Assembly: GCA_964507055.1 (NCBI GenBank)
Contig: CAZDOJ010000001.1
Span: 593,313-657,312 of the forward strand
Direction of reading: 5' to 3'
Length of the DNA stretch: 64,000 nucleotides
Source: an uncultured Gammaproteobacteria bacterium
Lineage (GTDB): Bacteria; Patescibacteriota; Microgenomatia; Levybacterales; UBA12049
Part shown: positions 1 through 64,000 of the stretch, piece by piece
Layout of the letters: the number at the start of each line of letters is the position of its first letter
Position numbering within the stretch: position 1 is the stretch's first letter
Program-made: the position numbers and the translations under genes
The notes under the pieces: model-generated
Seen by the model: the letters and a program-made list of their open reading frames with translations, nothing else
What the model was told of the DNA's origin: nothing
The model's database searches: none

Positions 1-272
1 TTTGTTTCATCACTATTTGTGAGGAAGAGAATGTGCTTTGCAGGTTTTTTGAGGAATGTCTTAACTTGATCCATGATCTGCACTCCAGTCATAATTGGCA
101 AAAGTACATCCAAAAGAATTAAATCCCATCCGCCAATCTTGATCTTATCAAGGGCCTCTTTACCATCTGCGGCTGTAGCGACATCATACCCAGCACTAGT
201 AAGTGTTTCATGATAAATATCACGCAAGAACATATCATCTTCTACTAAAAGTATTTTCGTTTTATTATCCAT
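1..272 (-). CDS. Response regulator receiver (REC) domain protein, 5' portion only (gene continues past the window start). Translates as MDNKTKILLVEDDMFLRDIYHETLTSAGYDVATAADGKEALDKI...DLILLDVLLPIMTGV
   Basis: Manual translation of the reverse complement from ATG at 272. It shows a CheY-like fold signature: acidic pocket DD, phospho-acceptor D in LILLD, and the T/K region. Confidence 0.6.
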   Translation of the reverse strand, partial: MDNKTKILLVEDDMFLRDIYHETLTSAGYDVATAADGKEALDKIKIGGWDLILLDVLLPIMTGVQIMDQVKTFLKKPAKHILFLTNSDET

Positions 273-309
273 AATTCTATTCTATCAATAATCTCTTCAA
301 AACAAAAGA

Positions 310-330
310 AAACCACCGCTGGGTGGTTTT
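310..330 (-). terminator. Rho-independent terminator downstream of pilin copy A (stem ccacc/ggtgg, loop gctg, U-run on the minus strand)
   Basis: Inverted repeat aaccaccgctgggtggttttt read directly. It lies just 3' of the minus-strand pilin stop at 353. Confidence 0.5.
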
Positions 331-352
331 TCAAATTCTATGCATATTAGTG

Positions 353-835
353 TTATCGAGTTACCTGGATTGGAGGAGTATATGCACTTGGTGCTGATAC
401 AGTAATTCTATTATTAGTATCTCGTGTTATTGTATAGCCTGTGTTCCATGAGCCTGCACATTCGCCAGCCTCGACACCTGCTTGGTCATTGAGAGTTGGA
501 TCCATTGGAAGTGCTGGCATATAACTTGGTACTAACTGTGCACACAATGCACCTAATGTAGCACCACTTTGTAATGGGGTCGCTGTATCGACTGTCAAAG
601 CTTGCACTGTCGCAGGAAGTTGACCTGTATTGGATGCAGTGTATTGTCCAATTGCATTGAGGACTTGTGTCACATCACTTCTTCGTTTTGTGTCATTTGC
701 TTGTCCAAATTGTCTTGCTGGATTGATAGCGATAAGTGTAATTGCAAGAAGAATTGCGAGAATACCGATAACTACGAGCAATTCGATGAGGGTGAAACCT
801 TTTTGATCTTTATTAAATATTTGTCGGACAGTCAT
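353..835 (-). CDS. Type IV pilin, major-pilin candidate (copy A), with a prepilin N-terminal cleavage/methylation motif
   Basis: N-terminus MTVRQIFNKDQKGFTLIELLVVIGILAILLAI carries the class III signal (G|FTLIE). A hydrophobic alpha1 helix follows, and the C-terminal region has two Cys (D-region-like disulfide). Confidence 0.8.
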   Translation of the reverse strand: MTVRQIFNKDQKGFTLIELLVVIGILAILLAITLIAINPARQFGQANDTKRRSDVTQVLNAIGQYTASNTGQLPATVQALTVDTATPLQSGATLGALCAQLVPSYMPALPMDPTLNDQAGVEAGECAGSWNTGYTITRDTNNRITVSAPSAYTPPIQVTR

Positions 836-1000
836 GTTTTGTTTTGATTAGAATTAATCTTGATCTGTATCTATTATTGTCAGAGACTCTATATCCTGTC
901 AATATGTCTTAATAGGCCTAAAATGTAATCAAATAGATCAGTTTTATTTTTATTAAGACTTCTGAAGCTATAAGAACTATCCCTATTATAATGATCTATT

Positions 1001-1324
1001 TTGATCGTCTTGACACAGACTCAGCTTTTCATTCAATATAGATATATAATGTTAAAACCTACGAAACATCACGAGCCACTTAGTAGTGCAAAGGCAATTA
1101 TCGGACTCCTCGTTCTTGGTATAGCATTTGTACTCTTTTATAAGTTTATTACGAATCAAGAATTCTTCTTTGATGATCCAGAAGCACTCCGTAATTATGT
1201 AATCTTTACCATTACAGTTAGTGGATTCTTAATCGGTCTTCTCTATCTTACAAGTCAGACAAAACATAAAGCGAAAACAAAAGCTGCTCCAAAAACGAAA
1301 GCTGCAAAAAAGAAGAAAAAATAA
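1001..1324 (+). CDS. Hypothetical small membrane protein with a lysine-rich C-terminal tail (a likely true start is the internal MLKPTK at 1049)
   Basis: ORF with two predicted TM helices and a KAKTKAAPKTKAAKKKKK tail. It is the only plus-strand ORF inside the minus-strand pilus locus, so its coding status is uncertain. Confidence 0.35.
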   Translation: MIVLTQTQLFIQYRYIMLKPTKHHEPLSSAKAIIGLLVLGIAFVLFYKFITNQEFFFDDPEALRNYVIFTITVSGFLIGLLYLTSQTKHKAKTKAAPKTKAAKKKKK

Positions 1325-1347
1325 ACCTTCTTTCCTCAATAAACTCT

Positions 1348-1971
1348 TTATTCCCTTATCATTGCAACAACTCGTACTGGAGCTCCATCTGCTTTCAATT
1401 TTACTGGTAGAGCAATTACTTCAAATGAATCATGCGTTAGCAAACTTCCAAGATTTGTGAGATTCTCTACTATATAAATTTCGTTGGTCAAAAGAATTTT
1501 GTGGACAATCCATGGTTCATTTGCATCCGGTCCTGACATATCCATCCCAATTCCTTTTACATTATGTTCCACCATTATACGTGCGAAATCCTCCGCAATA
1601 ATTGGTGTTTTATGGAAGTATTCTTCTATACCGTATTTTTCTCCAAAACCTGTGTAGAGAAGAACTATAGTATCTGATGATAGTTCTTTGTTACTTAATA
1701 CAGACCCATCAATAATATCTTTACCGCGTACGTCGATAAGTATGCCTTTTCCTATAAATTTTTCTATAGGAAGAGCATCAATTGTCTTCCCTCCTTCAAT
1801 CATATGCAATGGAGCATCCATATGGGTACCCACGTGCATTACGGTAGTCAATTTATGATCATTGAAAGAATCATTATCTATGTGAGCGACTTGTTCCAAA
1901 GTAGCCGTAGGATCTCCTGGAAAAGAAGGCATACTATCAGTAAATGTATGCGTTAAGTCAATAATTGTCAT
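1348..1971 (-). CDS. Cyclase-family protein (kynurenine formamidase / arylformamidase-like)
   Basis: Contains the cyclase-family metal-binding motif HxGTHxDxPxH (HVGTHMDAPLH). Length is 207 aa. Confidence 0.7.
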   Translation of the reverse strand: MTIIDLTHTFTDSMPSFPGDPTATLEQVAHIDNDSFNDHKLTTVMHVGTHMDAPLHMIEGGKTIDALPIEKFIGKGILIDVRGKDIIDGSVLSNKELSSDTIVLLYTGFGEKYGIEEYFHKTPIIAEDFARIMVEHNVKGIGMDMSGPDANEPWIVHKILLTNEIYIVENLTNLGSLLTHDSFEVIALPVKLKADGAPVRVVAMIRE

Positions 1972-2016
1972 AAAAAAAAGTATAACAAATGATTATGAGA
2001 GATTTGTAAAGAAGAC

Positions 2017-2493
2017 TTAGCGAGTTACTTGGATTGGGCCAGAGTAAGCACTTGGTGCTGATACTGTAATTCTATTATTTGCGTCTTTTGCAATCGTGTA
2101 ACCAGTATTCCAAGCTCCAGCACAATCTGCTGCTTCAACTCCTGCTTGATCATTCAATGAAGGATCCATTGGAAGTGCTGGCATATAACTTGGTACTAAC
2201 TGTGCACAAAGATTTGGGAAAGAAGTACTATTTAGATTAGCTGATCCACTTGCGAGAGCTTGGACTTCTGGAGGCAGTTGACCTGTATTGGATGCTGTAT
2301 ATTGTCCAATAGCATTGAGAACTTGTGTCACATCACTTCTTCGCTTTGTGTCATTTGCTTGTCCAAATTGTCTTGCTGGATTGATAGCGATAAGTGTAAT
2401 TGCAAGAAGAATTGCGAGAATACCGATAACTACGAGTAATTCGATGAGGGTAAAACCTTTTTGATCTTTATTAAATATTTGTCGGACAGTCAT
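2017..2493 (-). CDS. Type IV pilin paralog (copy B). The N-terminal 74 aa are identical to copy A, the core is divergent, and the C-terminus is conserved.
   Basis: MTVRQIFNKDQKGFTLIELLVVIG... is identical to copy A through ...SNTGQLP, then diverges. The C-terminal motif LCAQLVPSYMPALPMDP...NNRITVSAPSAY is conserved. Confidence 0.8.
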   Translation of the reverse strand: MTVRQIFNKDQKGFTLIELLVVIGILAILLAITLIAINPARQFGQANDTKRRSDVTQVLNAIGQYTASNTGQLPPEVQALASGSANLNSTSFPNLCAQLVPSYMPALPMDPSLNDQAGVEAADCAGAWNTGYTIAKDANNRITVSAPSAYSGPIQVTR

Positions 2494-2595
2494 GTTCTTT
2501 TTTGATCAATGTAATCTTGATCTGTATTCATTATTGCTGGTTTACTCAACCATTGTCAATAGAGCAAAAAACGAAAAATATTCGAATAGATGTGG

Positions 2596-3735
2596 CTATT
2601 TCCCGAGCACTATTGAAACATCAATTGTTCCCTCTTGTCTCTCCTGTACAGTTACATCAGGTTTTATTTTGCGGACTTCATCAAGAACTGCATTGCGTGC
2701 TGTTTGACTCACTGCTCCTGAGAAAGAAACTATTGTACTTGTTGTCGACACACCAGTCTTTACCTGTGTTGTAACTGACTTAAACTCATATGCTTCAAGC
2801 GATGTTCGTAAAGCTTGAGAAGAACTTGATGCTGAAGCACTAACAATTTGTACTGAAAAATCGTCGAATCGAGCTGCTTCTTCAGTGGGTGAAACAGGTG
2901 CAACAGTATTTGCTACTTGGGGCATAACCGTCGGTTGCGTGGATGATTGCGGTGATGGAGCTGGTTGTATACTCTGCATATACACAAGTATCAATACAAC
3001 AACTAAGATTACAAAAATACCTATCATTGCAATTAATCGTTTCTTATTTGTCTTTGGAGGTTCCTTTCCTAATTCTTCCTGAACCACATCAACAGAATCA
3101 TCGCTTTCTGCTTTTTTTTGTGGTGTAAAAGCGGTTTGTGTTTTAATGTCATATTGCTTTAATCCAGCGGCTTTCTGCAATGTAGCATTTACCATACCGA
3201 GGTCCATTACAGGCTTTGAGCTTAAACCATTACCGAGAACCATTCCGGGAAATACTGAGGAAACAGTAAAGCCAAGTTTCTCAAATCCCTTTTCTATGCT
3301 GGTATACAAATCTTGGTTTACTGCACAAACACGTATACCATTTTTGAGAGGAAACGTCCGACTAACAACATTTTCATATGGGACATGTTCAATAAAAAGA
3401 TCAATCTGTGGTTTAAGGTCCTCAAGCGTAACTTTTGGTGTAACTGGGGTCGCGGGCTGTCCAGGTTTTGTAGGTTGTGATGCAGGTTGACTTGGGATAA
3501 CAAAATCTTTGACAAAATATGCATTGTCACTGAGAACAATAATAAAATTAATCGGAGCAATTTTACCATTTGTCACAAAAATCTTTATTTGGTCTTGCAA
3601 GGCATCATCATCAAGAACATCTAAATCACGTACAATATTAGGAGGGAAACGATATTCCACAACAGAACGCAAATACGGTGAATATAGTTGAAATTTATCT
3701 TTTTGTACGTAGATTACTCCTGTTTTTACTGTCAT
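2596..3735 (-). CDS. Pilus-assembly-associated bitopic membrane protein (PilM/PilN/PilO-like role inferred from context only)
   Basis: 379 aa with a roughly 215-aa cytoplasmic N-domain, a single TM (LIAMIGIFVILVVVLILVY) and a Pro/Thr-rich extracytoplasmic C-domain. It is tightly packed in the pilus operon. Confidence 0.45.
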   Translation of the reverse strand: MTVKTGVIYVQKDKFQLYSPYLRSVVEYRFPPNIVRDLDVLDDDALQDQIKIFVTNGKIAPINFIIVLSDNAYFVKDFVIPSQPASQPTKPGQPATPVTPKVTLEDLKPQIDLFIEHVPYENVVSRTFPLKNGIRVCAVNQDLYTSIEKGFEKLGFTVSSVFPGMVLGNGLSSKPVMDLGMVNATLQKAAGLKQYDIKTQTAFTPQKKAESDDSVDVVQEELGKEPPKTNKKRLIAMIGIFVILVVVLILVYMQSIQPAPSPQSSTQPTVMPQVANTVAPVSPTEEAARFDDFSVQIVSASASSSSQALRTSLEAYEFKSVTTQVKTGVSTTSTIVSFSGAVSQTARNAVLDEVRKIKPDVTVQERQEGTIDVSIVLGK

Positions 3736-3736
3736 A

Positions 3737-4165
3737 TTAAAAAACTTCTCTTTCCGATGTAACCGTCAATAAATTATTAACATAAGTTGCTTGAACTTCA
3801 ACAGTCCTTTTATAGTTACCAACCGTTCCTGTTGATGTAATTATATAGGGACTCACTGAGGTACCATTCCCTCCTACCACTATAACTGCTTCTCCTTGCC
3901 CAATTGTCAAAGTCTCACCTGCGTAAGAAGGTGGTGGAGTTCTCAGAACTCTTAATAATGCGTTTTCAGATCCACTCTGTGCTACTTGATACGCAAGTTC
4001 TCCTTGTTGCTGCCGTGTTCCGCTATTGGAATTTACCAAAATCATAACGATTGCCGCTGAAGTAATCGTCAACCCAATAATCATAAAGAACAATAGCGTG
4101 ATGAGTGCCTGTCCCTTTTGATATGAGAAAGATACATAATTTATTTGTCTATCAATTCTCATCAT
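3737..4165 (-). CDS. Minor pilin / pseudopilin-like protein lacking Glu5 (PilX/GspK-like)
   Basis: N-terminus ...QKGQALITLLFFMIIGLTITSAAIV has a prepilin-like G|Q cleavage context followed by a hydrophobic helix. It is 142 aa. Its stop overlaps the start of the next gene. Confidence 0.5.
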   Translation of the reverse strand: MMRIDRQINYVSFSYQKGQALITLLFFMIIGLTITSAAIVMILVNSNSGTRQQQGELAYQVAQSGSENALLRVLRTPPPSYAGETLTIGQGEAVIVVGGNGTSVSPYIITSTGTVGNYKRTVEVQATYVNNLLTVTSEREVF

Positions 4166-4716
4166 TATTGTCTAGCTAAAGTTGTTTGGAATGATCTCGA
4201 TTCATCTCCTGACGGTTGTTGGATTCTACTAACGACAGTGAAGTTTACTCGAATCGTATCGTTATTCGTTCCCGCCCCAATTCTTTGGAACGTCAAGCCA
4301 GTAAGATATGAATTTACACCATTTAGGACATTCACTTCTCCGGTAGTGCCATTGGTCAAACGGAGATTGCCATTACCGTCTAGGCTATATGTATAGTTTA
4401 TAGAATTTACCCGTATTTGCAAAGTGGAGGTCTGAGATCCCGGAGATGCTGGAATTACGATAGCATCATTTGTATTAATTGATTTCATATCATAAAACAT
4501 CTTTCCCATGATATATCTGCCATCTTGATCAACGGTTGATGTAGCTTCAGATTCTAATTGTACTTCAACTATCTGTCCAAACATCGTACTCATGATGCCA
4601 ACAAGGATAGAGAGGATCCCGACATAGAGTACAAGTTCAATAAGCGTAAACCCTTTTTGTCGTTTCTTCCGAGCAGCCTTTGCAGCAAAAAACTTCTGAA
4701 AAAATTTCATATCCAT
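4165..4716 (-). CDS. Pseudopilin / minor pilin with a prepilin-type N-terminal cleavage/methylation domain
   Basis: KKRQKGFTLIELVLYVGILSILV carries the canonical G|FTLIE motif. It is 183 aa. Confidence 0.7.
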   Translation of the reverse strand: MDMKFFQKFFAAKAARKKRQKGFTLIELVLYVGILSILVGIMSTMFGQIVEVQLESEATSTVDQDGRYIMGKMFYDMKSINTNDAIVIPASPGSQTSTLQIRVNSINYTYSLDGNGNLRLTNGTTGEVNVLNGVNSYLTGLTFQRIGAGTNNDTIRVNFTVVSRIQQPSGDESRSFQTTLARQ

Positions 4717-4772
4717 ACCAAGCGTACCTATTTAAAGATTTATATTCAAGAGGAAATCTAATGAAGAGTAAA

Positions 4773-6560
4773 CTACGATCCGCCTGAGCCACTACCTGAA
4801 TTGCCTGATTGATTTTCTTGTAAGGCTTTAATCAAAGTGGAGATATCTGATGTTAGGATATCGTATCCTTCTTTTGTTATGCTTTTCCCTTTTTGTTTAT
4901 TTAGTTCTAATTGCATCGCTTTCAAGGTGGCAACTGCAAGTTTATTTCCTAAAGGCTGCTTATTACTTAGTGTTGCTTTTTCAGCAAGCTCAGTTTGGAG
5001 TAAAAAAGCAGTATAGAAGATGACATTTTTAATTTGTTTTTGTTTATAAAGTTGTTTAATATCATTTTTAAGAAGAGCAAATGTTACTTCGCGAAAAAGT
5101 TCAGTCTTAATATTATTTATATTTCCTTTATCGTACCTGAGCTTATAAGAAGTCACCGCATCTGGAGTTAAAGTACCTGTGTAAGAAGCAGCTTTCATTT
5201 CTCCTTCTTTAGTAAAAATGTACTCATCCAGCTGAAAATTTGGATCTATTGAAGAATAAACTTCGACAGTATAGTTATCTGATTCAGGTTTTGCAAAATA
5301 GAATACTTTAACTGCTGAGGTATTTGTATTGAACGGTTCATCAATAACTTGTGCAGGACTATATTCCAAATAGCTTTCCCCATACGTCCTTCCATTATCG
5401 TCTCTTACTGTTACCTCTGCATCCTTATCTACCACATAGACAATATAGGAAAGATCCGTATGTGAAGGCTCATACCTTCGAACTGACGAAGCCTGATTTG
5501 CATATGATGCCAAGGTAGTTCTATTAAATAAAGGATCATTGATCTCAAAAGTATTACCTATTTTGCCTTTTGCAACTACAAAATGCATACCAGGAGCATC
5601 CACTTGTAATATATTAGGAATTCCTTGATTTAGATCATTTGTAACTTTATTAGTATCAAAATAGATATTAGAATCATATTCTAAAGCGTCATAGTTAAAA
5701 TTTGGATTCTGAACTCTAGATTCTTTAGCTAAACGTCCAAGAGTAGGCCATATAACTCCAAGATTACGATTATAGCCTTTATTATTTTTTAGCCATGTAT
5801 TCAAAGTACCTGGAGTAATCTCTGTTCCGTTTGGCAATTTATCTATTTTGTGATACTTCAGTACCATTGCAAGTGATGAGGTAGCGCAACCACACTGTGC
5901 CATAGTTCTGCCACAACCATATTGAATTTGATCCCCAGCAGCAAAGACATCACTCTCCCATATGGGATTATTATCGTTATATGGAGCAGTCCCTTGTTTA
6001 AATGAAGGTACATTTAAACTAATTCCACCAGAAGGCGGCGTAACAATAGGTTTAGGCGTTACTGATGGAGATATTGGATTAAAGTCGGTATCAATAGCTG
6101 TAGTTAAGAATGGTTCAATGTCATCATCTTTTGTTTTTGAAACTATATAGAGCGTATCTATTGTTTTATTATTTGCACATTTATTTATGAAAGTAAAGTT
6201 AATTATTTGACGGCCTTCTCGCTCATATACTGAAGGATCTAAAAGTTTTCGTATTTCTAATGGTGGAAGCTTCTTAGTATTACATTCAGAATCGAATATA
6301 AACTTTTTTCCTGTATATAGATTAGATATTTCAAGAATATCTCCTACACTATTATTGCCAGGGATATGCGGATCATTATTAACAAAAACATATATATTTT
6401 CCGGTGGATTGTTAACATTTACACTAACTGTAGCTATTGTCTCTGCTGGTGTATTTTCAGGGATACTGAAACTACTTATAACACTGGCAAGACCAGTGGC
6501 ATATGCTGTAGAGTAAGCTGAAAAGAATACTAAAAGAAAGAAAATAAATAATTTAAGCAT
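4773..6560 (-). CDS. Secreted multi-domain protein with a C39-like (Peptidase_C39_2-type) papain-fold cysteine peptidase domain
   Basis: Has a signal peptide (MLKLFIFFLLVFFSAYSTAYA). The motif QYGCGRTMAQCGCATSSLAMVL supplies the Cys, and a downstream PGMHFVVAKG supplies the His, as expected for C39_2. The C-terminus has a Gly/Ser-rich tail. Confidence 0.6.
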   Translation of the reverse strand: MLKLFIFFLLVFFSAYSTAYATGLASVISSFSIPENTPAETIATVSVNVNNPPENIYVFVNNDPHIPGNNSVGDILEISNLYTGKKFIFDSECNTKKLPPLEIRKLLDPSVYEREGRQIINFTFINKCANNKTIDTLYIVSKTKDDDIEPFLTTAIDTDFNPISPSVTPKPIVTPPSGGISLNVPSFKQGTAPYNDNNPIWESDVFAAGDQIQYGCGRTMAQCGCATSSLAMVLKYHKIDKLPNGTEITPGTLNTWLKNNKGYNRNLGVIWPTLGRLAKESRVQNPNFNYDALEYDSNIYFDTNKVTNDLNQGIPNILQVDAPGMHFVVAKGKIGNTFEINDPLFNRTTLASYANQASSVRRYEPSHTDLSYIVYVVDKDAEVTVRDDNGRTYGESYLEYSPAQVIDEPFNTNTSAVKVFYFAKPESDNYTVEVYSSIDPNFQLDEYIFTKEGEMKAASYTGTLTPDAVTSYKLRYDKGNINNIKTELFREVTFALLKNDIKQLYKQKQIKNVIFYTAFLLQTELAEKATLSNKQPLGNKLAVATLKAMQLELNKQKGKSITKEGYDILTSDISTLIKALQENQSGNSGSGSGGS

Positions 6561-6614
6561 ACTTAATATATTATTATTATACTAATGTATTCTTATATTA
6601 TATGTCAATAACTT

Positions 6615-9092
6615 TTATTGTGAGTAATTCCAAGTAATATCTTGTAAGACAGGAGTTACTGTTTGATCTGTTAAAGACTCAAGTGTCACTTTATATCTAA
6701 AACAGCGCTCTGGATTAACAAAGGCCCCACTCATAAAGCTTCCAAATGGTATTTTATCAGAAATAACTGTTGTTACAGGAGTATAATAAGAAGTGTCACT
6801 CCCATCCGGCCCAATATATGTGTAACCCGAAGTTGGACAACTACCATTGGATAGTCCTTTTAACCCTACTTGAATTTTAACAGATGTATTTGTAGGCTGT
6901 ATAATATTCGCAAGCAGTCGATTAAATGCTCTTAAAATTGTGCTTGGCTCCACCGAAGCCGTATCAAATACCTGAGATTCAAACGTCCCACTTGGCATAA
7001 AAATTGCATTGTCCGGTCCACCTTGGATAATCTTTAACTCATTTGCAGTCGTATTTGCTACCATATATACATAGTTATCATAATCCGCTTCAGATACTGA
7101 AGTCAGATCATTAAACCCTTGATTGAAATCTACCCCTGAACAATACGTTGGTGTCGCCTCTGTCTCAGTATTGAGAACCTGATATTCTTGAGCATTTCCT
7201 CCACCAGATATACCATCTTTTCCTACCAGTACAGCACGTTGCCCATTAAGTACAGTCAGAGATCGCCGTGGATATAATTCTGAAGCACCAGAAGGTGCAG
7301 GGGAAGCTCCATTATAAAAACCTGACGAAGGTGTGCTGCTTCCTGTAAGAAATGTTGGCGAAGTTTTAGAAGTTGTGTTAAGGATATAAAATTGCTTACT
7401 ATCACTTCCTCCATTTGAGGAAATATATGCCCTACTACCATCTGCATTGGAGAATACTGAATTAGAGGCTTCTTCTGTACCTGATCCTGTATTAAAATCT
7501 TTACTCCCGCTTACTTTCCATGCTGTTGCTCCACCAGAAATACGTCCACAACTATTTCCGGTTAAGGAACTTCCACTTGTAGGTGCTGTCGTTACGTTGA
7601 CGATCTCAAATTCAGGATTTGTTACGCCTCCCACAGCGACATACACATATGTATTGTTTCCAACTTTAACTGGAAAAATATCATTTGTGGCAAGCAATTC
7701 AATGTTTCCTCCATCAGAACAATCGTTGTGGATTGGAGAGGTCGTATCTCCCCAAGAAGTTCCTGACTGTCCAGAATCATACTTCGCAGCTGTTCCTGGC
7801 GAACCTGGTCGACATTCATAACCATCAAGTTCGATCCTACAGCCGTACATATCAAGTCCATTTGATGTTGATTTACTATCGATATTTGCCAAATTAAACA
7901 CGTATAGATATCCACCTGAAGCAACATATCCACGATCCCCTAATACCGCGACGGATGAAGCACCATAACTATAAGGCGATTGATCATTACTGGAACTTGC
8001 AATACCGTTATATCTTCTAGTATTAAAAAAAGTTTTGTATTTATAGAGTTTATTAACTGGATCTTGATACTCTCCACTTGTTGTATTGTCATTGGCACTA
8101 TTCCCATCATTTACCCAAACAACAATAACTTCTTTATCAGGAAGATTTGTTCCGAGAATTGCATACGTGTTTCCACCAGAGGACTTATAATATTTCACAT
8201 CGGTTGTTGAAAAATTATTATCAAGTCCTGTACCTGATTGTGGAGCATATCCTGATGCATACTCTGAAGCATTCATCGTAAATTTGCCTCTTAGTGTTGT
8301 CGCAGGCGTGTCAGTATTTGCAGTTACATTTACATAAGCTAATTTTGCTGAGCTTGTAGCATAAGGTGCTGTTGCTACGAATACATCATTAGGTTGAGCC
8401 GTTGTAGCACTTGCCGTAGCAGCAACAGCAACAGGCGGTCCATCAGGCAAATCAATTGTAGCTTCTCCTCCTAAATCATTCAAAGCAAAGGCGGGCGTAC
8501 ACCATTTGGCTTTATTGTTATTTGCCAATTTTACTTCCCCACCGGAATCATTTGTCACTTGAATATTTACTCCAGTTCCTGCGTCAAATTGTGCTTTTGT
8601 TGTATGAGAGGCAGTAAGATTACTTGTTCTCGTCAAAAAGATTGTTGAGGTAATCGATGAAGGAATTGGTCTTGTCCAAGAAACAGTAATATCTGCTTTT
8701 CTAGTCGAGGGATCAAGTGTATTTCCTGCAGAAGTTGAAGCAATTGCTCCGGCTGATGTTCTATAAACACTTGATAAAATAACCTGTTGCGTAAATCCTG
8801 CAGAAGTTGAAGCAGAACCTGAGGATAATGACCATCTGTTACTGACAATCACAGGATGATAGGGAGATCCGATAGTTAAGCCTGAAAGTGTTGCCCAATC
8901 ACTATCTCTGACACTTTTGACGGCAGTTTCTGTTTCTTTCATCAGTGCAATTGCCTGGAGACGCTGCTCCTGCTGCGGTTTTCCATCACGTGACGCGAGA
9001 AGTCCTGAAACCAATCCTGGCAAGATAAGTGCTGCCAAACCAATGGTTAAAACCAACTCAATAAGTAATTGTCCTCGTTGCAATTTTTTCAT
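6615..9092 (-). CDS. Giant pilin-like protein (825 aa) with a prepilin-type N-terminus. It is a candidate tip adhesin or minor pilin.
   Basis: The N-terminus MKKLQRGQLLIELVLTIGLAALILPGL fits G|QLLIE with Glu5. The remainder is a large Ser/Thr/Gly/Asn-rich, beta-type region. Confidence 0.65.
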   Translation of the reverse strand: MKKLQRGQLLIELVLTIGLAALILPGLVSGLLASRDGKPQQEQRLQAIALMKETETAVKSVRDSDWATLSGLTIGSPYHPVIVSNRWSLSSGSASTSAGFTQQVILSSVYRTSAGAIASTSAGNTLDPSTRKADITVSWTRPIPSSITSTIFLTRTSNLTASHTTKAQFDAGTGVNIQVTNDSGGEVKLANNNKAKWCTPAFALNDLGGEATIDLPDGPPVAVAATASATTAQPNDVFVATAPYATSSAKLAYVNVTANTDTPATTLRGKFTMNASEYASGYAPQSGTGLDNNFSTTDVKYYKSSGGNTYAILGTNLPDKEVIVVWVNDGNSANDNTTSGEYQDPVNKLYKYKTFFNTRRYNGIASSSNDQSPYSYGASSVAVLGDRGYVASGGYLYVFNLANIDSKSTSNGLDMYGCRIELDGYECRPGSPGTAAKYDSGQSGTSWGDTTSPIHNDCSDGGNIELLATNDIFPVKVGNNTYVYVAVGGVTNPEFEIVNVTTAPTSGSSLTGNSCGRISGGATAWKVSGSKDFNTGSGTEEASNSVFSNADGSRAYISSNGGSDSKQFYILNTTSKTSPTFLTGSSTPSSGFYNGASPAPSGASELYPRRSLTVLNGQRAVLVGKDGISGGGNAQEYQVLNTETEATPTYCSGVDFNQGFNDLTSVSEADYDNYVYMVANTTANELKIIQGGPDNAIFMPSGTFESQVFDTASVEPSTILRAFNRLLANIIQPTNTSVKIQVGLKGLSNGSCPTSGYTYIGPDGSDTSYYTPVTTVISDKIPFGSFMSGAFVNPERCFRYKVTLESLTDQTVTPVLQDITWNYSQ

Positions 9093-9093
9093 A

Positions 9094-9594
9094 CTAATTT
9101 ATACTTGATATGACTCCATATCTATTTAATCGTATCACCTTTTGTTCATTCGTCATGCTATCGCGTACCGTAATAATAGCGGATGTACTTGCATAATTTG
9201 TGACTTCGCCGCTTCCTTTCGCAAATGTTATTGAAGAACTTGCTGAAGCAATAGTGATAGTCAAAGTATTTTGATATGTAACCGCAAAGTTAGCCGACGC
9301 ACTTGCAACATATGTACCTTTATATAAAATGTATCGATGATTTGTAGAATCAAAGCGGATACCATAATTATCAATTACGCCCGTACCACTTGTGTCACCT
9401 GTCATTGCTTTCGCCTGCTGATCTTTTAAATCTGCGACAAATGTATTAAAAGTCGAATTCAATTGGGATTTATTTTGAAAACTAAAAAGGTTTACTGTCG
9501 CGATGCTTGCTAGCACAGCAAAAATCGACATGACGAGAAGAAACTCAACAAGTGTAAATCCTTTTTGATTTGAATGATTGAAAAGATTTTTCAT
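9094..9594 (-). CDS. Pseudopilin (GspH/FimT-like) with a prepilin-type N-terminal domain
   Basis: NQKGFTLVEFLLVMSIFAVLASIA motif. It is 166 aa. Confidence 0.7.
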   Translation of the reverse strand: MKNLFNHSNQKGFTLVEFLLVMSIFAVLASIATVNLFSFQNKSQLNSTFNTFVADLKDQQAKAMTGDTSGTGVIDNYGIRFDSTNHRYILYKGTYVASASANFAVTYQNTLTITIASASSSITFAKGSGEVTNYASTSAIITVRDSMTNEQKVIRLNRYGVISSIN

Positions 9595-9602
9595 CGTACA
9601 TT

Positions 9603-10655
9603 TTACCTCGCTCCTACTTGGCCGATTAATTGGTAAATTGGTGCGATAATTGCCATCATCATTCCTCCGATTAATACACCAACGCCTACAAGCATAATAG
9701 GTTCTATGAGAGCAGTGAGGGTTTTTAATGTACTTGAGACTTGATAATCGAGATATTCTGAAACATCCAGCATCGCTTTGTCCAAAGATCCACTACGCTC
9801 ACCTGCTTCAATAATTTTGATCATAATTGGAGGAATCACCTTTTTACTATCGCGTAATCCCTCAGACAACTTCTTCCCACCAAACACAACAATTTTTGTA
9901 TGTTTGATCGCATTTTGAATATTCTTCTTGATAACCACATCCTGCGTTAATTCCAAGGCTGTAGTAATCGGAATACCTGCTGTGAGAAGTAGATACAAAC
10001 TTCTGGTAAATCTTGTTAAATCAATTTGCTGCGTCAAAAGTGAAATCAATGGCAAAGAAGTAAGTGCTCGAACAATTGCCATGCGATTTTGTTTGTAAAC
10101 AAAAATTACAGATGCAATCATAATTGTGATAACAGCAATAATTGGAATTGTATATGTAAGTAATGCATTGGAAAGAAATATCATAATCTGTGTAGGCAGT
10201 GGCAATTCTACGTTCAATCGAAGGAATACGGTCGCAATTCGAGGCACAACCACAACTAATATAACCACCATTACAAGGATAAAAACAATAACAATAAATA
10301 TTGGATAAATGAGTGCTGATTTGATCTTATCGTTAAATTCTATTTCTTTTCGTATACTGAGCTTTAAATCTTCAAGTGCTGTATCAAGTGTACCCGAATC
10401 TTCGGAGGCTTTAATAATATTGACTGTAACCGGATCAAATATTTTGGGGAACTTTTGAAATGTTGTATACATATGCTGTCCCTGTGCCAAGTCAGAACGC
10501 ATCTCCATAAGCAATTTTTTGGGTCCGCCTTTTGCATCTTCCAATAATGACTCTACCGTTTCAAGAATAGGAATACCTGATGAAAGCATCGTATGAAGAT
10601 TACTAACTAATGCAATTTTATCGCTCGCAGAAAGTGATGTATTATATTTTTTCAT
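9603..10655 (-). CDS. pilC: Type IV pilus inner-membrane platform protein PilC (GspF/T2SS-F family)
   Basis: Two T2SSF-like repeats and three TM segments. It sits immediately downstream of pilB. Confidence 0.85.
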   Translation of the reverse strand: MKKYNTSLSASDKIALVSNLHTMLSSGIPILETVESLLEDAKGGPKKLLMEMRSDLAQGQHMYTTFQKFPKIFDPVTVNIIKASEDSGTLDTALEDLKLSIRKEIEFNDKIKSALIYPIFIVIVFILVMVVILVVVVPRIATVFLRLNVELPLPTQIMIFLSNALLTYTIPIIAVITIMIASVIFVYKQNRMAIVRALTSLPLISLLTQQIDLTRFTRSLYLLLTAGIPITTALELTQDVVIKKNIQNAIKHTKIVVFGGKKLSEGLRDSKKVIPPIMIKIIEAGERSGSLDKAMLDVSEYLDYQVSSTLKTLTALIEPIMLVGVGVLIGGMMMAIIAPIYQLIGQVGAR

Positions 10656-10658
10656 AGA

Positions 10659-12344
10659 CTAAAGTGCTTCAATCTTTGTAACACGGAGTACTTCTTCAAT
10701 TGTAGTTTGACCTGTTACGACTTTGCTCAAACCATCATCAAGCATGGTTGTCATACCACCTTCAACCGCTTTTTTAAGAATAAGATCAGAGTCATTATTT
10801 TCAGTAATTAATTTTTTAATATCATTGTTTACTTCTAATACTTCAAAGATACCTAGTCGACCGGAATAACCAGTATTGTGACAAACTTCACAACCTTTAC
10901 CTTTGTAAATACGTATATCTTTTTTTGTACCAAAATGTTTTTTAATTGCTTCTTTTGGCAAATTCAAAATCAATTGATCTGAAGTAACATCCTGTGATCC
11001 TTTACACATTTCGCAAATCTTACGAACAAGTCTTTGTGCGATGATAACATTTACGGTAGAGGCAACGAGAAATGGTTCAACATTCATATCTGTTAAACGT
11101 GGTAACGCACCAGAAGCATCATTGGTATGAAGTGTAGACAAAACTAAATGCCCTGTAAGTGCTGCGTTTACAGCAATTCCAGCCGTCTCAGAATCACGAA
11201 TTTCTCCGACAAGAATCACATTAGGATCTTGACGAAGGATTGACCGTAAACCTGAAGCAAAAGTTAAATTTGTTTTAGCATTTGTCTGAATCTGATTAAT
11301 ACCCTTCAATCGATATTCAACTGGATCTTCAATTGTTGTGATATTTTTCTCACGTGAATTAATAATCTTCAACACTGAATAGATAGAAGTTGATTTACCT
11401 GAACCTGTTGGACCGGTTGAGAGGATTAAGCCAAAAGATTTTTTGAAGGCATTGGTTACTTTCTCTAAATCTTTTTGACTCATACCAAGATCTGCCAAGG
11501 AAAATTGTCTGAAATGAGAAGCAAGCAAGCGCATAACAATCTTCTCACCATAAATAACTGGCAGGATAGAGACACGCAAATCTAAGTTCTCTTCTTCAAG
11601 TTCAATACGAATTTTTCCATCCTGTGGTGCCATGTGCTCATCTGTACGCAAACTTGCGAGCACTTTTATACGCGTGGATATCTGATCATGGAGTTTCTTA
11701 GGAAGGGCTAATACATCATGCAAAATACCATCCACACGGAAACGAACCAATGTATCCTTTTCTTCCGGTTCGATATGAATATCAGAAGCACGATCTTGAT
11801 ATGCGTATTGAATAATCAAATCTACAATCTTGGCAATCGGGACATCAATAGAAGCAGTTTTACCTGCAGTACGAACTTGCTCAGAAACAAGCGTATCAAA
11901 AGTCTTTTGCAAATCTCTTCGATACAGCCAAAGTTTGTTATAGATATCACGTTCTGTTGCCAAATACGCAAACACTTTTTGCCCGGTTTTCTTGGCGATC
12001 ATTTCCTGAATCAACGTATTTTTCGGATCAACCATCGCAACTTTAATACCATCTTTATCACGGGCGAAAGGAATTGCTTTATATTTACGGGCCAACCGTT
12101 CGGGAATAATACGAAATGCCTCTTCAGGGATAGAGATCTTTCCAAGTACAACAAATGGGATTTTAAACGCATCAGAGATAAGGACACCGAGGTTTTCGTC
12201 TGTGACAACATCTTTCTCAATTAACGCATCTGTGAGCGTAATATCAGAATTCTTTGCATACTCAAGGACTTCTTCAAGTTTTTTTTGATCGGCGATTTTA
12301 ACATTAAGAAGAAGCGTCTTTAACTGATCATCTGTAATCAACAT
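10659..12344 (-). CDS. pilB: Type IV pilus assembly ATPase PilB (GspE family)
   Basis: Walker A GPTGSGKST, Asp and His boxes, and a tetracysteine Zn motif (CEMCKGS...CEVCHNTG). It is 561 aa. Confidence 0.9.
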   Translation of the reverse strand: MLITDDQLKTLLLNVKIADQKKLEEVLEYAKNSDITLTDALIEKDVVTDENLGVLISDAFKIPFVVLGKISIPEEAFRIIPERLARKYKAIPFARDKDGIKVAMVDPKNTLIQEMIAKKTGQKVFAYLATERDIYNKLWLYRRDLQKTFDTLVSEQVRTAGKTASIDVPIAKIVDLIIQYAYQDRASDIHIEPEEKDTLVRFRVDGILHDVLALPKKLHDQISTRIKVLASLRTDEHMAPQDGKIRIELEEENLDLRVSILPVIYGEKIVMRLLASHFRQFSLADLGMSQKDLEKVTNAFKKSFGLILSTGPTGSGKSTSIYSVLKIINSREKNITTIEDPVEYRLKGINQIQTNAKTNLTFASGLRSILRQDPNVILVGEIRDSETAGIAVNAALTGHLVLSTLHTNDASGALPRLTDMNVEPFLVASTVNVIIAQRLVRKICEMCKGSQDVTSDQLILNLPKEAIKKHFGTKKDIRIYKGKGCEVCHNTGYSGRLGIFEVLEVNNDIKKLITENNDSDLILKKAVEGGMTTMLDDGLSKVVTGQTTIEEVLRVTKIEAL

Positions 12345-12389
12345 AGGCAGTAATTTTATTGTACAGGAAAATGAGAAAATGCAATAGAC

Positions 12390-12749
12390 TTATGCCTTAC
12401 TAACCTCGAGGATTTTTGCATATAACTTATCAAAATCAAAAAAACTTTTATTGACATATCCTTTCGCTCCAAGCAGGCGTGCTTTCTCAACATCTTTTTC
12501 TTGACCGAGCGTTGAGAATACCAATGTAGGGATATTTGTCCCTTCTTTCTTCATCGTTTCGAGAACTTCAAAACCATCCTTCTTTGGCATAATAATATCA
12601 AGTAGAACTAAATCAGGATGGAATGAAGCAATCTTTTGTAACCCTTCTTCTCCATCAGCGGCGACATCAATTTCTATTCCCTTTTCTTTTAATTTCGTGG
12701 AATAAAAACCGCGGAAAAATGTATCATCTTCAATGAGCAGAATTTTCAT
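12390..12749 (-). CDS. Standalone response regulator receiver (CheY/PilH-like) protein
   Basis: MKILLIEDDTFFRGFY...DLVLLDIIMPKKDGFEV...KGYVNK is a full REC signature. At 119 aa it has no output domain. Confidence 0.85.
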   Translation of the reverse strand: MKILLIEDDTFFRGFYSTKLKEKGIEIDVAADGEEGLQKIASFHPDLVLLDIIMPKKDGFEVLETMKKEGTNIPTLVFSTLGQEKDVEKARLLGAKGYVNKSFFDFDKLYAKILEVSKA

Positions 12750-12761
12750 AAGCTATATCTA

Positions 12762-13152
12762 TTATACCTTAATAGTACTAATTGATTGCAATTCCTCAAT
12801 TTGTGGATGGAGGTCAATTTCATTGTCTTGTGTTTCAAGTTGCGTGATTGATGTCTGCATCTGTGTCACAGCTTTTACGAGAGCTTGCTGGATTTCAGGT
12901 GTAATAACAAAGCCCTCATCAATCTTGGCTTTGAAGATTCGTTCGATCAATCGGGAGAGTTGACCAATTGAGTTGTACTCCATCATCAAACTCTGACTTC
13001 CCATTGAATGTGCTGCCCGATGAATCGTTTCAACCATTTCTTTGTCATCCATATTAAGCGATCCAATACCTTGGAGTTGTTCCATATATGGTTTTGCTGA
13101 TTGAAGATAGAGAGACTTATACTTGAGTTTGTCTTCGCTTGAAAGTGGCATA
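12762..13152 (-). CDS. Hpt-like (histidine phosphotransfer) small helical protein. The ORF can extend to 13268, but the start at MPLSSEDK (13152) avoids overlap with the divergent gene.
   Basis: AAHSMGSQSLMMEYNSIGQLSRLIE resembles the Hpt HxxKG phospho-histidine helix. The assignment is tentative. Confidence 0.4.
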
Positions 13153-13226
13153 GTAATGCACTTACTATACTCAGAATTAGAAATGTTGTCAACGAATGCC
13201 TGAGGTATGATAATATTAAATATACT

Positions 13227-14417
13227 ATGCCCTCTTTTGTCGTCTGGTTTAAGGATGCTGATACACATGAATCTTCGCTTCTAGGAAAAGCTAGTAAACA
13301 TATTGGGAATCTTACACAAGCCGGGTTTCCTATCGCTCCTGGATTTATTATCACTTCAAAGGCATATCACACATTCCTTAAAGAAAATAAGCTTGATGTA
13401 AAAATCAAAAAGCTTTTAACTACCGTAAACATAGAACATCCTGAATCCGTTTATCAAGTTGCTCGACATGTACAAGATCTTATTTCACAAGCATCTATTC
13501 CGGAGAATGTAGCTCAAGAAATAAAGGATTTCTACAAACGCCTCAACACAAAAAAAGCTTCACTTGAAGCACATACAACAGTCAAGCCGTCTCATAAAAT
13601 TCTCAAACAACAAATCAGCGACTTTGAAAGTTTGGCGAAAGGATTGAAAGAAGCATGGACACAACATTTTGAACCAAATCACTTCTGGAAACGTCATGAA
13701 CATGGACATGATCATCTCGATACTGGTGTTGAAGTACTAATCCAATTGGATCTAAATGCTGTTAAGACAGGGATCATGCATACTGTAAATGTTCATAATC
13801 AGAGTAAAGACACTCTCTCCATTACTGTTAGCCATCCGCATACCTCGGATGAATATACTCTAACGAAGAAAAACCTGATGTTAATTAAACGAAAACTCTC
13901 CCACTATGGAAAAGCTCCAAAACTTACCTATCAGGAACTCTTTAAGATTGCAAAACTTGGCAAAGCAATTGAGCAACATCTCTACTTCCCGCAGCAAATC
14001 CAATGGGCAATCGTTGATGACCAAGTATATGTACTTCATACAAAACCATTTTCAGATCTTCCAAAAACGAAAAAGGAATTAAAAAAGAAACTTGCTGCAG
14101 CTCGAGGAATCTCTATAACCAAAACAATTGGCTCAGGTCCAGTAACTATTATTCAGCATGAACATGATTTAGATAAGATACATGAACATATTGTTGTAGT
14201 ATCCACGATTAAAAAAGAGCAATTAAATAAACTGAAAAAAGCAAAAGGAATTATTGCTGAAAGAGGTGATACTCATTCAGAAGTTTCAGTCCTCATCAGA
14301 GAACTTGGGATACCCACTATTTACGGAGTTACGAACGCAACCAAGAAACTGAAAAATGGCTATGTTATCACAATTCATGCAGGTAAAGGTGAAGTTTATC
14401 TCGGTGGATTTCATTAA
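13227..14417 (+). CDS. PEP-utilising enzyme family protein: a PpsA/PPDK N-terminal nucleotide-binding domain plus a mobile phosphohistidine domain, with no C-terminal TIM-barrel
   Basis: The N-terminus LLGKASKHIGNLTQAGFPIAPGFIIT...WAIVDDQVYVLHTKP matches the PPDK_N fold. The C-terminus GSGPVTII...IAERGDTHSEVSVLIRELGIPTIYGV matches the PEP-utilisers swivel domain, with the conserved His. Confidence 0.7.
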   Translation: MPSFVVWFKDADTHESSLLGKASKHIGNLTQAGFPIAPGFIITSKAYHTFLKENKLDVKIKKLLTTVNIEHPESVYQVARHVQDLISQASIPENVAQEIKDFYKRLNTKKASLEAHTTVKPSHKILKQQISDFESLAKGLKEAWTQHFEPNHFWKRHEHGHDHLDTGVEVLIQLDLNAVKTGIMHTVNVHNQSKDTLSITVSHPHTSDEYTLTKKNLMLIKRKLSHYGKAPKLTYQELFKIAKLGKAIEQHLYFPQQIQWAIVDDQVYVLHTKPFSDLPKTKKELKKKLAAARGISITKTIGSGPVTIIQHEHDLDKIHEHIVVVSTIKKEQLNKLKKAKGIIAERGDTHSEVSVLIRELGIPTIYGVTNATKKLKNGYVITIHAGKGEVYLGGFH

Positions 14418-14469
14418 TTTTAAACTCTTCTTGATTCTCTAAGCTTAATTTTATATACTAAGTTCTGTT

Positions 14470-15093
14470 ATGGCATACCTCGTACTTGTAAGACACGGAG
14501 AATCAGAATGGAACGCTAAAGGGCTTTGGACAGGTTGGACAGATGTAAACCTTAGTGAGAATGGACGTGAAGAAGCAAAGAAAGCAGGAGAATCCCTCCA
14601 TGATATCCATTTTGATTATGCATACACCTCAGCTTTGAAACGTGCACAGCAAACACTTCTGGAAATTCAAAATGTTTTAGGAACTAATATAATTCCGACA
14701 GCAGATAAAGCCTTAAACGAACGTAGTTATGGAGATTTTACAGGTAAGAATAAATGGGAAGTAAAAGAACAAGTTGGTGAAGAAGAATTCCAAAGAATCC
14801 GAAGAAGTTGGGATTATCCCCCAGCAAATGGTGAATCTTTGAAGATGGTTTACGAGAGAGTTCTTCCTTATTACCAAACTGAGATTGAACCAAAGCTTAA
14901 AGAGGGCAAAAACGTCATTATTGCTGCTCATGGAAATAGTCTTAGAGCTCTCATCAAATATTTGGAAAATGTCTCAGATGAAGATATTACCACCCTCGAA
15001 CTAGCAACTGGTGGACTATATGTCTATCAATTAGATGATCAAGGAAAAGTTACTTCCAAAGAGGTCCGAGGATCCAACACAAATACTCACTAA
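14470..15093 (+). CDS. gpmA: 2,3-bisphosphoglycerate-dependent phosphoglycerate mutase
   Basis: LVLVRHGESEWNAKGLWTGWTDVNLSENG is the histidine phosphatase RHG motif, with gpmA-type context. Confidence 0.9.
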   Translation: MAYLVLVRHGESEWNAKGLWTGWTDVNLSENGREEAKKAGESLHDIHFDYAYTSALKRAQQTLLEIQNVLGTNIIPTADKALNERSYGDFTGKNKWEVKEQVGEEEFQRIRRSWDYPPANGESLKMVYERVLPYYQTEIEPKLKEGKNVIIAAHGNSLRALIKYLENVSDEDITTLELATGGLYVYQLDDQGKVTSKEVRGSNTNTH

Positions 15094-15094
15094 T

Positions 15095-15757
15095 CTATCG
15101 CTTTCCGTCCCATTCACTGTAAAACTCATCTAGAAATTTCTTCATAAATATCTCACGATCTTTTGCAATTGCTTTTGCAGTTTTTGTATGCATCAACTTT
15201 CGGATTAAGAATAATTTTTCGTAAAAATGATTTATTGTGGTTCCTTTGTGATTTTTATACTCTTCCTGTGTCTTAAAGACTTTCGGTTTTTCTTTTGGAT
15301 TGTACATCTCTCTTTGCTTAAATCCGCCATATGCAAAAGCTCTTCCAATTCCAATTGCACCTAAGGCGTCCAAACGATCAGCATCCTGTACAATTTTAGC
15401 TTCAATTGTTACAGGTTTTATAGAATTTGCTCCACCTTTAAAAGAAATTGAACGAATGTCTCCGCATAGTCGTTCCACAAGCTCCGGATTCAAACCCATT
15501 TTTTGTAACCAAGCACGCTCTACGGAATTATTCGTATCCTCATAGAATTTCCAATCAGCAATGTCATGAAGAAGTGCAATTAATTGCAGCACGAATAAGT
15601 CAACATTTTTTTCTGATTGGGCAATTTTCAAAGAAAGCTTTACTACTCGTTCTACATGGAACCAATCATGTCCGGTCGTTTCTCCAGACATTGTCTTAAA
15701 AACATATATTTCTGTTAGTTGTAATATTTTTGTATGTTCAATTTCAGATTCTTCCAT
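15095..15757 (-). CDS. HD-domain metal-dependent phosphohydrolase
   Basis: Contains H...HD (HDWFHVERV ... LLHDIADWK) motifs. Confidence 0.75.
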   Translation of the reverse strand: MEESEIEHTKILQLTEIYVFKTMSGETTGHDWFHVERVVKLSLKIAQSEKNVDLFVLQLIALLHDIADWKFYEDTNNSVERAWLQKMGLNPELVERLCGDIRSISFKGGANSIKPVTIEAKIVQDADRLDALGAIGIGRAFAYGGFKQREMYNPKEKPKVFKTQEEYKNHKGTTINHFYEKLFLIRKLMHTKTAKAIAKDREIFMKKFLDEFYSEWDGKR

Positions 15758-15793
15758 ATTTCATATTATATGCCAATTATTTATAATTAAGCT

Positions 15794-16144
15794 ATGATTT
15801 TTGTGATGTATGCAATATTTCTACTGGGCTACATTGTTTTCGGTTCCATCCTTTTACTTATAGAACTCATAATCGTAGTACAAATAATAACCTTTTTGCA
15901 AAAATTTAAACTTTTTAAAAAGTTTAATTTCTTAAAAATTTATTTGGGAAATATATCACCTAAATCTCTTTTTTACTTCATAGTTGGCATAATAGTTAAT
16001 GCGGGAATATTACATTTTTACATTATTCCCCATGTACTCCCTACCCTAAGTAATTCTGAGTTTGGAAAAGTGTGCGATACAGTAAATAACCCTTCAGCAC
16101 CTGAAAGTGGTTGCCAAGAATTAATGCCATATAGAGGCTATTAA
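15794..16144 (+). CDS. Hypothetical small membrane protein (weak)
   Basis: ORF only. Its hydrophobic sequence sits between convergent genes, so it may be spurious. Confidence 0.25.
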   Translation: MIFVMYAIFLLGYIVFGSILLLIELIIVVQIITFLQKFKLFKKFNFLKIYLGNISPKSLFYFIVGIIVNAGILHFYIIPHVLPTLSNSEFGKVCDTVNNPSAPESGCQELMPYRGY

Positions 16145-16857
16145 AGATGAAAGAGGAGGACAAATTCGCCTTTTGGCTCTTTTTTCTTATAAAACTTTAT
16201 CGCCTCAGCAATTTTTCTTCGTTTTACTTCTTCATATATCTTCGTTAACTCTCGGGCAAAAACAACTTCAATGTTTCCAAAGACCTTTTCCATATCTTGA
16301 AGTGTCTTTATCACCTTGTGGGGAGCTTCAAACATGACAACCGTTGCGTTAACAGACTCAAGACTCGTTTTGATATTTTCGAAATAAGTAATTCTATGGC
16401 CAGGCTTATGTGGAGGATATCCAACGAAGGTGAACTTATCTGTTGGTAGTCCTGATGCCGTTAATGCAGTTAAAACAGAGGATGCCCCAGGCAATGCAAC
16501 AACTTTAATATCTTCCTTCAAACATTCACGAACGAGCTTGAATCCTGGATCTGAAATTGCTGGAGTTCCTGCATCAGAAACAAGAGCAACATCTTGTTCT
16601 GCTTTGAGTAAACTTATAATCTCGGGAATTCTTTGTAATTCGGTTTGATCATAATATGACATAAGCCGAGGCTTTCCCTTATCTTCAGGATTATTTGAGA
16701 ATTCCTGTAATAACTTTTCCAGAAGCATTCCTGTACGTCTTGTATCTTCACAGGCAATTACTTGCACCGAAAACAGGATCTTAAGAGCACGAAGTGTAAT
16801 ATCTGCGAGATTCCCAATTGGGGTTGGTACAATATAGAGTGTTCCCATAGAGGACAT
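16141..16857 (-). CDS. rsmI: 16S rRNA (cytidine1402-2'-O)-methyltransferase RsmI
   Basis: LYIVPTPIGNLADITLRALKIL...CEDTRRTG is the tetrapyrrole-methylase-like RsmI signature. Confidence 0.9.
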   Translation of the reverse strand: MSSMGTLYIVPTPIGNLADITLRALKILFSVQVIACEDTRRTGMLLEKLLQEFSNNPEDKGKPRLMSYYDQTELQRIPEIISLLKAEQDVALVSDAGTPAISDPGFKLVRECLKEDIKVVALPGASSVLTALTASGLPTDKFTFVGYPPHKPGHRITYFENIKTSLESVNATVVMFEAPHKVIKTLQDMEKVFGNIEVVFARELTKIYEEVKRRKIAEAIKFYKKKEPKGEFVLLFHL

Positions 16858-16889
16858 TATACAACAAACCTTAATTTGTATATAAAGTA

Positions 16890-17603
16890 CTAGAAGTATC
16901 GTCGAACGAGGCCAACAACTTTTCCTTGAATCTTTACTGTATTTGGATAAATAGGTTGCATAGTTGCATTTGCAGGCTTGAGGACAACTTTTCCGCCCTC
17001 TTTATAAAATCTTTTCAATGTCGCCAAGTTATCATCAACTAACGCTACGACAATCTCCCCATTCATTGCATCGTTTACCTTTTCGATAACTACGAAATCT
17101 CCATCCATGATGCCATCTTCGATCATTGATTCACCTTTTACTTGTAATACGTATGCAGTCTTTGAACCTGTAAGCATTGATGCAGAGACTTGGAATGTTG
17201 CATTTGGATCAATATGTGGCTCAAGTGGCCTACCAGCTGCAATATAACCCATGAGTGGCAATTCTACTGAAGGAGAAGTACCCATGAAAGTAGAAATAAC
17301 ATTCTCATCCTTCACCTTAAGAACACGTGCATTTCCATCAACTTTTTGTACATACCCTTTATCGACTAAATTTCTGAGAATAACGTGAATTGTTGAAACA
17401 CTTTTATGTCCAGTTGCATCAGCGATTTCTCGAAGCGTTGGGGCATACGTATGTTTATTTTGAAATTGTACGAGGAATTCAAGTACTTGTCTTTCTTTTC
17501 TATATAAAACTCCTGGCATAGGCTTAATAGGTATCGACTTTCTTCTTAAAATAAAAGACGAACTGTTAATGAAAAATATACGACAATTCGTATATTTTAT
17601 CAA
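16890..17603 (-). CDS. lexA: LexA repressor (S24 peptidase). The probable true start is MPGVLYRKE at 17519.
   Basis: A winged HTH (TLREIADATGHKSVSTIHVIL) is followed by an S24 domain with Ser (KGESM) and Lys (LKRF) catalytic residues. The first 28 aa of the longest ORF look non-protein-like. Confidence 0.85.
   Translation of the reverse strand: MIKYTNCRIFFINSSSFILRRKSIPIKPMPGVLYRKERQVLEFLVQFQNKHTYAPTLREIADATGHKSVSTIHVILRNLVDKGYVQKVDGNARVLKVKDENVISTFMGTSPSVELPLMGYIAAGRPLEPHIDPNATFQVSASMLTGSKTAYVLQVKGESMIEDGIMDGDFVVIEKVNDAMNGEIVVALVDDNLATLKRFYKEGGKVVLKPANATMQPIYPNTVKIQGKVVGLVRRYF
17576..17595. promoter_or_regulatory. Palindrome ATATACGACAATTCGTATAT upstream of the probable lexA start. It is a candidate SOS/LexA operator.
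   Basis: A perfect 7-bp inverted repeat (ATATACG/CGTATAT) with a core TACGA-N4-TCGTA, 57-76 bp upstream of the ATG at 17519. It resembles Gram-positive-type CGAAC-N4-GTTCG boxes. Confidence 0.3.
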
Positions 17604-17722
17604 TAATACATTCTATATACTAACTATATCACTTTTACTATATAAATATTACCTATCCATAACTCTTCCATAAAAATTAACACTATAAACCTTTCGAATT
17701 ATTTGCTATACTATGTGACCTT

Positions 17723-18589
17723 ATGAATGCGGCAACATTAATACAACTACCAATTAACCTTCTTAGCCACCGCGGTGAAGCTCGACGTATCCAAGACCTC
17801 GAAAACGTACTGCGTTTTGATCAAGCAGAAAGAGTAATTCATAGAAATAATCTACATACTCATATGCTTCGTGTCGGATATTTGAGTGCCGATATCGCAA
17901 TTCATTTACGTACAAATTACGATATCCATGTTGATGCAGGAAAGACTCAACGTCTTGCTCAATATCATGATGATCCTGAAGTAATCACTGGAGATATACC
18001 GACCCCCATTAAGTACTCTATGAAACCAAATGAGCGATTAGCTTTGAGAAAGGCAGAAAAAGAAGCTGTTCAAGAGCTTGCTACTCGATATTTTAGTATC
18101 AATCCTTGGAAGAAAAGACAGTACCTAAAAGATCAACAAGATATGACTGATAAAACTTCGCATGAAGCACGTATAGTAAATATCGCTGATAAAATGGAGG
18201 GGCTTTGCGAAACAATTCACGAAATTCGTTGCGGCAATGATACATTTGAACAAATACTCAATAACTACCGTGCATTTTTCAGCACATTTATTGAAAATGA
18301 ATCACTTTTTGAATTAGTAAATGCCGACGCTACATATCGGATAACCCTGCAATCGATCCCAACAGTTGAAGAAGCAAATACATTTACGAAAATAGCTTTT
18401 AAAGATTTTGGAGTAAATCCTCAAGTATTTTGGGATACTGTATTTGATAAAAATCTTCCAAGCTTTTACAAACAGTGGCTTGCTATATCAGTAAAACAAC
18501 TTGGCCCACAGGCACTTTTTCCAGGCTGGAAAAAAGAATTAGGATCAGCCACACCTTCTTCAGAAACTATGCAAAACTTCATTGGGTAA
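17723..18589 (+). CDS. HD-domain phosphohydrolase (YfbR-like 5'-deoxynucleotidase family)
   Basis: H...HD...E...GD motif (HTHMLRV ... YHDDPEVITGDIPTP). It is divergent from lexA and upstream of uvrB. Confidence 0.6.
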   Translation: MNAATLIQLPINLLSHRGEARRIQDLENVLRFDQAERVIHRNNLHTHMLRVGYLSADIAIHLRTNYDIHVDAGKTQRLAQYHDDPEVITGDIPTPIKYSMKPNERLALRKAEKEAVQELATRYFSINPWKKRQYLKDQQDMTDKTSHEARIVNIADKMEGLCETIHEIRCGNDTFEQILNNYRAFFSTFIENESLFELVNADATYRITLQSIPTVEEANTFTKIAFKDFGVNPQVFWDTVFDKNLPSFYKQWLAISVKQLGPQALFPGWKKELGSATPSSETMQNFIG

Positions 18590-18625
18590 AACGGTTTTTT
18601 CCCAAAGTTGTGTTACAATACCTCT

Positions 18626-20629
18626 ATGAAATTTCAGATTGAATCTAAGTTTAAACCTACAGGAGATCAACCAAAAGCAATCGAGACTCTCACCAAAAAT
18701 ATAAAAGATGGTGCAAAACATCAAACGCTTCTCGGTGTTACGGGTAGTGGAAAAACATTTACAATGGCGAATACCATCCAAAATGTGCAGAAACCAACTT
18801 TGATCATCTCTCATAATAAAACCCTTGCCGGCCAGTTATACCAGGAATTTAGAGACTTTTTCCCAAATAATGCTGTTTCATATTTTGTTTCTTATTACGA
18901 TTATTATCAACCAGAAGCATATATGCCTTCAACTGATACATATATTGAGAAAGAATCCGAGATTAATGAAGAAATCGATCGTTTACGCTTAGCTGCAACG
19001 ACTAACTTACTCACTAGAAAAGACGTTATCGTCGTAGCATCGGTTTCATGTATTTATAATCTTGGATCGCCCGTCGAATACGGCAAATTCGTATTGGAAT
19101 TGAAAAAAGGTATGAAGATAAGACAATCCGATATTCTTGTGCGTCTAACGGATTTACAGTATGAAAGAAACGATTATGAATTTCGCCGTGGATCATTCCG
19201 AGTTCGGGGAAATGCCATTGATCTTTTTCCAGCATATGTTGAGCATGGAATCAGGATTGAAGTAAGTGAATTTATCACCACCATGTACGAATTCGATCCG
19301 CTAACCGGAGATATCATCAATGGGCTGGAAGCCACAATTATTTATCCTGCAAAACATTACATGACTGATCCTCGAACGTATCATGATGCATTCGAAAAAA
19401 TTAATATAGATTTGGATAAGCAGGTTGCGAAGCTGAAATCCGAAAATAAACTCCTTGAGGCACAAAGACTTGCTCAAAGAACCCATTATGATCTTGAAAT
19501 GATTAAAGAGGTAGGTTATGTCAATGGTATTGAGAACTATTCAACCTATTTCGATAACCGTAACCCTGGGGATCCACCATATTCTTTAATCGATTACTTC
19601 CAGGCTGCTTCAGATGATTGGCTTTTATTAATTGATGAATCTCATATTACCATTCCACAACTTCGGGGAATGTATAACGGAGACCAAGCAAGAAAGAGAA
19701 CTTTGATCGATTACGGATTCCGTTTGCCTTCTGCTTTGGACAATCGTCCGCTTAAGTTTGATGAATTCATGCGTAAAACCAATCAAATCGTCTATGTGTC
19801 AGCAACTCCAGATGATTACGAAGTTTCACTATCACAGGAAACTGAGAACGGAATCGTCGAGCAATTGATCCGTCCAACCGGACTTGTAGATCCTGAAATT
19901 ATTATCAAACCAAGTGCAGGACAAATTGAAGATCTTTTAAAAGAGATAAAAGAACGTGTGGCTCAAAAACAAAGAGTTCTCGTGACAACATTGACCAAAC
20001 GAATGTCTGAAGAGCTTACTAGCTATCTTGAAGAGAAAGGTGTAAAAGTTGCGTATTTACATTCAGATATTGTGACATTGCAACGACAAGATGTTTTGGA
20101 TAGCTTACGTGCAGGAGAATATGATGTGGTGGTAGGAATCAATTTACTTCGTGAAGGATTGGATTTGCCTGAAGTTTCACTTGTGGCAATACTTGACGCT
20201 GATAAAGAAGGCTTCCTCCGATCACGAACTTCTTTGATTCAAACCATGGGACGTGCCGCTCGAAATGTTGATGCGAAAGTAATTATGTACGCTGATCGAA
20301 TTACAAAGTCTATGCAGGCAGCAATTGATGAAGGAGAACGTCGTAGAACAATTCAATTAGCCTACAATAAAGAACATAACATCACACCGCAAACAATTAT
20401 TAAAGCAATCCGTGCAAAGCTTGTTGATCAAAAAGAAGAGGAAGCAAAAGCAACTGTTGAGTCACTTATGCAATTTAGCGCTAAAGATGTATTATTGCCA
20501 GATGAACGGGAAACTTTATTGAAGGACTTACGAAGAGAGATGAAGGGAGCTGCGGAACGATTAGATTTTGAAATGGCTATTTCTCTTAGAGATAAAATTA
20601 AACAGGTACAAAAGAAGAAAGGTAAATAA
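18626..20629 (+). CDS. uvrB: Excinuclease ABC subunit B
   Basis: GVTGSGKTFTMAN Walker A, helicase motifs and a C-terminal UvrB/UvrC interaction motif. Start chosen at MKFQIESKF. Confidence 0.95.
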   Translation: MKFQIESKFKPTGDQPKAIETLTKNIKDGAKHQTLLGVTGSGKTFTMANTIQNVQKPTLIISHNKTLAGQLYQEFRDFFPNNAVSYFVSYYDYYQPEAYMPSTDTYIEKESEINEEIDRLRLAATTNLLTRKDVIVVASVSCIYNLGSPVEYGKFVLELKKGMKIRQSDILVRLTDLQYERNDYEFRRGSFRVRGNAIDLFPAYVEHGIRIEVSEFITTMYEFDPLTGDIINGLEATIIYPAKHYMTDPRTYHDAFEKINIDLDKQVAKLKSENKLLEAQRLAQRTHYDLEMIKEVGYVNGIENYSTYFDNRNPGDPPYSLIDYFQAASDDWLLLIDESHITIPQLRGMYNGDQARKRTLIDYGFRLPSALDNRPLKFDEFMRKTNQIVYVSATPDDYEVSLSQETENGIVEQLIRPTGLVDPEIIIKPSAGQIEDLLKEIKERVAQKQRVLVTTLTKRMSEELTSYLEEKGVKVAYLHSDIVTLQRQDVLDSLRAGEYDVVVGINLLREGLDLPEVSLVAILDADKEGFLRSRTSLIQTMGRAARNVDAKVIMYADRITKSMQAAIDEGERRRTIQLAYNKEHNITPQTIIKAIRAKLVDQKEEEAKATVESLMQFSAKDVLLPDERETLLKDLRREMKGAAERLDFEMAISLRDKIKQVQKKKGK

Positions 20630-20637
20630 GACCGAAC

Positions 20638-22038
20638 TTACGCTCTTTCTACGAAGATCATATTTGTGGTTCCCACTTCGCCAAATGGTAAACCTGCAGC
20701 GATAACAAATGGCTGGTTAGCTTTTAGCTTATGTACAGGATTGTTTGCAGCAATATGCTTTGCTTGCTTTCGGAAGTCTTCAAAACCTTTTGTAGCCTTA
20801 ATCTCCATTGGGTAGACACCCCAAGTAAAGTTCAATTTACGTACAGTTGCAGGATTTGGTGATGCTGCGATAATTTGTTCCTTATGTCGGTGGCGTGAGA
20901 TATTACGAGCACATCGTCCTGTTTCGGTAAAGGCAATAATAAGCTCTGCACCGATTTGATCAGCTATATCTCCTGCTGAAGCACTTACAGCATGACTGAT
21001 TGATGAATTTTCGTTGAATTCAAGATGATCTCGATGCTTCACAGCTTCCTGAATAATGTTAGACATCGTTTCAACTGTTTCGACTGGGAAAGCTCCACGT
21101 GCTGTTTCAGCTGAAAGCATAACGCAATCTGTGCCATCCAAGATAGCATTCGCAACGTCAGTTACTTCAGCTCTTGTTGGGATAGAACGACTTACCATAG
21201 ATTCAAGCATTTGTGTCGCTGTAATAACTGGCTTAGATTTACTCAAGCAAAGGTTAATAAGATCTTTTTGGATGTGAGGAACTTTTGCCATTGGAACAGC
21301 CAATCCCATATCTCCTCGAGCAACCATCAAAGCATCTGCAACTTCAAGAATTGATTCTGCATTTTCAACGCCACCTGCTGTCTCAATCTTTGCAACAGTC
21401 ATGATTGGAGAATTCTTTGGAAGTAATGCTTTGACTTCATTAACATCATCAGCTGATTGAACAAATGAAAGTGCAAGTGCATCAACATCCATCTTAACCA
21501 TAAGCTTGATAGAATTTTTATCTTTTTCTGAAATACCAGTCTTACTCAATGCAATTCCTTCAGCAAGGAAACCCTTTCGTGAAAGAAGTGGGCCACCAAC
21601 AGTAACAACAGCCTCAATTCCTTCTTTGGTTTTTTTCTCAGCTCGAAGCTTGATAGCTCCATCATCAACATAGATCTCAGCACCAGGCTCGATCATGTCG
21701 ATAATGTCTGCGTAATTTAATGAGAATTTTTCTGCAGTACCGGTGATGTGTTCTCGAACAATAGTAACTTTGTGGCCTTTAACTAATTCTGCACCTTCGG
21801 CAATTTCTTCAATACGGATTTTTGGACCAGCCAAATCGCCCATAATTGCAACTGGTCTGCCAGCAGCTTTTTCAGCTTTACGAATCCAATTAAATCTATT
21901 GTCAATTTCTTCTTGTGTTGCGTGTGAGAGATTAATACGGAAAACATCCACGCCTGCATTTACTAAAGCGAGTACTGTTTCATAATTATCACTTGAAGGA
22001 CCTGTGGTCGCTACTATTTTTACTGGTTTCATCTTCAT
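20638..22038 (-). CDS. pyk: Pyruvate kinase
   Basis: MKPVKIVATTGPSS...MVARGDLG are canonical PK motifs. Confidence 0.95.
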   Translation of the reverse strand: MKMKPVKIVATTGPSSDNYETVLALVNAGVDVFRINLSHATQEEIDNRFNWIRKAEKAAGRPVAIMGDLAGPKIRIEEIAEGAELVKGHKVTIVREHITGTAEKFSLNYADIIDMIEPGAEIYVDDGAIKLRAEKKTKEGIEAVVTVGGPLLSRKGFLAEGIALSKTGISEKDKNSIKLMVKMDVDALALSFVQSADDVNEVKALLPKNSPIMTVAKIETAGGVENAESILEVADALMVARGDMGLAVPMAKVPHIQKDLINLCLSKSKPVITATQMLESMVSRSIPTRAEVTDVANAILDGTDCVMLSAETARGAFPVETVETMSNIIQEAVKHRDHLEFNENSSISHAVSASAGDIADQIGAELIIAFTETGRCARNISRHRHKEQIIAASPNPATVRKLNFTWGVYPMEIKATKGFEDFRKQAKHIAANNPVHKLKANQPFVIAAGLPFGEVGTTNMIFVERA

Positions 22039-22044
22039 AGAAAA

Positions 22045-22070
22045 ATAAGAGCCCGGATCAAGTCCGGGGC
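22045..22070 (-). terminator. Rho-independent terminator after yraN (GC stem cccgga/tccggg followed by a U-run on the minus strand)
   Basis: Inverted repeat gcccggatcaagtccggggc with an A-run on the plus strand to its left. Confidence 0.5.
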
Positions 22071-22086
22071 AACAATAAGTATATAC

Positions 22087-22470
22087 CTAACTGATGTTTT
22101 TGACAAGGTCTATTGTTAAGAGTTCTTTGTTTTTATTTAGAATGACTGCGATTGCATCAATTCTCATAAGAGATGGCAAATTGGGATGATTCATTTTATA
22201 AATATATGCTGCACGAATGAGCGTTTTCATTTTATAGTAACCAATTGCTTCAAATGGAGTCCCAAAATCCTCAGAAGTCCGAGTTTTTACCTCGACAAAT
22301 ACAAGGGTTTTCAAACCTAACGCTGAAATTTCAATGGCAATAATATCGATCTCTCCTCCACGAATTCTGAAGTTACGATCAATGATTTGATATCCTTTTC
22401 GTCGAAGAAATGAGGCTGCTAATTCTTCACCACGTTTCCCCTCTTCTATTTTATCTATACGCATGTACAA
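22087..22470 (-). CDS. yraN: YraN-family (UPF0102) endonuclease-like protein
   Basis: GEELAASFLRRKGYQIIDRNFRIRGGEIDIIA is the conserved YraN core. Confidence 0.8.
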   Translation of the reverse strand: MYMRIDKIEEGKRGEELAASFLRRKGYQIIDRNFRIRGGEIDIIAIEISALGLKTLVFVEVKTRTSEDFGTPFEAIGYYKMKTLIRAAYIYKMNHPNLPSLMRIDAIAVILNKNKELLTIDLVKNIS

Positions 22471-22500
22471 TATAATTGTATATGCAGAGTAGATAAATGT

Positions 22501-22770
22501 CTAATTTAGATTATTGAGGAATTCTAAAACTTTCCTCCCACGTGGAGTTATCGTATGCAAAACAAAATTTGCATCATTGGTTTTAACGATAAGCCCAGCA
22601 TACACCAATCGACGCAAGTGCTCACTTGCTGTTTTAAAATTGATATCCAACCGCTGAGAAATCTCCTGCAGAGAAAGTTCTGACTCTTTTTCAAGCAATT
22701 CTAAAATATCTAAGCGACGATGATTCGCAAATCCTTTGACGATTGTTTCAAGCTGGGTATTAGTACGCAT
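22501..22770 (-). CDS. ArsR/SmtB-family winged-helix transcriptional regulator (start taken at MRTNTQ)
   Basis: HRRLDILELLEKESELSLQEISQRLDINFKTASEHLRRLVYAGLI is an HTH motif. The longer ORF up to 22869 would run through the rplS terminator hairpin. Confidence 0.6.
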   Translation of the reverse strand: MRTNTQLETIVKGFANHRRLDILELLEKESELSLQEISQRLDINFKTASEHLRRLVYAGLIVKTNDANFVLHTITPRGRKVLEFLNNLN

Positions 22771-22857
22771 AATGAGAAAATTAAATGTAAGCTGTTGAGT
22801 TATTCTTAATTTCTTAAGAATATAAGTTTTTATAATATAGCATTTTTGACAAAAAAA

Positions 22858-22877
22858 ATCCCGAACCAAGTCGGGAT
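22858..22877 (-). terminator. Rho-independent terminator downstream of rplS (stem atcccga/tcgggat, U-run on the minus strand)
   Basis: aaaaaaaatcccgaaccaagtcgggat read directly. Confidence 0.55.
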
Positions 22878-22900
22878 ATTATTAAAGCTAAAAACTGCTA

Positions 22901-23188
22901 TTACGAAGTCTTCTTTGTTTTTAGGTATGTTAATTTTGCTCTTCGGATTCTTCTCTTAGGATTTGCATCAACTTCAATTTTTTCAATATTTGGGGAATCA
23001 ACAGGCCAAATACGTTCAACAGCAATTTGTCCAACCATCTTTTGAACTGTAAACATTTTATTGCCTGTTCGGCCTTTAATACCAAGAACTACACCTTTAA
23101 AGATTTGAATACGAGTCTTGTCGCCTTCTTGAATCTTTTGGTGAACTTTAATGATATCTCCTGGTGCGAAATTAATTGATTGCAACAT
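22901..23188 (-). CDS. rplS: 50S ribosomal protein L19
   Basis: FAPGDIIKVHQKIQEGDKTRIQIFKGVVLGIKG is the L19 signature. Confidence 0.95.
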   Translation of the reverse strand: MLQSINFAPGDIIKVHQKIQEGDKTRIQIFKGVVLGIKGRTGNKMFTVQKMVGQIAVERIWPVDSPNIEKIEVDANPKRRIRRAKLTYLKTKKTS

Positions 23189-23235
23189 ATTTGTGTATTA
23201 TAGCGAAAATGTTCGGATTACTCAAGCTTTAAAAA

Positions 23236-24909
23236 TTATTTGTTCTTTGCGGCAGCAGCAACCAATCCAAGAAACACTGGATGTGGTTTAAGAGGGCGAC
23301 TCTTGTACTCTGGATGACCCTGTGTACCGATATAATAAGGATGATCAGGTACTTCAATAATTTCAACAAGTCCCTCTTGTACTGATCGAGCTGAAATAAC
23401 TAATCCTGCCTTTTCTAAATCTTCAGCAAACTTTCCATTTACTTCATATCTATGTCGATGACGCTCTGATGTTAATCCTTTTGACTCATCAATAAACTGA
23501 TCATATTTTTTATAAAGCTCCCAAGCCAATGTCTTTTTCTTCACTTTTGCGTCCCATCCACCCAGACGCATCGTTCCACCATATGCTCGTCGTTCCATCA
23601 ATTCTTTTTGTGTTGGAATCATATAAATGACTGGATGCTTCGTTTTAGGCACGTTTTCAGTGGTATTTGCATCCCGCCATTTTAGCACTCCACGAGCGAA
23701 AGCGATAACAGCGAGTTGCATACCATAACAAAGACCCAAATATGGGATATTATTTGTACGTGCATAATCTGCTGCTGCGATCATTCCCTCAGCACCTCTT
23801 TCTCCCCAACCAATTGGCACAATGATCGCATCCGGTGTACCAATAATTTTCTCTGCACCGTCTTTTTCAATCTTCTCAGCACTAACCCAGTGAGTCTTTA
23901 TACCAACACCTTCAGCCCAACCTGCATGATCAATCGCATCAAATAATGCTGCATATGAATCACGAAGCTGATATTCTCCAGTTCCAAAGTACTTTCCAAT
24001 AATTGCGATATTAATTGTCTTTTTCTTTGGTGCTTTTACTTTTTCTACAAATTTTTTCCATTCCTTGAGCTTTGGTTCTTTGTACGTAAGACTAAATTTA
24101 GATAAGATTCTTTTTACAATTCCTTGCTCATGAAGCACAAGAGGAATTTCATATACTGTATCTAAGTCAGGATTGGAGATGATATCCTCTGGATGCATAT
24201 TGCAGAACAATGCGAAACGATCCTTTCTACGCTGATCAATTGGCTTTTCTGATCGAGCTATGATGAAATCAGGCTGAATACCCATTGAATTTAATGTCTT
24301 TACTGAAAGCTGTGTAGGCTTCGTTTTAGGCTCTCCTAAGTGCCCAGGTGTAGGAACATAGCTTACATGGACATGGATAACGTCTCCAGGGTTTCTGAGC
24401 GTCATGATACGTGATGCTTCATAATATAAAACATTTTGGTATTCACCAGCTGTTCCACCAAGCTCAATTAATACAATGTCAGCATTTTTCTTTTCACCAA
24501 GCCCTTTAATTCGGGAAATAATTTCATCAGTAATATGCGGGATAGCCTCTACATCTTCACCTTTATACTCAAATCGTCGTTCTCGATCGATAACTGTCTG
24601 ATAAATGCGTCCAATTGTTACGAAACTATCTTTATCCATTTCAACATCAAGGAATTTCTCGTATGTTCCGATATCCATATCCCCTTCTGTACCGTCTTCG
24701 CAAAGGAATGGATCTCCATGTTCAATAGGATTAATAGTACCTGCATCGAGGTTGAGATAATTTTCAAATTTAATAGGGGCGACTGTAAAACCTGCTTGTT
24801 TTAAGAGGAAAGCAATGGAAGCCGATGTAAGGCCTTTACCGATTCCGGAGATAACTCCTCCAGAGACAAATATATATTTCGTATGCTTTTTCAATTGTGT
24901 TCGGGGCAC
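23236..24909 (-). CDS. pyrG: CTP synthase
   Basis: N-terminal synthetase domain KYIFVSGGVISGIGKG and a C-terminal GATase domain (GLCYGMQ, HPE). Confidence 0.95.
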   Translation of the reverse strand: MPRTQLKKHTKYIFVSGGVISGIGKGLTSASIAFLLKQAGFTVAPIKFENYLNLDAGTINPIEHGDPFLCEDGTEGDMDIGTYEKFLDVEMDKDSFVTIGRIYQTVIDRERRFEYKGEDVEAIPHITDEIISRIKGLGEKKNADIVLIELGGTAGEYQNVLYYEASRIMTLRNPGDVIHVHVSYVPTPGHLGEPKTKPTQLSVKTLNSMGIQPDFIIARSEKPIDQRRKDRFALFCNMHPEDIISNPDLDTVYEIPLVLHEQGIVKRILSKFSLTYKEPKLKEWKKFVEKVKAPKKKTINIAIIGKYFGTGEYQLRDSYAALFDAIDHAGWAEGVGIKTHWVSAEKIEKDGAEKIIGTPDAIIVPIGWGERGAEGMIAAADYARTNNIPYLGLCYGMQLAVIAFARGVLKWRDANTTENVPKTKHPVIYMIPTQKELMERRAYGGTMRLGGWDAKVKKKTLAWELYKKYDQFIDESKGLTSERHRHRYEVNGKFAEDLEKAGLVISARSVQEGLVEIIEVPDHPYYIGTQGHPEYKSRPLKPHPVFLGLVAAAAKNK

Positions 24910-24950
24910 GATTTATGTTACCAAATCAAACTAAATGTGTCAATACGATA

Positions 24951-25376
24951 TTAATTGACCAGTTTCAGCTCATCTATATTTAAAACTACTAGTGGACCAT
25001 CTATATTTTTACAGACATTTTGAACACATTGCATCGTAGCACTTACAAACTTTCCTTGAATAATCATGACTGGTTTGTCTTCAAAAGGTTGTAAATCTAT
25101 TGAAGTTTTGCCAACTGTTACACTAAAAAAGTTGTTAGTACTATTCAGTCCATCAGAAACGACACCCTCTCCTTTATATGTAACACAATAGATCTCACGA
25201 TTTTGCACAGGTGAGGCATTCCATCCTTGGACTGGACATTGTTTCGTAATGATGTAGCCACCTTGTGGGTTATTGAGAGGAAAAAACTGTGGAGGTACTG
25301 CAGTAAAGAATTTCCAAAGAGAAACTCCAAGCAAAAAAAACAAAGTGACTGTAAAAATAATGCCAAACTTTTTCAT
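24951..25376 (-). CDS. Hypothetical secreted or membrane-anchored small protein
   Basis: N-terminal signal/TM (MKKFGIIFTVTLFFLLGVSLW). No recognisable domain. Confidence 0.4.
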   Translation of the reverse strand: MKKFGIIFTVTLFFLLGVSLWKFFTAVPPQFFPLNNPQGGYIITKQCPVQGWNASPVQNREIYCVTYKGEGVVSDGLNSTNNFFSVTVGKTSIDLQPFEDKPVMIIQGKFVSATMQCVQNVCKNIDGPLVVLNIDELKLVN

Positions 25377-25389
25377 AGATAAAAGTAAG

Positions 25390-25461
25390 GCAGATTATGA
25401 GCGGGCGATGGGAATCGGACCCACTGCCTTCTCCTTGGGAAGGAGACATTCTACCGGTGAA
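25390..25461 (-). tRNA. tRNA-Gly (anticodon CCC); CCA not encoded
   Basis: Manual fold of the reverse complement GCGGGCGTAGTTCACCGGTAGAATGTCTCCTTCCCAAGGAGAAGGCAGTGGGTCCGATTCCCATCGCCCGC. It has a 7-bp acceptor, anticodon loop TTCCCAA and a GGTCCGATTCC T-arm. Confidence 0.8.
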
Positions 25462-25550
25462 CTACGCCCGCAATAACACGGCTATAATAACAAATTTTGA
25501 AAGAGAATTCATTAGGGAAATTGTGGCTGGAGATTAGCTTGAAAAACCAA

Positions 25551-26423
25551 TCATTTAACGCGAGGAATTTTTAGCTTATTATCAGCATGGATCAAACTTG
25601 GATTTACCAATTTATTTGCTCGGGCAATATCTACCCATTTATAACCATTACCATATGCTCTAACTGAAATAGTCCAAAGTGAATCACCCTTAACTACTTG
25701 ATACGTATCTGTAGTGATCTTAGACCCAACAATTGATGATGATGTATTTTTTTGTTCTTTTTGTGCAACATCTGTTTTTGTATCTTCAATGGTTGGAGTC
25801 TTTGCAGTTACCTTTGGTAATTTTAATTTACTTCCTGTACTAATCTGTCCTGGATTGGACAAATTATTTGCTCGAGCGATATCTACCCAATTGTATCCAC
25901 TCTTATATTGTCTTTCGGCAATTGTCCAAAGACTATCGCCTGCTTTTACAGTATATTCACCTGCTGTTGGTGCTGAAATCTTTGTTTCTTCTTTTTGAGG
26001 AGCTTTTGTCGGAACTGTAGTTACCGTTGCAACGACCTTTGTCGGATTTGGAGTAACTGTTGGTGCATTGGTTGGTTTTGCAGTTGGAGGTAATGTTGGT
26101 CTTGCTGTCGGCTTTACAGAAGGTGCTGCAGTTACTGTTGCATTAATCTCTGTGTTGGCTTTTTCTTGAGGTGATACTGTTAATTGTAATGCTCTTTGTG
26201 AAATTTGAGCAATACTTTGGGATTCTTGCGTTACAGGATTTGTAGGTACAGAATTTCTGTTATGAACAAATGAGAGAAGAAGTGCTGTTGAGATAATAAC
26301 CACGACAATACCAAGAACCAAACTAGTGTATGACTCTCCAAATCGGAGATAGTCAAAGAATGTACTTGGTGTTTTTGATTCTTCCTGTGAAGGGATTTCC
26401 TCTTGAATTACTTTTTTTGGCAT
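25551..26423 (-). CDS. LysM-domain peptidoglycan-binding protein. It has an N-terminal TM, a Pro/Thr-rich linker and two LysM repeats.
   Basis: Two repeats of YTVKAGDSLWTIAERQY...WVDIARANNL / YQVVKGDSLWTISVRAY...WVDIARANKL. Confidence 0.8.
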   Translation of the reverse strand: MPKKVIQEEIPSQEESKTPSTFFDYLRFGESYTSLVLGIVVVIISTALLLSFVHNRNSVPTNPVTQESQSIAQISQRALQLTVSPQEKANTEINATVTAAPSVKPTARPTLPPTAKPTNAPTVTPNPTKVVATVTTVPTKAPQKEETKISAPTAGEYTVKAGDSLWTIAERQYKSGYNWVDIARANNLSNPGQISTGSKLKLPKVTAKTPTIEDTKTDVAQKEQKNTSSSIVGSKITTDTYQVVKGDSLWTISVRAYGNGYKWVDIARANKLVNPSLIHADNKLKIPRVK

Positions 26424-26521
26424 ATATTTAATGAGGCAGAAATTACTCTGGGAGAAGTAAAAACAGTATACATCAACTTCTGTAGTATTTCAACTTATAA
26501 TATTACTAGAAGTGATACTTG

Positions 26522-26595
26522 CGGGATGGACGGGACTCGAACCCGCGACCTCCTCCGTGACAGGGAGGCGCTCTAACCAACTGAGCTACCACCCC
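26522..26595 (-). tRNA. tRNA-Asp (anticodon GTC); the 3' end is GCA, not CCA
   Basis: Reverse complement GGGGTGGTAGCTCAGTTGGTTAGAGCGCCTCCCTGTCACGGAGGAGGTCGCGGGTTCGAGTCCCGTCCATCCCG. It has canonical D- and T-arms and anticodon loop CTGTCAC. Confidence 0.85.
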
Positions 26596-26690
26596 AAATA
26601 TTATTTGGGTACTAAAAACTCGAGTTTTTAGCAGTCGATACATTTTATCCTAATCTTGCACCCCCGTCAATCCTTTGCTACACTGCATTT

Positions 26691-28472
26691 GTGACGAATT
26701 TAGAGATCAGTAAAATCCTCAAAAATGTAGCTGCCGCATATAGTATTCAGGATGAAAAAAAGTACCGCTTTCAAATCCTTGCGTATCAAAAAGCTTCTGA
26801 ATCCATCGAACAAAGCCCGACAGAGCTTCGTGAATTATATAAAGACGGAAAGCTAGCTAGTATTCCAGGTGTTGGAGCGACATTGCAATCACGGCTCGAG
26901 GAATTACTAAGCACGGGTAAAGTTGCACATTTTGAAGAGGTATTTAAGCCTATCTCTCCCGCTGTTTTCCCTCTTCTGGATATTCCAAGTTTTGGACCAA
27001 AGAAAGCATATCGTCTAGTTTCTGAGTTTAAACTCCAAGATCCAGAAACAGTAATTCAGGATGTGGTTGGAATTGCCCAATCAGGCAAAATCGCGGATTT
27101 ACCAGGGTTTGGAGAGAAATCACAAGCAGATATTTTGAGAGCAATTGAAGAATATGGCCGCGGAAAAACGAAAACTGCACGAATGGTTCTTCCTTATGCA
27201 ATGGAGCTTGCACGCAAAATGATTGCGTATTTAAAAGAATCAGACGCAGTTTTGGAAGCCTCAACACTTGGGAGTTTAAGAAGAAGACGAGATACAATCG
27301 GAGACATCGATATTGCTGTCTCTACAAACAACCCTGTTGCAGTGTTGGATCACTTTACCGCATATCCTCATAAGGAACGAATTATTGAACGTGGAGAACG
27401 AACATCTTCCATTATTGTCTCTTCTGGGAAGCAAATCGACCTTATGGTTGAATCTCCTAAAGGATTTGGAGCGTTATTGCAACACTTTACAGGAAGTAAG
27501 GCACATAATGTCCATTTGCGTGAGTATGCACTCTCAAAAGGTCTCTCATTGTCTGATTACGGCATCCGTGAGCGTGGGTCAGATGGAGAATATACACTGT
27601 ATGATACTGAGGAAAGTTTTTATAAAGCTATTGGGTTACAATGGGTCCCTCCTGAAATGCGTGAGAATACAGGCGAAATCGAACTTGCATTACAAAATAA
27701 ATTACCAACAATCCTTGAGCTCTCGGATATGAAAGGGGATTTCCATTTGCATTCAAGCTATGATCTCGAACCAAGCCACGACATGGGAAGGAATTCAATG
27801 GAGGAGATGATCAAAAGAGCTATGGAACTCGGATATAAATATCTCGGATTTTCCGAACATAATCCAAGTATTTCCAAACATACGCAGAAACAAGTGTATG
27901 ATATTTTACTAAAACGGAAAGAGTTTATTGAAAAATTGGACGTAAAGTATAAAAAAGATATTCGAGTATTTTCATTACTCGAAACAGATATCCTTCCAAA
28001 TGGAGCACTTGCGATTGAAGACGATGCATTACAACTCCTTGATGGTTCAATCGTTTCAGTACATAGCGTATTTAATATGGATGTTGATAAAATGACCGAA
28101 CGAGTCTTAAAAGGTTTGTCTCATCCAAAGGCAAGAATTTTGGCACATCCAACCGGAAGACTTTTGAACGAACGTCCTTCATATGAACTTCATTGGGATA
28201 AGATCTTCGATTTTTGTGTAGCAAATAATAAGGCTTTAGAAATCAATTCTTCTCCATCACGACTTGATTTACCTGATGTGCTCGTCCGAGAAGCAATTAA
28301 GAAAGGTGTAAAACTCTTTATTGATACAGATAGCCATGCTGTTGAACAAATGGATCTTATGGAATATGGAGTGACAGTCGCACGACGAGGCTGGGCCACT
28401 CCAGGTGACATTTTGAATGCGTTGCCATATAATGAACTTGACCGCTGGTTTAAAGGAGGTGATTTGAAATGA
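26691..28472 (+). CDS. polX: Family X DNA polymerase with a C-terminal PHP (histidinol-phosphatase) domain
   Basis: HhH motifs, then a Pol beta-like nucleotidyltransferase ([17 protein letters not shown]), then a PHP domain ([10 protein letters not shown]...). Confidence 0.85.
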
Positions 28473-29020
28473 ATTCTACATTTATAGTAATTGGTGTTGT
28501 TGCAGCTTTAGTAATCTACGCTTGGTATGTCTACAACATGTTGGTAACAGCAAGGATGCGAATCCAAGAAGCACTCTCTCAAATTGATGTACAACTTAAG
28601 AGACGTACTGATTTAATCCCAAACCTTGTTGAAACAGTAAAAGGATACACAAAGCATGAAAAGGGTGTCTTAGAGAATGTTACAAAGGCTCGATCAGATT
28701 TAATGAAAGCTGATTCCATTCAGGAAAAAGCAGCTGCAAATAACGTCCTTTCAGATACATTGAAATCTCTTTTTGCAGTTTCAGAGAACTATCCTGACCT
28801 TAAAGCAAGTGCAAACTTCTTGAGTCTTCAGGAAGAACTTTCCGATACTGAAAATAAGATTGCATATTCAAGACAATTCTTGAATAGTAATGTTTTGGAT
28901 TACAACACAAAGATTCAATTGTTCCCTAATTCAGTAATCGCAGGATTATTTAAATTTAAGGAAGCAGACTTCTTTGCTGCTGATGAGGCAGACAAAAAAC
29001 CTGTTAAGGTTGAATTTTAA
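28469..29020 (+). CDS. lemA: LemA-family membrane protein
   Basis: N-terminal TM plus the LemA core ([32 protein letters not shown]). It is adjacent to htpX. Confidence 0.9.
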
Positions 29021-29086
29021 TTCGGTCTAGAAAATAACATACATTAATTTTCTCGAGTAATCGGGAAAATTTTTGTATGTAATGTC

Positions 29087-29983
29087 ATGAATATTTACTC
29101 AGCAATATCATCTAATATATGGAAGAGTTATTTGATACTTTTCCTTTTCATCATCTTTGCAGCGACCGTTGCGTATGTCATTGGTCGTGCAACAGATTAT
29201 GGCCCAGGGCTTGGGGTTGTAATATTCATTGTGGCTGTGGGATATAGTTTTTATAGCTATTTTTATTCAGATAAAATGGTATTAGCAACCTCCAGTGCAA
29301 AAGAAATCCATGAGAAGAATCATCCACAACTTTTTCATCTTGTTGAAAACCTTTCAATTGCAAGTGGTACACCAATGCCTAAAGTGTATATCATAGAAGA
29401 TGCTTCACCCAATGCATTTGCAACAGGTAGAGATCCCAAACATGCTGCTGTAGCCGTAACCACAGGTATTCTTGAGCGATTAAATAAATCCGAACTTGAA
29501 GGAGTTCTTGCACATGAATTATCTCATGTCCGAAACTACGATACGAGACTTTTAGCTATAACTGCAGTACTGGTTGGATTTATCGCCTTGATCACAGATA
29601 TCTTTATGCGTCATGTCTGGTGGAGTGGTTTGGGTGGACGAGACAGAGATAGTCGAGGACAAGCTATTTTCTTTGTTATTGCAATCGTCTTGGCAATTCT
29701 CGCACCAATTATTGCCAGTCTTATCCAATTGGCTATTTCCCGAAAAAGAGAATTTCTTGCCGATGCATCAGGTGCACTTTTAACACGATATCCTGAAGGT
29801 TTGGCACGAGCATTGGAGAAAATATCTTCAGATCCAAAACCATTAAAAACTGCAACCAATGCGACAGCACATCTTTTTATCGTTAATCCATTCAAAGGGA
29901 AGGGATTTGCTGGTTGGCTTTCCGGATTATTCAGTACCCACCCTCCGATCGAAGAACGTGTAAAGATTCTTCGCTCAATGTAG
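29087..29983 (+). CDS. htpX: M48-family zinc metalloprotease HtpX
   Basis: HELSHVRNYD (HExxH) and four TM segments. Confidence 0.9.
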   Translation: MNIYSAISSNIWKSYLILFLFIIFAATVAYVIGRATDYGPGLGVVIFIVAVGYSFYSYFYSDKMVLATSSAKEIHEKNHPQLFHLVENLSIASGTPMPKVYIIEDASPNAFATGRDPKHAAVAVTTGILERLNKSELEGVLAHELSHVRNYDTRLLAITAVLVGFIALITDIFMRHVWWSGLGGRDRDSRGQAIFFVIAIVLAILAPIIASLIQLAISRKREFLADASGALLTRYPEGLARALEKISSDPKPLKTATNATAHLFIVNPFKGKGFAGWLSGLFSTHPPIEERVKILRSM

Positions 29984-29995
29984 TAAAATAATCTA

Positions 29996-31285
29996 ATGAC
30001 TCTACCTCTAACAATTCTTGGCAAAACAATCTCTCAAATTAGTCGATCTCTTAATCGTGGCAATGGCTCTACATGGCCAGGACATATTGCTTTAAAAGGA
30101 AACAAGAATTTCATAAAGGACTTCCTGAAAAACTCAAATATCAAAACCATTATTGTTGCTGGAACGAATGGAAAAACCACAACTTCTTCTCTATTGAAAA
30201 CGGCATTAGAAAAGCAAGGATATAAAGTTTTGCAGAATGAATCAGGTGCAAACTTACTAAATGGTGTGGCATCGACGCTTATTTTAAATACCAATCCTTC
30301 AGGTAAACTGACTCATGATTTTGCGATATTTGAAGTTGATGAGAATGCACTACCGCAAGTTTTAAAACAAGTAACTCCTGATTATCTCCTCATGTTAAAC
30401 TTATTTCGTGATCAATTAGACAGATATGGTGAGATTCATACAATTGCTAAGAAATGGAAAGAGACAATAGCAGCTCTCCCTGCCGCAACAAAACTTATTC
30501 TCAATGGTGATGATGCACAGATCGCCTATTTAGGATTTACTGATGATAAACAATTACAGTCTTCAAGATTCTATTTTGGACTTAAGGGAACAACTGAAAA
30601 AAAGACGCAACAAGCGGCTGATTCTACTTTCTGCCCAAAATGCGGAAGTCCTCTGAAGTTTGAAGAAACAACATTCTCCCATCTCGGTAAATGGTCTTGT
30701 CCTAGTTGTGGATTGAAGCGACCTACAATAAGTCAAAATAGCTTTGAAACATATCCTCTCTCAGGCACATATAATAAATACAATATGCACGCTGTTGTTC
30801 TAACTCTTCGGGAAATAGGAATGACAGAAAAGGCAATTGCTGAAACATTGAAAGATTTTAAACCAGCATTTGGAAGACAGGAAATAATAAACTACAAAAA
30901 TAAGAACGTACAACTATTTTTATCAAAGAATCCGACGAGTTTTAATCAGTCTTTTGCAACGATTAAAGAATTGAAAGCCTCGACACTTTTAATAGTTCTT
31001 AATGATAGAATTCCTGATGGAAGAGACATCTCATGGATATGGGATACTGATCTTTCGGGAATTGAAGATTTTAAACATATACTTGTTGCTGGAGATAGGG
31101 TTTATGATATAGCATTACGGGTTAAATACGAAAATTACACGAATATTAAAACTTTTGAAAATTTACACGAAGCCATTACAACTGGAATTGAATTAACGAA
31201 AAATACTGAAACATTTTATATTCTGCCAACATACTCTGCTATGCTTGATTCAAGAAAAATCTTAACAGGTAAAAAAATATTGTAA
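29996..31285 (+). CDS. murT: Lipid II isoglutaminyl synthase subunit MurT (Mur-ligase domain plus a DUF1727 C-terminal domain)
   Basis: IIVAGTNGKTTTSSLL P-loop, a Cys4 ribbon (CPKCGSPL...CPSCG), and an operon partner gatD downstream. Confidence 0.8.
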   Translation: MTLPLTILGKTISQISRSLNRGNGSTWPGHIALKGNKNFIKDFLKNSNIKTIIVAGTNGKTTTSSLLKTALEKQGYKVLQNESGANLLNGVASTLILNTNPSGKLTHDFAIFEVDENALPQVLKQVTPDYLLMLNLFRDQLDRYGEIHTIAKKWKETIAALPAATKLILNGDDAQIAYLGFTDDKQLQSSRFYFGLKGTTEKKTQQAADSTFCPKCGSPLKFEETTFSHLGKWSCPSCGLKRPTISQNSFETYPLSGTYNKYNMHAVVLTLREIGMTEKAIAETLKDFKPAFGRQEIINYKNKNVQLFLSKNPTSFNQSFATIKELKASTLLIVLNDRIPDGRDISWIWDTDLSGIEDFKHILVAGDRVYDIALRVKYENYTNIKTFENLHEAITTGIELTKNTETFYILPTYSAMLDSRKILTGKKIL

Positions 31286-31325
31286 ATACTTAATGTCATT
31301 CCCGTGCAGACGAGAATCCAGAATT

Positions 31326-31880
31326 ATGAAGAAACCAATTACTTTTATTACAGGAAATAAAAATAAAGTTGCTTATACAACACGCTATACATCCATTCCC
31401 CTCATGCATAAAAATCTGGATATACCAGAGATCCAATCTCTTAATGTTCGTAAAGTAGTAGAGTTGAAAGCAAGAGAAGCGTATAGACAACTAAGGCAAC
31501 CTGTGCTTGTTGAAGATACTGCATTAGTCTTTCATGAATTAGGCAAACTCCCTGGTACATTTATCAGATGGTTTCTTGAAGAGATTGGGAATGAAGGAAT
31601 GTGCAGGATGCTTGACGGTAAAGAACGAAGTGCAACCATAACCGTAGCATTTGCACTATTTGACGGAGAAACTATACATATATGTGACGGAATAAGACAT
31701 GGTTCGATTGCAGATCATCCGCGAGGAGAATATGGATTTGGATGGGATCCAATCTTTATCCCAGAAGGTTTTACAAAAACTAATGCTGAGCTTACATCTG
31801 AAGAAAGAAGTTCAATTTCAGTAAGAAAAATTGCTTTAAAAAAGCTGGAGAAAATATTAACTGGAAAGAAAATATTATGA
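31326..31880 (+). CDS. Non-canonical purine NTP pyrophosphatase (Ham1/RdgB/ITPase family), paralog 1
   Basis: ITFITGNKNK ... FGWDPIFIPEG motifs. Start taken at MKKPITF. Confidence 0.75.
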   Translation: MKKPITFITGNKNKVAYTTRYTSIPLMHKNLDIPEIQSLNVRKVVELKAREAYRQLRQPVLVEDTALVFHELGKLPGTFIRWFLEEIGNEGMCRMLDGKERSATITVAFALFDGETIHICDGIRHGSIADHPRGEYGFGWDPIFIPEGFTKTNAELTSEERSSISVRKIALKKLEKILTGKKIL

Positions 31881-32425
31881 AACCTATCACTTATATTACT
31901 GGGAACAAACATAAACTAGAACATTTCATGAGATATGCTGAATTCCCTGTAGATCATGTAGATCTGGATTTAACCGAGATTCAGTCATTGGACACAAATA
32001 AAATTGTAGAGCATAAAGTAAGAGAAGCATACGCAAAAGTTAAAAAACCAGTTCTTATTGAAGATGTCTCGCTCACATTTCATGCATTGGGGAAATTGCC
32101 TGGCCCGTTAATTAAATGGTTTTTAGAATCCATAAAAGCTGAAGGTCTTTGCCGATTAATCGATAATTATAAAGACCGAAGTGCCACTGCTTCAGTCATA
32201 TTTGCCTTTTATGATGGAACGACTGTTACATTATTTAGCGGGGAAATGCATGGCACGATTGCTCCAAAGCCCCTCGGTGATGGATTTGGATGGACGCCAA
32301 TTTTTATCCCAGATGGTTGGAATAAGTCATATGGAGAGATGAATGTTCAAGAGCAAAAAGAAACTTCGATGAGACGAATTGCTGTCGAAAAATTAAATAA
32401 ATTCTTTAAAAATTATGAAATATAA
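31877..32425 (+). CDS. Non-canonical purine NTP pyrophosphatase (Ham1/RdgB family), paralog 2
   Basis: ITYITGNKHK ... FGWTPIFIPDG. About 50% identical to paralog 1. Its start overlaps the upstream stop (ATGA). Confidence 0.75.
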   Translation: MKPITYITGNKHKLEHFMRYAEFPVDHVDLDLTEIQSLDTNKIVEHKVREAYAKVKKPVLIEDVSLTFHALGKLPGPLIKWFLESIKAEGLCRLIDNYKDRSATASVIFAFYDGTTVTLFSGEMHGTIAPKPLGDGFGWTPIFIPDGWNKSYGEMNVQEQKETSMRRIAVEKLNKFFKNYEI

Positions 32426-33176
32426 CGTAAAAATCGGCTGGTTATATCCACAACTCATGAGTACCTATGGTGACAGAGGTAATATCATGGTACTTCAAAA
32501 ACGCTGTGAATGGCGAGCAATTGAAGTTGAAATACTCCAAATAGATGCATCGACGAGTGATAAAGATCTACGTTCTATTGATTTGCTTTTTGGTGGTGGT
32601 GCACAGGATCGTGAACAAGAGATTGTTATGGAAAATCTTATGAAAAAGAAAAAAGCCATTAGAGATCTCATTGAAAATAATATCCCAGCACTTTTTGTTT
32701 GTGGATCTCCACAACTCATGGGTAACTATTATGAACCTTCGGAAGGGAAAAGAATTGAAGGATTAGGAATATTCGATATGTATTCACAGCATCCTGGTCC
32801 AAAAGAGGATAGATTGATTGGTAATTTAATTGCTTCAATTCAATTCCCTGAAGCTATTGCTAATACAAAAGTTGTCGGATTTGAAAATCACGGTGGGCGG
32901 ACATATCTTGGAGATAAGGTAAAACCTTTTGCAAAAGTTCTAAAAGGATTCGGGAATAATGGTAATGATGGAACTGAAGGAGTTGTCTATAAAAATGCCA
33001 TAGGTTGTTATCTCCACGGTCCCCTTTTGCCTAAGAATCCTCAGATTGCTGATTATCTTATTCAAAAAGCTTTGGAAATTAAATACAAAAAGCAAATTTC
33101 TTTAGAGCCGATTGATGACTCCCTTGAAGAGAAGGCTCAAGAAAGTTTATTAAAAAGGTTTCATATACACGATTAA
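32415..33176 (+). CDS. gatD: Lipid II isoglutaminyl synthase glutaminase subunit GatD (CobB/CobQ-like GATase)
   Basis: GWLYPQLMSTYGDRGNI...CGSPQLMG...H is a class-I GATase triad region. Confidence 0.8.
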   Translation: MKYNVKIGWLYPQLMSTYGDRGNIMVLQKRCEWRAIEVEILQIDASTSDKDLRSIDLLFGGGAQDREQEIVMENLMKKKKAIRDLIENNIPALFVCGSPQLMGNYYEPSEGKRIEGLGIFDMYSQHPGPKEDRLIGNLIASIQFPEAIANTKVVGFENHGGRTYLGDKVKPFAKVLKGFGNNGNDGTEGVVYKNAIGCYLHGPLLPKNPQIADYLIQKALEIKYKKQISLEPIDDSLEEKAQESLLKRFHIHD

Positions 33177-33216
33177 CATGCTTGCGATTTTCTGACGCAG
33201 AGCATATAATAGCCTC

Positions 33217-33501
33217 ATGAAACTTGATGTATCTAAGGTCGCAACACTCGCAAATCTTCCCCTCAAAGATGAAGAAAAGAAAAAACTCGAATCTCAACTT
33301 GAAGAAACACTTTCATATATCGAAAATCTCCAAGAAGTCGATACGAAGCATGTAGAGCCAACTGCTCATGTTACTGGTTTAGAGAACGTCACTCGTGAAG
33401 ATGTTGCTGCTAAATCACTTACACAAAAACAAGCATTATCAAATACAAAAAATACTCATGAAGGTTTTTTCCAAGTAAACGCGATTTTAGATAATGAATA
33501 A
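33217..33501 (+). CDS. gatC: Asp-tRNA(Asn)/Glu-tRNA(Gln) amidotransferase subunit C
   Basis: VATLANLPLKDEEKKKLESQLEETLSYIENL is a GatC signature. Confidence 0.85.
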   Translation: MKLDVSKVATLANLPLKDEEKKKLESQLEETLSYIENLQEVDTKHVEPTAHVTGLENVTREDVAAKSLTQKQALSNTKNTHEGFFQVNAILDNE

Positions 33502-34150
33502 TCAATTTGTGACGATATATGTAGTCCGTCATGGGGAATGTGTAGAAAATGTTTTACAAGATACGAACTCAAAAGACATTACGAAATCTTTTGGAGAACA
33601 CGGAAGCCCATTGACAGAAAAAGGAAGGACACAGGCAACAAAAGCAGCAGAAATACTTAAAAATGTACCTTTTGATGCGATTTTCTCATCAGATTTAGTC
33701 AGGGCAAAAGAGACAGCTGAAATAATCGCAGCAAATCATAAAGTGCCAGTTGTCACAATAAGCACAATTCGAGAACGTGATTTTGGAATAAAAATGACCA
33801 AAGCACAGCGTGCAGAGATAGATAAATCGGTTAAAGCATTAAACGATGAAGAAAAATTTGCATTTAAATACTCTCCTGAAGGAGAAAGTAGCAAAGATGC
33901 GTTAGAGAGATTTTTAACCTTCTTAGAGGAAATAGTTCCGGTATACTTTGGAAAGACAGTACTTGTAGTCAATCATGGAAATATCATGCGATCATTTTTA
34001 ATAAGAAATGGATTTGCAAGAGCAGATGAATTAGCATCTGGAACAATTGATAATACAGGGTATTATGTAATAAAAACTGATGGCAAAAACGTAGAGATAG
34101 GTAAAACACACGGTGTACATAAAAAAGGCAAAGGAAAAGCAGAAGCATAA
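33494..34150 (+). CDS. Histidine phosphatase family protein (phosphoglycerate-mutase-like)
   Basis: IYVVRHGECVEN RHG motif and a C-terminal HGN motif. Confidence 0.8.
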   Translation: MNNQFVTIYVVRHGECVENVLQDTNSKDITKSFGEHGSPLTEKGRTQATKAAEILKNVPFDAIFSSDLVRAKETAEIIAANHKVPVVTISTIRERDFGIKMTKAQRAEIDKSVKALNDEEKFAFKYSPEGESSKDALERFLTFLEEIVPVYFGKTVLVVNHGNIMRSFLIRNGFARADELASGTIDNTGYYVIKTDGKNVEIGKTHGVHKKGKGKAEA

Positions 34151-34154
34151 GCAT

Positions 34155-35561
34155 ATGAACAAACATTTAACAATCACACAAACTCTTGAGGGCTTGAAAA
34201 AGAAAGAATTTACATCGGTTGAACTCACTGAAATGTATTTGAAACGCATTAAGGAAGTCGAACCAAAAGTAAACGCTTTCGTTACAATTACCGAAGAGGA
34301 AGCACTAAAAAGTGCGAATGAAGCGGATAAAAAGCGTGCACAAGGCGTTGATGCTCCCCTTTTGGGTGTGCCTCTTTCAGTAAAAGATAATTTTTCAACC
34401 AATGGCATAAGAACCACTGCATCAAGTAAAGTTCTGGATCAATATATCCCTCCATACGATGCAACTGTTGTTAGTAAGCTTAAAGATGCTGGGATGGTCC
34501 TTCTTGGAAAGACAAATATGGATGCTTGGGCACATGGTTCATCAACGGAAACATCAGATTACGGTTCTTCAAGAAATCCTTGGAATACAGATCATCTTCC
34601 TGGTGGATCATCAGGTGGTGCAGCTGCAAGTGTAGCTGCAGATGAAACAGTCGCAGCAATAGGGTCCGAAACAGCAGGCTCAATCAGACAACCAGCAAGT
34701 TGGTGCGGAGTAGTTGGTTTGAAGCCTACATACGGCCGTGTAAGCCGATATGGAGTAGTCGCAATGGGATCATCGCTCGATAGTCCTGGTCCTATTACAA
34801 AAACCGTTGAAGATAGTGCTTTATTGTTGCAAGTTCTTGCAGGACAAGATCCTCATGATGCGACGACATCACCCATCGCTGTGCCAAACTATTTAGCTTC
34901 AATGAAGAACGATATTAAAGGACTTAGAATCGGTATCTCGGAAGATTATTTTGAAGGAGTAAATGATGAAGTAAAAGCACAAGTAGAGAAAGAATTAAAA
35001 GTATTTGAGAACCTTGGAGCAAAGATAAAGAAAATTAAACTCTTCCACCCTAAATATGCAATTGCTTTATATACGATTCTCCAACGAGCAGAAGTCTCAT
35101 CAAATTTGGCACGCTATGATGGTATTCGATATGGACATGATCGATCTTTTTTTGGAGATGAGGCAAAACGTAGAGTGATGTTAGGAACATACACTCTTTC
35201 AGCTGGATATTATGATCAATACTACAACAAGGCACTGAAAGTTCGAACGGTCATCATTGAAGACTTTAAAAAGGCATTTAATGATGTCGATGTTATCATC
35301 GGTCCAACCAGTCCAACAACATCATTAAAAGTAGGGGCAACTGAAGATCAATCAATGTTCGGGGAGCTTGCAGATGTGCTTGTTGAGCCATCTTCAATCG
35401 CTGGACTTTCGGGAATTAATGTTCCATGCGGTTTCTCTACAGAAGGATTACCAATCGGATTACAGATAATCGGGCCGCAGTTCGCTGAAGAAGTTGTTAT
35501 TAACGCAGCATACAAATATGAGCAAGCTACAAACTGGAATGAAAGGAAGCCAAATCTATGA
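34155..35561 (+). CDS. gatA: Asp-tRNA(Asn)/Glu-tRNA(Gln) amidotransferase subunit A (amidase)
   Basis: GGSSGGAAASVAA amidase signature. Start taken at MNKHLTIT, which avoids overlap with the upstream gene. Confidence 0.9.
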   Translation: MNKHLTITQTLEGLKKKEFTSVELTEMYLKRIKEVEPKVNAFVTITEEEALKSANEADKKRAQGVDAPLLGVPLSVKDNFSTNGIRTTASSKVLDQYIPPYDATVVSKLKDAGMVLLGKTNMDAWAHGSSTETSDYGSSRNPWNTDHLPGGSSGGAAASVAADETVAAIGSETAGSIRQPASWCGVVGLKPTYGRVSRYGVVAMGSSLDSPGPITKTVEDSALLLQVLAGQDPHDATTSPIAVPNYLASMKNDIKGLRIGISEDYFEGVNDEVKAQVEKELKVFENLGAKIKKIKLFHPKYAIALYTILQRAEVSSNLARYDGIRYGHDRSFFGDEAKRRVMLGTYTLSAGYYDQYYNKALKVRTVIIEDFKKAFNDVDVIIGPTSPTTSLKVGATEDQSMFGELADVLVEPSSIAGLSGINVPCGFSTEGLPIGLQIIGPQFAEEVVINAAYKYEQATNWNERKPNL

Positions 35562-36877
35562 GCAAACTAACACCAATTATTGGACTTGAAGTACATGTGG
35601 AATTAAAAACAAATTCAAAAATGTTTTGTGGCTGTTCTGCTGATTATTTCGGGAAAAATCCGAATAGCCATACGTGTCCAGTTTGTCTTGGTCTTCCTGG
35701 AGCACTTCCTGTTCCAAACAAAACAGCAATTGACTGGTGTATAAAAATTGCCCTCGCTTTGAACTGCAAGATAAATTCATACTCAAAATTTGATCGAAAG
35801 AATTATTTTTATCCTGACCTTGCAAAAGGCTATCAGATAAGTCAGTACGATTTGCCTTTTGGTTATGAAGGCTATATCGAACTTTCTTCGGGGAAAAAGA
35901 TAGGAATCACTCGAGTGCATATGGAAGAAGATACAGGAAAGCTTTCTCACAAGGATATTCATCATGAAAAGGTTAGTTTGATCGATTTTAATAGAAGTGG
36001 CGTACCTTTGGTCGAGATTGTAACAGAACCGGACTTCCATGACGCCCTTGAAGTAAAAGAATATTTACAGAAATTGCAGCAAATCGTCCGATATCTTGAT
36101 GTTTCTAACGCGGATATGGAAAAAGGTGAAATGAGACTCGAACCAAACATATCTCTTTCACCGGATCCTAAGAAATTACCGAATTATAAGGTTGAAGTGA
36201 AAAACATTAATTCATTCAAATTCGTAGAAAAGGCAATCAATTATGAAGTAACGCGTCAAAACGCCATACTAGAACGAAATGAAGTGCCAGCTCAGGAAAC
36301 TCGTGGATGGGATGATAACCGTCAAAAAACATTCTCACAGAGATCTAAAGAAGACGCACATGACTATCGATATTTTCCTGAACCTGATATTCCCCCAATA
36401 GTAACCACTAAAGATGAAATTAGCACTCTACTCAATTCAGTGCCAGAATTGCCGGACAAAAAAATAAAACGCTTTGAGAAGGAATTTAGCCTTACATTTT
36501 ATGATTCTGAGATACTTACAAGAGAGAAACCTTTAGCAGATTTCTTTGAAGAGGCTGTTAGAGAAGGAAAAGAGCAGAAACTCAATCCTAAAGACATTGC
36601 TAACTATATTATTAATAAAAAGATTGTTTCAAGTACTATTTCCCCTATCGCATTAGTACAGCAAATTGTAGCGAGTAAACAAACTGTTCAGGTTGATGGA
36701 AAGGAATTGGAAAGAACTATTAAAGAAGTTCTTGTTGAAAATGGAAAAGCTGTAACAGACTATAAAAATGGCAAAGAAGCCTCACTTATGTTCTTATTTG
36801 GACAGACAATGAAAAAACTTGGCAAAAAAGTTGATGTAGACACTGTTAAGAAAGAGCTCCTCAAATTGCTCCAGTAA
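35558..36877 (+). CDS. gatB: Asp-tRNA(Asn)/Glu-tRNA(Gln) amidotransferase subunit B
   Basis: PIIGLEVHVELKTNSKMFCGC is the GatB N-terminus. Its start overlaps the gatA stop. Confidence 0.9.
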   Translation: MSKLTPIIGLEVHVELKTNSKMFCGCSADYFGKNPNSHTCPVCLGLPGALPVPNKTAIDWCIKIALALNCKINSYSKFDRKNYFYPDLAKGYQISQYDLPFGYEGYIELSSGKKIGITRVHMEEDTGKLSHKDIHHEKVSLIDFNRSGVPLVEIVTEPDFHDALEVKEYLQKLQQIVRYLDVSNADMEKGEMRLEPNISLSPDPKKLPNYKVEVKNINSFKFVEKAINYEVTRQNAILERNEVPAQETRGWDDNRQKTFSQRSKEDAHDYRYFPEPDIPPIVTTKDEISTLLNSVPELPDKKIKRFEKEFSLTFYDSEILTREKPLADFFEEAVREGKEQKLNPKDIANYIINKKIVSSTISPIALVQQIVASKQTVQVDGKELERTIKEVLVENGKAVTDYKNGKEASLMFLFGQTMKKLGKKVDVDTVKKELLKLLQ

Positions 36878-36883
36878 AAGTTT

Positions 36884-37723
36884 ATGACTGAAAATCCACT
36901 ACATAGATCTGGGGAACCAGATCAAGATCCTACGTTGCGTGAAATTAAAGATCATGCGGAATCTGTTAATCTCACATATATAAGTAATACAGATTTTAGA
37001 CGGAACCTAAAACGTCGAGAAGGACAACATCGAGTAGTATTTGAAGCAGTTAAAGAAGGTTTACTCACAATCGAGGATGGTGCATTTTTAACTGCATCGC
37101 TCCATGCCGAAACAGATATAGAAACAGAAATAGATGCCAGAACAGGTTTGTACAAAGATCACGTGGCTCAAAGAAGACTTCGAGAGGATTTACGTATGTC
37201 AGCCCTCGTGAATGAACCTGTGTCAGTCGCATTTGTCGATTTAGATGATTTTGGGAAAGTAAATAAAGCATATTCGCAAGATCATGGCGATGCGGTTCTT
37301 GGAGTGGTAGGAGAATATTTACGAAGAAATTCTCGTGCAACGGATACCGTCGGCAGAAGAGGCGGAGAAGAGATTTTGATAGTCATGCCAGGAATTGATG
37401 AAGTTACTATGCGGCAGCGGTTGTTACCTGTCTTTGATTTTATGCCAGAATATGTCGCTGATGCGATAGCGGGGACAGGTTTTGCAATAACGAATAGAAT
37501 TACTGCGAGTGTGGGAGTAGCAAATGTTTTATTTGATAGTCAGCAGCCTTCAGGTTCTGTTTTGACTGCATCTTCAAATGTACTCATTAATACAGCAGAT
37601 AGACGAATGAATATAGCAAAGGCTGCAGGGAAAAATAGAGTATTTGGGACAGCACAAGAAAAAACATGGCGTAGAGATGTATATGCACAAGGGAAAAAGG
37701 TTGTTGCTCAAAACCTTTTATAA
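36884..37723 (+). CDS. GGDEF-domain diguanylate cyclase (GGEEI active-site variant, intact RxxD I-site) with a roughly 110-aa N-terminal domain of unknown function
   Basis: AFVDLDDFGKVNKAYSQDHGDAVL...RATDTVGRRGGEEILIVM matches PleD-type spacing (RxxD-x5-GGEEx). Confidence 0.75.
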   Translation: MTENPLHRSGEPDQDPTLREIKDHAESVNLTYISNTDFRRNLKRREGQHRVVFEAVKEGLLTIEDGAFLTASLHAETDIETEIDARTGLYKDHVAQRRLREDLRMSALVNEPVSVAFVDLDDFGKVNKAYSQDHGDAVLGVVGEYLRRNSRATDTVGRRGGEEILIVMPGIDEVTMRQRLLPVFDFMPEYVADAIAGTGFAITNRITASVGVANVLFDSQQPSGSVLTASSNVLINTADRRMNIAKAAGKNRVFGTAQEKTWRRDVYAQGKKVVAQNLL

Positions 37724-37753
37724 TAGTTACCCTGCTCGACAAAGTAGCTTCAA

Positions 37754-40700
37754 ATGTCTATAATAAAATCTCCAATGGCTGATTTTGTCCACCTTCACAA
37801 CCACTCAGAATTTTCGCTTCTTGATGGACTACAAAAGACAAAAAACATGGTCGAATATGCAAAAGAACTTGGGATGAAAGCACTTGCTATTACTGACCAT
37901 GGAAATATGTATGGAACTATTAAATTCTACAAAGCATGCAAAGATGCTGGGATAAAACCTATTATTGGCTGTGAGATCTATGTAAGCAAACGATCGCTCC
38001 ATTTAAAAGAAGCCGAAGATAAAGATTATAACCATTTGATACTCTTGGCAGAAAACGATGAAGGATATAAAAATCTGATGAGAATCGTTACGATTGCAAA
38101 CTTAGAAGGTTATTATTATAAACCACGAACCGATCTTGAACTGCTCGAGAAATACAAAGAAGGTATAATTTGCCTAAGTGCATGCGTCAATGGATTTGTC
38201 AGTGAACCACTTATGAAAGGAGATGATGAACTTGGAGAAAAGCGTGCCTTACAATTGGCAAAAATATACGGTCCCAATAATTTTTTTCTTGAAGTACAAC
38301 ACCATCTCAATGTACCACCGCAGGAACCTGTAAACAAAAAACTTCTCGCATTATCAAAAAAACTAGGCCTTCCAATTGTGGCTACAAATGATAACCATTA
38401 CACACGTAAAGAAGATGCTGAGGGGCAAGAAGCTCTACTCTGTATTCAAACTCAATCTACTCTCCTTGATAAAGAAAGAAAACTGTCAATGGTATCCTCC
38501 CCTGACTTTTACATCAAATCTGCTGAAGAGATGGAAAAACTTTTTGCAGACACGCCAGAAGCGATTGAAAATGCAAATAATATTGCTGAAAGATGTAATG
38601 TAGAAATTACTCTCGGTAAATGGCATATGCCAGTATTTGAAGTGCCTGATGGACTCAGTGCTGCTGATTATTTAACAAAACTTGTTTACGATGGTGCAAA
38701 AGCGAGATATGGTGATCTCACTGATACGATAAAGGAACGATTGGATTACGAGCTTTCCGTTATTGTCAAAAAAGGATATGAAACGTATTTCCTTGTGGTA
38801 TCAGACTTTGTGAATTGGGCAAAAGATCATGGAATTGCAGTTGGACCAGGAAGAGGCTCTGCTGCCGGATCAGTGGTAGGATATTGCCTAAAAATCACTG
38901 ACGCAGATCCTTTTTTCTTTAAACTTCCCTTTGAGCGATTTTTGAACCCACTTCGTCCATCAGCACCTGATATTGATTTGGATTTCGCAGATACCAGGCG
39001 TGAAGAAGTCATTGCTTACGTGACGGAAAAATATGGTAAAGATAAAGTTGCACAGATTATTACCTTTGGAACCATGGAAGCCAAAGGAGCTATACGTGAT
39101 GTTGGTCGAGTGATGGGTATGCCATATGCTGCACCAGATAGAATCTCCAAACTCATCCCGCCAGGCTTTCAAGGGAAAAATCCATCACTTGACGACTCTC
39201 TTGCACAAAGTGCTGAGCTTCGATCTGCATATCTCAATGAACCTGATACAAAAAAACTCATTGATCTAGCAAAAAAACTTGAAGGTGTTGCACGTCACGC
39301 TTCAGTTCACGCAGCAGGCGTTGTGATTGCGGATAAACCTCTTACTGAATATACACCTCTCCAAAGAGAATCTAATGGAGATAAAGTGGTAACTCAATAT
39401 GACATGTACACTGTTGGTGAGGATGGTGTCGGACTGTTAAAAATGGATTTTCTTGGTTTGAGAAATTTAACCATTATCGAAGAATGTTTAAAATTCATTA
39501 AGGAAAATCAAGGACTCGAGGTAGACTTTACAAAAGTTGATCTTGAAGATAAAAACACCTATGATCTGTTATCTGAAGGAGAAACGACAGGTATTTTCCA
39601 ACTAGAATCTGCTGGCATGCGTCGATATATCAAAGAGCTCAAGCCAACCTCAATTTTTGATCTGCAAGCAATGGTAGCTTTGTATCGACCTGGTCCAATG
39701 GCAATTATTCCAGAGTTTATTAAAAGGAAGCATAATCCAGAAACAATTGATTACCCTGATCCTCGACTAAAAGATATTTTACAACAATCCTATGGAGTAC
39801 TCACATATCAGGATGATGTGCTGTTAACTGCTATTACGCTTGCGGGATATTCATGGTTGGATGCGGATAAATTCCGAAAAGCGATGGGTAAAAAGATTCT
39901 TTCTGAGATGAAAAAGCAGGAAGAATTATTCCTCTCAGGCTGTGTCAAAAATGGTTTAACACATAAAAGAGCTGCGGAAATTTATGAACTTATTGCACCA
40001 TTTGCAGGTTATGGATTTAATAAAGCTCACGCAGCCTGTTATGCAATCATTGCTTTTCGAACTGCATATCTAAAAGCGAATTATCCTGTGGAATTTATGA
40101 CAGCATTACTAACGGCTGAATCTCGAGGTACCTCAGGACCAGCAAAAAACGAAAAAATTGCCCAAGCAGTTATGGAATGTAAACGGCTAAAGATCCCACT
40201 TTTGCCTCCTGACATCAATAAATCAGAAAAGGATTTTAGTATAGAAGATGGAACAAAGATTCGATTTGGAATGTCAGCAGTTAAAAACGTCGGAGATGCA
40301 GCAATAGATAACATATTAGAAGCTCGGAAAAGTCGCAAGTTTACAACAATTGAGGACTTCCTTGTACGATTAACATTATCAGCAGTCAATAAAAAGACAC
40401 TAGAATCCTTAATAAAAGTTGGAGCTATGGATGCTTTTGGAAACAGAGCTTCATTGCTTATCGCCTTTCCTGAAATTGTTAGTAAAATTACGGTTATCAG
40501 GAAACAACAAGCAGAAGGCCAAGCTTCCCTTTTCGACATTCCCGATGAATCTGATAGCACAACTCCAAACATCGACTTTTCATTAACTGAAATTGAAGAT
40601 TTCACAAAGGAAGAGAAATTGAACTTTGAAAGAGACTTTCTTGGGATATATCTCACTGCACATCCGCATTTAGAGAAACTTGCATACCTGAAATCATTTG

Positions 40701-41026
40701 GAACAATTGGGTTTGATGAATTAGAAGAGCAAGAACAAGGAAGTGTAGTAAAAATTGGAGGCATAGTCGATAGTGTTAAAAAGATTTTTACGAAGAAGAC
40801 AAATGCCGAAATGGCATTTTTGGGTATAGCCGATGAAAAAGGAACGATAATTGAATGTGTCGTTTTCCCTAAATCATTTGAGTTATTTAAGAACTTATTA
40901 GTTAAAGATAGTGTCATTATTGTCAATGGAAAATATGATACGAAGAATGATAAGCCTACCTTATTGGCAGATAGTATTACATCTATTGATACGCTGCTCC
41001 TTGACTTAAATCCAAAGACAAATTAA
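37754..41026 (+). CDS. dnaE: DNA polymerase III alpha subunit
   Basis: N-terminal PHP domain (FVHLHNHSEFSLLDG), a polymerase core, and an OB-fold. It is 1090 aa, and an alternative start lies at MADF (37775). Confidence 0.95.
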   Translation: MSIIKSPMADFVHLHNHSEFSLLDGLQKTKNMVEYAKELGMKALAITDHGNMYGTIKFYKACKDAGIKPIIGCEIYVSKRSLHLKEAEDKDYNHLILLAENDEGYKNLMRIVTIANLEGYYYKPRTDLELLEKYKEGIICLSACVNGFVSEPLMKGDDELGEKRALQLAKIYGPNNFFLEVQHHLNVPPQEPVNKKLLALSKKLGLPIVATNDNHYTRKEDAEGQEALLCIQTQSTLLDKERKLSMVSSPDFYIKSAEEMEKLFADTPEAIENANNIAERCNVEITLGKWHMPVFEVPDGLSAADYLTKLVYDGAKARYGDLTDTIKERLDYELSVIVKKGYETYFLVVSDFVNWAKDHGIAVGPGRGSAAGSVVGYCLKITDADPFFFKLPFERFLNPLRPSAPDIDLDFADTRREEVIAYVTEKYGKDKVAQIITFGTMEAKGAIRDVGRVMGMPYAAPDRISKLIPPGFQGKNPSLDDSLAQSAELRSAYLNEPDTKKLIDLAKKLEGVARHASVHAAGVVIADKPLTEYTPLQRESNGDKVVTQYDMYTVGEDGVGLLKMDFLGLRNLTIIEECLKFIKENQGLEVDFTKVDLEDKNTYDLLSEGETTGIFQLESAGMRRYIKELKPTSIFDLQAMVALYRPGPMAIIPEFIKRKHNPETIDYPDPRLKDILQQSYGVLTYQDDVLLTAITLAGYSWLDADKFRKAMGKKILSEMKKQEELFLSGCVKNGLTHKRAAEIYELIAPFAGYGFNKAHAACYAIIAFRTAYLKANYPVEFMTALLTAESRGTSGPAKNEKIAQAVMECKRLKIPLLPPDINKSEKDFSIEDGTKIRFGMSAVKNVGDAAIDNILEARKSRKFTTIEDFLVRLTLSAVNKKTLESLIKVGAMDAFGNRASLLIAFPEIVSKITVIRKQQAEGQASLFDIPDESDSTTPNIDFSLTEIEDFTKEEKLNFERDFLGIYLTAHPHLEKLAYLKSFGTIGFDELEEQEQGSVVKIGGIVDSVKKIFTKKTNAEMAFLGIADEKGTIIECVVFPKSFELFKNLLVKDSVIIVNGKYDTKNDKPTLLADSITSIDTLLLDLNPKTN

Positions 41027-41063
41027 AATGTGAGAGCCTGATTCTTCGGGTATTTTTTATTTT

Positions 41064-41804
41064 ATGTTATCGCTAGCAGCTGAAGAACTCACTCATATTG
41101 GTCCAATTCCCATCACCAACGCTGTCGTTGATACTATCCTCGTCGATATTATTCTCATCGCTTTAGCTTGGTATGTCTACAAAAACGCGAAACTGATACC
41201 TGGTGCTTTTCAAAGTATTATTGAAATGGCGGTCGAAGGATTTTATAACCTGACAAGCTCTGTCGCCAAGGACAATGCAAAAAAGATTTTCCCTTATGTT
41301 ATGACATTCTTCTTATTCATTCTTGTTGCCAACTGGAGTGGATTGCTTCCGATTCTTTCTGCACTCGAAGTACCAGTTGCAGGGCATGGTGGAGAGGCAC
41401 ATCATGCACATTTACTAAGAAGTGCATCAACAGATCTTAATGTGACAATTGCATTGGCTATCGTTTCTTTAATAGCAACACATACAATGAGTATTCAAAC
41501 TTTAGGCATAAAATCATATCTTGGACGATTCTTCTCATTAAATCCACTTGCTGCATATACTGGGCTTCTTGAACTTATTTCAGAATTTACGAAAGTTATC
41601 TCATTCTCTTTCCGTCTTTTCGGAAACATTTTCGTAGGAGAAGTTATGCTGGTTTCGCTGTCAGCGGCAGCTGCCTTTTTCCTTCCTATTCCAATCATTC
41701 TTTATGAAATGTTTGTAGGAGTCGTCCAAGCAGCTATTTTTGGTTTATTAACTATGGCATTCATGGGAATCTTTACGACTCCACATGGTTCAGATGCTCA
41801 TTAA
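41064..41804 (+). CDS. atpB: F0F1 ATP synthase subunit a
   Basis: Polytopic membrane protein with a conserved Arg helix (FSFRLFGNIFVGEV). First gene of the atp operon. Confidence 0.9.
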   Translation: MLSLAAEELTHIGPIPITNAVVDTILVDIILIALAWYVYKNAKLIPGAFQSIIEMAVEGFYNLTSSVAKDNAKKIFPYVMTFFLFILVANWSGLLPILSALEVPVAGHGGEAHHAHLLRSASTDLNVTIALAIVSLIATHTMSIQTLGIKSYLGRFFSLNPLAAYTGLLELISEFTKVISFSFRLFGNIFVGEVMLVSLSAAAAFFLPIPIILYEMFVGVVQAAIFGLLTMAFMGIFTTPHGSDAH

Positions 41805-41875
41805 AAATGGCATCGCAATTCAGAACCTCAACTGATATAATGCAAAAAAAGAGGACCGAGGAGGTGATTTAATTT

Positions 41876-42082
41876 ATGGAAATTTCAATTACAGGAGGTA
41901 TTATTGCAGCAATCGGAGGTCTTGGACCAGGAATTGGTGTCGGACTTATCGGAGCGAAAGCTATGGAAGCAATCGGAAGAAATCCAGACGCGTCAGGTAG
42001 AATTATCCCTATCATGATCGTTGCTATGGGTTTTGCTGAAGCTATCGCTATTTACTCATTAGTTTTTGCTTTCTTAGGCTAA
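41876..42082 (+). CDS. atpE: F0F1 ATP synthase subunit c
   Basis: Hairpin proteolipid with GxGxGxG and the carboxylate in AMGFAEAIAIY. Confidence 0.9.
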   Translation: MEISITGGIIAAIGGLGPGIGVGLIGAKAMEAIGRNPDASGRIIPIMIVAMGFAEAIAIYSLVFAFLG

Positions 42083-42193
42083 GCTTAAGAAGCATGAATT
42101 AAGAATTAAGTGTAAAGGAAATGTTTTTCATTTTTCTTATCTTAATTGCAATTGCTTAATTCTTGATTCATAGGTTAAAAACTATATTATATT

Positions 42194-42700
42194 ATGGAAA
42201 TATTTGAGATATTTGGATTAAATTGGATACTTATCCTTGGACAGATAGTTAATTTTTTGGCAATCTTATGGATTTTAAAGAAGTTTCTTTATAAGCCACT
42301 CTTTACTATTCTTGAGAAACGTCAGCAATTGGCGAAAGAAGCTGTAGAAAAAGCTGATGAAAGTTCAAAGGCTTTAGAAAAAGCTCAAGAAGAAGAAAAG
42401 GCGATCATTAAAAAAGCTCAAACCACGGCTGCACAAATCGTTGCAGATGCAAAAGAGCAGGCATCTGATATCGCGAAAAAATCTGAAGAGAATACAAAGA
42501 AACAAACAGATAAGATGATTGCTGACGCAAAGTCACAGATCGAACAAGAAACAAAAGAAGCACAAGCACAACTTAATAAATATGTAGCAAAGCTTTCTGT
42601 TGATTTGTTGAAGAAATCCATCGCAAATGTCTTTACAGAAAAAGAACAAAGTGAAATTGTGGAGCGAGCTGTGAAGGAAATGCAGAAAAGACCAAACTAA
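42194..42700 (+). CDS. atpF: F0F1 ATP synthase subunit b
   Basis: N-terminal TM plus a long charged coiled coil. Confidence 0.85.
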   Translation: MEIFEIFGLNWILILGQIVNFLAILWILKKFLYKPLFTILEKRQQLAKEAVEKADESSKALEKAQEEEKAIIKKAQTTAAQIVADAKEQASDIAKKSEENTKKQTDKMIADAKSQIEQETKEAQAQLNKYVAKLSVDLLKKSIANVFTEKEQSEIVERAVKEMQKRPN

Positions 42701-43053
42701 TGGTAACAGTAAATATCAAAAAACTAGTTAAAGAAAGTTATAAAGACGGTATATTAGTAGAGGAATACGTAGAATATATTGCGGGAAAATTAAGCCGTAA
42801 GGATCTTAAAGAATATATTTCTTTGCTTAAAGCAGAAGAAATGAAAAAACAGGTATTGGTGACGTCAGCAAGTGAGCTTTCGAAGGAAGATATAGCGAAA
42901 ATTCAAAAGCTCTACCCTGGAATGCAAATCGTCACTTCAATTGATAAATCAATGATTAGTGGAGTACGAATTGTAGAAAATAATAAGGAGTACGAGATTA
43001 ATTTAAATCGTACGTTTCATGATATAATAGGTTTCTTAAGTCGAAATGATTGA
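42700..43053 (+). CDS. atpH: F0F1 ATP synthase subunit delta (OSCP), an unusually short 117-aa form
   Basis: Sits between atpF and atpA. The C-terminal OSCP-like segment (VTSASELSKEDIAKIQKL...ISGVRIVENNKEYEINL) is present, but the N-terminal helical domain appears absent. Confidence 0.65.
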   Translation: MVTVNIKKLVKESYKDGILVEEYVEYIAGKLSRKDLKEYISLLKAEEMKKQVLVTSASELSKEDIAKIQKLYPGMQIVTSIDKSMISGVRIVENNKEYEINLNRTFHDIIGFLSRND

Positions 43054-44566
43054 TAATAAAAGCATAATAGAAAATTTAGAAAAGCGTCTAAACGCATTCA
43101 ATGATAATCCGAAAGTACAAAATGTCGGAAAAGTTGAAAAGAATACTGACGGAGTTATAACCGCTTCAGGTCTGACAAATGCATTCATGGGAGAAATGAT
43201 TGATTTTTCAGACGGAAGTACAGGTTTCATCCTCAACCTCGATGAAGACCACGCTTCTATCATCCTTTTAAGTGGTGGCACCAATATCAAAGAAGGAGAT
43301 ACAGTAAAAACCACAGGAAAGAGATTAACAGTTCATGCAAGTGATGAACTCTTGGGTCGAGTTATTAATCCCACAGGAGCACCACTCGATGGCAAGCCAG
43401 CAGCCAAAAAAGGTAAAGACATGCCTCTTGAAAGAATTGCTGCAGGTGTTGTAGAACGTGAACCGGTTGGAACTCCATTAAAGACAGGTATTAAATCAAT
43501 TGATGCTATGTTCCCTATTGGCCGAGGGCAAAGACAACTTATCATTGGAGATCGTGGACTTGGTAAAACAGCTATTGCAGTTGATACTATTATCAACCAA
43601 AGAGACACAATGAAAGGCCAAAAGCCAGTTGTTTGTGTCTATGTAGCAATTGGACAAAAACAAAGTACAATTGCACAAGTAGTTGATAAATTGAAGCAAG
43701 AAAATGCTATGGCAAATACAATCGTTGTTGCTGCTGGAGCATCGGACGCGGCATCTATCCAATATCTCGCACCTTATGCGGGAGTTGCTATCGCAGAATA
43801 CTTCCTTGAAAAAGGTGAAGATGTTCTTATCGTCTACGATGATTTAACAAAGCACGCATGGGCTTACCGTCAATTATCTTTGGTTCTTCGACGACCAGCT
43901 GGCCGTGAAGCATATCCTGGAGACATTTTCTATCTCCACAGTCGATTACTCGAGCGAGCAGTTCGATTAAATGAGAAAAATGGTGGAGGCTCAATCACTG
44001 CGCTTCCAATCATTGAAACACAGGCTGGAGATATCTCCGCGTATATTCCGACAAATGTTATTTCAATTACTGACGGACAGATCTTCTTGGTTAGTGATCT
44101 TTTTAATGCAGGTGTACGTCCAGCTATTAATACCGGTACTTCAGTTTCCCGTGTGGGTGGAGCAGCACAAACGAGTGCAATGAAATCAGTTGCGGGTAAG
44201 ATGAAACTTGAAATGTCACAATTCCGAGAATTAGCAGCTTTTGCTCAATTTGGAAGTGAACTTGACCCAGCAACGCAAGCACAGCTTGAACGTGGTAAGA
44301 GAATTAACGAAATTCTCAAGCAACCGCAATATAATCCATATTCAGAAAATCTTGAGGTACTCAGTATTGCAACAGTTACTAATGGGTTCATTGATGATAT
44401 CCCAGTTGAGGATGTTCCACGATTTGAGCAGGAATTACATACATATGTACAGAAACATCATAAGAAACTTCTCGAATCACTTGGTGGAAAAGATAAAGTA
44501 ACACCAGATGCCGTCAAAGAATTACAAAAGCTAGTAGATGAATTTAAAAAGAAATTTAAAGTCTAG
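43046..44566 (+). CDS. atpA: F0F1 ATP synthase subunit alpha
   Basis: GDRGLGKT P-loop and alpha-specific motifs. Confidence 0.95.
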   Translation: MIDNKSIIENLEKRLNAFNDNPKVQNVGKVEKNTDGVITASGLTNAFMGEMIDFSDGSTGFILNLDEDHASIILLSGGTNIKEGDTVKTTGKRLTVHASDELLGRVINPTGAPLDGKPAAKKGKDMPLERIAAGVVEREPVGTPLKTGIKSIDAMFPIGRGQRQLIIGDRGLGKTAIAVDTIINQRDTMKGQKPVVCVYVAIGQKQSTIAQVVDKLKQENAMANTIVVAAGASDAASIQYLAPYAGVAIAEYFLEKGEDVLIVYDDLTKHAWAYRQLSLVLRRPAGREAYPGDIFYLHSRLLERAVRLNEKNGGGSITALPIIETQAGDISAYIPTNVISITDGQIFLVSDLFNAGVRPAINTGTSVSRVGGAAQTSAMKSVAGKMKLEMSQFRELAAFAQFGSELDPATQAQLERGKRINEILKQPQYNPYSENLEVLSIATVTNGFIDDIPVEDVPRFEQELHTYVQKHHKKLLESLGGKDKVTPDAVKELQKLVDEFKKKFKV

Positions 44567-44621
44567 TTTGGGCTTAGTATAGTGGACCAAACACTAAGCA
44601 CTAACTAACTAAGCACTAACT

Positions 44622-46896
<2,275 letters not shown>

Positions 46897-46907
46897 TACA
46901 ACCAATT

Positions 46908-47324
46908 ATGAAACTCGAGATAGTAACTCCAGAAAAAATTATCTATAGCGGCGATGTAGACCAAATTACTGTTGAAACAGTGGATGGAAGAATCGCTATC
47001 CTTCCCCATCATGTAAATTTATTTACCAAAATCAAACCAGGCGAACTACATCTCAAAATAGCTGATAAAGAACAGTTCCTTGCAGTTACTGGAGGATTCT
47101 TGGAAGTAAGCAATAATAAGGTAACTATTCTAGCAGATTATGCGATACACGCTGAAGAAGTTGATGTTGAAAAAGCACTTGCTGCTCAAAAGAGAGCTGA
47201 AGAACTATTAAAGAAAAAAGAAGGTCAGCTTTCAGATATCGAATACGCGGAACTCCAAGGTGCACTTGGTCGAGCATTGCTCGAATTGGATATAGCCAAC
47301 AAACGTAGGCGGAGAAAAGTTTAG
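46908..47324 (+). CDS. atpC: F0F1 ATP synthase subunit epsilon
   Basis: MKLEIVTPEKIIYSGDV...ILPHH is the canonical epsilon N-terminal beta-sandwich. Confidence 0.85.
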   Translation: MKLEIVTPEKIIYSGDVDQITVETVDGRIAILPHHVNLFTKIKPGELHLKIADKEQFLAVTGGFLEVSNNKVTILADYAIHAEEVDVEKALAAQKRAEELLKKKEGQLSDIEYAELQGALGRALLELDIANKRRRRKV

Positions 47325-47389
47325 GCACAATTGAGTAAATAAAATACTCTATTAAATATTAATTGTATTTTCTTCTTATTATTACTCCT

Positions 47390-47425
47390 TGCAATTTCCC
47401 GAAAAATTTTGTATACTAAATTGGT
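47390..47425 (+). promoter_or_regulatory. Near-consensus sigma70-type promoter (TTGCAA - 17 nt - TATACT)
   Basis: ttgcaatttcccgaaaaattttgtatact read directly. It lies in a 450-bp AT-rich non-coding gap upstream of tRNA-Thr. Confidence 0.35.
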
Positions 47426-47775
47426 TCAAGGATACTATTATTTGGCCCAGTTCATTTCTTAGATTTATAGAAAATAGTATTTCAGGAAGCACTCCTCATT
47501 TAGCCTCAAATTAGCAGTCATACCAAAAATTTGCTAAGTATATAGTAATTTTTCTGAAATCTTAGCCTCGAATTAAAATAATTTTTTAAACAAAAATTAG
47601 CTTAATTGAACAATATTTTATGTATATAATATAAATTATGAGGACTCGCTGATATTTTTTATCAGTACTGAATTAAGTTTTTTATACCTATATGAGTTAA
47701 ATCTTGCATATAAATTCGTTCATAAATAATACTCATTTGCTACCTGAGCTAAAATTAATTAAAATACATTTTATC

Positions 47776-47847
47776 GCCGATGTAGCTCAGAGGTAGAGCA
47801 GCGGTATCGTAAACCGCTGGCCGTGGGTTCAATTCCCACCATCGGCT
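47776..47847 (+). tRNA. tRNA-Thr (anticodon CGT); CCA not encoded
   Basis: GCCGATGTAGCTCAGAGGTAGAGCAGCGGTATCGTAAACCGCTGGCCGTGGGTTCAATTCCCACCATCGGCT. The 7-bp acceptor and the D, anticodon and T arms fold canonically. Confidence 0.85.
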
Positions 47848-47861
47848 CTCATTTTCCCGAA

Positions 47862-49049
47862 TTATTGCAAATGCCAATAGAGTGTCATTTTGCCTCCGTC
47901 ATGAAATAAGAAAACGCCATTACCGCCATCTCCTGTGCAGTTTCTACAAAAATATGCTTGTCCAGACTCAACTGCACGGACGGCAGTATCACCTCTTCTG
48001 TGCATATCTATAGCAGGATGTGGATTTCCATTGTAATAAGGACCACTGTAACATGTGACTCCAGACGCCTGTGACAAATATAATCCATCAGTCGCCATAG
48101 GCCAACTCCACGTGCCACTTCCACTTGTTGCCATACCACTTGGATCGCCACTACAACCACTGATCCAATTTACCGTTCGAGGTTCAAGGTAGTTCAATGG
48201 ATTCTCCCATCCGCCATAATAACTATATTGTGATAATGATGACGCATTATAAACTCCAAAATGTAAATGTGCACCCGTAGAAAAACCTGTGTTCCCCATC
48301 CAACCAATTTGCTCACCCTTGGCAACTCTACGTGGTTCAGTGGATATTAATACTTTTGCAGCACGGGCAATACTCCGTAATTCTTGTTGTGCATCAGATA
48401 AACGGCTCTGATACTCCCCTTCAGAGTTTTTGGTTGTTGTAAGTAAATTTTGCTTTTCAATCTTTTGTTGATCAAGTTCTCTTGTGTATGCCTCAAGTTG
48501 CTTGTTTAGCAGCTCGACTTTATTCTTTTTTTCTTCAAAAATATTCTTTTGATTTTGATAATCATTTTTTGCTTGCTGAGTATTAATAAGTAACGCTTGA
48601 TCATGTGCACGAACTAATTTAATGTAGTTTATTTTTTTAAAATAGTCGTCTGCTCCATTGGCGGCAAAAAGTACATGAACCGCCTGCATATCGCCCAATT
48701 GGTATGAAGTAACTATTCTTTTAACAAGCACTTTTGAAACTTGATCGAGAGAGCCTTCTAAATTGTCTATCTTTTTTGAAGCCGCTGTTATGTCTTTACT
48801 AAGAACCTCAATCTGGTTCTTTGTTGAAGCTATTCTATATTCTGTTAACTTCATCTGACTGTCCATCATTTGAATTTGTGAAGAAAGAGTTTTTGCTTGT
48901 CCTTGAAGTTCAGTAATTTTACCTTGATATTCTTTTATTTTTCCTTCAAGCTCTGAGGCAGATGCACCATAGACAGTATTCTGAGGAAGTAGCAATACTA
49001 TAAGTGTAAAAATTGAACTCACGAGAAAGAATTTTGAGGGATTCATATG
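47862..49049 (-). CDS. Secreted M23-family metallopeptidase with an N-terminal coiled coil. Its catalytic motifs are in permuted order (the HxH block precedes the HxxxD block). The longest ORF reaches 49163, but the signal-peptide start is at 49049.
   Basis: Signal peptide MNPSKFFLVSSIFTLIVLLLP and a coiled coil. GWMGNTGFSTGAHLHF appears at about residues 270-290, while HPAIDMHRRGDTAVRAVESGQAY...GNGVFLFHDGGKMTLYWHL sits at the extreme C-terminus. Confidence 0.75.
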   Translation of the reverse strand, partial: HMNPSKFFLVSSIFTLIVLLLPQNTVYGASASELEGKIKEYQGKITELQGQAKTLSSQIQMMDSQMKLTEYRIASTKNQIEVLSKDITAASKKIDNLEGSLDQVSKVLVKRIVTSYQLGDMQAVHVLFAANGADDYFKKINYIKLVRAHDQALLINTQQAKNDYQNQKNIFEEKKNKVELLNKQLEAYTRELDQQKIEKQNLLTTTKNSEGEYQSRLSDAQQELRSIARAAKVLISTEPRRVAKGEQIGWMGNTGFSTGAHLHFGVYNASSLSQYSYYGGWENPLNYLEPRTVNWISGCSGDPSGMATSGSGTWSWPMATDGLYLSQASGVTCYSGPYYNGNPHPAIDMHRRGDTAVRAVESGQAYFCRNCTGDGGNGVFLFHDGGKMTLYWHLQ

Positions 49050-49120
49050 CTCAAAAATGATACCACAAGCACAAAGTTTGGTAAAGCTATAGAGATTTGA
49101 TAAGCATCTTTTGACATTTT

Positions 49121-49867
49121 TTGCTAGAATATCACTACATGAGACAACCAGCAGAAAAATCACGATTCAAAGAGCACCTACAAAAAGAAGCATCAAGAAA
49201 TGTTATCTTTGCAATTTTGGGAATTATTCTCGTTGTTGCTCTTCTTATAATCTTTGGAACCAATATATTAGTAAGCTTTAGTTTGCTTGTAGGGAAAATA
49301 TCTGGCACTGATGACCCCCCTGCTGAAACGCAACAAAATGTCACCTATATCGCTCCTCCAACACTTGATCCGACGGCGGAGGCTACAAGTAGTGCTGCTG
49401 TTGTCATAACCGGATATGGAAAGCCAGACCAACGGATAGATCTTTATCGAAATGGGAAAATGATAAGTAAAACAACTGTAAAAAGTAATAACACCTTTCG
49501 ATTTACGAATGTTACATTGGTGGAAGGCGTAAATAGCTTAAAAGCAAGAGCAGTTACAGATGATAATCAACGAAGTAACTATTCAAATGAAATTAGGATA
49601 TCTTTGCTTAATAAATCCCCTGAACTTTCGGTAGACTTTCCACAAGATGGTCAAGTCTTTAAGAAAGACCAAAGTCCAATTAAAATTAGTGGAAAGACAG
49701 ATCCAGGCGTAAAAATTACAGTAAATGATTTTAGAGCTATTGTTGATAGTAGTGGAAATTATAGCTATTTGTATAATTTAAAGGATGGAGACAATAATCT
49801 AAAAATTGCAGCAACAGATAATGCAGGAAATCAGACGACTAAAGAGATTAACATTCGGATAGAATAA
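49121..49867 (+). CDS. Hypothetical membrane-anchored protein with extracytoplasmic Ig-like (Big-type) beta domains
   Basis: N-terminal TM (VIFAILGIILVVALLIIFG), then beta-rich repeats (VVITGYGKPDQRIDLYRNGK..., IKISGKTDPGVKITVND). Confidence 0.45.
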   Translation: MLEYHYMRQPAEKSRFKEHLQKEASRNVIFAILGIILVVALLIIFGTNILVSFSLLVGKISGTDDPPAETQQNVTYIAPPTLDPTAEATSSAAVVITGYGKPDQRIDLYRNGKMISKTTVKSNNTFRFTNVTLVEGVNSLKARAVTDDNQRSNYSNEIRISLLNKSPELSVDFPQDGQVFKKDQSPIKISGKTDPGVKITVNDFRAIVDSSGNYSYLYNLKDGDNNLKIAATDNAGNQTTKEINIRIE

Positions 49868-51070
49868 CTATTCTTCTTTACTTAATAAGCTATATTGTAT
49901 CCACATCCAGAGAATAATTGCCGGGAAAAAGAGACTATTTATAAAAAAAGCATTAATAAATAATCCAAAAGCTGAAGCAATAAAAACCGCTGCAAATACA
50001 TCTTTTTTCTTTCTAAATTTGCTCATTGCATCCCCAAGGATTCGAGCCCACATAGTTAGGAATGCAGTAAATCCGATAATTCCTGTTGTTGCCAAAACAA
50101 AGAGAAAACTATTATCGACACCAGCATCAGCATTTGATGGATATTTAGGATGCTCCTTTCTAAAACCATACTCCTGTTGAGCATATCGATAGGCATTAAA
50201 ACCTATTCCAAGAAGGGGACTATTTTGGTAAATAGTAAAAGCATTTCCATACGATTCCAATCTCGCCCCAGTTGATGCTACACGAAAAAGATTTGTGTTC
50301 TCGATATAGAATCGTGGAGAAACAATAATAAAATACAGAACAAGCACCGCGATTCCAACAAAAATAATTTTCTTTTGTTTTAAGAAAAAAAGTAACACTC
50401 CTCCCCCAAATAAAAGCATAAGAAGTGCACTCCTTGAAAATGTTAAAAGAACTGCAATAAGAGTTAATGCCAATACAGTCGCATATACATATAATTCTTT
50501 TCTATTTTTGTTCTTTATCGATTGATACAAGAATCCAGAGGCAAAGATTGCATACAATACAAGAAATGATCCAGCAAAATTTGGATCGTAAAAAGTAGAA
50601 AAGAGCCGATACATATGATCATCCCAACCAATCGAGACTAAATTTCTGATATCAGAATAGAAAAAATATTGAAAATAACCAACGATAACAACAAGTAAGC
50701 CATCAAACAAAAGCAGCTGCTTTAATCTTTGTTTGAATTTTTCGTCAAACTGCGGGATAACAAATAGTACACTCATATAGCTAACCCAACGTATAAGATA
50801 TAACGAGGCAACAGCTAACTCGACTCTTTGAAGCCATATACTATTTACGAGCAAAGAAAGTCCCCCTACAATTGGAAACAAAAAAAAGATAGATTTAAAT
50901 AGTGCTTGCTTGTTCTTTTGAATAATCCAAAAGAGCAAAGTAACAGCTAAAAGTCCCGCAACAATATCTAAAGGTTTTAAGTAAATGCTATTACCAATGT
51001 TAAAGCGTAGGATTTCACCAATAGGCAAAATAATAAGGAGCAGTATCGTAAGCGTTTTTAACAATATCAT
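49868..51070 (-). CDS. O-antigen ligase / Wzy_C-family polytopic membrane protein
   Basis: 10-12 TM helices and a large periplasmic loop with an R/H-rich region (FSRSALLMLLFGGG). Confidence 0.6.
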   Translation of the reverse strand: MILLKTLTILLLIILPIGEILRFNIGNSIYLKPLDIVAGLLAVTLLFWIIQKNKQALFKSIFFLFPIVGGLSLLVNSIWLQRVELAVASLYLIRWVSYMSVLFVIPQFDEKFKQRLKQLLLFDGLLVVIVGYFQYFFYSDIRNLVSIGWDDHMYRLFSTFYDPNFAGSFLVLYAIFASGFLYQSIKNKNRKELYVYATVLALTLIAVLLTFSRSALLMLLFGGGVLLFFLKQKKIIFVGIAVLVLYFIIVSPRFYIENTNLFRVASTGARLESYGNAFTIYQNSPLLGIGFNAYRYAQQEYGFRKEHPKYPSNADAGVDNSFLFVLATTGIIGFTAFLTMWARILGDAMSKFRKKKDVFAAVFIASAFGLFINAFFINSLFFPAIILWMWIQYSLLSKEE

Positions 51071-52203
51071 GTTTCTATTTTACTATTTTTAATTTTTATC
51101 AGTATATACAAATTAATAAGCCATAAAAGTATCCCTCCAAAGAAGATGTGACTCTGTATAATAACTGGCAAGGTTAAGGGATTAGCAAAATTAATAGCGA
51201 TAAGTGCATACGATAAAGCGAGAAAAATATAGAAGACATTATCCTTGAGGTAATTTTTAACCGTATAAACGAGGATAAAAAACGGTAAGAGCAAAAAGAT
51301 AAAATGATGCTGCCATGAGAAATTATTTATAAGTAAACTCAAAATAATAAGAAGCGATAATTCCAAATTAATTACTGTTTGAGATTTATTATATTTCCAC
51401 AAAATACACGCACCAGTAATACTCAGCATAACCACTGGTATTATTATTCGTAATATTTGGTGACTATTCTGATCCTCTATTTGACGCATTAATAGACCAG
51501 TTAAAGCTTGATTGTAATAGTCCCCTTTCCATGAAGCCAATAGTTCTGGAAGCATCTGGGTAAAAAATTTATATTGAATATCAAAAGACACAAACACAAG
51601 TGATAGTAAAAATAAAATTGCTAAAGTAAGTATCAAAGAACTAAGTGCTGTAAACTTCTTACGAAAAACCAAATATGGAATAAAAAGAAGGGGAAAGAAC
51701 TTTAACATGGCACTAAAAGCAAATGCGGTTCCGACACGAATATCATTTTTCTTATTGAGAAAATACCATATCAGGGTAGTAAAAAGGAGAATAACTCCAT
51801 TGATTTGACCCATGCCTAAAGTAAACTTGGTAGGAAAAGCCAAAAAGACTAATCCACTTAAGAATAAATTTAATGGACTGAAAAATTTCACTTTATATAT
51901 CCTATTAATCAGATGAATACTCAAGACTATCGCCGCTATAGAAATAACGATCCAGAGCTTAGAAGAAATATCGTATGAAAGAACGCTTAAAGGTATAAAA
52001 AAGACCATATCAAATGGTGGATAGACTTGTGGAGTAAAATAATTAGTATCGCTAAGATATGGATTTTCTCCTTGTAGTAAATGTTGGGCACCATAATAAT
52101 GCACCTGATAATCAGGATATGTTGGTAATAACAAAACACGTAACATCCACACAAAAGAGAATATAAAAAATAGCAACGGTATATATCTTTTTAGTATTCC
52201 CAT
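51067..52203 (-). CDS. Polytopic membrane glycosyltransferase-like protein (DUF2029/GT87-like GT-C fold)
   Basis: Multi-TM, with an acidic/aromatic motif in the first loop (YPDYQVHYYGAQHLLQGENPY). Confidence 0.5.
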   Translation of the reverse strand: MGILKRYIPLLFFIFSFVWMLRVLLLPTYPDYQVHYYGAQHLLQGENPYLSDTNYFTPQVYPPFDMVFFIPLSVLSYDISSKLWIVISIAAIVLSIHLINRIYKVKFFSPLNLFLSGLVFLAFPTKFTLGMGQINGVILLFTTLIWYFLNKKNDIRVGTAFAFSAMLKFFPLLFIPYLVFRKKFTALSSLILTLAILFLLSLVFVSFDIQYKFFTQMLPELLASWKGDYYNQALTGLLMRQIEDQNSHQILRIIIPVVMLSITGACILWKYNKSQTVINLELSLLIILSLLINNFSWQHHFIFLLLPFFILVYTVKNYLKDNVFYIFLALSYALIAINFANPLTLPVIIQSHIFFGGILLWLINLYILIKIKNSKIET

Positions 52204-53831
52204 TGCTTACCTCCATCTGAGTAAAGTTTTACGTTGGTTTTGTTATTTTCATAAATAAGCCGCCATGATTTAAATCTCGAAGGCAATTCTGCGTCTTGTG
52301 TCGCAACATAATTAAAGTTATCTCCGGCTTTCGCCCATGAATGATGAATATAGGGGAAATCTATATAGTACAAATTATGAAAACCATACAACAAAACCAT
52401 ATCCTCAGGTTTGATATTTTGGGCAAAGTATCCATCTGTATCGTAAAAATCACCAAATGAAAAATTTAAGGTATTAGAAAGAAAATCATCTTTAGTTTGT
52501 GTCCCAATTACTACAGCAATATATCTGCTGTTGGCAATAAATCTATAAGCAGTTGTTGTCAGTCCAATAAATAGAACAATCAAAATAAGGAGTAAATAAT
52601 TCTTGGTAGCAACATTTCCTTTTTCTTTACATTGATCAATAACTCCTGCACATATTATTGATAACGCTGGTAGATATGGGACTAAGAGACGACTTCCTTC
52701 GATTTGTGAAGTCGTATACCAATAACATAAAGCAAGTATTGAGTAACCATACAGTATTTTAATATCTTTTTTTGATTTTAGAAAAAAGTATATAAGTAAT
52801 GGAAAAAAGATAATATACACAGGTGATAAGGGGTCACTTGCATGGGTAAATACATTCCATAATGTGGTTGAAAATATCACTGGATTAATAAGTGCACTAT
52901 CAAAAATTTTGGTATGTAATCCGGCAAAGATATCTGAAAAGATTGGATATATTGGATTGCCTGTATTTAAGAATGAAAAAATGAACCACGGAGCAGCAAT
53001 AGATAAAGATATAAATACGTATCCGAAACCATACTGAATAGCATTTTTTGTACTTCTCTCTTTGACAATATATTTATAAAGAATTAAGAGTACGAAGATG
53101 ACAATTGTACCCAATGCAAGCAGTTTGGTAGCAACTGCCAATCCTGTCATTAGTGCGGACAATACGAACCATTTCTTTCTACCCAATCTCCACCAATAAA
53201 CAAATGCCGACAATGCGAGTACTTCAAAGAATGTACGAATTAAATCTATGTATGCTGTAGTCGATTCCCACGCAACTACTAAATTGGAATAAAAAATGAG
53301 AGCTGCAATGAGTGAAATTGATTGATTGAAAAATTTTCTTGATAATCTATAAATACAAATCAATATAAAAATTCCAAACATCCAATGTATAACTTTTGCT
53401 ACTATTTCATTACCAAATGCCATTGCACCAACATATAGTAACTCTCCCAATTTTGGCATATCACTGTAGTACAACAACCCCCCAGGAATATGGTAGATAG
53501 CATGATTAAGCAGGTAGAGCTTAGGTATGGTTAAATGGTACCAAAGTGCATCAAAGGCCAACTCAGGACCCAGAGCTCCCATCAAATTGACACCCGCAAG
53601 CAGAATAAGTAGTGCAATAGTTACTATGGATAATCTATCTGATCGCAAACGAGATCCTGCTCTTCGAATAGTATCTGATATATTCAAAATACTTTTTCTA
53701 AAAAAAAGCATTACAGAAAAAATGAAAAGAATTGTGATCGTGTTGACTACTTCTTTGTAGAGAAGATTACTTATTCCTAAAAAGAAAATTATGTAGGTGT
53801 AGATCCCAATTAAAATTGCAAAATTAAACAT
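52191..53831 (-). CDS. GT-C fold membrane glycosyltransferase (ArnT/PMT, GT39/83-like)
   Basis: 546 aa with more than 10 TM helices and a first-loop motif GPELAFDALWYH. Confidence 0.55.
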   Translation of the reverse strand: MFNFAILIGIYTYIIFFLGISNLLYKEVVNTITILFIFSVMLFFRKSILNISDTIRRAGSRLRSDRLSIVTIALLILLAGVNLMGALGPELAFDALWYHLTIPKLYLLNHAIYHIPGGLLYYSDMPKLGELLYVGAMAFGNEIVAKVIHWMFGIFILICIYRLSRKFFNQSISLIAALIFYSNLVVAWESTTAYIDLIRTFFEVLALSAFVYWWRLGRKKWFVLSALMTGLAVATKLLALGTIVIFVLLILYKYIVKERSTKNAIQYGFGYVFISLSIAAPWFIFSFLNTGNPIYPIFSDIFAGLHTKIFDSALINPVIFSTTLWNVFTHASDPLSPVYIIFFPLLIYFFLKSKKDIKILYGYSILALCYWYTTSQIEGSRLLVPYLPALSIICAGVIDQCKEKGNVATKNYLLLILIVLFIGLTTTAYRFIANSRYIAVVIGTQTKDDFLSNTLNFSFGDFYDTDGYFAQNIKPEDMVLLYGFHNLYYIDFPYIHHSWAKAGDNFNYVATQDAELPSRFKSWRLIYENNKTNVKLYSDGGKQWEY

Positions 53832-55579
53832 TATTGAACTATCTGGAAAATATAATCATTTTGAATTTTTGTAACAAATTTTAATGATTTATTTTTATTA
53901 AGTTCAGCAATTATAGCACCCCCGTCACGAACCGTTTTACCTTCATAAGTAAACTTATTAAAATATAATGTATCGTATTCTTTCTTATGAACTATTATGT
54001 AGTCTACTCCAAGTGTTGAAAGTTTTTGTATTGTGTTATCACTTGGAAAGTTAAAGAGCAGATCTTTAACCAAATTTTGCCAAGGTTCGGGAGAAAAACC
54101 ACTTGCACCATTGACCATCTTACGAAAATGAACAGTTGAATAGTATTCTCTATAATTTTCATCAAATACATATGGTTGCATATCCCATGTATAAATAGGC
54201 ATCTCAATCAAAACTGAATCCTTTGGAGTTGTATTAAGCCAAGAATATACTTGAGGAAAAGTACTTTTTTGCGGTACTTGCTCATAATGCAAAGGGAAAT
54301 TAAACTCAGAAATTACACCTATGATAAGAAAGCTATATATAATTGCTTGTTTCTTAAAAGATACTTTATTCAATAGTTGATGTAAAACAAAAGCTACAAT
54401 AACAGCAATTGTAATAATGAAAAGCATTTCCCATCTAGAAGAATTCCTTATTCCTTGAAATCCTGGGATAATGTAGTAAAACAAAACATATGGTAACGGT
54501 ATAGGGAATGGATTATGTATTGTCTGTCTGAATAAGTGAAGGAACGGACCCAAACTCATAATAAAACCGAAAAGCGATATCCATAAAATTGAGTTTAACT
54601 GCCAATTTTTCTTTTTATACTTTTTAAAGAAAATTATTATTGAAAATATCGCGAGCGTAGTAAAAACAAATCCAATAAATCCTGGTTTAAACTCTGTACT
54701 ATTATACGGCGTTTTTACTTGAATAGAAGAAAGTATAGGATCTAAACGAGAATAATGGTTTGTATTGAAATAATCTTCAGGTTGCAATGCTAAATGAATT
54801 GTGTCTCTAATATCTCTCACATAATTAAATTCTTTTGAAACTGAAAAGTAAGGGATAGCTATTGGCAAAATTACTAATATACTTAAGAGCATAATGATCA
54901 CGTTTCTTTTTATTAATAGTTTCTTGGCTTTTTTTCTATTTTGAATTCCGAAGAAAATTAAAATAATAAGAAAACTAAAAGCAATAAAATAACCTGGCAT
55001 AAAACTATTAACTGTTTGCAGAACAAAACAAATCATAGAAAGGGTAAGAAAATGTCTCTTTTTTGTTTCAAGAAATTTGAGGAAGAATAAGATAGCAAAC
55101 GGAACAAATGCTATTGATAGTATTTGGATGTGTACAAACTTATCCAATACAGCTGGAGAGAAAATAACTAATAGTCCCGAAAAAAAAGAAGCAATTCTAT
55201 TCTTTACTAAGTAATATGACAAACAGTAAATAGAAAAACCTAAAAGTATTAACGAAGAAATAATTGTAAAGTTAACAAAGACTATTGGTTCTTTAAAGAT
55301 AAGATATGGAATATAGCTAAGTATACTTGTTACCAAAAAGAAATCAGAATATGCCAAACTATTTTTAAATGGATAATAAATATTTGCGTTGAATATATTT
55401 AACGGATCAGTAAAAAGAGAGTGTGCAACCCAATTATGTATCCACGCAATGAGAAGTTCATCACCAAAGCCGGTAATCAGAGTATCGAGATTAAATAAAA
55501 GAGGATATGTTATAAAAAAAACTGCTAGAGAGTAGAATATAAAAACTAAACTGTAATGATATTCTCTTATTTTTTCCAT
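53831..55579 (-). CDS. Polytopic membrane protein, GT-C-like glycosyltransferase (hypothetical)
   Basis: 582 aa. N-terminal TMs with a first-loop GFGDELLIAWIHNW acidic motif, and a large C-terminal soluble domain. Confidence 0.45.
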   Translation of the reverse strand: MEKIREYHYSLVFIFYSLAVFFITYPLLFNLDTLITGFGDELLIAWIHNWVAHSLFTDPLNIFNANIYYPFKNSLAYSDFFLVTSILSYIPYLIFKEPIVFVNFTIISSLILLGFSIYCLSYYLVKNRIASFFSGLLVIFSPAVLDKFVHIQILSIAFVPFAILFFLKFLETKKRHFLTLSMICFVLQTVNSFMPGYFIAFSFLIILIFFGIQNRKKAKKLLIKRNVIIMLLSILVILPIAIPYFSVSKEFNYVRDIRDTIHLALQPEDYFNTNHYSRLDPILSSIQVKTPYNSTEFKPGFIGFVFTTLAIFSIIIFFKKYKKKNWQLNSILWISLFGFIMSLGPFLHLFRQTIHNPFPIPLPYVLFYYIIPGFQGIRNSSRWEMLFIITIAVIVAFVLHQLLNKVSFKKQAIIYSFLIIGVISEFNFPLHYEQVPQKSTFPQVYSWLNTTPKDSVLIEMPIYTWDMQPYVFDENYREYYSTVHFRKMVNGASGFSPEPWQNLVKDLLFNFPSDNTIQKLSTLGVDYIIVHKKEYDTLYFNKFTYEGKTVRDGGAIIAELNKNKSLKFVTKIQNDYIFQIVQ

Positions 55580-55600
55580 GTCAGATGGAGAATAATTAGT

Positions 55601-56416
55601 CTATAATTTTCTAAAATAACCATGAGCTTCTCCACCAGCTAGAAGTACTCCTACTTTTTCTTTCTTATCTTTAAAAAACTCATCGCAAGCTTTCTTAACA
55701 CCAGGCAAAATATTATTTACATCTAAAACTTTCGGGTCACAATAATCGTCAATAATAACTACCGCACCTTTTGATAGCTTAGGATATACATATGTTAAGC
55801 TTTCGAGAATTGACGAATAAAAATCTCCATCCAAATGTGCAAAACTTATTTTAGAAGGCAACCCTTTTGGAAGAGTATCGGAGAACCATCCTTCATGTAT
55901 TTTAGGCAATTTAGTTTTATGTTTTTTAAAGTTTTGTTCTAGTGCTTCTTTTTGTGTACTACAACTTCCTGCATAAAAAACAGTATCCCCATCTTTATCT
56001 GTTTTTTCAGGTAGTCCTTCGAATGAATCATATACATGTATTATTTTATTTGAATCTAATTGATCTAAAGTTTTCTGCATAAGAACAGACGTTGTACCAT
56101 CGAAAGAACCCAGCTCAACGACATCGCCAGGAACTTTTAGTAAAACTACTTGTGTTAAAAGATGATAGATGTTGACAGCTTGTTCTAAATTAGACCAATC
56201 ACCATTTAACATATTCTCTTTTGAATCAAATTCCTGTGAATTTTTAATAGCATAAACCCTATTCAAATTGTCATTCTTAAACTTTAATTTCAAAAATCTT
56301 TGGCTACCGTTAAAGGATTTAATGATTCTTGCAAGGAGGTTCCTTTTTAGATCTGTCTTAACATTTTGCTTTTGAAGACTCAAGATGAATGTGTTATCAA
56401 TATTATTAGCTTTCAT
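55601..56416 (-). CDS. TylF/MycF-family SAM-dependent O-methyltransferase (macrocin-O-methyltransferase-like)
   Basis: GDVVELGSFDGTTSVLM ... HLDGDFYSSILESLTYVYPKLSKGAVVIIDDY. Confidence 0.75.
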   Translation of the reverse strand: MKANNIDNTFILSLQKQNVKTDLKRNLLARIIKSFNGSQRFLKLKFKNDNLNRVYAIKNSQEFDSKENMLNGDWSNLEQAVNIYHLLTQVVLLKVPGDVVELGSFDGTTSVLMQKTLDQLDSNKIIHVYDSFEGLPEKTDKDGDTVFYAGSCSTQKEALEQNFKKHKTKLPKIHEGWFSDTLPKGLPSKISFAHLDGDFYSSILESLTYVYPKLSKGAVVIIDDYCDPKVLDVNNILPGVKKACDEFFKDKKEKVGVLLAGGEAHGYFRKL

Positions 56417-56562
56417 TATGATATATTATACAGCATTTTATTTAATAGCGTTATCCTGAAATTAACTACAAAAACCACCTCTACAGAAGAGATAATAAAA
56501 ATATAAGCAAAGAATAACCAAAGACCACAGAACAAAAAAAATAAATTGATATTTATACAGCA

Positions 56563-57264
56563 TCATACTTTTCTTGCCACCGCAATTAACGATATACCGA
56601 TAGGTACTTTATTAATAGATTCTAAAAATCGCAATAAAGGAACAATGCTATCAAAAATTTTTATTTGATATGGCTTTAAAGCTTTTTTGTTTCGACTCAC
56701 TTTATCCCGAATAGTCCAACTAAGTAAACCAACTATATTAAAAAAATATATCTTTTCGATTGTAAATCCTGCCTTTTCTAATTTTGCAACAAGTTCTGCT
56801 TTTTCGTAGCGACGATAATGTCCAAGCTCTTTATCCAAACGTGTATACGCACTTTTCTTAGCAGGAACGAGAAGTAACACTTTTCCCTCTTTCTTTAAAA
56901 TTTTTTTAATATGCGATAAAGCTTTCATATCATCATCAATATGCTCTAATACATTAATTGCATAGACGGAAGAGAAAAAGTTCTCATGTTTCTTTAAGGG
57001 CTTTTTAGTAATATCTAGCTGTTCGGCAAAAACATTCTTTTCCTTTGCAAATCTTTTCTTCAGCTGCTTAACCAAACCTTTATCAATATCCGTTAAATAG
57101 AGAGGTTTATATTGCAGAAAGTGTTTGGATAAATTGCCAATTCCAGCACCTATTTCCAGCGTTGGAGATGACATATGCTCAGAGATTTGATGTGCGATCC
57201 ATTTATTATAATTTTTCGCATCCTCGAGGACTTCTAATGTAGTAATACCTTGGTACTTAATCAT
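56563..57264 (-). CDS. Class I SAM-dependent methyltransferase
   Basis: TLEIGAGIGNLSKHF (motif I) and an acidic motif II. Start taken at MIKYQG. Confidence 0.75.
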   Translation of the reverse strand: MIKYQGITTLEVLEDAKNYNKWIAHQISEHMSSPTLEIGAGIGNLSKHFLQYKPLYLTDIDKGLVKQLKKRFAKEKNVFAEQLDITKKPLKKHENFFSSVYAINVLEHIDDDMKALSHIKKILKKEGKVLLLVPAKKSAYTRLDKELGHYRRYEKAELVAKLEKAGFTIEKIYFFNIVGLLSWTIRDKVSRNKKALKPYQIKIFDSIVPLLRFLESINKVPIGISLIAVARKV

Positions 57265-58012
57265 TATTTTTCTTTTGCCAAAGGAGCCACAATTTAGCAC
57301 GTACTAAAAACGAATGAAAGGACATAAGCATCGCAAAAACCAATCCAGGAATGCCATCTGCATATCCTCTCTTGAAGATATAATTTATAGTAAATTTTGC
57401 GATAGGATAAACAATAGGAGACCACCAAAAAGATTTTACATTCTTATCAAATAGTTCCTTTGCCCGTAAATCCGTATAGAAATTTATTTCCTGCAAGAAT
57501 TCTTCTACAGTCGCATGTGGATAGTGATCTAAATGATTTTTTAGTGTCATCACTTTCCCGTTAACTTTCCACTCTTCATGAACATGTCCCTCCCATTGTC
57601 CAGCATTCCTTCGTGCCAAACGCAGTAATTTTATATTTGCTGTCTCGCCATACTTCAATGGTTTTCCCCACATAGTATCGTGACGATTAATGTAATATCC
57701 TTGGATATCACTATTGGATTCGTTTGTTTCTGCCATGATTTCGTACCATAATGGCGAAGATACTCTTTCATCAGCATCAATAAAAAATACCCATTCCCCC
57801 TTTGCTTTACTAAGACCAAAATTCCTTTGTGCTGCAAAGTTACCGTTCATTGCATGTGTAACAACTTTGGCGTTTTTTTTCTTTGCGAGTTCTACAGTTT
57901 TATCTGTAGAATTGTCATCTATAACAATTATTTCGTCACACCACGACAAACTATCCAGACATTTCTCAATATTCTTCTCTTCATTTTTTGCTAAAACAAT
58001 TGCTGAAATCAT
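57257..58012 (-). CDS. Family 2 glycosyltransferase (GT-A fold)
   Basis: ISAIVLAKNEEKNIEKCLDSL...IIVIDDNSTDKT...FIDADE DxD region. Confidence 0.85.
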   Translation of the reverse strand: MISAIVLAKNEEKNIEKCLDSLSWCDEIIVIDDNSTDKTVELAKKKNAKVVTHAMNGNFAAQRNFGLSKAKGEWVFFIDADERVSSPLWYEIMAETNESNSDIQGYYINRHDTMWGKPLKYGETANIKLLRLARRNAGQWEGHVHEEWKVNGKVMTLKNHLDHYPHATVEEFLQEINFYTDLRAKELFDKNVKSFWWSPIVYPIAKFTINYIFKRGYADGIPGLVFAMLMSFHSFLVRAKLWLLWQKKNND

Positions 58013-58013
58013 A

Positions 58014-59429
58014 TTATTTTAATTGCCTTTCAGAAACCTCAATCTGATCGGGCTTTTCCGTGACTGTATATATAAGTTTTTCTTTTCCTTGAGAAGGTGC
58101 TTTACCAAGCCACCAAGTTAAATATGTATATGGCATAATAAAACTCTCAAACTTACTTCCATTGCCAAGACCCTGTATATTATACTCTCTTCCATTGGAT
58201 TTAGCCGTAATAATTTTGGCAGCAGTAAGTCTTTCTTCAAATGAATATCCAAAGTCGCGTGTGTTCATCAAATAATTATTTTGCACCAAAGTCCAAGCAT
58301 TCAATACTCCCCAAAGAAGAATCATAAATGATAAAAGTACTTTTGATAGATTCGTACGCATGAAAGAAACTATCGCTACAGCAAGTACCAAAATAATCGT
58401 CGGGAAAAACATTGGCCAATATGCTTCAGATGTTGTTTTGAGAGCTAGATAACTAACAAATGGAATAAAGAAACAAAGATACAATATAATTAATCCTTTA
58501 TCAAAAATCTTCTTTTGAAATTTGCGGTATAACGAGAATGATACAACTACAACTGCAATAATCAAAATTGCTAAGGAGATAAAGTCATTCGGAAGGAAAA
58601 TAAGTTGCTGTATTTTGGTAAGAGTAAACGGTATAAATGGTGCTAGTGGTTCAAAGACTTTGTCTCCATGAATACTTGGGAAACCAAAAAGAAGTGCAAA
58701 TCTATACCCTACCCATACTACAACTTTTAATGTTTGTGGGAATCCATTTTGGAAATCATAGATAAGCATTGGTAGCATTGGAATAATCCAAGCAAGAAAA
58801 GATAGGCCAATTACTTTTTTGTTAAGTAACTTAATTGCAAAATCTTTCTTTTTCCATAACCCAAAACCTAAAATGATAAATGCAACAAGAGAAAAAGGGG
58901 TTGTGGAAATCTGAAAATTGTAAAGCAGTGCTATGAGAAAAATTACAGCTGGAAAATAATAAATATTTCCTGTTATCCATTTATATAGAGCGAACATATA
59001 GAGTAGTGCTGTCAAAGGAATAAAACTTGTATGATAAGGCGTTCTAGCATGGATGATGATCAAAGGTGATGTGGCATAAAGGAAAGTGGAAACCAAACCA
59101 ACCGCTGACGAAAACATCTTTTTTCCAATTATATACACAAGCAGTACTGTAATAACTCCAACCCCAGCAGTAAAATAAACTGGTGCTATCGGATTAAATT
59201 GAGATACAGCGAAGATGAGACCTAAAATATATGTCCACAAAGCTCCCTGATGTAACCAAGGATGACTTGATGCAATCCCCACAAGCGGAATATTTCCCGT
59301 TAATACCATATCTCGTGCAGAAATATAAAACCATGCTTGATCACTAAAAAATGACATTAACTCGGGAAGACGATAAAACAAAAGCCCTGCAGAAATGGCG
59401 ACTATTAAAATGATGAGATATTTTATCAT
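58014..59429 (-). CDS. GT-C fold membrane glycosyltransferase (GT39/83, ArnT/PMT-like)
   Basis: 471 aa with more than 10 TM helices and a first-loop motif FFSDQAWFYISARDM. Confidence 0.6.
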   Translation of the reverse strand: MIKYLIILIVAISAGLLFYRLPELMSFFSDQAWFYISARDMVLTGNIPLVGIASSHPWLHQGALWTYILGLIFAVSQFNPIAPVYFTAGVGVITVLLVYIIGKKMFSSAVGLVSTFLYATSPLIIIHARTPYHTSFIPLTALLYMFALYKWITGNIYYFPAVIFLIALLYNFQISTTPFSLVAFIILGFGLWKKKDFAIKLLNKKVIGLSFLAWIIPMLPMLIYDFQNGFPQTLKVVVWVGYRFALLFGFPSIHGDKVFEPLAPFIPFTLTKIQQLIFLPNDFISLAILIIAVVVVSFSLYRKFQKKIFDKGLIILYLCFFIPFVSYLALKTTSEAYWPMFFPTIILVLAVAIVSFMRTNLSKVLLSFMILLWGVLNAWTLVQNNYLMNTRDFGYSFEERLTAAKIITAKSNGREYNIQGLGNGSKFESFIMPYTYLTWWLGKAPSQGKEKLIYTVTEKPDQIEVSERQLK

Positions 59430-59510
59430 TATAGCTATTATAGAAAAACTTACGAATTGTAGTTATTATACCAACTTCATAAAAACGATGAATCATGTTG
59501 ATTAGAAGCA

Positions 59511-60527
59511 CTATAACTTTAAGGAAATTGATTCCATAATTCCGCGTACAGCATAGAACCATTCACGCTTTGTAAAGCGTGGTGACACTGAAAGGTCTCG
59601 TGGAAGTTTTGTATAGACTTCAGGCTCTTTGAGGAGTAACTGCCATTCGGAGGTAAAGTCAAAGTATGTATCCACAATATGCTGTGCTCTGATTTCTCCC
59701 AACCGTTGATTTTGAAAATCCGTCCACTTCATATCTCGCCACGTAACTTTTGAGAAAACAGACTTTGGGAAACAACCAAAATACAATCGATGCATTGCAT
59801 ACCAATATTGCCAGATTTTGTGAGTAGGTGCAGCATTGATAAGCGATCGTACATCCATGTATCGATCTATCCGATTTAAAGGGAAATCCGTATCTGTTTT
59901 AAAAAGATGTTTCAGTATCAAATCCACTTCTGGAGCTTGTTGAAAGATATGCCCATCAAAAGCAAGATTATTTTCCATCAAATGCACCATATCATCAATA
60001 TGCCCGGCAAAATAGAAATCAGTAGCAAAAAATGGAAATATTCGATAGACAGAAGAAAATAATAATGGTTCTCGAACAATCTCCGATTTCCACGCTGGAT
60101 CTTTTTTGTAGATTTTTAGATTCTTCGGAATATAAAAAGAACTCATGAAATCAATAGTATCGGAAGAGACGTACTGATCCGTCCTTATCTTTAGTATATG
60201 TGTGATTGATGTATGTTTTTGTATCTGCCTAATTCCTTGAAGGGTCGAAAACCATTGACGGCGTCGATTATAAACATCACGTCCTGTTGGTGGTGTATTG
60301 CGAAGAATAGTTACCTTGGGATGAGAATATGTAAATTTTTCGCCTTTCCATATACTTACCACAATATGACCGACCGTATGACGTTGAAGATACTCTTCAA
60401 TATTGTGTTTGATTGTTGTCGTCGAATCAAAACCCTGACTCATTATTGGTCCCTGAATCACCACCCCAATTTTCATTTTTTTATCATAGCAGGTTGTCCC
60501 GTCTTGAGAAAGGGAAATCTCTTCCAT
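59511..60527 (-). CDS. Hypothetical cytoplasmic protein inside the glycan cluster (probable start at MKIGVVIQG)
   Basis: ORF only, with no confident motif. Gene context suggests a role in polysaccharide biosynthesis. Confidence 0.4.
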   Translation of the reverse strand: MEEISLSQDGTTCYDKKMKIGVVIQGPIMSQGFDSTTTIKHNIEEYLQRHTVGHIVVSIWKGEKFTYSHPKVTILRNTPPTGRDVYNRRRQWFSTLQGIRQIQKHTSITHILKIRTDQYVSSDTIDFMSSFYIPKNLKIYKKDPAWKSEIVREPLLFSSVYRIFPFFATDFYFAGHIDDMVHLMENNLAFDGHIFQQAPEVDLILKHLFKTDTDFPLNRIDRYMDVRSLINAAPTHKIWQYWYAMHRLYFGCFPKSVFSKVTWRDMKWTDFQNQRLGEIRAQHIVDTYFDFTSEWQLLLKEPEVYTKLPRDLSVSPRFTKREWFYAVRGIMESISLKL

Positions 60528-60561
60528 TTTTTGACAAAATAAAGTTCATCTCTTACTATTA

Positions 60562-61437
60562 GTGAATATGATTAACAAATCGAACATAATAACGCATCGA
60601 GGACTAGAACCAACAAAAACAGATTTTTTTAGCGAAAGTAGTTATGAGTCTTTTAGAGATCAGTTGTCTCGTGGATTTGCAGGAATTGAATTCGATCCAA
60701 ATCCGACAAAAGATGGAATCATAGTTTTCCATGATACAAACCTTGCACGGATTACTTCTGGTAAAGATACAAGAAGTACTGCTGATTTGATGACTACTAC
60801 AGTGACAAGTATTCCATTACCTAACGGAAGAATTCCTACATTTGATGAAGTGATGGATCTGATCCGAAATAGTAACGCAACTAATAATGCTCTTCATTTA
60901 AAAGCACGATTTCAAAATCCAGAATTATTAGAAAAAATTATCAATGCATTAAGAAAGCATGAAGATACTTTAGAGAAACTCATTGTCTTTGATGTAAAAG
61001 AAGAAACTGCAATAAAATTAAAGGAAGCATTTCCACATCTCCGATTAGCACCATCAGTCGCCCATCCTTATGATATCGCACGTTACAACGACTCAGTCGG
61101 GGGAACACTTATGACTATAGAAGAGGCAATTGTATTAAAGCAAAAAAAGTTGATTGATTGGGTCTGGGGAGATGAATGGGATACTGTTGGAGAAAATGGA
61201 ACCTCGAAACAATTTTATACGAGAGAAAATTTCGATCTTCTTCATGACGTAAATCTCTTCATTGCCGTTGCTACTCCAGAACTACATAGCACCTCTCCTG
61301 GATTATATGGCGGGGAGTCACATGCTGATGCAAAAGATACAAAAACACTTTTTGCAAGGATACAACAAATAAAAGAAGCGGGGGCCGATTACCTATGCAC
61401 TGATTATCCTGAAGAAGTTACTCAGCTAAAGAACTAA
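60562..61437 (+). CDS. Glycerophosphodiester phosphodiesterase family protein (GDPD)
   Basis: ITHRGLEPT...GIEFDPNPTKDGIIVFHDTNLARIT is the GDPD catalytic HR...E.D...HD signature. Confidence 0.7.
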   Translation: MNMINKSNIITHRGLEPTKTDFFSESSYESFRDQLSRGFAGIEFDPNPTKDGIIVFHDTNLARITSGKDTRSTADLMTTTVTSIPLPNGRIPTFDEVMDLIRNSNATNNALHLKARFQNPELLEKIINALRKHEDTLEKLIVFDVKEETAIKLKEAFPHLRLAPSVAHPYDIARYNDSVGGTLMTIEEAIVLKQKKLIDWVWGDEWDTVGENGTSKQFYTRENFDLLHDVNLFIAVATPELHSTSPGLYGGESHADAKDTKTLFARIQQIKEAGADYLCTDYPEEVTQLKN

Positions 61438-62243
61438 TTAAAAGAGTAATTTTCAAGGAAGTTTTCCAAGTCTTTTGGAGTCCCCAATCCCCACACAGTG
61501 GGAGTTATCGCAGCTTTTATTTTCATGCCTTTTTCTATCATTCTTTGATATAGCGGGGCAACGAAGAATTCTTGTTTGTCTTTAGGTCCATACATATCGC
61601 CGGAACTGATCATTTCTTCTGCTTCTCTTATAAAGGTATTTCCGTGTGCAAAATAATAAGCTCCTATATTTGCATAGGCACCTTTTGAGGCAAGTTCAGG
61701 ATCTTTTTCACCGATAGCTACTGCAACTTTATTTTCATCATAAAGCATATAACTCCATTTTGGTTCATTATCAGGTGGCTGAAACACAGGAATGATGCCT
61801 TCAACATCTTCTTCTTTATTTTTTATAGCGTTATAAAGACTTGTTCCATCAAAATAATGATCCGAATCAGAAACAATCAAATCATCATCACTACTGATAT
61901 AATCCTTCGCAGCAAGGACTGTTTCGAGAGCTCCCCGAGTAACTTGAGGAATAAGAATTACTTTTATATCCTTACCAAAAACGCCTTGTAAAAGTTCTGT
62001 AATGGAATACTCTTCTTGTTGTTGGAGCAATGAAATAAAAATAAGATTTTTTGTGGGAACTTTGAAAGCTGTAGTCGCAGGTCTTTTGGGTAAATCAAGA
62101 AAAGGAAGCGACTCCATCGCCCATTCAATCATAGGTTTTCCATGTACGTTAATAAGCGGTTTCGGCTTGAGGTATTCTGGGTTTTTCTTAGCTTGTGCCT
62201 GAAATCGTGACCCAAGACCTGCCATGGGAACAATAATTTTCAT
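61434..62243 (-). CDS. Sugar-/alcohol-phosphate nucleotidyltransferase (GT-A-like NTP_transferase fold)
   Basis: N-terminal MKIIVPMAGLGSRF is the NTP-transferase G-loop. It has a paralog immediately downstream. Confidence 0.6.
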   Translation of the reverse strand: MKIIVPMAGLGSRFQAQAKKNPEYLKPKPLINVHGKPMIEWAMESLPFLDLPKRPATTAFKVPTKNLIFISLLQQQEEYSITELLQGVFGKDIKVILIPQVTRGALETVLAAKDYISSDDDLIVSDSDHYFDGTSLYNAIKNKEEDVEGIIPVFQPPDNEPKWSYMLYDENKVAVAIGEKDPELASKGAYANIGAYYFAHGNTFIREAEEMISSGDMYGPKDKQEFFVAPLYQRMIEKGMKIKAAITPTVWGLGTPKDLENFLENYSFN

Positions 62244-62247
62244 ACTA

Positions 62248-63006
62248 TTATTTCGTTCCCTTCACCATAAGGTACATCATGTATTTCATGAAATCTTCAG
62301 GCGTCGCCATGCTATGCATTTGAGACGGATCAATTTCCCAGCTTTTTATTTTTCCTCCAGTAAGTATTAATTCATTAAAGACAAGACTGACATAAAAATC
62401 ATTATTATAACGAATGTCTTTCTCTATCATATTTACCGCTGCATCGACAAAAGATTTCCCTGTACGAAAATAATAAACTCCAACTGTCGCTTTATCAGAA
62501 ATTACTTTTTTCTCAGCAACTTCGATAATAGAATCATCTGCACTAAGTCTAGCAAAACTCCATTTTGGATGGCTCGAACGAAAGGTCATAATGGCACCAT
62601 CCACTTTTTGCTCTCTTGCATACGCGATGAAATTATCAATCGCAACATCTACTACTTGATCAGAATTGGCGATAATAAGTTCATCATCATTATTTATATA
62701 ATCAACTGCAGTGAGTACACTACATGCTGCTCCTTGAGTCGGTTCAGTAAGTTGAATTTCCTTAAAGTTTTTTCCAACCGATCGCTCAAAAATCTCTTCC
62801 AAGGAATACTTACTGTAGTGGTCTTTTCTACAGATAAATACGAATCGATGTGCAGTAGTCGGACGCAAATTTTCAGCTACGATCTCTATCATTGATTTCC
62901 CATTAATATCGATAAGCGGTTTAGGAAATGCATACCCAGCCTGCTGAAATGGTGTTCCAGCTCCTGCAAGAGGAATAACAATATTAATGCTTCGTGTTTT
63001 CTTCAT
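62248..63006 (-). CDS. Sugar-/alcohol-phosphate nucleotidyltransferase, paralog
   Basis: INIVIPLAGAGTPF G-loop and a similar length. Tandem with 61434-62243. Confidence 0.6.
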   Translation of the reverse strand: MKKTRSINIVIPLAGAGTPFQQAGYAFPKPLIDINGKSMIEIVAENLRPTTAHRFVFICRKDHYSKYSLEEIFERSVGKNFKEIQLTEPTQGAACSVLTAVDYINNDDELIIANSDQVVDVAIDNFIAYAREQKVDGAIMTFRSSHPKWSFARLSADDSIIEVAEKKVISDKATVGVYYFRTGKSFVDAAVNMIEKDIRYNNDFYVSLVFNELILTGGKIKSWEIDPSQMHSMATPEDFMKYMMYLMVKGTK

Positions 63007-63608
63007 AAGAATTTGTTAAAAATAGTTAAGTTTACTTGCTCATAACCTGCTACTTCAATGACATTTGCACCTGAGCCTTTCGCAGCTTTTATACCATGCG
63101 GTGCATCTTCAACGATGACAACTTCTCCTGGTTTTACTCCTAATTTTTTAAATGCTGCAAGATATATATCTGAATTGGGCTTTGGCTTATATCCTTCATC
63201 ATTACCAATGATAAGGTCAAAAAAATGGTCTATTTGTGATTTTTTTAACATATTAAGCACAGAATATTTTTGTGCATTGGAGCACACAGCAAGCTTTAAT
63301 CCTTTATCTTTTAGATGTGTCAACATAATCTGCTTTTCATAGCTCGGCCTGCAAAATTGCTCCACAAATTGATCAGTGTATTTCCGTTTAAGGCGTTTTA
63401 CTATTTCATGAAGACCTGAAGGAAATCCTTTCCGTTCCGATAAAAGTTTTAGTTTCTCCATCGTTGGTAAGGCATTATATACGGTATAGTGATCTTGCTT
63501 ATTGATCTCATAACCAAAGAGCTGAAGTGCATCATTCAATGCTTCGAAATGCCATTCTGTTGCATCGACGAGAACACCATCAAGATCGAATATAACTGCT
63601 TTAATCGT
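63003..63608 (-). CDS. HAD-superfamily hydrolase (beta-phosphoglucomutase/phosphatase-like)
   Basis: AVIFDLDGVLVDAT is HAD motif I, with a C-terminal EDAPHGIKAAK motif. Start taken at MTIKAV. Confidence 0.8.
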   Translation of the reverse strand, partial: TIKAVIFDLDGVLVDATEWHFEALNDALQLFGYEINKQDHYTVYNALPTMEKLKLLSERKGFPSGLHEIVKRLKRKYTDQFVEQFCRPSYEKQIMLTHLKDKGLKLAVCSNAQKYSVLNMLKKSQIDHFFDLIIGNDEGYKPKPNSDIYLAAFKKLGVKPGEVVIVEDAPHGIKAAKGSGANVIEVAGYEQVNLTIFNKFL

Positions 63609-63666
63609 CATAGAGTCATGGATAATATACACTACTTACCCCTGCAATTTCAATGCAAATGAGAAG

Positions 63667-64000
63667 TTAAGCATTTTTTCGTAAAAGTTGCCAGACAAAA
63701 TAGAGATAAAAAGGAAGTGCGACAAGTGAGCCTATCAATGCAGCAATTGCGGCACCGACAATTCCATAATTTTGTACTAAAGGTACAAGCGTTGCGAGCA
63801 TACTAATAGTTGTAACAAAAGTTATCACCATTGCGTATTTTTGCTTTATTTCACTCAAAAAGAGTGCTGCAGCCATGTTAGAAAGTGCTTTTACAAACCC
63901 TACAACGGAAAGAATAGGTAATACTGAAACTATTGCCGACCATTTCTCTCCAAGAATGAAAACAAATATTTGGGGAACTACGGTAAAGATAATAACAAAA
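63667..64000 (-). CDS. Polytopic membrane protein, C-terminal part only (Wzx/MATE-like polysaccharide flippase candidate). The gene continues beyond the window end.
   Basis: Manual translation shows an open frame from 64000 down to the stop at 63667 (…FVIIFTVVPQIFVFILGEKWSAIVSVLPILSVVGFVKALSNMAAALFL…). It is uniformly hydrophobic, consistent with TM helices. Confidence 0.5.
   Translation of the reverse strand, partial: FVIIFTVVPQIFVFILGEKWSAIVSVLPILSVVGFVKALSNMAAALFLSEIKQKYAMVITFVTTISMLATLVPLVQNYGIVGAAIAALIGSLVALPFYLYFVWQLLRKNA

Follow-up and report, generated by a model that had tools for sequence, protein, structure and literature searches.

The CPR/Patescibacteria appear dependent on other cells, and type IV pili are their main known organelle of interaction. 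In Neisseria, RecA-type conversion renews the variable region of pilE from pilS donors that are silent, promoterless and 5′-truncated. The major pilins of S. sanguinis are known to co-assemble. In that species (PilE1/PilE2; PilA1-3), one pil cluster contains two or three complete genes for major pilins, with identical or near-identical leader and α1 sequences, and the PilA proteins, which differ mostly in the globular part, are closer within a strain than between strains, a similarity put down to duplication (PMC11121087). Nanosynbacter lyticus (Saccharibacteria, TM7x) encodes PilA1 and PilA2 at separate loci that each have a dedicated extrusion machinery, and its pili have been linked to the binding of hosts and to motility (PMC12206443). 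The available text of two surveys describes long-lasting partial concerted evolution in prokaryotic paralogues, in which recurrent conversion keeps paralogues more similar than orthologues over part of their length (PMC6053082, PMC4632066). Here we describe two neighbouring major pilin genes on the chromosome of a small-genome member of the Patescibacteria (CPR; Microgenomates/Levybacteria-like). The window, the whole stretch of DNA that was analysed, is 64 kb long.

Gene organization and the direct repeat

Complete minus-strand ORFs with a PF07963 match are present at both positions, 353-835 and 2017-2493, at which the initial annotation had placed pilin genes (Table 1). Both encode T4a-like major prepilins with a class III signal peptide, the N-methylation motif ...DQKG/FTLIELL, a leader ending in Gly and Glu at +5; PilA1 has a 13-aa leader with G-1, F+1 and E+5. 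The two pilins are 85% identical and adjoin the one PilB/PilC set in the window (T2SSE, E 5e-129; T2SSF, E 3e-48), in a cluster with two further N_methyl proteins. No PilD was identified among the subset of window ORFs scanned. LexA and UvrB are encoded within the window.

Table 1. Features of the pilin locus, in positions of the window
Feature	Position	Strand	Basis or remark
Response regulator, single-domain	3..272	-	PF00072 E 1.7e-15; downstream of pilA1; truncated by window start
Intrinsic-terminator-like hairpin after pilA1	309..330	-	Equivalent hairpin after A1 gene in L001, L028, L004
pilA1, complete major-type type IV prepilin, 160 aa, non-NFP core type	353..835	-	ORF; PF07963 E 2.3e-10
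Conserved 48-nt island of pilA1, codons 98-113	497..544	-	Starts at invariant Cys98; 1 nt different from pilA2 2161-2208; start of repeat D2
Variable core of pilA1, codons 75-97 (ATVQALTVDTATPLQSGATLGAL)	545..613	-	α-β loop; 49% nt identity to pilA2
Direct-repeat copy 1, codons 1-79 of pilA1 and its 5′UTR, starting near the -10 box	599..880	-	blastn; repeats D1 and D4; probable homogenised (converted) tract
Promoter-like site of pilA1, TTGACA-18-AATAAT	873..902	-	11/12 matches, joint best in region
Small membrane protein, Lys-rich tail	1049..1324	+	ORF; divergent from pilA1; conserved partner of locus
Putative cyclase/arylformamidase-family gene	1348..1971	-	PF04199 E 2e-29; 45 nt downstream of pilA2
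pilA2, complete major-type type IV prepilin, 158 aa, NFP core type (LNSTSFPNLC)	2017..2493	-	ORF; PF07963 E 2.5e-10
Conserved 48-nt island of pilA2, codons 96-111	2161..2208	-	Alignment to pilA1; repeat search
Variable core of pilA2, codons 75-95 (PEVQALASGSANLNSTSFPNL)	2209..2271	-	Alignment, core orthology, AlphaFold model
Direct-repeat copy 2, 5′UTR plus codons 1-79 of pilA2	2257..2536	-	blastn, repeat search
Promoter-like site of pilA2, TTGACA-18-AATAAT	2530..2559	-	11/12 matches
379-aa protein without Pfam match	2596..3735	-	Directly upstream of pilA2; PilM/N/O-like position
Further N_methyl proteins (minor pilins), n=2	4165-4716; 9094-9594		Same cluster as pilA1/pilA2

By blastn, 599-880 matches 2257-2536 over 281 nt at 92.5% identity (E 1e-116), and a repeat search returns a shorter core of 250 nt at 94% (599-848 and 2257-2506), which bears out the near-identical 5′ repeat, including 5′UTR, described earlier. 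The identity is unevenly spread along the genes. Over codons 1-74 the proteins are identical and the DNA has 8 synonymous differences in 222 nt (96.4% identity); codons 75-97 are 49% identical at the nucleotide level, with a two-codon indel; codons 98-113 again encode identical protein, with one difference in 48 nt, and codons 114-160 are 74% identical with a dN of 0.12. The divergent centre noted in the initial annotation is thus present, but the strongly divergent part is limited to ~21-23 codons. Estimates of dS, based on short stretches of sequence, are 0.17 for codons 1-74 and 0.10 for codons 98-113; outside the converted tracts, in codons 75-97 and 114-160, they are saturated. No copy of the repeat beyond these two was found by blastn across the 64-kb window, nor any truncated, promoterless or 5′-truncated silent pilin cassette.

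The -35 and -10 boxes of both pilin promoters are conserved in relatives. No RNA family was found in an Rfam scan of positions 1-13000, so the conserved pilin 5′UTR does not correspond to any known riboswitch or leader. The 100-130 nt upstream of pilA1 and pilA2 contain no GGG runs, the criterion used for a G-quadruplex.

As had been noted, the cyclase and the small membrane gene lie between the pilin copies. The order PilMNO-like gene, A2, cargo, small membrane gene, A1, response regulator is common to the window and six related loci (L001, L028, L029, L007, L010 and L015). Every related locus has the gene for the 379-aa protein immediately upstream of pilA2, and receiver-only proteins of 122-139 aa are encoded at the position equivalent to that of the response regulator in L001, L028 and L029. 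The small membrane gene has tblastn matches in 12 related loci, nearly always on the opposite strand and immediately upstream of the regulator-proximal pilin. The cyclase is variable cargo, kept in L001 and L028 and replaced in L029 by PNPOx and HIT genes.

Predicted structure of the divergent segment

Both AlphaFold models have the lollipop fold, with a long N-terminal helix and three main strands. In the PilA1 model (pLDDT 86.8), a helix at residues 16-68 is combined with a beta sheet and the variable core follows helix α1; the PilA2 model (pLDDT 87.8) has the same topology. The modelling check proposed earlier came out as expected, with the variable segment in the α-β loop of both models. 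From the topology, and from what is known of other pilins, this loop is probably exposed at the surface. Across the pilin family the core is the most variable stretch (1.94 bits), whereas the α1 protein is nearly invariant, with a mean entropy of 0.3 bits across 120 homologues. Cys98 and Cys126 are both invariant among these homologues, as the conserved C-terminal disulfide region of the initial annotation would lead one to expect, but the predicted bond links the end of the α-β loop to the loop preceding the first long strand and, because of this loop-to-loop location, is not a classical C-terminal D-region. Searching the PDB by sequence gave few matches outside the N-terminal helix; the best sequence match to the globular part is 5wda_A (residues 14-127, E 0.003) and the best structural match, itself weak, is PulG (1t92_A, E 0.28, Foldseek probability 0.80).

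Comparison of paralogues and orthologues

The main comparison genome, L001, is syntenic with the window at 75-79% nucleotide identity over 8 kb, and both L001 and L028 have the same layout as the window. When the two pilin genes of the window were compared with the two of L001, 18 sites in the 5′ 222 nt grouped by genome, none by orthology and one crosswise. In the core, 13 sites grouped by orthology and two by genome, and in the gene outside the 5′ part as a whole the counts were 19 and five (Fisher tests of the 5′ part give p = 1e-7 relative to the rest of the gene and p = 2e-7 relative to the core). In the 5′ part, dS rises from 0.17 within the window to 1.0-1.3 between genomes, and nucleotide identity falls from 0.96 within the window to 0.83-0.88 with L001 and L028. 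In a permutation test that takes polymorphic sites to be exchangeable, the run of 25 concordant polymorphic sites at nt 63-144 in the comparison with L001 has p = 0.0002, and the L028 pair gives p = 0.0008. The A2 cores of the window, L001 and L028 are 70-77% identical among themselves and 30-49% identical to the A1 cores. Between orthologues, dN/dS is ~0.23. Outside the coding region the same division is apparent, as the 5′UTR downstream of the -10 box groups by genome and the -35/-10 spacer by orthologue. Since the 5′ sites follow the genome and the core follows orthology, and since dS within the window is low, gene conversion is concluded to homogenise the ends, as the initial annotation had suggested. 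The 48-nt island could be a separate conversion patch, although it is short and is also 90-96% conserved at the nucleotide level between the window and L001.

This mosaic signal recurs in other genomes. Prepilin leaders are alike within and unlike between genomes in L007, L015, L020 and the short-read MAG represented by L027, L016 and L008. In nine two-copy genomes, synonymous identity over the α1 codons is 0.59-0.93 within a genome, as compared with a mean of 0.50 and a 95th percentile of 0.655 between genomes, and seven of the nine exceed that percentile. The scheme of two isotypes is nevertheless not universal, as both cores are of the NFP type in the two-copy genomes L010, L015 and L029, and the three pilin copies of L024 are not homogenised.

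Shuffling of cores in the manner of antigenic variation, the other process offered in the initial annotation, is not supported; the same core types occupy the same positions in L001 and L028, and both copies are full-length with a promoter. No strain-level relative was present in the collections searched, the nearest proteins being 94% and 83% identical. Contig records contained no exact match to the PilA1 or PilA2 protein, and a scan of metagenome contigs for the shared leader DNA, exact or degenerate, gave 0 matches. In a distant contig, L004, the layout is that expected from repeat-mediated deletion; a derivation of L004 by deletion within the population of L009, from the same MAG, was rejected as the two are only 75.6% identical. 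At the family level, core halves occur in several combinations, exemplified by A1 of L029, in which 'VDTATPL' is followed by 'NDTNFPNLC'.

Origin of the mosaic pattern

The explanation that we consider probable is that two old paralogous major-pilin isotypes have stable cores and ends homogenised by interlocus gene conversion. Each isotype gene has a sigma-70-type promoter to itself and encodes a leader of 13 residues and a full pilin fold, and both genes belong to a single type IV pilus cluster. Repeated non-reciprocal homologous recombination would copy the 5′UTR, leader and α1 coding region, ~270-280 nt, from one gene to the other and, in some lineages, would also take in parts of the 3′ end, so that the pilin ends evolve in concert within each genome. 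The tract would end at the α-β-loop core, either because the indel and an identity of ~50% keep the heteroduplex from extending or because selection purges converted cores, and as a consequence the loop types 'N-x-T-x-F-P-x-L-C' and 'T-x-L-x-x-L-C' would last as orthologous alleles across species. Both pilins presumably keep the same processing site and helix-helix packing interface, in which case one PilB/PilC machine could assemble either or both and yield filaments with different surfaces. Both genes are presumably expressed and their products assembled, although the second copy may be poorly expressed, and the loop may have a role in host or surface binding.

Programmed antigenic or phase variation of the Neisseria pilE/pilS kind, with frequent variants arising by core donation or by on/off deletion driven by the repeat, would account for conserved flanks around a variable core, for the conversion signal, for the several combinations of core halves within the family and for the L004 architecture. 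We nevertheless judge it quite unlikely. Both genes are complete and have their own promoter and leader, which is why this is not a silent-cassette system of the Neisseria type, and that candidate was rejected; promoterless or 5′-truncated cassettes are absent from the 64 kb, and G-runs from the 100-130 nt upstream of either gene. The cores, moreover, are stable in position in three species that have diverged in their 5′ segments by a dS of at least 1, and conversion has affected the constant rather than the variable parts, the reverse of pilE/pilS. An inversion switch of the Moraxella Piv type was also rejected, as the repeats are direct and the intervening genes encode a cyclase and a small membrane protein, with no recombinase. 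A further alternative, that each lineage duplicated the gene recently on its own and that the cores then diverged very fast, would fit the within-genome similarity of leaders in many genomes and the same-type core pairs of L010 and L015. This is very unlikely given the gene order shared by seven loci, the positional orthology of core, promoter spacer and terminator in the window, L001 and L028, and the saturated dS between the C-terminal parts of the paralogues.

An account that dispenses with conversion would attribute the 5′ identity to an invariant α1 protein combined with strong purifying selection at the DNA or mRNA level, acting on codon choice, translation initiation or mRNA structure. 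The near-invariance of the α1 protein and the conservation of the 48-nt island in L001 are in its favour, but the same codons vary freely at synonymous sites between genomes, and the non-conserved leader and non-coding 5′UTR match within genomes only, which makes it highly improbable. An assembly artefact, in which one pilin gene had been duplicated or mis-joined, is hardly credible. Short-read MAGs of the clade do break at this locus because of the homogenised repeat (L027, L016 and L008, with a 55-nt overlap). The repeat copies, however, have eight synonymous differences, the cores, flanks and intervening genes all differ, and the layout is repeated in independent assemblies, including a 1.61-Mb chromosome.

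The conversion of ends around old, stable cores might also be part of a larger arrangement, a conserved two-surface pilus module of the Microgenomates-type CPR clade, with a shared assembly cassette (promoter-proximal UTR, leader, α1) that conversion keeps compatible, two loop isotypes that differ in binding specificity, a repeat that serves as a deletion and re-duplication switch (L004-like single-isotype variants) and a cargo slot (cyclase; PNPOx, HIT). We regard this extension as unlikely; if true, host or surface range would be tuned through copy loss or gain and not through sequence shuffling. The locus in any case separates the part of a pilin that is free to differ, a loop of ~22 residues, from a part that is apparently actively kept identical between paralogues. 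It leads to the hypothesis of heteropolymeric or alternative filaments, with the loop as a candidate specificity determinant.

Relationship to described systems

As in S. sanguinis, the window has two full-length major pilins in one cluster, with the same α1 and closer within than between genomes. It differs in phylum and in globular domain, in having unrelated genes between the copies and in that a segment-wise test reveals converted ends on either side of a core that is stable and orthologous, as opposed to the duplication proposed for S. sanguinis. Whereas co-assembly is established for the S. sanguinis pilins, those of the window are known from genes and models. Conversion between type IV pilin copies with conserved segments flanking a variable one is shared with pilE/pilS of Neisseria, but the copies in the window are complete and look expressed, and it is the constant region that is homogenised while the variable region is fixed. 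N. lyticus, like the window, exemplifies Patescibacteria with more than one major pilin; unlike those of TM7x, the window pilins are 85% identical neighbours with a single PilB/PilC set in the window. PulG/GspG pseudopilins provide the closest, although weak, matches to the globular part in both sequence and fold, and they differ from the window pilins, which have the invariant Cys98-Cys126 pair and are encoded alongside minor pilins and large accessory proteins in a pilus cluster. The cases covered in the available text of the concerted-evolution surveys (PMC6053082, PMC4632066) include no pilins, and the divergent island in the window is a short surface loop. The locus reveals no new mechanism and is a clean, fairly ordinary case of partial concerted evolution, compact and statistically well defined, with a sharp boundary.

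Organization of the pilin locus

The two pilin genes of the window, pilA1 and pilA2, each encode a complete type IV prepilin that begins with MTVRQIFNKDQKG followed directly by FTLIELL, and both match PF07963, the N-terminal methylation motif. The remainder of the pilus cluster lies beyond pilA2 on the same strand and, outside the cluster, the window carries housekeeping genes, such as those for LexA, UvrB, DnaE and ATP synthase, with a G+C content of ~37%. The source contig, apparently a chromosome of 1.32 Mb, has its closest named relatives among Patescibacteria MAGs of the Levybacteria/Microgenomates type; no strain-level relatives were found in the collections searched. Several clearly Patescibacteria-like MAGs with this locus (among L001, L004, L007-L010, L016, L023 and L027) are titled 'uncultured Gammaproteobacteria bacterium' in public records, probably a labelling error. 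The Hpt-domain, receiver-like and GGDEF proteins, with the receiver-only regulator located after pilA1, suggest that the pilus is controlled by a phosphorelay or by c-di-GMP.

Features of the pilin locus and pilus cluster (window coordinates)
Feature	Position	Strand	Remarks
Response regulator	3-272		receiver-only; downstream of pilA1
pilA1	353-835	minus	160 aa; PF07963, E ~2e-10
Direct repeat	599-880; 2257-2536		281 nt, 92.5% identity, E 1e-116
5′-UTR with motif ATACAGATCAAGA	836-872; 2494-2529		motif just 3′ of the -10 box
Small membrane ORF	1049-1324	plus	opposite strand to the pilins
'Putative cyclase'	1348-1971	minus	PF04199, E 2e-29
pilA2	2017-2493	minus	158 aa; PF07963, E ~2e-10
NFP-type core	2209-2240		within pilA2
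379-aa protein	2596-3735	minus	no Pfam match; conserved, PilM/N/O position
142-aa protein	3737-4165	minus	possible minor pilin; position kept in relatives; no N_methyl match
Minor pilin	4165-4716	minus	N_methyl match
595-aa protein	4773-6560	minus	C39-like peptidase domain; L001 orthologue 747 aa
825-aa protein	6615-9092	minus	no match
Pilin-like gene	9094-9594	minus
PilC		minus	T2SSF, E 3e-48
PilB		minus	T2SSE, E 5e-129
Hpt-domain protein and second receiver-like ORF	12549-13268	minus	adjoin PilB
GGDEF protein	36884-37723	plus

The direct repeat that links the genes is far above chance and has only two copies in the 64-kb window. Codons 1-74 encode identical protein at 96.4% nucleotide identity (8 synonymous differences, dS 0.17), as do codons 98-113 (1 difference in 48 nt, dS 0.10). 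Codons 75-97, a short, strongly divergent core of ~22 residues, differ in protein sequence, contain a 2-codon indel and share 49% nucleotide identity (dN 0.75, dS saturated at 1.2), and codons 114-160 have also diverged in protein (74% nucleotide identity, dN 0.12, dS saturated). TTGACA-18-AATAAT precedes both pilA1 and pilA2; no promoter-like site of the region scores better than these two, each with 11 of 12 positions, and a hairpin terminator is located at the end of pilA1. With the repeat, this codon-segment mosaic, the twin promoter-like sites and the terminator, the initial annotation is borne out in its description of tandem pilins with shared ends and a divergent core, separated by a cyclase and a membrane gene.

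Evidence for gene conversion at the promoter-proximal ends

Across 120 homologues, alpha1, the N-terminal pilin helix, is almost invariant (0.3 bits of entropy versus 1.94 bits for residues 75-97). Identity of the alpha1 protein in pilA1 and pilA2 is therefore expected, and the informative signal is to be sought at synonymous positions and in non-coding sequence. Scanning of genomes identified a syntenic chromosome, L001 (OZ246394.1; 75-79% identity over 8 kb), with the gene order of the window (A2, cyclase, small membrane gene, A1, regulator), and site patterns were compared among the four pilin genes. Within nt 1-222, 18 sites group the paralogues by genome, none groups the orthologues and 1 is crosswise; in the core, 13 sites are orthologous and 2 by-genome, and the C-terminal part is mixed (Fisher's test of the 5′-part against the rest of the gene, p = 1e-7). 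Values of dS for the 5′-part are 0.17 for the window pair, 0.59 for the L001 pair and 1.0-1.3 between genomes. In a GENECONV-style permutation, the window pair had p = 0.0002 and the pair in L028, an ENA metagenome contig with the layout of the window and both core types at matching positions, had p = 0.0008. The reading of the pair as a product of gene conversion is thus supported for the conserved ends, but not its extension to antigenic shuffling, as the cores are stable in the window, L001 and L028.

In these three genomes, the 5′-UTR downstream of the -10 box is alike within genomes whereas the -35/-10 spacer is alike by orthologue, which sets the limits of the converted tract near the -10 box on the 5′-side and near codon 75 on the 3′-side. 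A1-type states at the 3′-end of the L001 A2 gene (TPP instead of SGP) indicate that conversion sometimes reaches the other gene end. ATACAGATCAAGA is kept in both paralogues of all three genomes, within a UTR that varies between genomes and that has no Rfam match; it could mark where transcription starts or where a regulator acts.

AlphaFold models built from 120-sequence alignments (pLDDT 86.8 and 87.8, confident) give both pilins one topology: helix 16-68, a short helix 75-78, a short strand 83-89, a helix at ~95-101 and three main strands within 129-159. Comparison with the PDB gave only weak matches, to PulG/GspG. Whether the variable segment lies in the alpha-beta loop, as the initial annotation had asked, is answered positively by both models: it forms the first part of the stretch from alpha1 to the main sheet and ends at invariant Cys98, which presumably pairs with invariant Cys126. 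By analogy with other type IV pili, we infer that the loop faces outward in the filament.

Most likely, a single assembly machine serves two old pilin isotypes. Conversion, which presumably depends on RecA, would hold the promoter-proximal UTR, leader and alpha1 helix the same in both genes, so that both pilins stay substrates of one peptidase and platform and could pack in one filament core. At the divergent loop and indel, the conversion tract may be blocked, or the loop may be protected by selection.

Recurrence in related genomes

Two pilin genes also flank the small membrane gene on related contigs L007, L010, L015, L020 and L029 and in MAG CAYMJR01 (L027/L016/L008). Leaders vary freely between genomes but match inside a genome, for example MTAKMFKSPKG, twice, in L007 and MK(T/R)NLPRLVKTQSSKG in L020. 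Nine two-copy genomes have a synonymous identity of 0.59-0.93 between their own copies in the alpha1 codons, versus a mean of 0.50 between genomes (95th percentile 0.655); by this measure, L024, which has three copies, shows no homogenisation. Short-read contigs L027 (at its end), L016 and L008 of CAYMJR01 start or stop within the pilin 5′-repeat and overlap exactly over 55 nt. The copies there are 94% identical over 273 nt, and the repeat breaks up assemblies of this clade at the locus.

Cores fall into two broad types, ...N-x-T-N-F-P-N-L-C, including pilA2, and ...T-(A/S)-L-x-x-L-C, including pilA1. The two types coexist on several contigs. Two cores of the NFP type are present in some genomes, however, and certain cores, such as that of the L029 A1 gene, resemble combined halves. 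In the NFP type, ~half of the 120 homologues, a conserved N-x-T (NST, NNT or NDT) immediately precedes N-F-P-x-L-C, a sequon-like motif that could serve for modification or binding.

The small membrane protein (~90-110 aa, two hydrophobic segments, Lys-rich tail) is conserved in 12 related loci, including L001 (7520-7849), L028 (5509-5790) and L029 (5097-5387). Its gene is almost always divergent from, and directly upstream of, the regulator-proximal pilin. It belongs to no Pfam family, matching DUF7670 only below threshold, and seems to accompany the pilin locus as a fixed partner. Other inter-pilin genes vary by genome: the PF04199 cyclase is present in the window, L001 and L028, its place is taken in L029 (4357-5936) by a PNPOx-like and a HIT-family gene plus two small ORFs, and the inserts of L015 (4960-7630) and L010 are longer. 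The interval enclosed by the repeats behaves like a slot for variable cargo.

Relation to known systems

Deletion between the direct repeats, for which the initial annotation considered them a substrate, would be expected to leave the layout seen in L004 (CAZLSZ010000094.1, 1-1588), where a single pilin between a PilMNO-like gene and a response regulator combines upstream sequence of the pilA2 type with a pilA1-like (non-NFP) core and a pilA1-type terminator. L004 is, however, only 75.6% identical to L009, the two-copy-type contig in the same bin, and so is from a different organism rather than a deletion variant of the L009 population; its layout is no proof of repeat-mediated deletion. An inversion switch is rejected as the repeats are direct. 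A Neisseria-type system is likewise rejected, as truncated silent copies are absent from the window, the cores stay stable across the window, L001 and L028, and conversion affects the constant part.

Prokaryotic paralogues are already well known to undergo partial concerted evolution (PMC6053082). Saccharibacteria have two separate pilus systems (PMC12206443), unlike the pilin pair of the window. Most similar to the pair are the tandem major pilins of Streptococcus sanguinis, in which the alpha1 regions are identical and likeness within a strain exceeds that between strains (PMC11121087).

Follow-up and report, generated by a model that had tools for sequence, protein, structure and literature searches.

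In the type IVa pili of Pseudomonas and Myxococcus, the beta-propeller protein PilY1 acts at the pilus tip together with four core minor pilins. Filament machines can also bring their own peptidoglycan hydrolases, as do flagella with FlgJ and type IVb pili with BfpH and the PilT of R64. The PrgK and TgaA proteins of type IV secretion belong to the same class of machine-associated peptidoglycan hydrolases (PMC12102498). Among CPR bacteria, large propeller-bearing minor pilins serve as adhesins in TM7x, where PilX2 is needed for host binding, and pilus genes are known to be spread across several loci (PMC11623550). PilD is commonly encoded at another locus in these genomes (PMC11623550, PMC7143001), and monoderm CPR would not be expected to have secretins (PMC7143001). 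For phages of Gram-positives, Peptidase_C39_2 has been listed among the catalytic domains found in lysins (bioRxiv 10.1101/2021.02.23.432618). In the searchable literature, we found no type IV pilus operon that encodes a C39_2 domain.

A pilus operon of the Microgenomates type

The window, a 64-kb stretch that makes up about 5% of a 1.3-Mb contig, carries what is, judging from its genes, a standard type IV pilus operon of Microgenomates-type CPR/Patescibacteria, here in an ultrasmall uncultured monoderm bacterium. Coordinates and Pfam/NCBIfam matches agree with the preliminary description of a type IV pilus locus with pilB and pilC on the minus strand: eight minus-strand genes lie at 2596-12344 and encode PilB, PilC, pilins, the C39_2 protein and a membrane protein. 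That description had overlooked two major-pilin genes downstream (2017-2493 and 353-835) and the Hpt/CheY-like genes upstream (12390-13268), which synteny places in the same conserved locus. The features, in operon order, are:

12762..13268, minus strand: Hpt-like phosphotransfer protein, 129 aa by the public gene call and 168 aa from the first ATG (PF01627 Hpt, weak, on the called gene)
12390..12749, minus strand: single-domain CheY-like response regulator, 119 aa (PF00072 on the called gene)
10659..12344, minus strand: PilB-type extension ATPase with N-terminal MshEN domain, 561 aa (T2SSE E=5e-129; MshEN E=1.5e-14)
9603..10655, minus strand: PilC/GspF platform protein, 350 aa (T2SSF E=3e-48, two repeats; GspF and PilC NCBIfam matches)
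9094..9594, minus strand: GspH/ComGD-like minor pilin, 166 aa (N_methyl E=4.9e-9; in NCBIfam, ComGD E=3e-10 and GspH E=5e-9, both under their cut-offs)
6615..9092, minus strand: 825-aa modular minor pilin (class III signal peptide MKKLQRG|Q)
6561..6614, minus strand: AT-rich spacer of 54 nt upstream of the peptidase gene (two sigma70-like matches)
4773..6560, minus strand: predicted secreted modular cysteine hydrolase, 595 aa (Peptidase_C39_2 E=1.2e-6)
4165..4716, minus strand: minor pilin, 183 aa (N_methyl E=1.4e-7; KG|FTLIE motif)
3737..4165, minus strand: PilX/GspK-like pilin-like protein without Glu5, 142 aa (PilX_N E=0.023, under cut-off)
2596..3735, minus strand: conserved bitopic membrane protein, 379 aa (position conserved in related loci)
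2017..2493, minus strand: major-pilin candidate A, 158 aa (N_methyl E=2.5e-10; GspG-like)
353..835, minus strand: major-pilin candidate B, 160 aa (N_methyl E=2.3e-10)

This order (Hpt, CheY-like, PilB, PilC, GspH-like pilin, 825-aa pilin, an insert, minor pilin, PilX/GspK-like, LytR_C-type, two major pilins) recurs, the insert aside, in close relatives and in some 70 loci from metagenomes. The CheY-like gene keeps its position upstream of pilB in related loci, many of which have the whole Hpt-regulator pair there. PilB scores 537.8 bits against TIGR02538 (type_IV_pilB), under the equivalog cut-off of 675.65. The major-pilin candidates, a pair also present in loci L006 and L157, are paralogues with identical N-terminal halves; they would be promoted separately, each having a promoter-like site that matches at 11/12 positions (2559-2530 for A, 902-873 for B), and a terminator-like hairpin accompanies B at 330-309. 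Where three short pseudopilins had been reported, two are clear N_methyl minor pilins and the third is PilX/GspK-like, because the 142-aa product has a weak PilX_N match and no Glu5; it does have a hydrophobic pilin-like N-terminus (QKG|QALITLL) and its position is kept in about 50 loci. In the 379-aa protein, a single transmembrane segment joins a cytoplasmic N-domain to a probable LytR_C-type ectodomain: the window copy has no Pfam match, and LytR_C is matched in its homologues, at E=2e-12 in locus L070 and weakly in five of ten others. We consider it a candidate for an alignment subunit or for one that contacts the wall.

As had been noted, pilD, pilT and a secretin gene were not found in the window. 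A phmmer search returned no second T2SSE-type ATPase (PilT), no A24-type (PilD) motif was seen, the polytopic membrane ORFs being Wzy, GT87 and PMT-type glycosyltransferases, and inspection of the translated ORFs gave no secretin-like product. We do not retain these gaps as a trait of the system: the missing pilD and pilT say little, since the window covers so small a part of the contig and CPR pilus genes are split over loci, and the missing secretin is uninformative because a monoderm is not expected to have one. The pilus locus is thus mostly ordinary for CPR Microgenomates, with the C39_2 gene as its sole unusual feature.

The 825-aa propeller pilin

The 825-aa ORF starts with MKKLQRG|QLLIELV, and its family keeps Gly-1 in the consensus and Glu5 without exception. 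The predicted structure consists of a 60-residue N-terminal helix, a small beta head, a seven-bladed beta-propeller and a C-terminal beta-sandwich. These sequence and predicted-structure hallmarks support the prepilin N-terminus that had been proposed, and the propeller fits the suggested role as a likely tip adhesin. The attention given to this pilin as a giant was less justified: with more than 330 relatives at 53-87% identity, it belongs to the conserved core of the pilus operon in hundreds of CPR genomes, and propeller-bearing minor pilins have already been described (PilX2 of TM7x).

The CPR bacterium Nanosynbacter lyticus TM7x likewise has large modular minor pilins, PilX2 and PilX1, encoded among its other minor pilins (PMC11623550). 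PilX2 and the 825-aa pilin, which we liken by architecture, share a lollipop N-terminus and a seven-bladed propeller. They differ in that the propeller of PilX2 belongs to the RCC1 type while no Pfam family matches the 825-aa protein, and in that PilX2 is reported without a predicted PilD signal whereas Gly-1 and Glu5 are present here; the 825-aa family has in addition the C-terminal beta-sandwich and an unusually high conservation. Most likely, the four pilin-like proteins would form a priming or tip complex in which the 825-aa pilin would present a binding module, made up of its propeller and beta-sandwich, at the tip of the pilus, a functional analogue of PilY1 and of the Saccharibacteria PilX2. 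The likeness to PilY1 is proposed at the level of function; PilY1 is not itself a pilin, and the propeller is here fused to a pilin N-terminus.

The C39_2 protein and its place in the operon

The 595-aa protein matches Peptidase_C39_2 (PF13529) at 29.6 bits, above the gathering cut-off of 24. It has a Sec-type signal peptide (recognised by eye), a lineage-specific N-module at about 22-168, a Pro/Thr linker, the catalytic domain at about 180-365 with Cys225, His326 and Asp342, a beta-sandwich at about 370-490, a helical FIMAH-like bundle at 494-585 and a Gly/Ser tail. The Cys/His dyad noticed earlier is conserved: both residues, and Asp342, are invariant in 34 family members at 23-68% identity. 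Across the CPR, the family is built as an exchangeable surface-binding module followed by C39_2, beta-sandwich and helical bundle. The window N-module has no recognisable predicted fold (pLDDT <50) and no Pfam match, so that a targeting role for it is extrapolated from its relatives. Another PF13529 protein is the Bacillus anthracis C39-like protein 3ERV, and the C39 leader peptidases of PCAT/AMS transporters (6MPZ, ComA) are related; unlike the latter, the window protein is not fused to an ABC transporter, and is predicted to be secreted and multidomain, with the exchangeable N-module, beta-sandwich and helical bundle. Foldseek gave no significant match in the PDB.

Could this enzyme stand in for the missing prepilin peptidase? 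Only the absence of pilD from the window and the fact that both enzymes cleave after small residues speak for such a substitution, to which we give next to no probability. With its Sec-type signal peptide and without any membrane domain, the C39_2 protein would end up outside the membrane, where it could not cleave a prepilin leader that faces the cytoplasm; moreover, most homologous pilus operons have no C39_2 gene, and PilD is commonly encoded elsewhere in CPR genomes.

The same scarcity argues against the view that the peptidase is an integral pilus component. In about 75 of 80 genome loci, the homologue sits away from pilus genes, beside GT2, GT4, GT-C and methyltransferase genes, in a neighbourhood that usually also includes rodA/ftsW and lepB. 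Only 3 of 71 pilin-anchored homologous pilus loci have a C39_2 gene inside the operon, and the junction between the big pilin and the next pilin is unbroken in 58 of 59. Still, the synteny proposed earlier does exist, in close relatives and in more distant lineages: all six members of the window clade carry the gene in the operon, at the same junction (51-74% core identity). Pilus-embedded copies occupy four different junctions and belong to three or more sequence groups (the NJ tree carries no support values). The further groups are L016/L043, a genome with one copy on each side of the big pilin, and L070/L071; their nearest relatives, at 60-66% identity, are not embedded. From its distribution, and also from the spacing and GC given below, the C39_2 gene is an accessory insertion and not a part of the machine.

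An insertion may also be a mere passenger, with an envelope role unrelated to the pilus, that landed in permissive junctions of a highly expressed operon. Most of the family is not linked to pili; unrelated genes (kinases, sensor proteins and an 8-kb block) have likewise been inserted in these operons, and an IS200-like transposase adjoins the L070 copy. The window gene has spacers of 54 and 56 nt where other operon genes abut, and the lowest GC in the operon (0.34, and 0.31 in the N-module, against 0.39-0.40 in its neighbours). It may have its own promoter: two sigma70-like sites, each matching at 10/12 positions on the minus strand (6624-6597 and 6608-6579), lie upstream, though they are weak evidence because the total of promoter-like sites across the region does not exceed that of shuffles. 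We nonetheless regard the passenger reading as rather unlikely, given the junction kept throughout the window clade, the repeated embedding in different sequence groups and junctions, the two copies flanking the big pilin in L016/L043, and the strong enrichment of a rare architecture among embedded copies: six of seven proteins joining a Vgb-type propeller to C39_2 are pilus-embedded (five of six among scanned ORFs, plus P0006).

Module exchange and the possible targets of the peptidase

The N-terminal module has been exchanged between close relatives of the window peptidase. Identity to the orthologue in the closest genome begins only at residue 169 (73% over 169-584); that orthologue has a Vgb-lyase-type propeller as its N-module, and other clade members have Kelch propellers. 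In the L070 pilus operon, a neighbouring gene fuses a Vgb-type propeller to an M23-type metallopeptidase domain, whose match of 27.7 bits falls just under the Pfam cut-off of 28.7. This exchange of binding and catalytic modules, with Vgb-type propellers on either C39_2 or M23, is also the way of modular phage endolysins and bacterial autolysins. In contrast to phage endolysins, a tblastn search of 50,697 phage genomes detected no relative of the C39_2 catalytic domain, which has no PHROG match either.

Processing of a pilus component, suggested in the preliminary description, is the least supported of the roles it had proposed. The peptidase could mature, trim or release the 825-aa pilin or a surface adhesin, as LapG does with LapA or as a C39 domain removes a leader peptide, and its gene does adjoin that of the big pilin in the window clade and flanks it on both sides in L016/L043. 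Yet this pilin is highly conserved in hundreds of operons without a peptidase, the embedded copies of L137 and L070 are at junctions away from it, and we found no substrate of the double-glycine type. As the variable lectin- and propeller-type N-modules also suggest binding to polymer surfaces and not to one conserved protein, we consider processing very improbable.

Alternatively, the C39_2 protein could be an autolysin that opens the cell's own peptidoglycan or surface layer for pilus passage, in parallel to VirB1/PrgK of type IV secretion or FlgJ of flagella. With VirB1/TgaA, PrgK, FlgJ, BfpH and R64 PilT, it shares a gene inside the operon of an envelope-spanning filament machine, which fits the monoderm paradigm (PMC12102498); the known examples belong to the lytic transglycosylases, the muramidases or the CHAP/NlpC-type enzymes, and a C39_2 gene is found in only a minority of homologous pilus operons. 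The wall-associated LytR_C-type ectodomain encoded in the operon, the M23-type enzyme of L070 and the default neighbours of the family, which belong to envelope biogenesis, are further points in its favor. The usual glycosyltransferase neighbourhood counts against our preferred reading, as it favors a self-directed envelope role equally. However, more than 90% of homologous pilus operons lack such a gene, so that pilus passage cannot depend on it in general (although a copy at another genomic position might do the work), and a fast exchange of N-modules is not expected of an enzyme acting on the cell's own conserved wall. We see action on the own wall as a tentative possibility.

The reading that we prefer, at about even confidence, is a canonical CPR pilus operon with an accessory, co-expressed, extracellular C39_2 envelope hydrolase, for which the envelope of a partner or host is the likelier target. 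The enzyme would be a Sec-secreted papain-fold hydrolase, predicted to be catalytically competent through its Cys-His-Asp triad, and co-expressed with the pilus because its gene lies inside the operon, co-transcription being read from gene spacing alone. At the pilus work site, it would cut peptide bonds in a cell-envelope polymer, possibly a surface-layer protein or peptidoglycan, at the stem or at a cross-link; the M23-type fusion in L070 and the place of C39_2 among lysin catalytic domains are consistent with a wall hydrolase. The target is probably the envelope of the cell contacted by the pilus, because the targeting module turns over fast between close relatives. Found again in a small number of related lineages, the inserted peptidase may assist the pilus in acting on a cell wall.

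The pilus operon and its conserved layout

A type IV pilus operon had been proposed at 2596-12344 on the minus strand in the preliminary description, and eight tightly packed open reading frames (ORFs) do lie there, with pilB, pilC and pilins recognized by Pfam and NCBIfam searches of the ORF translations. As an outline of the locus the interval is too narrow, since a layout conserved in relatives also takes in two major pilins downstream and an Hpt/CheY gene pair upstream.

Features of the pilus locus
12390-13268, minus strand: Hpt-like gene and CheY-like regulator gene, directly upstream of pilB
10659-12344, minus strand: PilB (T2SSE, E=5e-129; N-terminal MshEN domain; TIGR02538 at 537.8 bits, under the equivalog cut-off of 675.65)
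9603-10655, minus strand: PilC/GspF platform protein (T2SSF, E=3e-48, two repeats)
9094-9594, minus strand: GspH/ComGD-like minor pilin (N_methyl, E=5e-9)
6615-9092, minus strand: 825-aa protein with a pilin N-terminus (MKKLQRG/QLLIELV)
4773-6560, minus strand: 595-aa Peptidase_C39_2 protein (PF13529, 29.6 bits against a gathering cut-off of 24)
4165-4716, minus strand: second minor pilin (N_methyl, E=1.4e-7)
3737-4165, minus strand: 142-aa protein with a hydrophobic pilin-like N-terminus and no Glu5 (PilX_N, E=0.023, sub-threshold)
2596-3735, minus strand: 379-aa membrane protein (no Pfam match)
2017-2493 and 353-835, minus strand: major pilins, downstream of the operon, each with an 11/12 promoter-like site ahead of it

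The locus thus holds what marks a type IV pilus system: a PilB-type ATPase, a PilC platform protein, and a major pilin along with several minor pilins bearing class III signal peptides, four ORFs (353-835, 2017-2493, 4165-4716 and 9094-9594) exceeding the Pfam N_methyl cut-off. For the alignment role of PilM, PilN and PilO, whose models find no match, the sole candidate is the 379-aa bitopic protein, which has nothing in Pfam even at E values up to 1 and has homologues with a LytR_C ectodomain. A profile of the 825-aa protein, searched against metagenomes, recovered 71 loci in which the gene order is nearly invariant (Hpt-like gene, response regulator, pilB, pilC, GspH/ComGD-like pilin, big pilin, second minor pilin, 142-aa protein, 379-aa protein, major pilin). 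In 58 of 59 loci nothing separates the big pilin gene from the pilin gene that follows, and together with the near-invariant order this identifies the locus as the canonical pilus operon of this group within the Candidate Phyla Radiation (CPR).

The homologues all come from CPR (Patescibacteria) assemblies, mostly Levybacteria and other Microgenomates, and a 1.32-Mb NCBI contig and several Logan assemblies encode identical proteins. Among the homologous loci that we fetched, many contigs of the series L006-L084 with CPR-type genes and CPR best matches are titled 'uncultured Gammaproteobacteria bacterium', and others Bacteroidetes, Chloroflexota or Woesearchaeota; these labels look wrong, or the contigs look mis-binned. 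Rfam matches in the window amount to three tRNAs, and none in the pilus locus is a regulatory RNA. A promoter and terminator scan gave no enrichment over shuffles, so the operon boundaries are drawn from gene spacing. Elsewhere in the window, at ~24000-26700, the cumulative GC skew has its minimum, the AT skew changes sign and gene orientation flips from minus strand on the left to plus strand on the right; the region looks like a replication origin, though dnaA is not nearby.

The two major-pilin paralogues are identical in their N-terminal halves and diverged in their C-terminal halves, a sigma70-like 11/12 site lies before each, and a Cyclase-family gene (PF04199, 1348-1971) separates them, a layout found again in two loci of the window's clade, L006 and L157. 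Pilin variation, or two types of filament, may explain such a pair. At the other end of the locus, Hpt-like and single-domain CheY-like genes also precede pilB in many related loci and residues 60-134 of PilB form an MshEN domain, of the c-di-GMP-binding type, which together suggests that pilus extension is controlled by a phosphorelay and c-di-GMP.

Weight had at first been placed on the lack of pilD, pilT and a secretin. Within the window they are indeed absent: no Peptidase_A24-type prepilin peptidase occurs in its 64 kb or in the 5 kb past the locus of the closest relative (which hold sugar-phosphate enzymes and holA), a PilB query finds no PilT paralogue in the window or within 10 kb in ~150 related loci, and no secretin-like ORF stands out among the window's ORF translations. 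As a feature of the system this absence carries no weight and we dropped it, because the window is ~5% of a 1.3-Mb contig, because the pilus genes of the Saccharibacterium TM7x are spread over four loci, one complete assembly locus lacking both PilT and PilD (PMC11623550), and because no secretin is needed without a Gram-negative envelope, the explanation offered for its absence from another Microgenomates genome (PMC7143001).

A large, conserved minor pilin

The 825-aa protein begins as had been read from the sequence, with a short basic leader, Gly at -1 and Glu at mature position 5. Aligning 35 homologues shows this Glu (E12) to be invariant and Gly-1 to belong to the consensus; the Pfam N_methyl model matches one homologue and leaves the window protein unmatched. 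The AlphaFold model (pLDDT 82.9) has a 60-residue N-terminal helix and a small beta head, forming a 'lollipop', followed by a large beta-rich body and a C-terminal beta-sandwich, the helix being predicted at 5-64 and the strands of the head at 77-163. With a class III leader and a predicted helix plus beta-sheet head, the protein qualifies as a pilin as far as sequence and model can tell.

Although first described as a giant pilin, it is no oddity of this genome: it has more than 330 relatives, 800-1035 aa long and 53-87% identical to it. Saccharibacteria have large minor pilins of this kind, PilX2 with a heptabladed propeller and PilX1 with a lectin-like jelly roll, and host binding requires PilX2 (PMC11623550). 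The 825-aa protein is thus a new member of an already known kind. Most likely, the protein sits together with the three other pilin-like proteins in a tip or priming complex. For an adhesin, such strong conservation is somewhat surprising; a conserved ligand or a structural role may lie behind it.

A C39_2 hydrolase embedded in the operon

The 595-aa protein encoded directly after the big pilin carries a Sec-type signal peptide (MLKLFIFFLLVFFSAYSTAYA/TG, assigned by eye) and no membrane anchor. Its reading as a C39-like peptidase holds, with Peptidase_C39_2 at 29.6 bits (cut-off 24) and relatives at 26-43 bits, and the protein has the mark of that family, a papain-like fold (here predicted) with catalytic Cys and His, to which an oxyanion Gln and an Asp/Asn belong. 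AlphaFold is confident over residues 180-585, which comprise the catalytic domain, a beta-sandwich (~370-490) and a helical bundle (494-585) with a weak FIMAH match; residues 22-168 are poorly predicted and match no Pfam family at E values up to 1. Its papain-like likenesses include the double-glycine peptidase LahT150 (11.5), prostaphopain B (11.4) and the pseudomurein endoisopeptidase PeiR (11.3), together with PCAT1, ComA and streptopain, and the family profile gives only marginal matches to PDB sequences (6mpz, E=0.009). Peptidase C39 proper, the bacteriocin leader peptidase, was considered and rejected: PF03412, at 19.8 bits, stays under its cut-off of 22, an ABC transporter domain is absent and a signal peptide is present. 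The protein belongs to Peptidase_C39_2, not to the transporter-fused C39 family.

The synteny with pilus genes is borne out in relatives, since the gene lies directly after the big pilin in all members of the window's clade that we examined (window, L006, L157, L158, L160 and L161; core identity 51-74%). In other groups it occupies other places in the operon.

Positions of the C39_2 gene in pilus loci outside the window's clade
L016 and L107: ahead of the big pilin
L016 and L043 (contigs from the same genome): to judge by contig order, a copy on either side of the big pilin
L137: between the genes of the 142-aa and 379-aa proteins
L070 and L071: with the PilX-like gene on one side and the major pilin on the other

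The L016/L043 and L070/L071 groups share only ~35% identity with the window's clade, and their nearest relatives (L074, L075 and L079, 60-66% identity) are not pilus-linked; a neighbour-joining tree, which bears no support values, gives the same pattern. To judge from the sequences, either the gene would have entered pilus operons several times or it would have stayed there through rearrangements, and both options argue for a functional tie to the pilus. A rare architecture supports this tie as well: of seven proteins that join a Vgb-lyase-type propeller to C39_2, six are pilus-embedded (five of the six scanned ORFs and P0006, the C39_2 protein of L158), the exception being L037. We therefore find it less likely that the gene is a mere passenger insertion.

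Still, the gene is clearly accessory to the operon. It is found inside in only three of the 71 pilin-anchored loci, and in the window spacers of 54 and 56 nt set it off on either side, the other genes abutting or overlapping; two 10/12 promoter-like sites lie upstream, and its GC content is the operon's lowest (0.34 for the whole gene, 0.31 for the N-terminal module, versus 0.39-0.40 next door). A peptidoglycan hydrolase dedicated to the machine, present throughout homologous operons, is at odds with three loci in 71 and 58 uninterrupted junctions in 59.

Other loci carry other inserts. Those of L113, L118, L096 and L122 (kinases, sensors, unrelated genes) share no common cargo; only L113 has C39_2 genes, in an 8-kb block of unrelated genes that parts the big pilin from the pilin following it (9265-17598, also in L114) and encodes two small Peptidase_C39_2 proteins of 209 and 216 aa with no obvious signal peptide. 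A further variable gene follows C39_2 at the same junction in L158 (5372-7366, a second large pilin-like protein, its propeller built of LVIVD repeats), L160 (9864-10673) and L161 (12349-13392).

The N-terminal module turns over within the clade. In the closest genome the big pilin is 87% identical, and the C39_2 orthologue is 73% identical and aligns only from residue 169, a Vgb-lyase-type propeller (E=1e-75) replacing the window's 150-residue module. Since other clade members bear Kelch propellers, a single clade pairs three different N-terminal modules with one conserved catalytic body. The L070 operon encodes a second secreted protein, a fusion of the same Vgb-type propeller (E=5e-99) with an M23-type metallopeptidase domain (27.7 bits against a cut-off of 28.7, a visible HxH motif and a weak PHROG metallo-endopeptidase match). 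This stretch of L070 (4030-12153) also contains a different 600-aa pilin, a Vgb-propeller C39_2 protein and an IS200/Y1-transposase-like ORF, and one minor-pilin ORF of L070 has a GIY-YIG-like N-terminal extension. Autolysins and endolysins are likewise built as a binding module plus an exchangeable catalytic module. Peptidase_C39_2 is among the catalytic domains of lysins in phages of Gram-positives (bioRxiv 10.1101/2021.02.23.432618). A direct endolysin kinship is not supported, as a tblastn search with the catalytic domain turned up no relative in 50,697 phage genomes and PHROGs gave no match to the window protein.

Target of the enzyme and comparison with other machines

The enzyme would be exported by Sec, co-expressed with the pilus, and would cut peptide bonds of an envelope polymer where the pilus acts. 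The more likely target is the envelope of a partner cell, because the binding module varies among close relatives with the catalytic body and the pilus conserved, and because CPR bacteria depend on hosts that the pilus contacts. The cell's own wall is a serious rival, given that the operon includes a membrane protein with a LytR_C-type ectodomain and that the usual neighbourhood of the family is envelope biogenesis. A scan of one genome per species yielded 80 C39_2-family loci, ~75 without pilus genes nearby, in a conserved context of GT2, GT4 and GT-C glycosyltransferases and methyltransferases, with lepB, parB, rpmA/rplU, rodA/ftsW and ileS close by; a review of papain-like enzymes describes C39_2 genes adjoining teichoic-acid transporter genes. 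The N-terminal region is highly variable across the family too (Kelch propellers, DUF1080 lectin-like, GH43-like, Vgb-lyase-type propellers, or nothing recognizable). The window has a surface-glycan cluster at 49868-63632 (Wzy_C, GT87, two PMT_2-type GT-C, GT2, methyltransferases and sugar nucleotidyltransferases), and unlike most other CPR genomes it has no C39_2 gene there (49.8-63 kb). Other wall-directed proteins of the window are a coiled-coil M23 peptidase (47862-49163, minus strand, E=4e-14) and a double-LysM protein whose linker is rich in Pro/Thr (25551-26423, minus strand). Processing of pilin by an exported peptidase from the same operon is less likely than either envelope target, and a role as PilD substitute is rejected for its wrong topology and sporadic distribution.

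In concept the case resembles the hydrolases of other envelope-spanning machines, such as FlgJ, BfpH and the PilT of R64. PrgK and the VirB1-like TgaA are likewise tied to machines of this kind (PMC12102498). From all of these the C39_2 pilus enzyme differs in its catalytic family, its exchangeable targeting modules and its optional presence. In the searchable literature we found no report of a C39-type or C39_2 hydrolase gene within a type IV pilus operon; a paper on one Microgenomates genome does list a secreted C39 peptidase, but no more than that (PMC7143001).

Much of what we describe is a reference annotation of a canonical Microgenomates pilus operon with a conserved propeller-bearing minor pilin, useful and unsurprising. 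The C39_2 gene, which encodes a catalytically intact enzyme with a signal peptide and whose embedding is sporadic yet recurrent, bears on a wider question: host attachment and resource extraction in CPR bacteria are scarcely understood, and pili are their sole well-supported contact organelle. A secreted hydrolase that appears to have been repeatedly recruited to the pilus operon, with its binding module swapped, is a candidate for a step after attachment, and it is possible that it forms a host-directed, pilus-coupled and exchangeable lytic payload. The boldest form of this reading, to which we give a low chance, is that the operon junctions form a slot for swappable lytic effectors (C39_2 or M23 with propeller or lectin modules), made with the pilus, that would bind to a partner cell caught by the pilus and breach its envelope locally. 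If it were true, ultrasmall episymbionts would open their hosts for nutrients or DNA in a contact-coupled manner, and the targeting module would set part of the host range.

Follow-up and report, generated by a model that had tools for sequence, protein, structure and literature searches.

Closest described systems

The structure 3ERV, a "putative C39-like peptidase" of Bacillus anthracis, is the structural prototype of the standalone C39_2 peptidases (PF13529). On the pilus side, the fimU-pilVWXY1E operon includes the gene for PilY1, and T4b pilus operons include those for TcpF and CofJ, which are recognized through flexible termini. Enzymes of the PilD type are aspartic proteases, polytopic in the membrane, that act at its cytoplasmic face. 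No substrate has been established for 3ERV (PMC10318531). Surveys of phage lysins count Peptidase_C39_2 among the lytic catalytic domains of phages with Gram-positive hosts (PMC8223927; bioRxiv 10.64898/2026.04.25.720813); the lytic activity of these phage domains has been assigned mostly by bioinformatics. Patescibacteria probably live in attachment to other microbes, and the attachment organelle with the best support is the type IV pilus (PMC9894109; PMC11623550). Our literature search on C39 peptidases and pili in Patescibacteria returned a single genome paper, which lists a secreted C39 peptidase (PMC7143001), and no report of a C39_2 peptidase in a non-pilin pilus-operon role.

We consider here a C39_2-type gene in a 64-kb stretch of DNA (the window), in which no second copy of the family was found. 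What is unusual is the fixed place that a C39_2 peptidase has, in this lineage, within a type IV pilus cluster; the family itself is large and uncharacterised, in ultrasmall Patescibacteria.

A predicted exported C39_2 peptidase

The open reading frame (Table 1) runs from an ATG start to a stop codon at 4773-4775 and encodes 595 amino acids. An earlier sequence-only reading of this DNA had singled out two motifs and a Gly/Ser tail, and all three are present: AQCGCATSSLAMVLKY at aa 222-237, DAPGMHFVVAKGK at aa 321-333, and SGNSGSGSGGS at the C-terminus. The same reading called the protein secreted, and its sequence agrees with this. The hydrophobic residues 1-21, ending AYA/T, are the only TM-like segment in the protein, and an N-terminal hydrophobic segment is common to 74 of the 83 family members with a full start. 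From this we infer Sec-dependent export.

The Pfam profile PF13529 (Peptidase_C39_2) matches aa 221-343 with 29.6 bits (E 1.2e-6), above its gathering score of 24. A search of 5.8 billion proteins gave 89 homologues, nearly all of them carrying a precomputed PF13529 annotation, and the wider Patescibacteria family comprises about 1,300 clusters at 50% identity (1,300 cluster representatives at E<=1e-30). As judged from sequence, the C39_2 assignment lies far beyond chance. The peptidase has no match in NCBIfam. When solved structures were searched by sequence, neither the single protein nor the family profile produced a significant match for the catalytic domain (E was 0.02-0.4 for 6MPZ and 3ERV).

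Because a Foldseek search with the full-length model was uninformative, giving only generic beta-sandwich and helix-bundle matches at E >0.01, the catalytic domain was modelled separately. The resulting model (pLDDT 92.7) has a papain-like core. Its best structural match in the PDB is 3ERV (E 1e-4, probability 1.0), followed by SpeB (streptopain), the peptidase domains of PCAT1 and ComA, and AvrRpt2; every significant match is a papain-like cysteine peptidase, with modest TM-scores of 0.45-0.59. In the AlphaFold2 (AF2) model Cys225 opens helix 225-236 and His326 sits in beta-strand 325-334, which is the papain-like arrangement. Neither residue of the predicted dyad is variable among the homologues (Table 1), apart from a single serine at the Cys225 column, in P0055. 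The standalone C39_2-type peptidase proposed in the sequence-only reading is thus borne out by a profile match above the gathering score and by the fold. We predict a catalytically competent papain-like cysteine endopeptidase; the gene is real and, to the extent that profiles and models can tell, encodes an exported C39_2-type enzyme with an intact predicted active site.

With 3ERV and other standalone C39_2 proteins the window protein shares the Gln/Cys/His/Asp arrangement and an apparently exported form that is not fused to a transporter; it differs in its added beta-sandwich, helical bundle and swappable N-terminal module, and in its place in a pilus operon. SpeB, a broad-specificity enzyme of family C10, is likewise a secreted papain-like protease and belongs to the second-best group of structural matches, but there is no relationship at the sequence level, the window protein has no SpeB-type pro-domain, and the TM-score is about 0.45. 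We also considered a prepilin peptidase and rejected it, as the protein, unlike PilD, combines a Cys/His site with a single signal-like segment.

Table 1. Features of the peptidase gene and the surrounding pilus cluster (positions in the window; a slash within a motif marks the putative cleavage position)
Feature	Position	Strand	Basis or remark
Second major-pilin-like copy	353-835	-	N_methyl match; 84% identity to the 2017..2493 copy
Major-pilin-like gene	2017..2493	-	N_methyl match
142-aa pilin-like protein (KG/QALIT) and 379-aa single-TM protein	2596..4165	-	Conserved operon members
Pilin (N_methyl), invariant downstream neighbour of the peptidase	4165..4716	-	
Whole gene, C39_2-type cysteine peptidase, predicted exported	4773..6560 (with stop)	-	ORF list, PF13529, 89 homologues
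Gly/Ser-rich C-terminal tail, aa 586-595, ends ...GGS	4776..4805	-	
Conserved C-terminal helical bundle, aa 481-585	4806..5120	-	AF2 helices 494-506, 513-532, 536-556, 563-585
Conserved beta-sandwich, aa 363-480	5121..5474	-	AF2 strands 359-476, pLDDT >90; kept across the family
Papain-like C39_2 catalytic domain, aa 179-362	5475..6026	-	AF2 pLDDT 92.7, pTM 0.91; Foldseek against PDB
Asp342, predicted third triad member, INDP motif	5535..5537	-	87/87 homologues; codon checked
His326, predicted general base	5583..5585	-	87/87 homologues; codon checked
Cys225, predicted nucleophile, starts helix 225-236	5886..5888	-	85/86 homologues covering the column; codon checked
Gln189, predicted oxyanion-hole residue	5994..5996	-	85/85 homologues covering the column; codon checked
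Pro/Thr-rich linker, aa 151-178	6027-6110	-	
Orphan beta-rich N-terminal module, aa 22-150, two conserved Cys	6111..6497	-	No Pfam match; AF2 pLDDT ~60
Signal-peptide-like N-terminus, aa 1-21, MLKLFIFFLLVFFSAYSTAYA/T	6498..6560	-	Sole hydrophobic segment; cleavage site read by eye
825-aa pilin-like protein, prepilin-like RG/QLLIE N-terminus and large C-terminal part	6615..9092	-	Invariant upstream neighbour in the clade
Minor pilin, N_methyl; GspH/ComGD-like	9094..9594	-	
PilC-type platform protein (T2SSF)	9603..10655	-	Sequence; L001 orthologue with PF00482; 93% identity to L004 orthologue
PilB-type assembly ATPase (MshEN + T2SSE)	10659..12344	-	L001 orthologue with PF05157 and PF00437; 94% identity
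Response regulator (12390-12749) and Hpt protein (12762-13268)	12390..13268	-	Cluster head

Modular architecture

Family members share a layout of signal peptide, swappable N-terminal module, C39_2 domain, beta-sandwich and helical bundle. The N-terminal module of the window protein is an orphan: besides the query only P0002 and P0003 have it (a local search found it in P0001-P0003), and a large-database search with this domain alone gave zero matches. Relatives in the same slot have a Kelch or Vgb_lyase-type propeller instead, so that even close relatives exchange the module between orphan domain, Vgb_lyase propeller and Kelch propeller. Across the family the commonest N-terminal modules are propellers or DUF1080/CBM66 lectin-like domains. 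The N-terminal columns of the family profile match Kelch and CBM66, which are the modules of relatives and not the query's own.

For the beta-sandwich the fold matches are all generic ones, Ig-like or CopC-like. The helical bundle gave a weak match to FIMAH (PF22888, E 0.0066) and fold matches to helix bundles such as Avd; a literature search on "FIMAH" returned fimA/fimH papers only. Among 212 family proteins, the Gly/Ser-rich tail is confined to P0001-P0007, the pilus-operon clade. The peptidase core has 73% identity where PilB has 94%, PilC 93% and the large pilin 87% (PilC and the large pilin against their L004 counterparts), so the core is diverging faster than its neighbors. Module swapping and the quicker divergence of the core argue for a surface or interaction character, as far as sequence comparison can indicate.

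Gene neighborhood

The sequence-only reading had placed the gene between pseudopilin genes, and so it is, with the 825-aa prepilin-like ORF upstream, an N_methyl pilin downstream, and PilB, PilC and further pilins on the same strand (Table 1). Saccharibacteria have analogues of the 825-aa protein in their large minor pilins, PilX1 and PilX2 (PMC11623550). The intergenic gaps beside the peptidase gene are 54-56 bp. Our promoter and terminator scans, which performed at chance level overall, found no terminator-like site flanking the gene and one promoter-like site directly upstream of it (6608-6579), so independent expression of the peptidase is possible.

In all seven clade loci with readable flanks (six relatives and the window), the peptidase gene directly follows a pilin-like protein of about 830 aa, and the order is PilB, PilC, minor pilin, ~830-aa pilin, C39_2, pilin throughout. 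This slot is conserved over 52-73% core identity. In L088 the peptidase gene is flanked by two copies of the large pilin. At least two further lineages (L012 and L061/L062) have a C39_2 gene amid minor pilin genes, in other gene orders. In contrast, about 75 of the 80 species-level family loci are not linked to pili, and instead show a housekeeping synteny with genes for a methyltransferase, LepB, ParB, L21 and RodA/FtsW. It follows that the basic function of the family is not pilus-specific and must be independent of pili. The association with the pilus, though real, is clade-specific: the gene holds an accessory, non-pilin place in a PilB/PilC/pilin cluster in its own clade, not in the family as a whole. 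The functional argument that the sequence-only reading drew from position is therefore supported in part: the position is conserved in this clade and recurs in other lineages, and it is absent from the bulk of the family. We propose that the gene was recruited into the type IV pilus operon in this lineage.

Possible functions

A peptidase that is conserved, fast-evolving, module-swapping, predicted to be secreted and encoded beside a presumed tip pilin is a candidate for an envelope step in attachment, and for the breaching or remodelling of envelopes at contact sites it is a concrete and testable one. Knowing its substrate would supply an annotation for one of the few hydrolases that these reduced genomes secrete, as well as a function for the C39_2 family, which is poorly characterised. 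In its architecture the protein resembles a modular extracellular hydrolase, with an N-terminal targeting module followed by the catalytic domain and then by the beta-sandwich and helical bundle. With its gene directly after the large tip-type pilin, it would most likely be made together with the pilus, and would most likely cleave peptide bonds in envelope material, either at the passage of the pilus through the cell's own wall or at its contact with a partner cell. Peptidoglycan stem peptides, cross-bridges and wall-associated proteins are candidate substrates. Taken whole, this picture of an exported C39_2 endopeptidase, recruited to the pilus operon, made with the pilus and cutting envelope material, is our preferred reading, held tentatively and at slightly less than an even chance.

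The sequence-only reading had suggested that the enzyme acts on pilins or on an envelope substrate. For pilins we found no direct support, whereas an envelope or peptidoglycan-peptide target is favoured by indirect clues. The fixed slot inside the pilus cluster suggests, without proving it, that envelope material is cut where the pilus works. In L061 the same propeller occurs again within the pilus operon, joined there to an M23-like peptidoglycan-endopeptidase domain (27.7 against a Pfam threshold of 28.7, that is, 1 bit under). Among viral structures, the closest are a tape-measure segment and two multidomain "lysozymes", and the genome encodes a Gram-positive-type wall, with MurT/GatD and a LysM protein. 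The lysin surveys cited above, and the lectin-like or propeller modules that are commonest at the N-terminus in the family, point the same way. The window protein resembles phage lysins and virion wall hydrolases with C39_2-like domains in the modular logic of a binding and a catalytic domain, but its gene is cellular and chromosomal, with a Sec signal and no PHROG match (at E<=0.01). Counting against a wall target, the nearest solved structures (SpeB, PCAT1, ComA and AvrRpt2) are proteases of proteins or peptides. We found no CHAP or NlpC/P60 match in Pfam and none among the top 50 PDB matches; one viral NlpC/P60 protein appeared at E 0.5.

If the gene encoded only a housekeeping or nutritional extracellular peptidase with no tie to the pilus, its place in the operon being a chance insertion in a permissive, variable spot, the finding would be ordinary. 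The non-pilus synteny of most family loci fits such an enzyme, as does the promoter-like site noted above. A Microgenomates genome paper counts a secreted C39 peptidase among the few exported peptidases (PMC7143001). The slot after the large pilin houses unrelated genes in the relatives L085, L086 and L088, so it could be a permissive insertion site. We nevertheless consider this explanation rather unlikely, since chance insertion accords poorly with a slot held in every readable clade locus despite the divergence of the core, with a linkage that arose again elsewhere in differing gene orders, and with a clade-specific Gly-rich tail that goes with the relocation. The position amid minor pilins, right after a large tip-type pilin, could instead indicate a protein like PilY1, or like TcpF and CofJ: a Sec-exported non-pilin that docks on the minor-pilin tip or is released by the pilus, presents its variable N-terminal module to the partner, and makes the peptidase a tip-delivered effector. 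The variable N-terminus (with propellers in close relatives) and conserved C-terminus, the fast divergence, and the flexible clade-specific tail, which could serve as a docking peptide, would all suit such a role, and by analogy the protein resembles these three, and wall hydrolases that serve envelope-spanning machines, as an apparently Sec-exported non-pilin with a variable outward module. However, no homology to any of these turned up, and PilY1, TcpF and CofJ show no detectable likeness to it in sequence or in fold. The C-terminal propeller domain of the PilY1 type (Neisseria_PilC) has no match here in Pfam or NCBIfam, and the propellers of the relatives, which are Kelch or Vgb_lyase ones, lie at the N-terminus instead. 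The C-terminal domains are common to the non-pilus majority of the family and so are not pilus-docking domains as such. We regard this tip role as distinctly unlikely.

A protease that trims pilins outside the membrane, whether the 825-aa pilin-like protein or another, would explain why the gene adjoins the large pilin in all seven loci and lies between two copies in L088, and canonical C39 enzymes are indeed processing peptidases (PMC10318531). But most family members have no pilin neighbor, and a swappable lectin or propeller targeting module fits poorly with a fixed endogenous substrate, which makes pilin maturation very unlikely in our estimation. Least credible, to the point of being scarcely worth entertaining, is a peptidase for bacteriocin or other double-glycine leaders in the classical C39/PCAT style. 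The distant kinship to C39 is visible in a PF03412 match (E 7.5e-4, 19.8 bits) and in the PCAT1 and ComA peptidase domains among the fold matches, with which the window protein shares the papain-like fold and the Cys/His chemistry. The PF03412 score is nonetheless below the gathering score of 22, the protein is not fused to an ABC transporter and has no ABC neighbor, its Sec-type signal predicts export where the PCAT peptidase domains are cytoplasmic, and no small GG-leader peptide genes were seen in the operon. Bacteriocin-leader processing was rejected as contradicted by this architecture, and the view of the sequence-only reading that the gene is not part of a bacteriocin exporter is upheld.

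Our preferred reading, of an exported enzyme acting on envelope material, can be carried further into an unlikely but specific scenario. The C39_2 enzyme, joined in some lineages by M23 on the same propeller, might be an exchangeable "warhead" that rides on the pilus tip, or is released there, next to the large adhesin pilin, cutting cross-links in the host's wall or proteins on its surface and so opening the way to attachment, DNA uptake or nutrient uptake. Swapping of the N-terminal module would then retarget the enzyme to new hosts, and the GGS tail would serve in docking or self-processing. The L012 protein, from one of the other lineages with a pilus-linked gene, terminates in a comparable ...GTGDGS.

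Fold, active site and probable export

The product of the C39_2-type peptidase gene (the query) contains the two catalytic-type motifs quoted in the sequence-only reading, which had proposed a secreted cysteine peptidase, AQCGCATSSLAMVL at aa 222-234 and PGMHFVVAKG at aa 323-332, as well as its Gly/Ser tail, found as SGNSGSGSGGS. In Pfam the query reaches 29.6 bits with Peptidase_C39_2 (PF13529; E 1.2e-6), above the gathering score of 24, whereas the classical Peptidase_C39 profile, at 19.8 bits, falls under its gathering score of 22; searches of NCBIfam, PHROGs and PDB sequences gave no match. The full-length AlphaFold2 model, with 87 sequences as input (pLDDT 78.8), is confident over aa 180-585 (pLDDT >90) and poor in the N-terminal module ahead of the C39_2 domain, and a structure search with it was uninformative. 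Modelled separately (aa 178-365; pLDDT 92.7, pTM 0.91), the catalytic domain has as its top solved structure 3ERV, a 'putative C39-like peptidase' from Bacillus anthracis (E 1e-4, probability 1.0), followed by streptopain, the PCAT1 and ComA peptidase domains, and AvrRpt2, all of them papain-like cysteine peptidases. His326 and Asp342 are present without exception in 87 homologues, Gln189 in 85/85 covering that column and Cys225 in 85/86. Since the papain-like core is predicted and the dyad conserved, as that reading expected, it withstands both comparisons. The exceptional protein, P0055, has serine at the otherwise universal cysteine; it may use Ser as its nucleophile or be inactive, or the residue may stem from an error in sequencing. 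The query is placed in PF13529 by its profile match, its fold and its catalytic residues alike; it does not belong to the classical C39/PCAT, PilY1, CHAP/NlpC-P60 or phage lysin families. Its sole hydrophobic segment is aa 1-21 (ending AYA|T). Among the 83 homologues whose starts are complete, 74 have a similar N-terminal segment, and on this sequence evidence export by the Sec route is likely.

Family architecture and distribution

Searched with the family profile, 1.84 billion cluster representatives yielded 1,300 hits at E<=1e-30. The homologues come almost exclusively from Patescibacteria (Levybacteria, Woesebacteria, Roizmanbacteria, Microgenomates and 'Saccharimonadales'-labelled MAGs). 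Many MAG records carrying a member of this Patescibacteria-type family (L004, L006, L009-L012 and others) are titled 'uncultured Gammaproteobacteria' or 'Pseudomonadales'; these titles look like labelling errors. The conserved portion is query aa 180-585, in which the helical bundle matches FIMAH weakly. The N-terminal modules include DUF1080/CBM66-like lectins, Kelch propellers, Vgb_lyase/SGL-type propellers and GH43-like domains; that of the query (aa 22-150) is an orphan common only to P0002 and P0003. An IS200-like transposase lies near the family gene in five loci.

C39_2 proteins are described in the literature searched as single-domain, uncharacterised peptidases (PMC10318531), and one Microgenomates genome paper briefly names a C39 peptidase that is secreted (PMC7143001); a keyword search of the detailed Saccharibacteria pilus study found no mention of such an enzyme (PMC11623550). 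The query is set apart from known C39_2 proteins by its distinct architecture and by the recurrent embedding in pilus operons.

Features of the peptidase family, the window and related loci (window coordinates unless a locus or aa is given)
Feature	Location	Strand	Remark
C39_2-type peptidase gene	4773-6560	-	595-aa ORF
C39_2 domain			first in conserved portion of family
Beta-sandwich	aa 363-480		follows C39_2 domain
Helical bundle	aa 481-585		follows beta-sandwich
Big pilin	6615-9092	-	825 aa
Major-pilin-like genes	353-835; 2017-2493	-	84% identical
DNA repeats	599-848; 2257-2506		94% identical
PPDK_N protein	13227-14417	+	396 aa
murT-like; gatD-like genes	29996-31285; 32415-33176	+	region 29996-33176
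Tandem Ham1/ITPase genes	31293-31880; 31877-32425		
M23 protein	47862-49163	-	
Surface-glycan genes	49800-63000		
Two exported Vgb_lyase-type propeller proteins	L061 5855-7507 and 8960-11329		one M23-like, other C39_2; pilus operon
M23-like and C39_2 propeller pair	L034, ORF ending at 2066	-	
Single-TM proteins	L085 12349-13392; L086 9864-10673		directly after peptidase gene
IS200-like Y1 transposase (PF01797)	L061 11425-12153; L062 1547-2224; L049 8293-8970; L081 6526-7179; L013 7798-8475		near family gene

Association with the type IV pilus operon

The peptidase gene lies in a co-directional cluster of Hpt, response regulator, PilB, PilC, minor pilin, big pilin, peptidase, pilin, a 142-aa pilin-like protein, a 379-aa membrane protein and a major pilin. 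Gaps of 54-56 bp separate it from its neighbours, with no terminator-like site seen between them, and a promoter-like match is found immediately upstream of it. The big pilin matches no Pfam domain, and its N-terminus is prepilin-like though non-canonical (RG|QLLIE). It probably belongs with the large minor pilins of tip type, resembling PilX1 and PilX2 of Saccharibacteria. In L088 two copies flank the peptidase gene.

The slot is kept in all seven loci of the pilus clade with readable flanks (the window, L004, L084, L085, L086, L087 and L088), with core identities to the query of 52-73% and swapped N-terminal modules. In 3/7 the peptidase gene is followed by one additional gene; those of L085 and L086 lack a Pfam match, and this operon position is variable. 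Among 212 family proteins the Gly-rich tail ending ...GG(S) occurs in P0001-P0007 only, and the L012 protein ends in GTGDGS. The clade is monophyletic by neighbour joining, so the co-occurrence of tail and pilus slot counts as essentially a single evolutionary event, with L012 as a weak second one. The window and L004 share 73% identity in the peptidase core, compared with 94% in PilB, 93% in PilC and 87% in the big pilin; such rapid divergence and module swapping is the pattern expected for a surface-exposed interaction protein. The query and P0004 organisms, from one sample series (SRR142713xx; L089-L091, L002), have similar operons and different peptidase modules, so module variants coexist in one habitat.

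In two further lineages, L012 and L061/L062, a family member sits among minor pilin genes in differing gene orders. About 75 of 80 species-level loci, however, have no PilB, PilC or pilin inside 10 kb, and about 50 of these share a housekeeping synteny (divergent methyltransferase, LepB downstream, ParB, L21, RodA/FtsW, IleRS). The pilus link is therefore real and recurrent, yet derived and confined to a minority.

The two major-pilin-like genes flank a PF04199 cyclase gene; their products are identical over residues 1-74, with the central part (about aa 75-97) replaced, which could reflect pilin variation through duplication or gene conversion. The 396-aa protein has PPDK_N and PEP-utilizers mobile domains without the C-terminal catalytic domain. 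L001 and L084 likewise have its gene next to the pilus regulators; the L085 counterpart is full length (739 aa).

Substrate and role

Clues to the substrate diverge. For an envelope or peptidoglycan-peptide target we count the frequent carbohydrate-binding type modules and the MurT/GatD and LysM protein encoded in the query genome. In the L061 operon, a second exported protein joins the Vgb_lyase-type propeller, as in the C39_2 protein there, to an M23-like domain (27.7 bits, just under the threshold of 28.7, with HxxxD and HxH motifs visible); L034 also encodes both of these architectures. In surveys of lysins, Peptidase_C39_2 is counted among the lytic domains of phages with Gram-positive hosts (PMC8223927; bioRxiv 10.64898/2026.04.25.720813). 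Among viral structures the query best matches a tape-measure segment (E 1e-6, TMq 0.59), together with two multidomain 'lysozymes'. For a protein substrate we count that the closest solved structures are proteases, with no CHAP or NlpC/P60 fold among the top solved-structure matches.

The function is inferred. Our tentative preference, at somewhat less than an even chance, is for an active C39_2 endopeptidase that would be exported and then act on the envelope as an accessory enzyme of the pilus system. A housekeeping peptidase in a permissive operon slot would suit the many unlinked loci and sits less easily with the slot's retention throughout the clade; we consider it rather unlikely. The neighbouring, probably tip-type pilin invites the idea of a tip-docked effector, PilY1-like or TcpF-like, which we consider improbable. 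A pilin-maturation protease, in line with the action on pilins that the sequence-only reading entertained, seems very improbable. Processing of bacteriocin leaders, as in classical C39 systems, is at odds with the query architecture and scarcely credible.

Other envelope-related genes

The Ham1/ITPase genes separate the murT-like from the gatD-like gene. The surface-glycan genes (Wzy_C, GT87, PMT_2, TylF-type methyltransferase, WavE, GDPD, nucleotidyl transferase) lie in a region of low GC (0.30-0.33 versus about 0.37 elsewhere); this glycan cluster may be variable or have been acquired. The M23 protein matches Peptidase_M23 at aa 268-307 and, below threshold, ATG16 at aa 67-145, which we read as a coiled coil; we interpret it as EnvC-like, which gives this genome a candidate for a wall hydrolase, or an activator of one, of more conventional type.

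Follow-up and report, generated by a model that had tools for sequence, protein, structure and literature searches.

In Gram-positive bacteria, GT2 glycosyltransferases, a Wzx-type flippase and several GT-C enzymes build and attach wall polysaccharides, as in the lactococcal PSP (WpsA-J), streptococcal GacIJKL and CsbB/GtcA/YfhO-type systems (PMC10821137). In mycobacteria, several GT-C enzymes act in series on lipoglycans, and the PIM/LM/LAM pathway includes PimE (GT87), MptA-C, EmbC and AftA-D (PMC12041525). PglS-type O-oligosaccharyltransferases (O-OTases) have an active-site layout in common with WaaL (PMC12800693). Here we analyzed 64,000 nucleotides (the window) from an uncultured, ultra-small Levybacteria-type CPR bacterium of class Microgenomatia, with a gene cluster that most likely serves to make a sugar coat outside the membrane and to methylate it. 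Our data tentatively favor a vertically inherited, housekeeping locus for cell-envelope glycan assembly, a reading to which we give slightly less than an even chance.

Gene content and fold assignments

An earlier note had described an island of glycosyltransferase and methyltransferase genes at 49868-60527. All eight genes it named are at these coordinates on the minus strand, and its inventory stands apart from two omissions within the interval, the WavE-like gene and a mini-ORF that the gene caller misses. The cluster does not stop at 60527 but runs through the window end, with GDPD, two NTP transferase, HAD, Wzx and GT2 genes. Families were assigned with Pfam, with NCBIfam also used, and the view beyond the window end covers 10 kb of the same-sequence contig L081.

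49121-49867, plus strand: Ig-like membrane-anchored protein, two Ig-like domains (Glucodextran_B, Big_6, Big_13)
49868-51070, minus strand: WaaL-like Wzy_C membrane protein, 400 aa, ~10 TM segments (Pfam Wzy_C 7e-20)
51067-52203, minus strand: GT87-family GT-C enzyme, 378 aa (Pfam GT87 6e-30)
52191-53831, minus strand: PMT_2-like GT-C enzyme (PMT2a), 546 aa (Pfam PMT_2 3.7e-7, above gathering score)
53831-55579, minus strand: 582-aa GT-C-fold protein by AlphaFold2 and Foldseek (sub-threshold DUF7657, weak DUF6311)
55601-56416, minus strand: TylF-type O-methyltransferase (Pfam TylF 2e-29)
56462-56566, minus strand: single-pass membrane mini-protein, 34 aa, MMLYKYQFIFFVLWSLVILCLYFYYLFCRGGFCS (unannotated conserved mini-ORF)
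56563-57300, minus strand: class-I SAM-dependent methyltransferase, 245 aa (Methyltransf_12/23/11/25, 4e-14 to 4e-10)
57257-58012, minus strand: GT2 glycosyltransferase, 251 aa (Pfam GT2 8.5e-24)
58014-59429, minus strand: PMT_2-like GT-C enzyme, 471 aa, short form (PMT2b; PMT_2 7e-4, below threshold)
59511-60527, minus strand: WavE-like protein, 338 aa (Pfam WavE 6.8e-12)
60562-61437, plus strand: glycerophosphodiester phosphodiesterase-family protein, accessory (Pfam GDPD 1.5e-10)
61434-63632, minus strand: two sugar-1-phosphate nucleotidylyltransferase-like proteins and a beta-phosphoglucomutase-family HAD protein (NTP_transferase, HAD_2)
63668-64000, minus strand: Wzx-type MOP flippase, C-terminal 110 codons of an open frame cut by the window end

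Within 49868-60527, neighboring genes abut or overlap (gaps of -44 to +146 nt), and the overlapping stop and start codons together with same-strand packing suggest co-translation. GC3 is 0.22-0.33 inside the cluster vs 0.24-0.30 in the rest of the window. Therefore, the cluster is not a compositionally foreign island, and the GC dip over it reflects the amino-acid composition of membrane proteins.

The four proposed GT-C enzymes and the other named families hold up. The 546-aa PMT_2 protein and Wzy_C score above the Pfam threshold, GT87, the GT2, the TylF protein and the second SAM methyltransferase have the Pfam matches listed, and the sub-threshold 582-aa and 471-aa proteins are placed by fold match and by family alignment (hhalign), respectively. 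For each of the five membrane proteins, 9-10 TM segments are predicted. The acidic first-loop motifs are also borne out: between predicted TM segments, an early loop of every GT-C family carries an acidic residue that varies little or not at all, namely D40/E41 in the 582-aa family (D40 invariant, in GDEL), D30/D40 in the 471-aa family, E90/D94, both invariant, in the 546-aa family (GPELAFDALWYH), and D31, invariant within YPDFxVHYY, in the GT87 family. The GT87 protein matches the solved PimE structure 9dm5 (9e-10), and its K168/W297/H299/H300 correspond to K195/W319/H321/H322 of PimE. AlphaFold2 and Foldseek place the 582-aa protein in the GT-C fold as a predicted member of an uncharacterized family, with 15,472 cluster representatives matched by its profile at E<=1e-3. 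Its model (pLDDT 85.6, pTM 0.87) has a C-terminal alpha/beta domain past the last TM helix and matches DPY19, STT3/AglB/PglB, AftA, AftD, ArnT and Pmt4 with E down to 2e-8. The best matches are protein-modifying enzymes (DPY19 and OST catalytic subunits), with TM-scores of ~0.5 that fail to separate these from AftA/AftD. The 471-aa family profile aligns with the 546-aa PMT_2 family (96%, E 2.7e-9) and with the 582-aa family (90%), and in many relatives the 471-aa protein has a GT2 domain fused at its N-terminus (long forms of ~730 aa).

The 251-aa GT2 has no TM helix and ends in a hydrophobic or amphipathic tail. Against the PDB, its family profile matches GmaR (1.6e-26) and SunS/ThuS (~1e-15) ahead of GtrB/DPMS (1e-5) and ArnC (4e-3), so that it is closest to protein- or peptide-glycosylating GT2 enzymes, not to polyprenyl-phosphate sugar synthases. 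The start codon of the mini-ORF overlaps the methyltransferase stop as ATGA. No Pfam family was found for the mini-protein; its orthologues lie at equivalent positions in 22 aligned loci with the motif F-x2-W-x3-[IV][LF]-x2-Y-x3-L-x2-[RK], and about 32 of the 36 matches to this motif in a scan fall within these clusters.

The Wzy_C protein would be the ligase or polymerase of the pathway. The only strong PDB fold match of its AlphaFold2 model (pLDDT 90, pTM 0.91) is WaaL 7tpg (E 4e-6, TM 0.57), followed by FtsW and RodA; no solved relative was found by sequence with the family profile. In WaaL and PglS, the catalytic-His motif reads H[NSQ]x9Gxx[GTY]. At what we take to be the same position, the family has a nearly invariant Asp (D319-N-x9-G-xx-G). 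Its invariant arginines R213, R263, R270 and R295 are as would be expected for polyprenyl diphosphate binding. The convergent neighbor of this gene encodes the Ig-like protein, which has a single N-terminal TM segment and a juxtamembrane linker that is variable and S/T/N/Q-rich in all 19 aligned orthologues; its PamR-like match is weak (30 bits vs an NCBIfam cut-off of 300).

Past 60527, the two nucleotidylyltransferase-like proteins and the HAD protein presumably form a nucleotide-sugar supply module, with similarity to rmlA_long, Arch_glmU, AglF and bPGM in NCBIfam, all under the equivalog cut-offs. The Wzx fragment gives a 190-bit match to its orthologue in the closest relative, L002, a protein placed by NCBIfam in the MOP flippase/TuaB family. 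L081 carries the full gene (406 aa, Polysacc_synt), and a further GT2 gene lies just beyond the window end.

Conservation of the locus among relatives

The comparison set comprised 73 related Levybacteria loci, with counts made over 36 genome loci and over metagenome loci. The core order is PMT2b, GT2, (methyltransferase), mini-ORF, 582-aa GT-C, PMT2a, (GT87), Wzy_C, followed by the convergent Ig-like gene and the ATP-synthase operon. The majority of the 73 loci have this core; the count is about 20 for the 36 genome loci, and among metagenome loci whose flanks are long enough most show it as well. The PMT2b/GT2 and 582-aa/PMT2a pairs recur in most loci, PMT2a following directly or past inserted genes, and about 16 of the 36 genome loci have the 582-aa gene by itself in a different setting. 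Three contigs that do not belong to the Levybacteria set, L041-L043 (one labeled Roizmanbacteria), also have the GT2/Wzy_C/Ig-protein/ATP-synthase block. In L042 and L043, the block has no GT-C gene and the remaining locus is a classical GT2/GT4/methyltransferase/Wzx set. Since synteny of the core extends throughout Levybacteria and, in part, further, "island" is a misnomer in the sense of horizontal transfer.

The GT2 gene adjoins Wzy_C or GT-C genes in every cluster locus, and this holds for the non-Levybacteria contigs too. Likewise, every locus that has Wzy_C, L041-L043 included, has the Ig-like gene next to it. The Wzy_C orthologues (17 loci, 35-71% identity) are far more conserved than the glycosyltransferase set, which fits a ligase with a fixed acceptor that could be a protein. 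The GT87 gene, found in a subset of the related loci, and the TylF and WavE genes vary in their presence, and the WavE-like and GDPD genes have counterparts only in L002. The TylF gene is the sole genome-specific cluster gene, missing from L002 and all 73 related loci, and DNA alignment places it as an insertion between the mini-ORF and the GT-C gene. The SAM methyltransferase keeps its position in about a dozen related loci. Variable GT4, GT2, FkbM, C-methyltransferase and NDP-sugar dehydratase genes lie between the conserved ones in relatives, the pattern of surface-glycan loci, and we read it best as strain-variable decoration of an envelope glycan. As FkbM-type, C- and SAM methyltransferases recur in related loci, the methylated sugars anticipated in the earlier note are a reasonable expectation.

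The pilus operon of the window encodes a secreted Peptidase_C39_2-like protein (4773-6560), with homologues of 35-43% identity inside glycan clusters (L041, L021). L031 and L051 also carry a copy.

Proposed pathway and candidate acceptors

In an envelope-glycan assembly locus, activated sugars would come from the two nucleotidyltransferases and the HAD enzyme. As peripheral cytoplasmic enzymes, the 251-aa GT2, the WavE-like protein and the further GT2 would build a polyprenyl-phosphate-linked glycan at the inner membrane face, and the Wzx flippase would move it outward. Outside the membrane, the conserved GT-C enzymes (471, 582 and 546 aa), probably assisted by the mini-protein, might lengthen or branch the glycan with polyprenyl-phosphate sugars as donors, as might the accessory GT87 enzyme where present. 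The WaaL-like protein may polymerize the glycan or attach it to a conserved acceptor anchored in the wall or membrane, and the SAM and TylF methyltransferases would add strain-specific methyl groups. We infer the step order, donors, acceptor and mini-protein role. The observed gene families, folds, conserved acidic residues, synteny and variability support this assembly locus, with every gene assigned by family or fold, tight packing, conserved core order, background-like GC3, variable genes between conserved ones and the L041-L043 block. Against it, we know of no glycan, donor or acceptor in Levybacteria. Neither an initiating phosphoglycosyl transferase nor a chain-length regulator was found in the window or the 10 kb beyond, and the cluster has no LCP-type wall ligase. 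The kinship of the GT2 to GmaR/SunS, the DPY19/OST folds and the conservation of Wzy_C above the glycosyltransferases also count against it.

These last three features would suit a general protein O-glycosylation system, a possible but rather unlikely alternative. Here the WaaL-like protein would act as an O-OTase that puts the flipped glycan on surface proteins, comparable in role to PglL, PglS and the S-layer enzymes WsaB/WsfB, and the extracytoplasmic addition of more sugars, to protein or glycan, would fall to the GT-C enzymes. The prime candidate acceptor would be the Ig-like protein, with its variable S/T/N/Q-rich linker just outside the membrane and its gene always beside Wzy_C, or else an S-layer protein. 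The WaaL-like active-site layout of PglS-type O-OTases is in line with this (PMC12800693). However, the convergent adjacency may only be ancestral order beside the ATP-synthase operon, the ranking of folds among GT-C enzymes does not discriminate, D319 occupies the presumed catalytic-His position, and there is no known sequon. The genes might instead be neighbors by history only and act in several envelope processes unconnected with one another, for example the modification of peptidoglycan or lipids. The solitary 582-aa genes, the Wzy_C/GT2 block without GT-C genes in L042 and L043, and the turnover of GT87, TylF and WavE fit this, but the overlapping codons, the recurrent gene pairs, the fusion of PMT2b to a GT2 domain in many genomes and the coherent gene content make it improbable.

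Extracytoplasmic glycosylation from lipid-linked sugars, as the earlier note proposed, is upheld by the four GT-C enzymes, the WaaL-like protein, the GT2, the two methyltransferases, the nucleotide-sugar module and Wzx; its proposal that the upstream pilins are plausible acceptors is not. A cluster devoted to the O-glycosylation of type IV pilins, the 825-aa minor pilin among them, with Wzy_C acting like TfpO/PglL or a GT-C enzyme like TfpW, is the least probable alternative. The 582-aa gene lies beside pilB of an orthologous pilus operon in L010 and L012, the Peptidase_C39_2-like homologues connect pilus operon and glycan clusters, and O-glycosylation of Saccharibacteria pilins has been predicted, not shown (bioRxiv 10.1101/2024.11.25.624915). 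However, the pilins (353-12344) are ~37 kb away across ~35 housekeeping genes, and a cluster gene lies beside pilus genes in only 2 of the 73 loci, next to pilB and not to a pilin gene. Since L010 and L012 are sisters in the tree, this adjacency reflects one relocation event. The dedicated pilin glycosylases known to us, TfpO and TfpW, are encoded right beside their own pilin gene, unlike the genes here. The pilins were also said to be Ser/Thr-rich; Ser+Thr reaches 18-23% in the minor pilins, but the major ones are not unusually rich (15-17% vs 13.5% for the window), and the latter end in ...QVTR without a C-terminal Ser. The conserved neighbors are the ATP-synthase operon and the Ig-like protein gene. 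Nothing links the cluster specifically to pili, and the pilin-glycosylation idea is unsupported.

Comparison with described systems

Like protein O-mannosyltransferases (Pmt, GT39, with Ppm1) and ArnT (GT83), the PMT_2-like proteins have a PMT_2-superfamily membrane domain and an acidic residue in an early predicted loop. However, their family profiles match neither Pmt nor ArnT among solved structures, the NCBIfam ArnT score is 29.7 vs a cut-off of 567, Pfam reports no MIR domains, and no Ppm1 or ArnC partner was identified here. As in the mycobacterial pathway, several GT-C enzymes would act in series outside the membrane, the GT87 enzyme keeps the functional residues of PimE, and the 582-aa fold resembles AftA and AftD (PMC12041525). 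The differences are a CPR host instead of an actinobacterium, an accessory GT87, a Wzx flippase and WaaL-like protein in the locus, and no Ppm1-like synthase, phosphatidylinositol or arabinose-donor genes seen here.

To our knowledge, lipid A-core cannot exist in a CPR monoderm, so the Wzy_C acceptor must differ from that of WaaL. The protein resembles WaaL, PglL, PglS and TfpO in its Pfam family, nearest fold, invariant arginines and, as for ligases, a gene more conserved than the glycan genes (PMC12800693). It differs in having no sequence-level solved relative, an Asp at the presumed catalytic-His position and no adjoining pilin gene. In Bacillus subtilis teichuronic acid synthesis (tua), TuaA-type initiating and TuaF-type chain-length proteins are used that were not found here, and the GT-C genes have no tua counterpart. 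Like tua, the locus has a Wzx flippase, for whose orthologue the MOP flippase and TuaB models give the top scores, and a GT2 that scores weakly with TuaG, and the homologous L042 and L043 loci form a GT2/GT4/methyltransferase/Wzx/GT2/Wzy_C set as in Wzx-Wzy wall-polymer loci.

Unlike the Gram-positive wall polysaccharide systems, this locus has four GT-C genes that represent three or four families, a WaaL-like protein besides them, a GT2 without TM helices that is not close to GtrB/GacI-type synthases, and no rhamnan or LCP ligase genes. In both, a monoderm encodes a GT2, a flippase of Wzx type and several enzymes of GT-C fold together (PMC10821137). The locus would share with them a polyprenyl phosphate carrier, flipping, and polymerization or attachment outside by GT-C enzymes. 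A small membrane protein also accompanies the enzymes, GacJ/WpsB there and here the 34-aa protein, which is far smaller than GacJ and has no sequence relationship to it, and in both the decoration differs among strains.

Gene content and enzyme assignments

Nine open reading frames on the minus strand occupy 49868-60527, separated by intergenic gaps of -44 to +146 nt. They are listed here together with a small peptide gene that the gene caller had missed and a convergent neighbour.

49121-49867 (+): membrane-anchored protein with two Ig-like domains, 248 aa
49868-51070 (-): Wzy_C protein, 400 aa (Pfam 7e-20; 71.8 bits against a cut-off of 31.7)
51067-52203 (-): GT87 protein, 378 aa (Pfam 6e-30; 105 bits against a cut-off of 25)
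52191-53831 (-): PMT_2 protein, 546 aa (Pfam 3.7e-7, over threshold)
53831-55579 (-): protein with predicted GT-C fold, 582 aa (fold comparison; in Pfam only DUF7657, sub-threshold)
55601-56416 (-): TylF methyltransferase, 271 aa (Pfam 2e-29; 102.9 bits against a gathering cut-off of 23)
56462-56566 (-): putative single-pass mini-protein, 34 aa
56563-57300 (-): class-I SAM methyltransferase, 245 aa (Pfam)
57257-58012 (-): GT2 glycosyltransferase, 251 aa (Pfam 8.5e-24)
58014-59429 (-): PMT_2-like protein, 471 aa (Pfam 7e-4, sub-threshold; profile-profile comparison)
59511-60527 (-): WavE-like protein, 338 aa (Pfam 6.8e-12)

The earlier note had read eight genes here, without the WavE-like one, as four GT-C-like enzymes with a Wzy_C-like ligase, a GT2 enzyme and two methyltransferases. 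This observation is confirmed because Pfam, profile, fold and transmembrane (TM) evidence agree with the claimed genes. HMM family assignment, which the note had proposed as a check, places the Wzy_C, GT87 and 546-aa PMT_2 proteins above the Pfam threshold. The four GT-C-like proteins are the GT87 and PMT_2 members, the 471-aa protein linked by profile and the 582-aa protein matched by fold; the last two have no precomputed Pfam match. Each of the five membrane proteins has 9-10 predicted TM segments. Rfam and tRNA scans of the window found only three tRNAs, none within the cluster, and the promoter/terminator scan gave matches at chance level. Related loci encoding relatives of the 582-aa protein were gathered from genomes (36) and metagenomes (37), and the window's proteins were mapped to their ORFs with phmmer.

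The 582-aa protein has nine predicted TM segments. When its AlphaFold2 model (pLDDT 85.6, pTM 0.87) was compared with the PDB by Foldseek, all 24 matches at E<=1e-3 were GT-C enzymes, including DPY19, STT3, AglB, PglB, AftA, AftD and ArnT, with TM-scores of ~0.5. According to this model, the protein belongs to the GT-C superfamily. We collected 211 homologues and aligned 31 of them; in the GDEL motif directly after TM1, D40 is invariant and E41 nearly invariant among these 31 members. This fits the acidic residue that GT-C enzymes conserve in their first extracytoplasmic loop. The family profile, searched against 1.84 billion proteins, retrieved 15,472 cluster-50 representatives at E<=1e-3, 2,124 of them at E<=1e-30. 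The 582-aa family is therefore a single branch within a GT-C superfamily that is very large and uncharacterised. No paper mentioning DUF6311 or DUF7657 was found in the literature search.

Despite its sub-threshold Pfam score, the 471-aa protein is assigned by profile comparison to the GT-C/PMT_2 superfamily. Its hhalign probability is 96% (E 2.7e-9) against the 546-aa PMT_2 family and 90% against the 582-aa family, with FIGDQGWFY aligned to GDELLIAW. Neither protein appears to be an orthologue of Pmt or ArnT: the 546-aa protein scores 29.7 bits against the NCBIfam ArnT cut-off of 567, the 471-aa protein has no NCBIfam match, and Pfam reported no MIR domains in either. Profile searches with the 471-aa, 546-aa and Wzy_C families matched no solved structure (for the first two, no Pmt or ArnT), and only fold or profile-profile comparison gave a link. 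Many genomes encode a longer counterpart of the 471-aa protein (~730 aa), in which a GT2 domain is fused N-terminally to the GT-C domain. Such fusions occur at 5552-7744 of L003 and 6888-9092 of L005, two related loci, and at 5477-7654 of L041, a contig outside the Levybacteria set; their GT2 domain is rhamnosyltransferase/GlfT1/HpsN-like. In the window and its closest relative, L002, the 471-aa protein has no GT2 domain and a WavE-like gene lies upstream in its place.

The GT87 protein matches the solved structure of PimE (9dm5) at E 9e-10 across residues 54-311. The catalytic Asp of PimE, D58, caps its first juxtamembrane helix. In the GT87 motif YPDFxVHYY, D31 and Y36 are invariant in the orthologue alignment, and D31 may correspond to D58, judging by the motif, since the phmmer alignment begins at residue 54. 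The functional residues of PimE, K195, W319, H321 and H322 (PMC12041525), align to K168, W297, H299 and H300, of which K168, W297 and H299 are invariant in 8/8 orthologues.

The Wzy_C protein combines its Pfam domain with a predicted WaaL-like fold: the model (pLDDT 90) has a sole strong match in the PDB, WaaL 7tpg (E 4e-6, TM 0.57), with FtsW and RodA, both SEDS proteins, ranking next. Identity among orthologues is 35-71%, well above the conservation of the glycosyltransferase repertoire, from which we infer that it behaves like a ligase whose acceptor is fixed and not like a serotype-specific polymerase. Four arginines, R213, R263, R270 and R295, are invariant. Residues 319-333 were compared with the WaaL-type catalytic motif, which we take to be H[NSQ]x9Gxx[GTY]; the sequence there, aligned by motif only, is D319-N320-x9-G330-xx-G333, with D319 invariant or nearly so. 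A catalytic His has been proposed for WaaL and PglS (PMC12800693). The invariant His of the Wzy_C protein, H152, sits in a loop other than that of the D319 motif. The acceptor of WaaL proper is the lipid A-core; CPR bacteria are generally considered LPS-free monoderms, and the window showed no LPS genes.

The 251-aa GT2 enzyme has no predicted TM segment and ends in a hydrophobic/amphipathic tail. Its profile matches the glycosyltransferase domain of GmaR best (1.6e-26), which we take to be the Listeria flagellin O-GlcNAc transferase, and then the SunS/ThuS peptide glycosyltransferases; GtrB (1e-5), DPMS (2e-5) and ArnC (4e-3) follow more weakly. Since it lies far from the last three, it is probably not the polyprenyl-phosphate sugar synthase serving the GT-C enzymes. 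These enzymes would probably need such a synthase, and the sequence seen encodes none.

The TylF gene is found in the window genome only: neither L002 (77% identity) nor any of the 73 loci has it. Aligned with L002 at the DNA level, it stands out as an insertion, and the repeats around it include no convincing target-site duplication. The 146-nt gap between TylF and the SAM methyltransferase encodes the 34-aa peptide, whose ATG overlaps the methyltransferase stop codon; in L002 the equivalent frame (9898-9999, +) stops one nucleotide ahead of the 582-aa GT-C start. Frames of 31-37 aa from 22 loci could be aligned, giving the motif F-x2-W-x3-[IV][LF]-x2-Y-x3-L-x2-[RK]. A scan of 1.28 Mb returned 36 short-ORF matches to this motif, ~32 within clusters and ~4 random-looking. 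Directly upstream of a 582-aa GT-C gene lie 23 of the 36, and ~9 are elsewhere in the cluster, mostly between the 582-aa and 546-aa GT-C genes. Pfam returned no family for the mini-protein. We regard it as a real cluster component. By analogy with Ost4 (36 residues) alongside STT3, or GacJ/WpsB alongside GacI/WpsA (PMC10821137), it may serve a GT-C enzyme as a small subunit.

Conservation and surroundings of the locus

A core order, [Wzx] ... 471-aa GT-C, GT2, (SAM methyltransferase), 582-aa GT-C, 546-aa GT-C, (GT87), Wzy_C, then the convergent Ig-like gene and ATP synthase, recurs in ~20/36 genome loci; most metagenome loci whose flanks are long enough show it as well. GT87 occurs in only a minority of related loci. 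The WavE, GDPD, nucleotidyltransferase and HAD genes are common to the window and L002 only. Between the conserved genes lie variable ones for GT4, larger GT2, FkbM, C-methyltransferases, NDP-sugar dehydratase, extra PMT_2 proteins and Peptidase_C39_2-like proteins. The locus thus has one conserved and one variable end. We also examined the contexts of three Wzy_C homologues, one on a Roizmanbacteria-labelled contig and two on differently labelled contigs. All three keep a block of GT2 (~250 aa), Wzy_C, Ig-like protein and ATP synthase, and in two of them the remaining locus is a classical GT2/GT4/methyltransferase/Wzx set without a GT-C gene. The shared block and variable remainder therefore suggest an ancestral surface-glycan locus beside the ATP-synthase operon; GT-C genes are carried in it by Levybacteria and in part by the Roizmanbacteria-labelled contig.

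The flanking genes on the conserved side are these:

37754-41026: DnaE
41064-47324: complete F-type ATP-synthase operon

A tRNA-Thr gene and an M23 peptidase gene lie between the ATP synthase and the Ig-like gene. On the other side the cluster extends past 60527, with a plus-strand gene of the GDPD family, two genes for proteins resembling sugar-1-phosphate nucleotidylyltransferases, a HAD gene of the beta-phosphoglucomutase family and the last 110 codons of a Wzx/MOP flippase gene (63668-64000), which is cut by the window end. L081, a contig encoding identical proteins, adds ~1.9 kb beyond this end and carries the Wzx gene in full (406 aa) and another GT2. Neither an initiating phosphoglycosyl transferase nor a chain-length regulator was found between 47.8 kb and the window end or in the L081 extension; both could be encoded elsewhere in the genome.

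The earlier note's word "island" does not hold in the sense of foreign DNA. GC dips to 0.30-0.33 in the cluster against ~36-38% in the window, but GC3 of the cluster genes (0.22-0.33) is at the background of DnaE, AtpA/D, PilB/C and GatA (0.24-0.30), and the gene order is syntenic across the class; a foreign origin was rejected on these grounds. Almost all homologues of the cluster proteins belong to MAGs that bear the label Candidatus Levybacteria/Levyibacteriota or "Patescibacteria group", and the organism is accordingly treated as a Levybacteria-type CPR bacterium of class Microgenomatia. Identical proteins are also encoded on contigs assembled from runs SRR14271336 and SRR14271345. MAG records with the cluster (L002, L006, L008-L010 and others) are often titled "uncultured Gammaproteobacteria", and one "Negativicutes"; given the gene content and relatives, these titles appear to be placeholder mislabels. 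Elsewhere in the window, a MurT-like ligase gene (29996-31285) and a CobQ-type GatD-like gene (32415-33176, +), usually adjacent partners for lipid II amidation, are split by two tandem Ham1-family genes (31293-31880 and 31877-32425, +).

Pilus genes, candidate acceptors and competing readings

The earlier note had named the pilins as plausible acceptors. Their genes belong to the following operon:

353-12344: type IV pilus operon with PilB, PilC, four N_methyl pilins, an 825-aa minor pilin and a Peptidase_C39_2-like protein

The two major-pilin paralogues (353-835 and 2017-2493, both -) are identical over their first 73 residues and diverge in their C-terminal halves, and a putative cyclase gene lies between them. 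The secreted Peptidase_C39_2-like protein is encoded at 4773-6560 (-); further copies are carried by the related loci L031 (17073-18956) and L051.

That the cluster is dedicated to pilin glycosylation is the least likely of the readings we considered. In two related loci, L010 (7055-11722) and L012 (8235-11740), a single 582-aa GT-C gene adjoins pilB of an orthologous pilus operon, and homologues of the operon's Peptidase_C39_2-like protein (35-43% identity) lie within the glycan clusters of L021 (11755-13995), a related locus, and L041 (3107-4894), a second but weak genomic link of pilus and glycan loci. However, the pilB-adjacent genes stand away from the rest of the cluster, and in a neighbour-joining tree they are sisters nested among cluster-type genes, which indicates a single relocation. 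Nor do they form a mini glycosylation locus, their other neighbours being non-glycosylation proteins without a Pfam family. The arrangement occurs in none of the 37 metagenome loci, so that conservation with the pilus genes, which the note had put forward as a check, comes down to pilB adjacency in 2/73 loci of one lineage. In the window ~37 kb filled with housekeeping genes separate the pilus operon from the cluster. Both major pilins end in ...IQVTR, without the C-terminal Ser of TfpO-type acceptors, and Ser and Thr together make up 15-17% of their residues, compared with 13.5% across the window (minor pilins, 18-23%). In addition, pilin glycosylation in CPR is so far a prediction (bioRxiv 10.1101/2024.11.25.624915), and a paper on the CPR Pam pilus mentions neither glycans nor glycosylation (bioRxiv 10.64898/2026.03.03.709456). 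The earlier interpretation is thus supported in part: the reading as a glycan system stands, the link to pilins has no evidence in its favour that holds.

We tentatively prefer to see the cluster as a housekeeping assembly line for envelope glycan, in which a Wzx/WaaL-like route would be joined to GT-C steps outside the membrane and to methylation that differs between strains. A general system for O-glycosylating proteins, whose acceptor would be the Ig-like neighbour or an S-layer protein, is possible but somewhat unlikely. The Ig-like gene is placed tail-to-tail with the Wzy_C gene, with zero bases between them, and adjoins it in every Wzy_C-bearing locus, including the contigs outside the Levybacteria set (L041-L043). 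All 19 orthologues have one N-terminal TM segment, two Ig-like domains and a hypervariable Ser/Thr/Asn/Gln-rich linker. These features make the protein a candidate acceptor or partner, though adjacency alone is no proof. A role as a Pam-pilus component was rejected (30 bits against the 300-bit PamR cut-off, with opposite anchor topology), and the match is treated as domain-level similarity; the CPR Pam-pilus operon also adjoins ATP-synthase genes (bioRxiv 10.64898/2026.03.03.709456). A more specific and clearly improbable idea is that the 582-aa GT-C and its 31-37-aa partner form a small OST-like protein glycosyltransferase, resembling STT3 with Ost4, which alongside the WaaL-like enzyme would glycosylate CPR surface proteins; the targets could be the Ig-like membrane protein, an S-layer protein or host-attachment pili. 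It is very unlikely that the genes are unrelated and remain neighbours for historical reasons.

Significance and comparison with known systems

CPR/Patescibacteria make up a large share of bacterial diversity and live attached to other cells. In the literature searched we found no description of CPR surface glycans or of this locus, which offers a conserved, well-delimited candidate for sugar-coat building in one CPR class. Function-level hypotheses are gained for the 471-aa and 582-aa GT-C proteins, which standard pipelines leave unannotated, the cluster gains an unannotated mini-gene, and an attractive but unsupported link to the pilus is corrected. Most worth following are the mini-protein, the unannotated GT-C family and the conserved pair of Wzy_C and Ig-like proteins. 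If the OST-like proposal were true, the 582-aa unit would represent a family of protein glycosyltransferases new to bacteria, drawn from a very large uncharacterised GT-C superfamily.

The system is assembled from known enzyme classes. Like GtrABC, GacIJKL and CsbB/GtcA/YfhO, the locus holds a flippase and GT-C enzymes, here Wzx and four GT-C genes. In those systems, however, the GT2 synthase has C-terminal TM helices, whereas the 251-aa GT2 has none. The Wzx/Wzy-dependent pathway keeps an initiating transferase and a chain-length regulator in its locus, neither of which was found here. In dedicated pilin systems such as TfpO/PilO, PglL and TfpW, the glycosylase gene stands beside the pilin or pilus genes, unlike the arrangement in this window.
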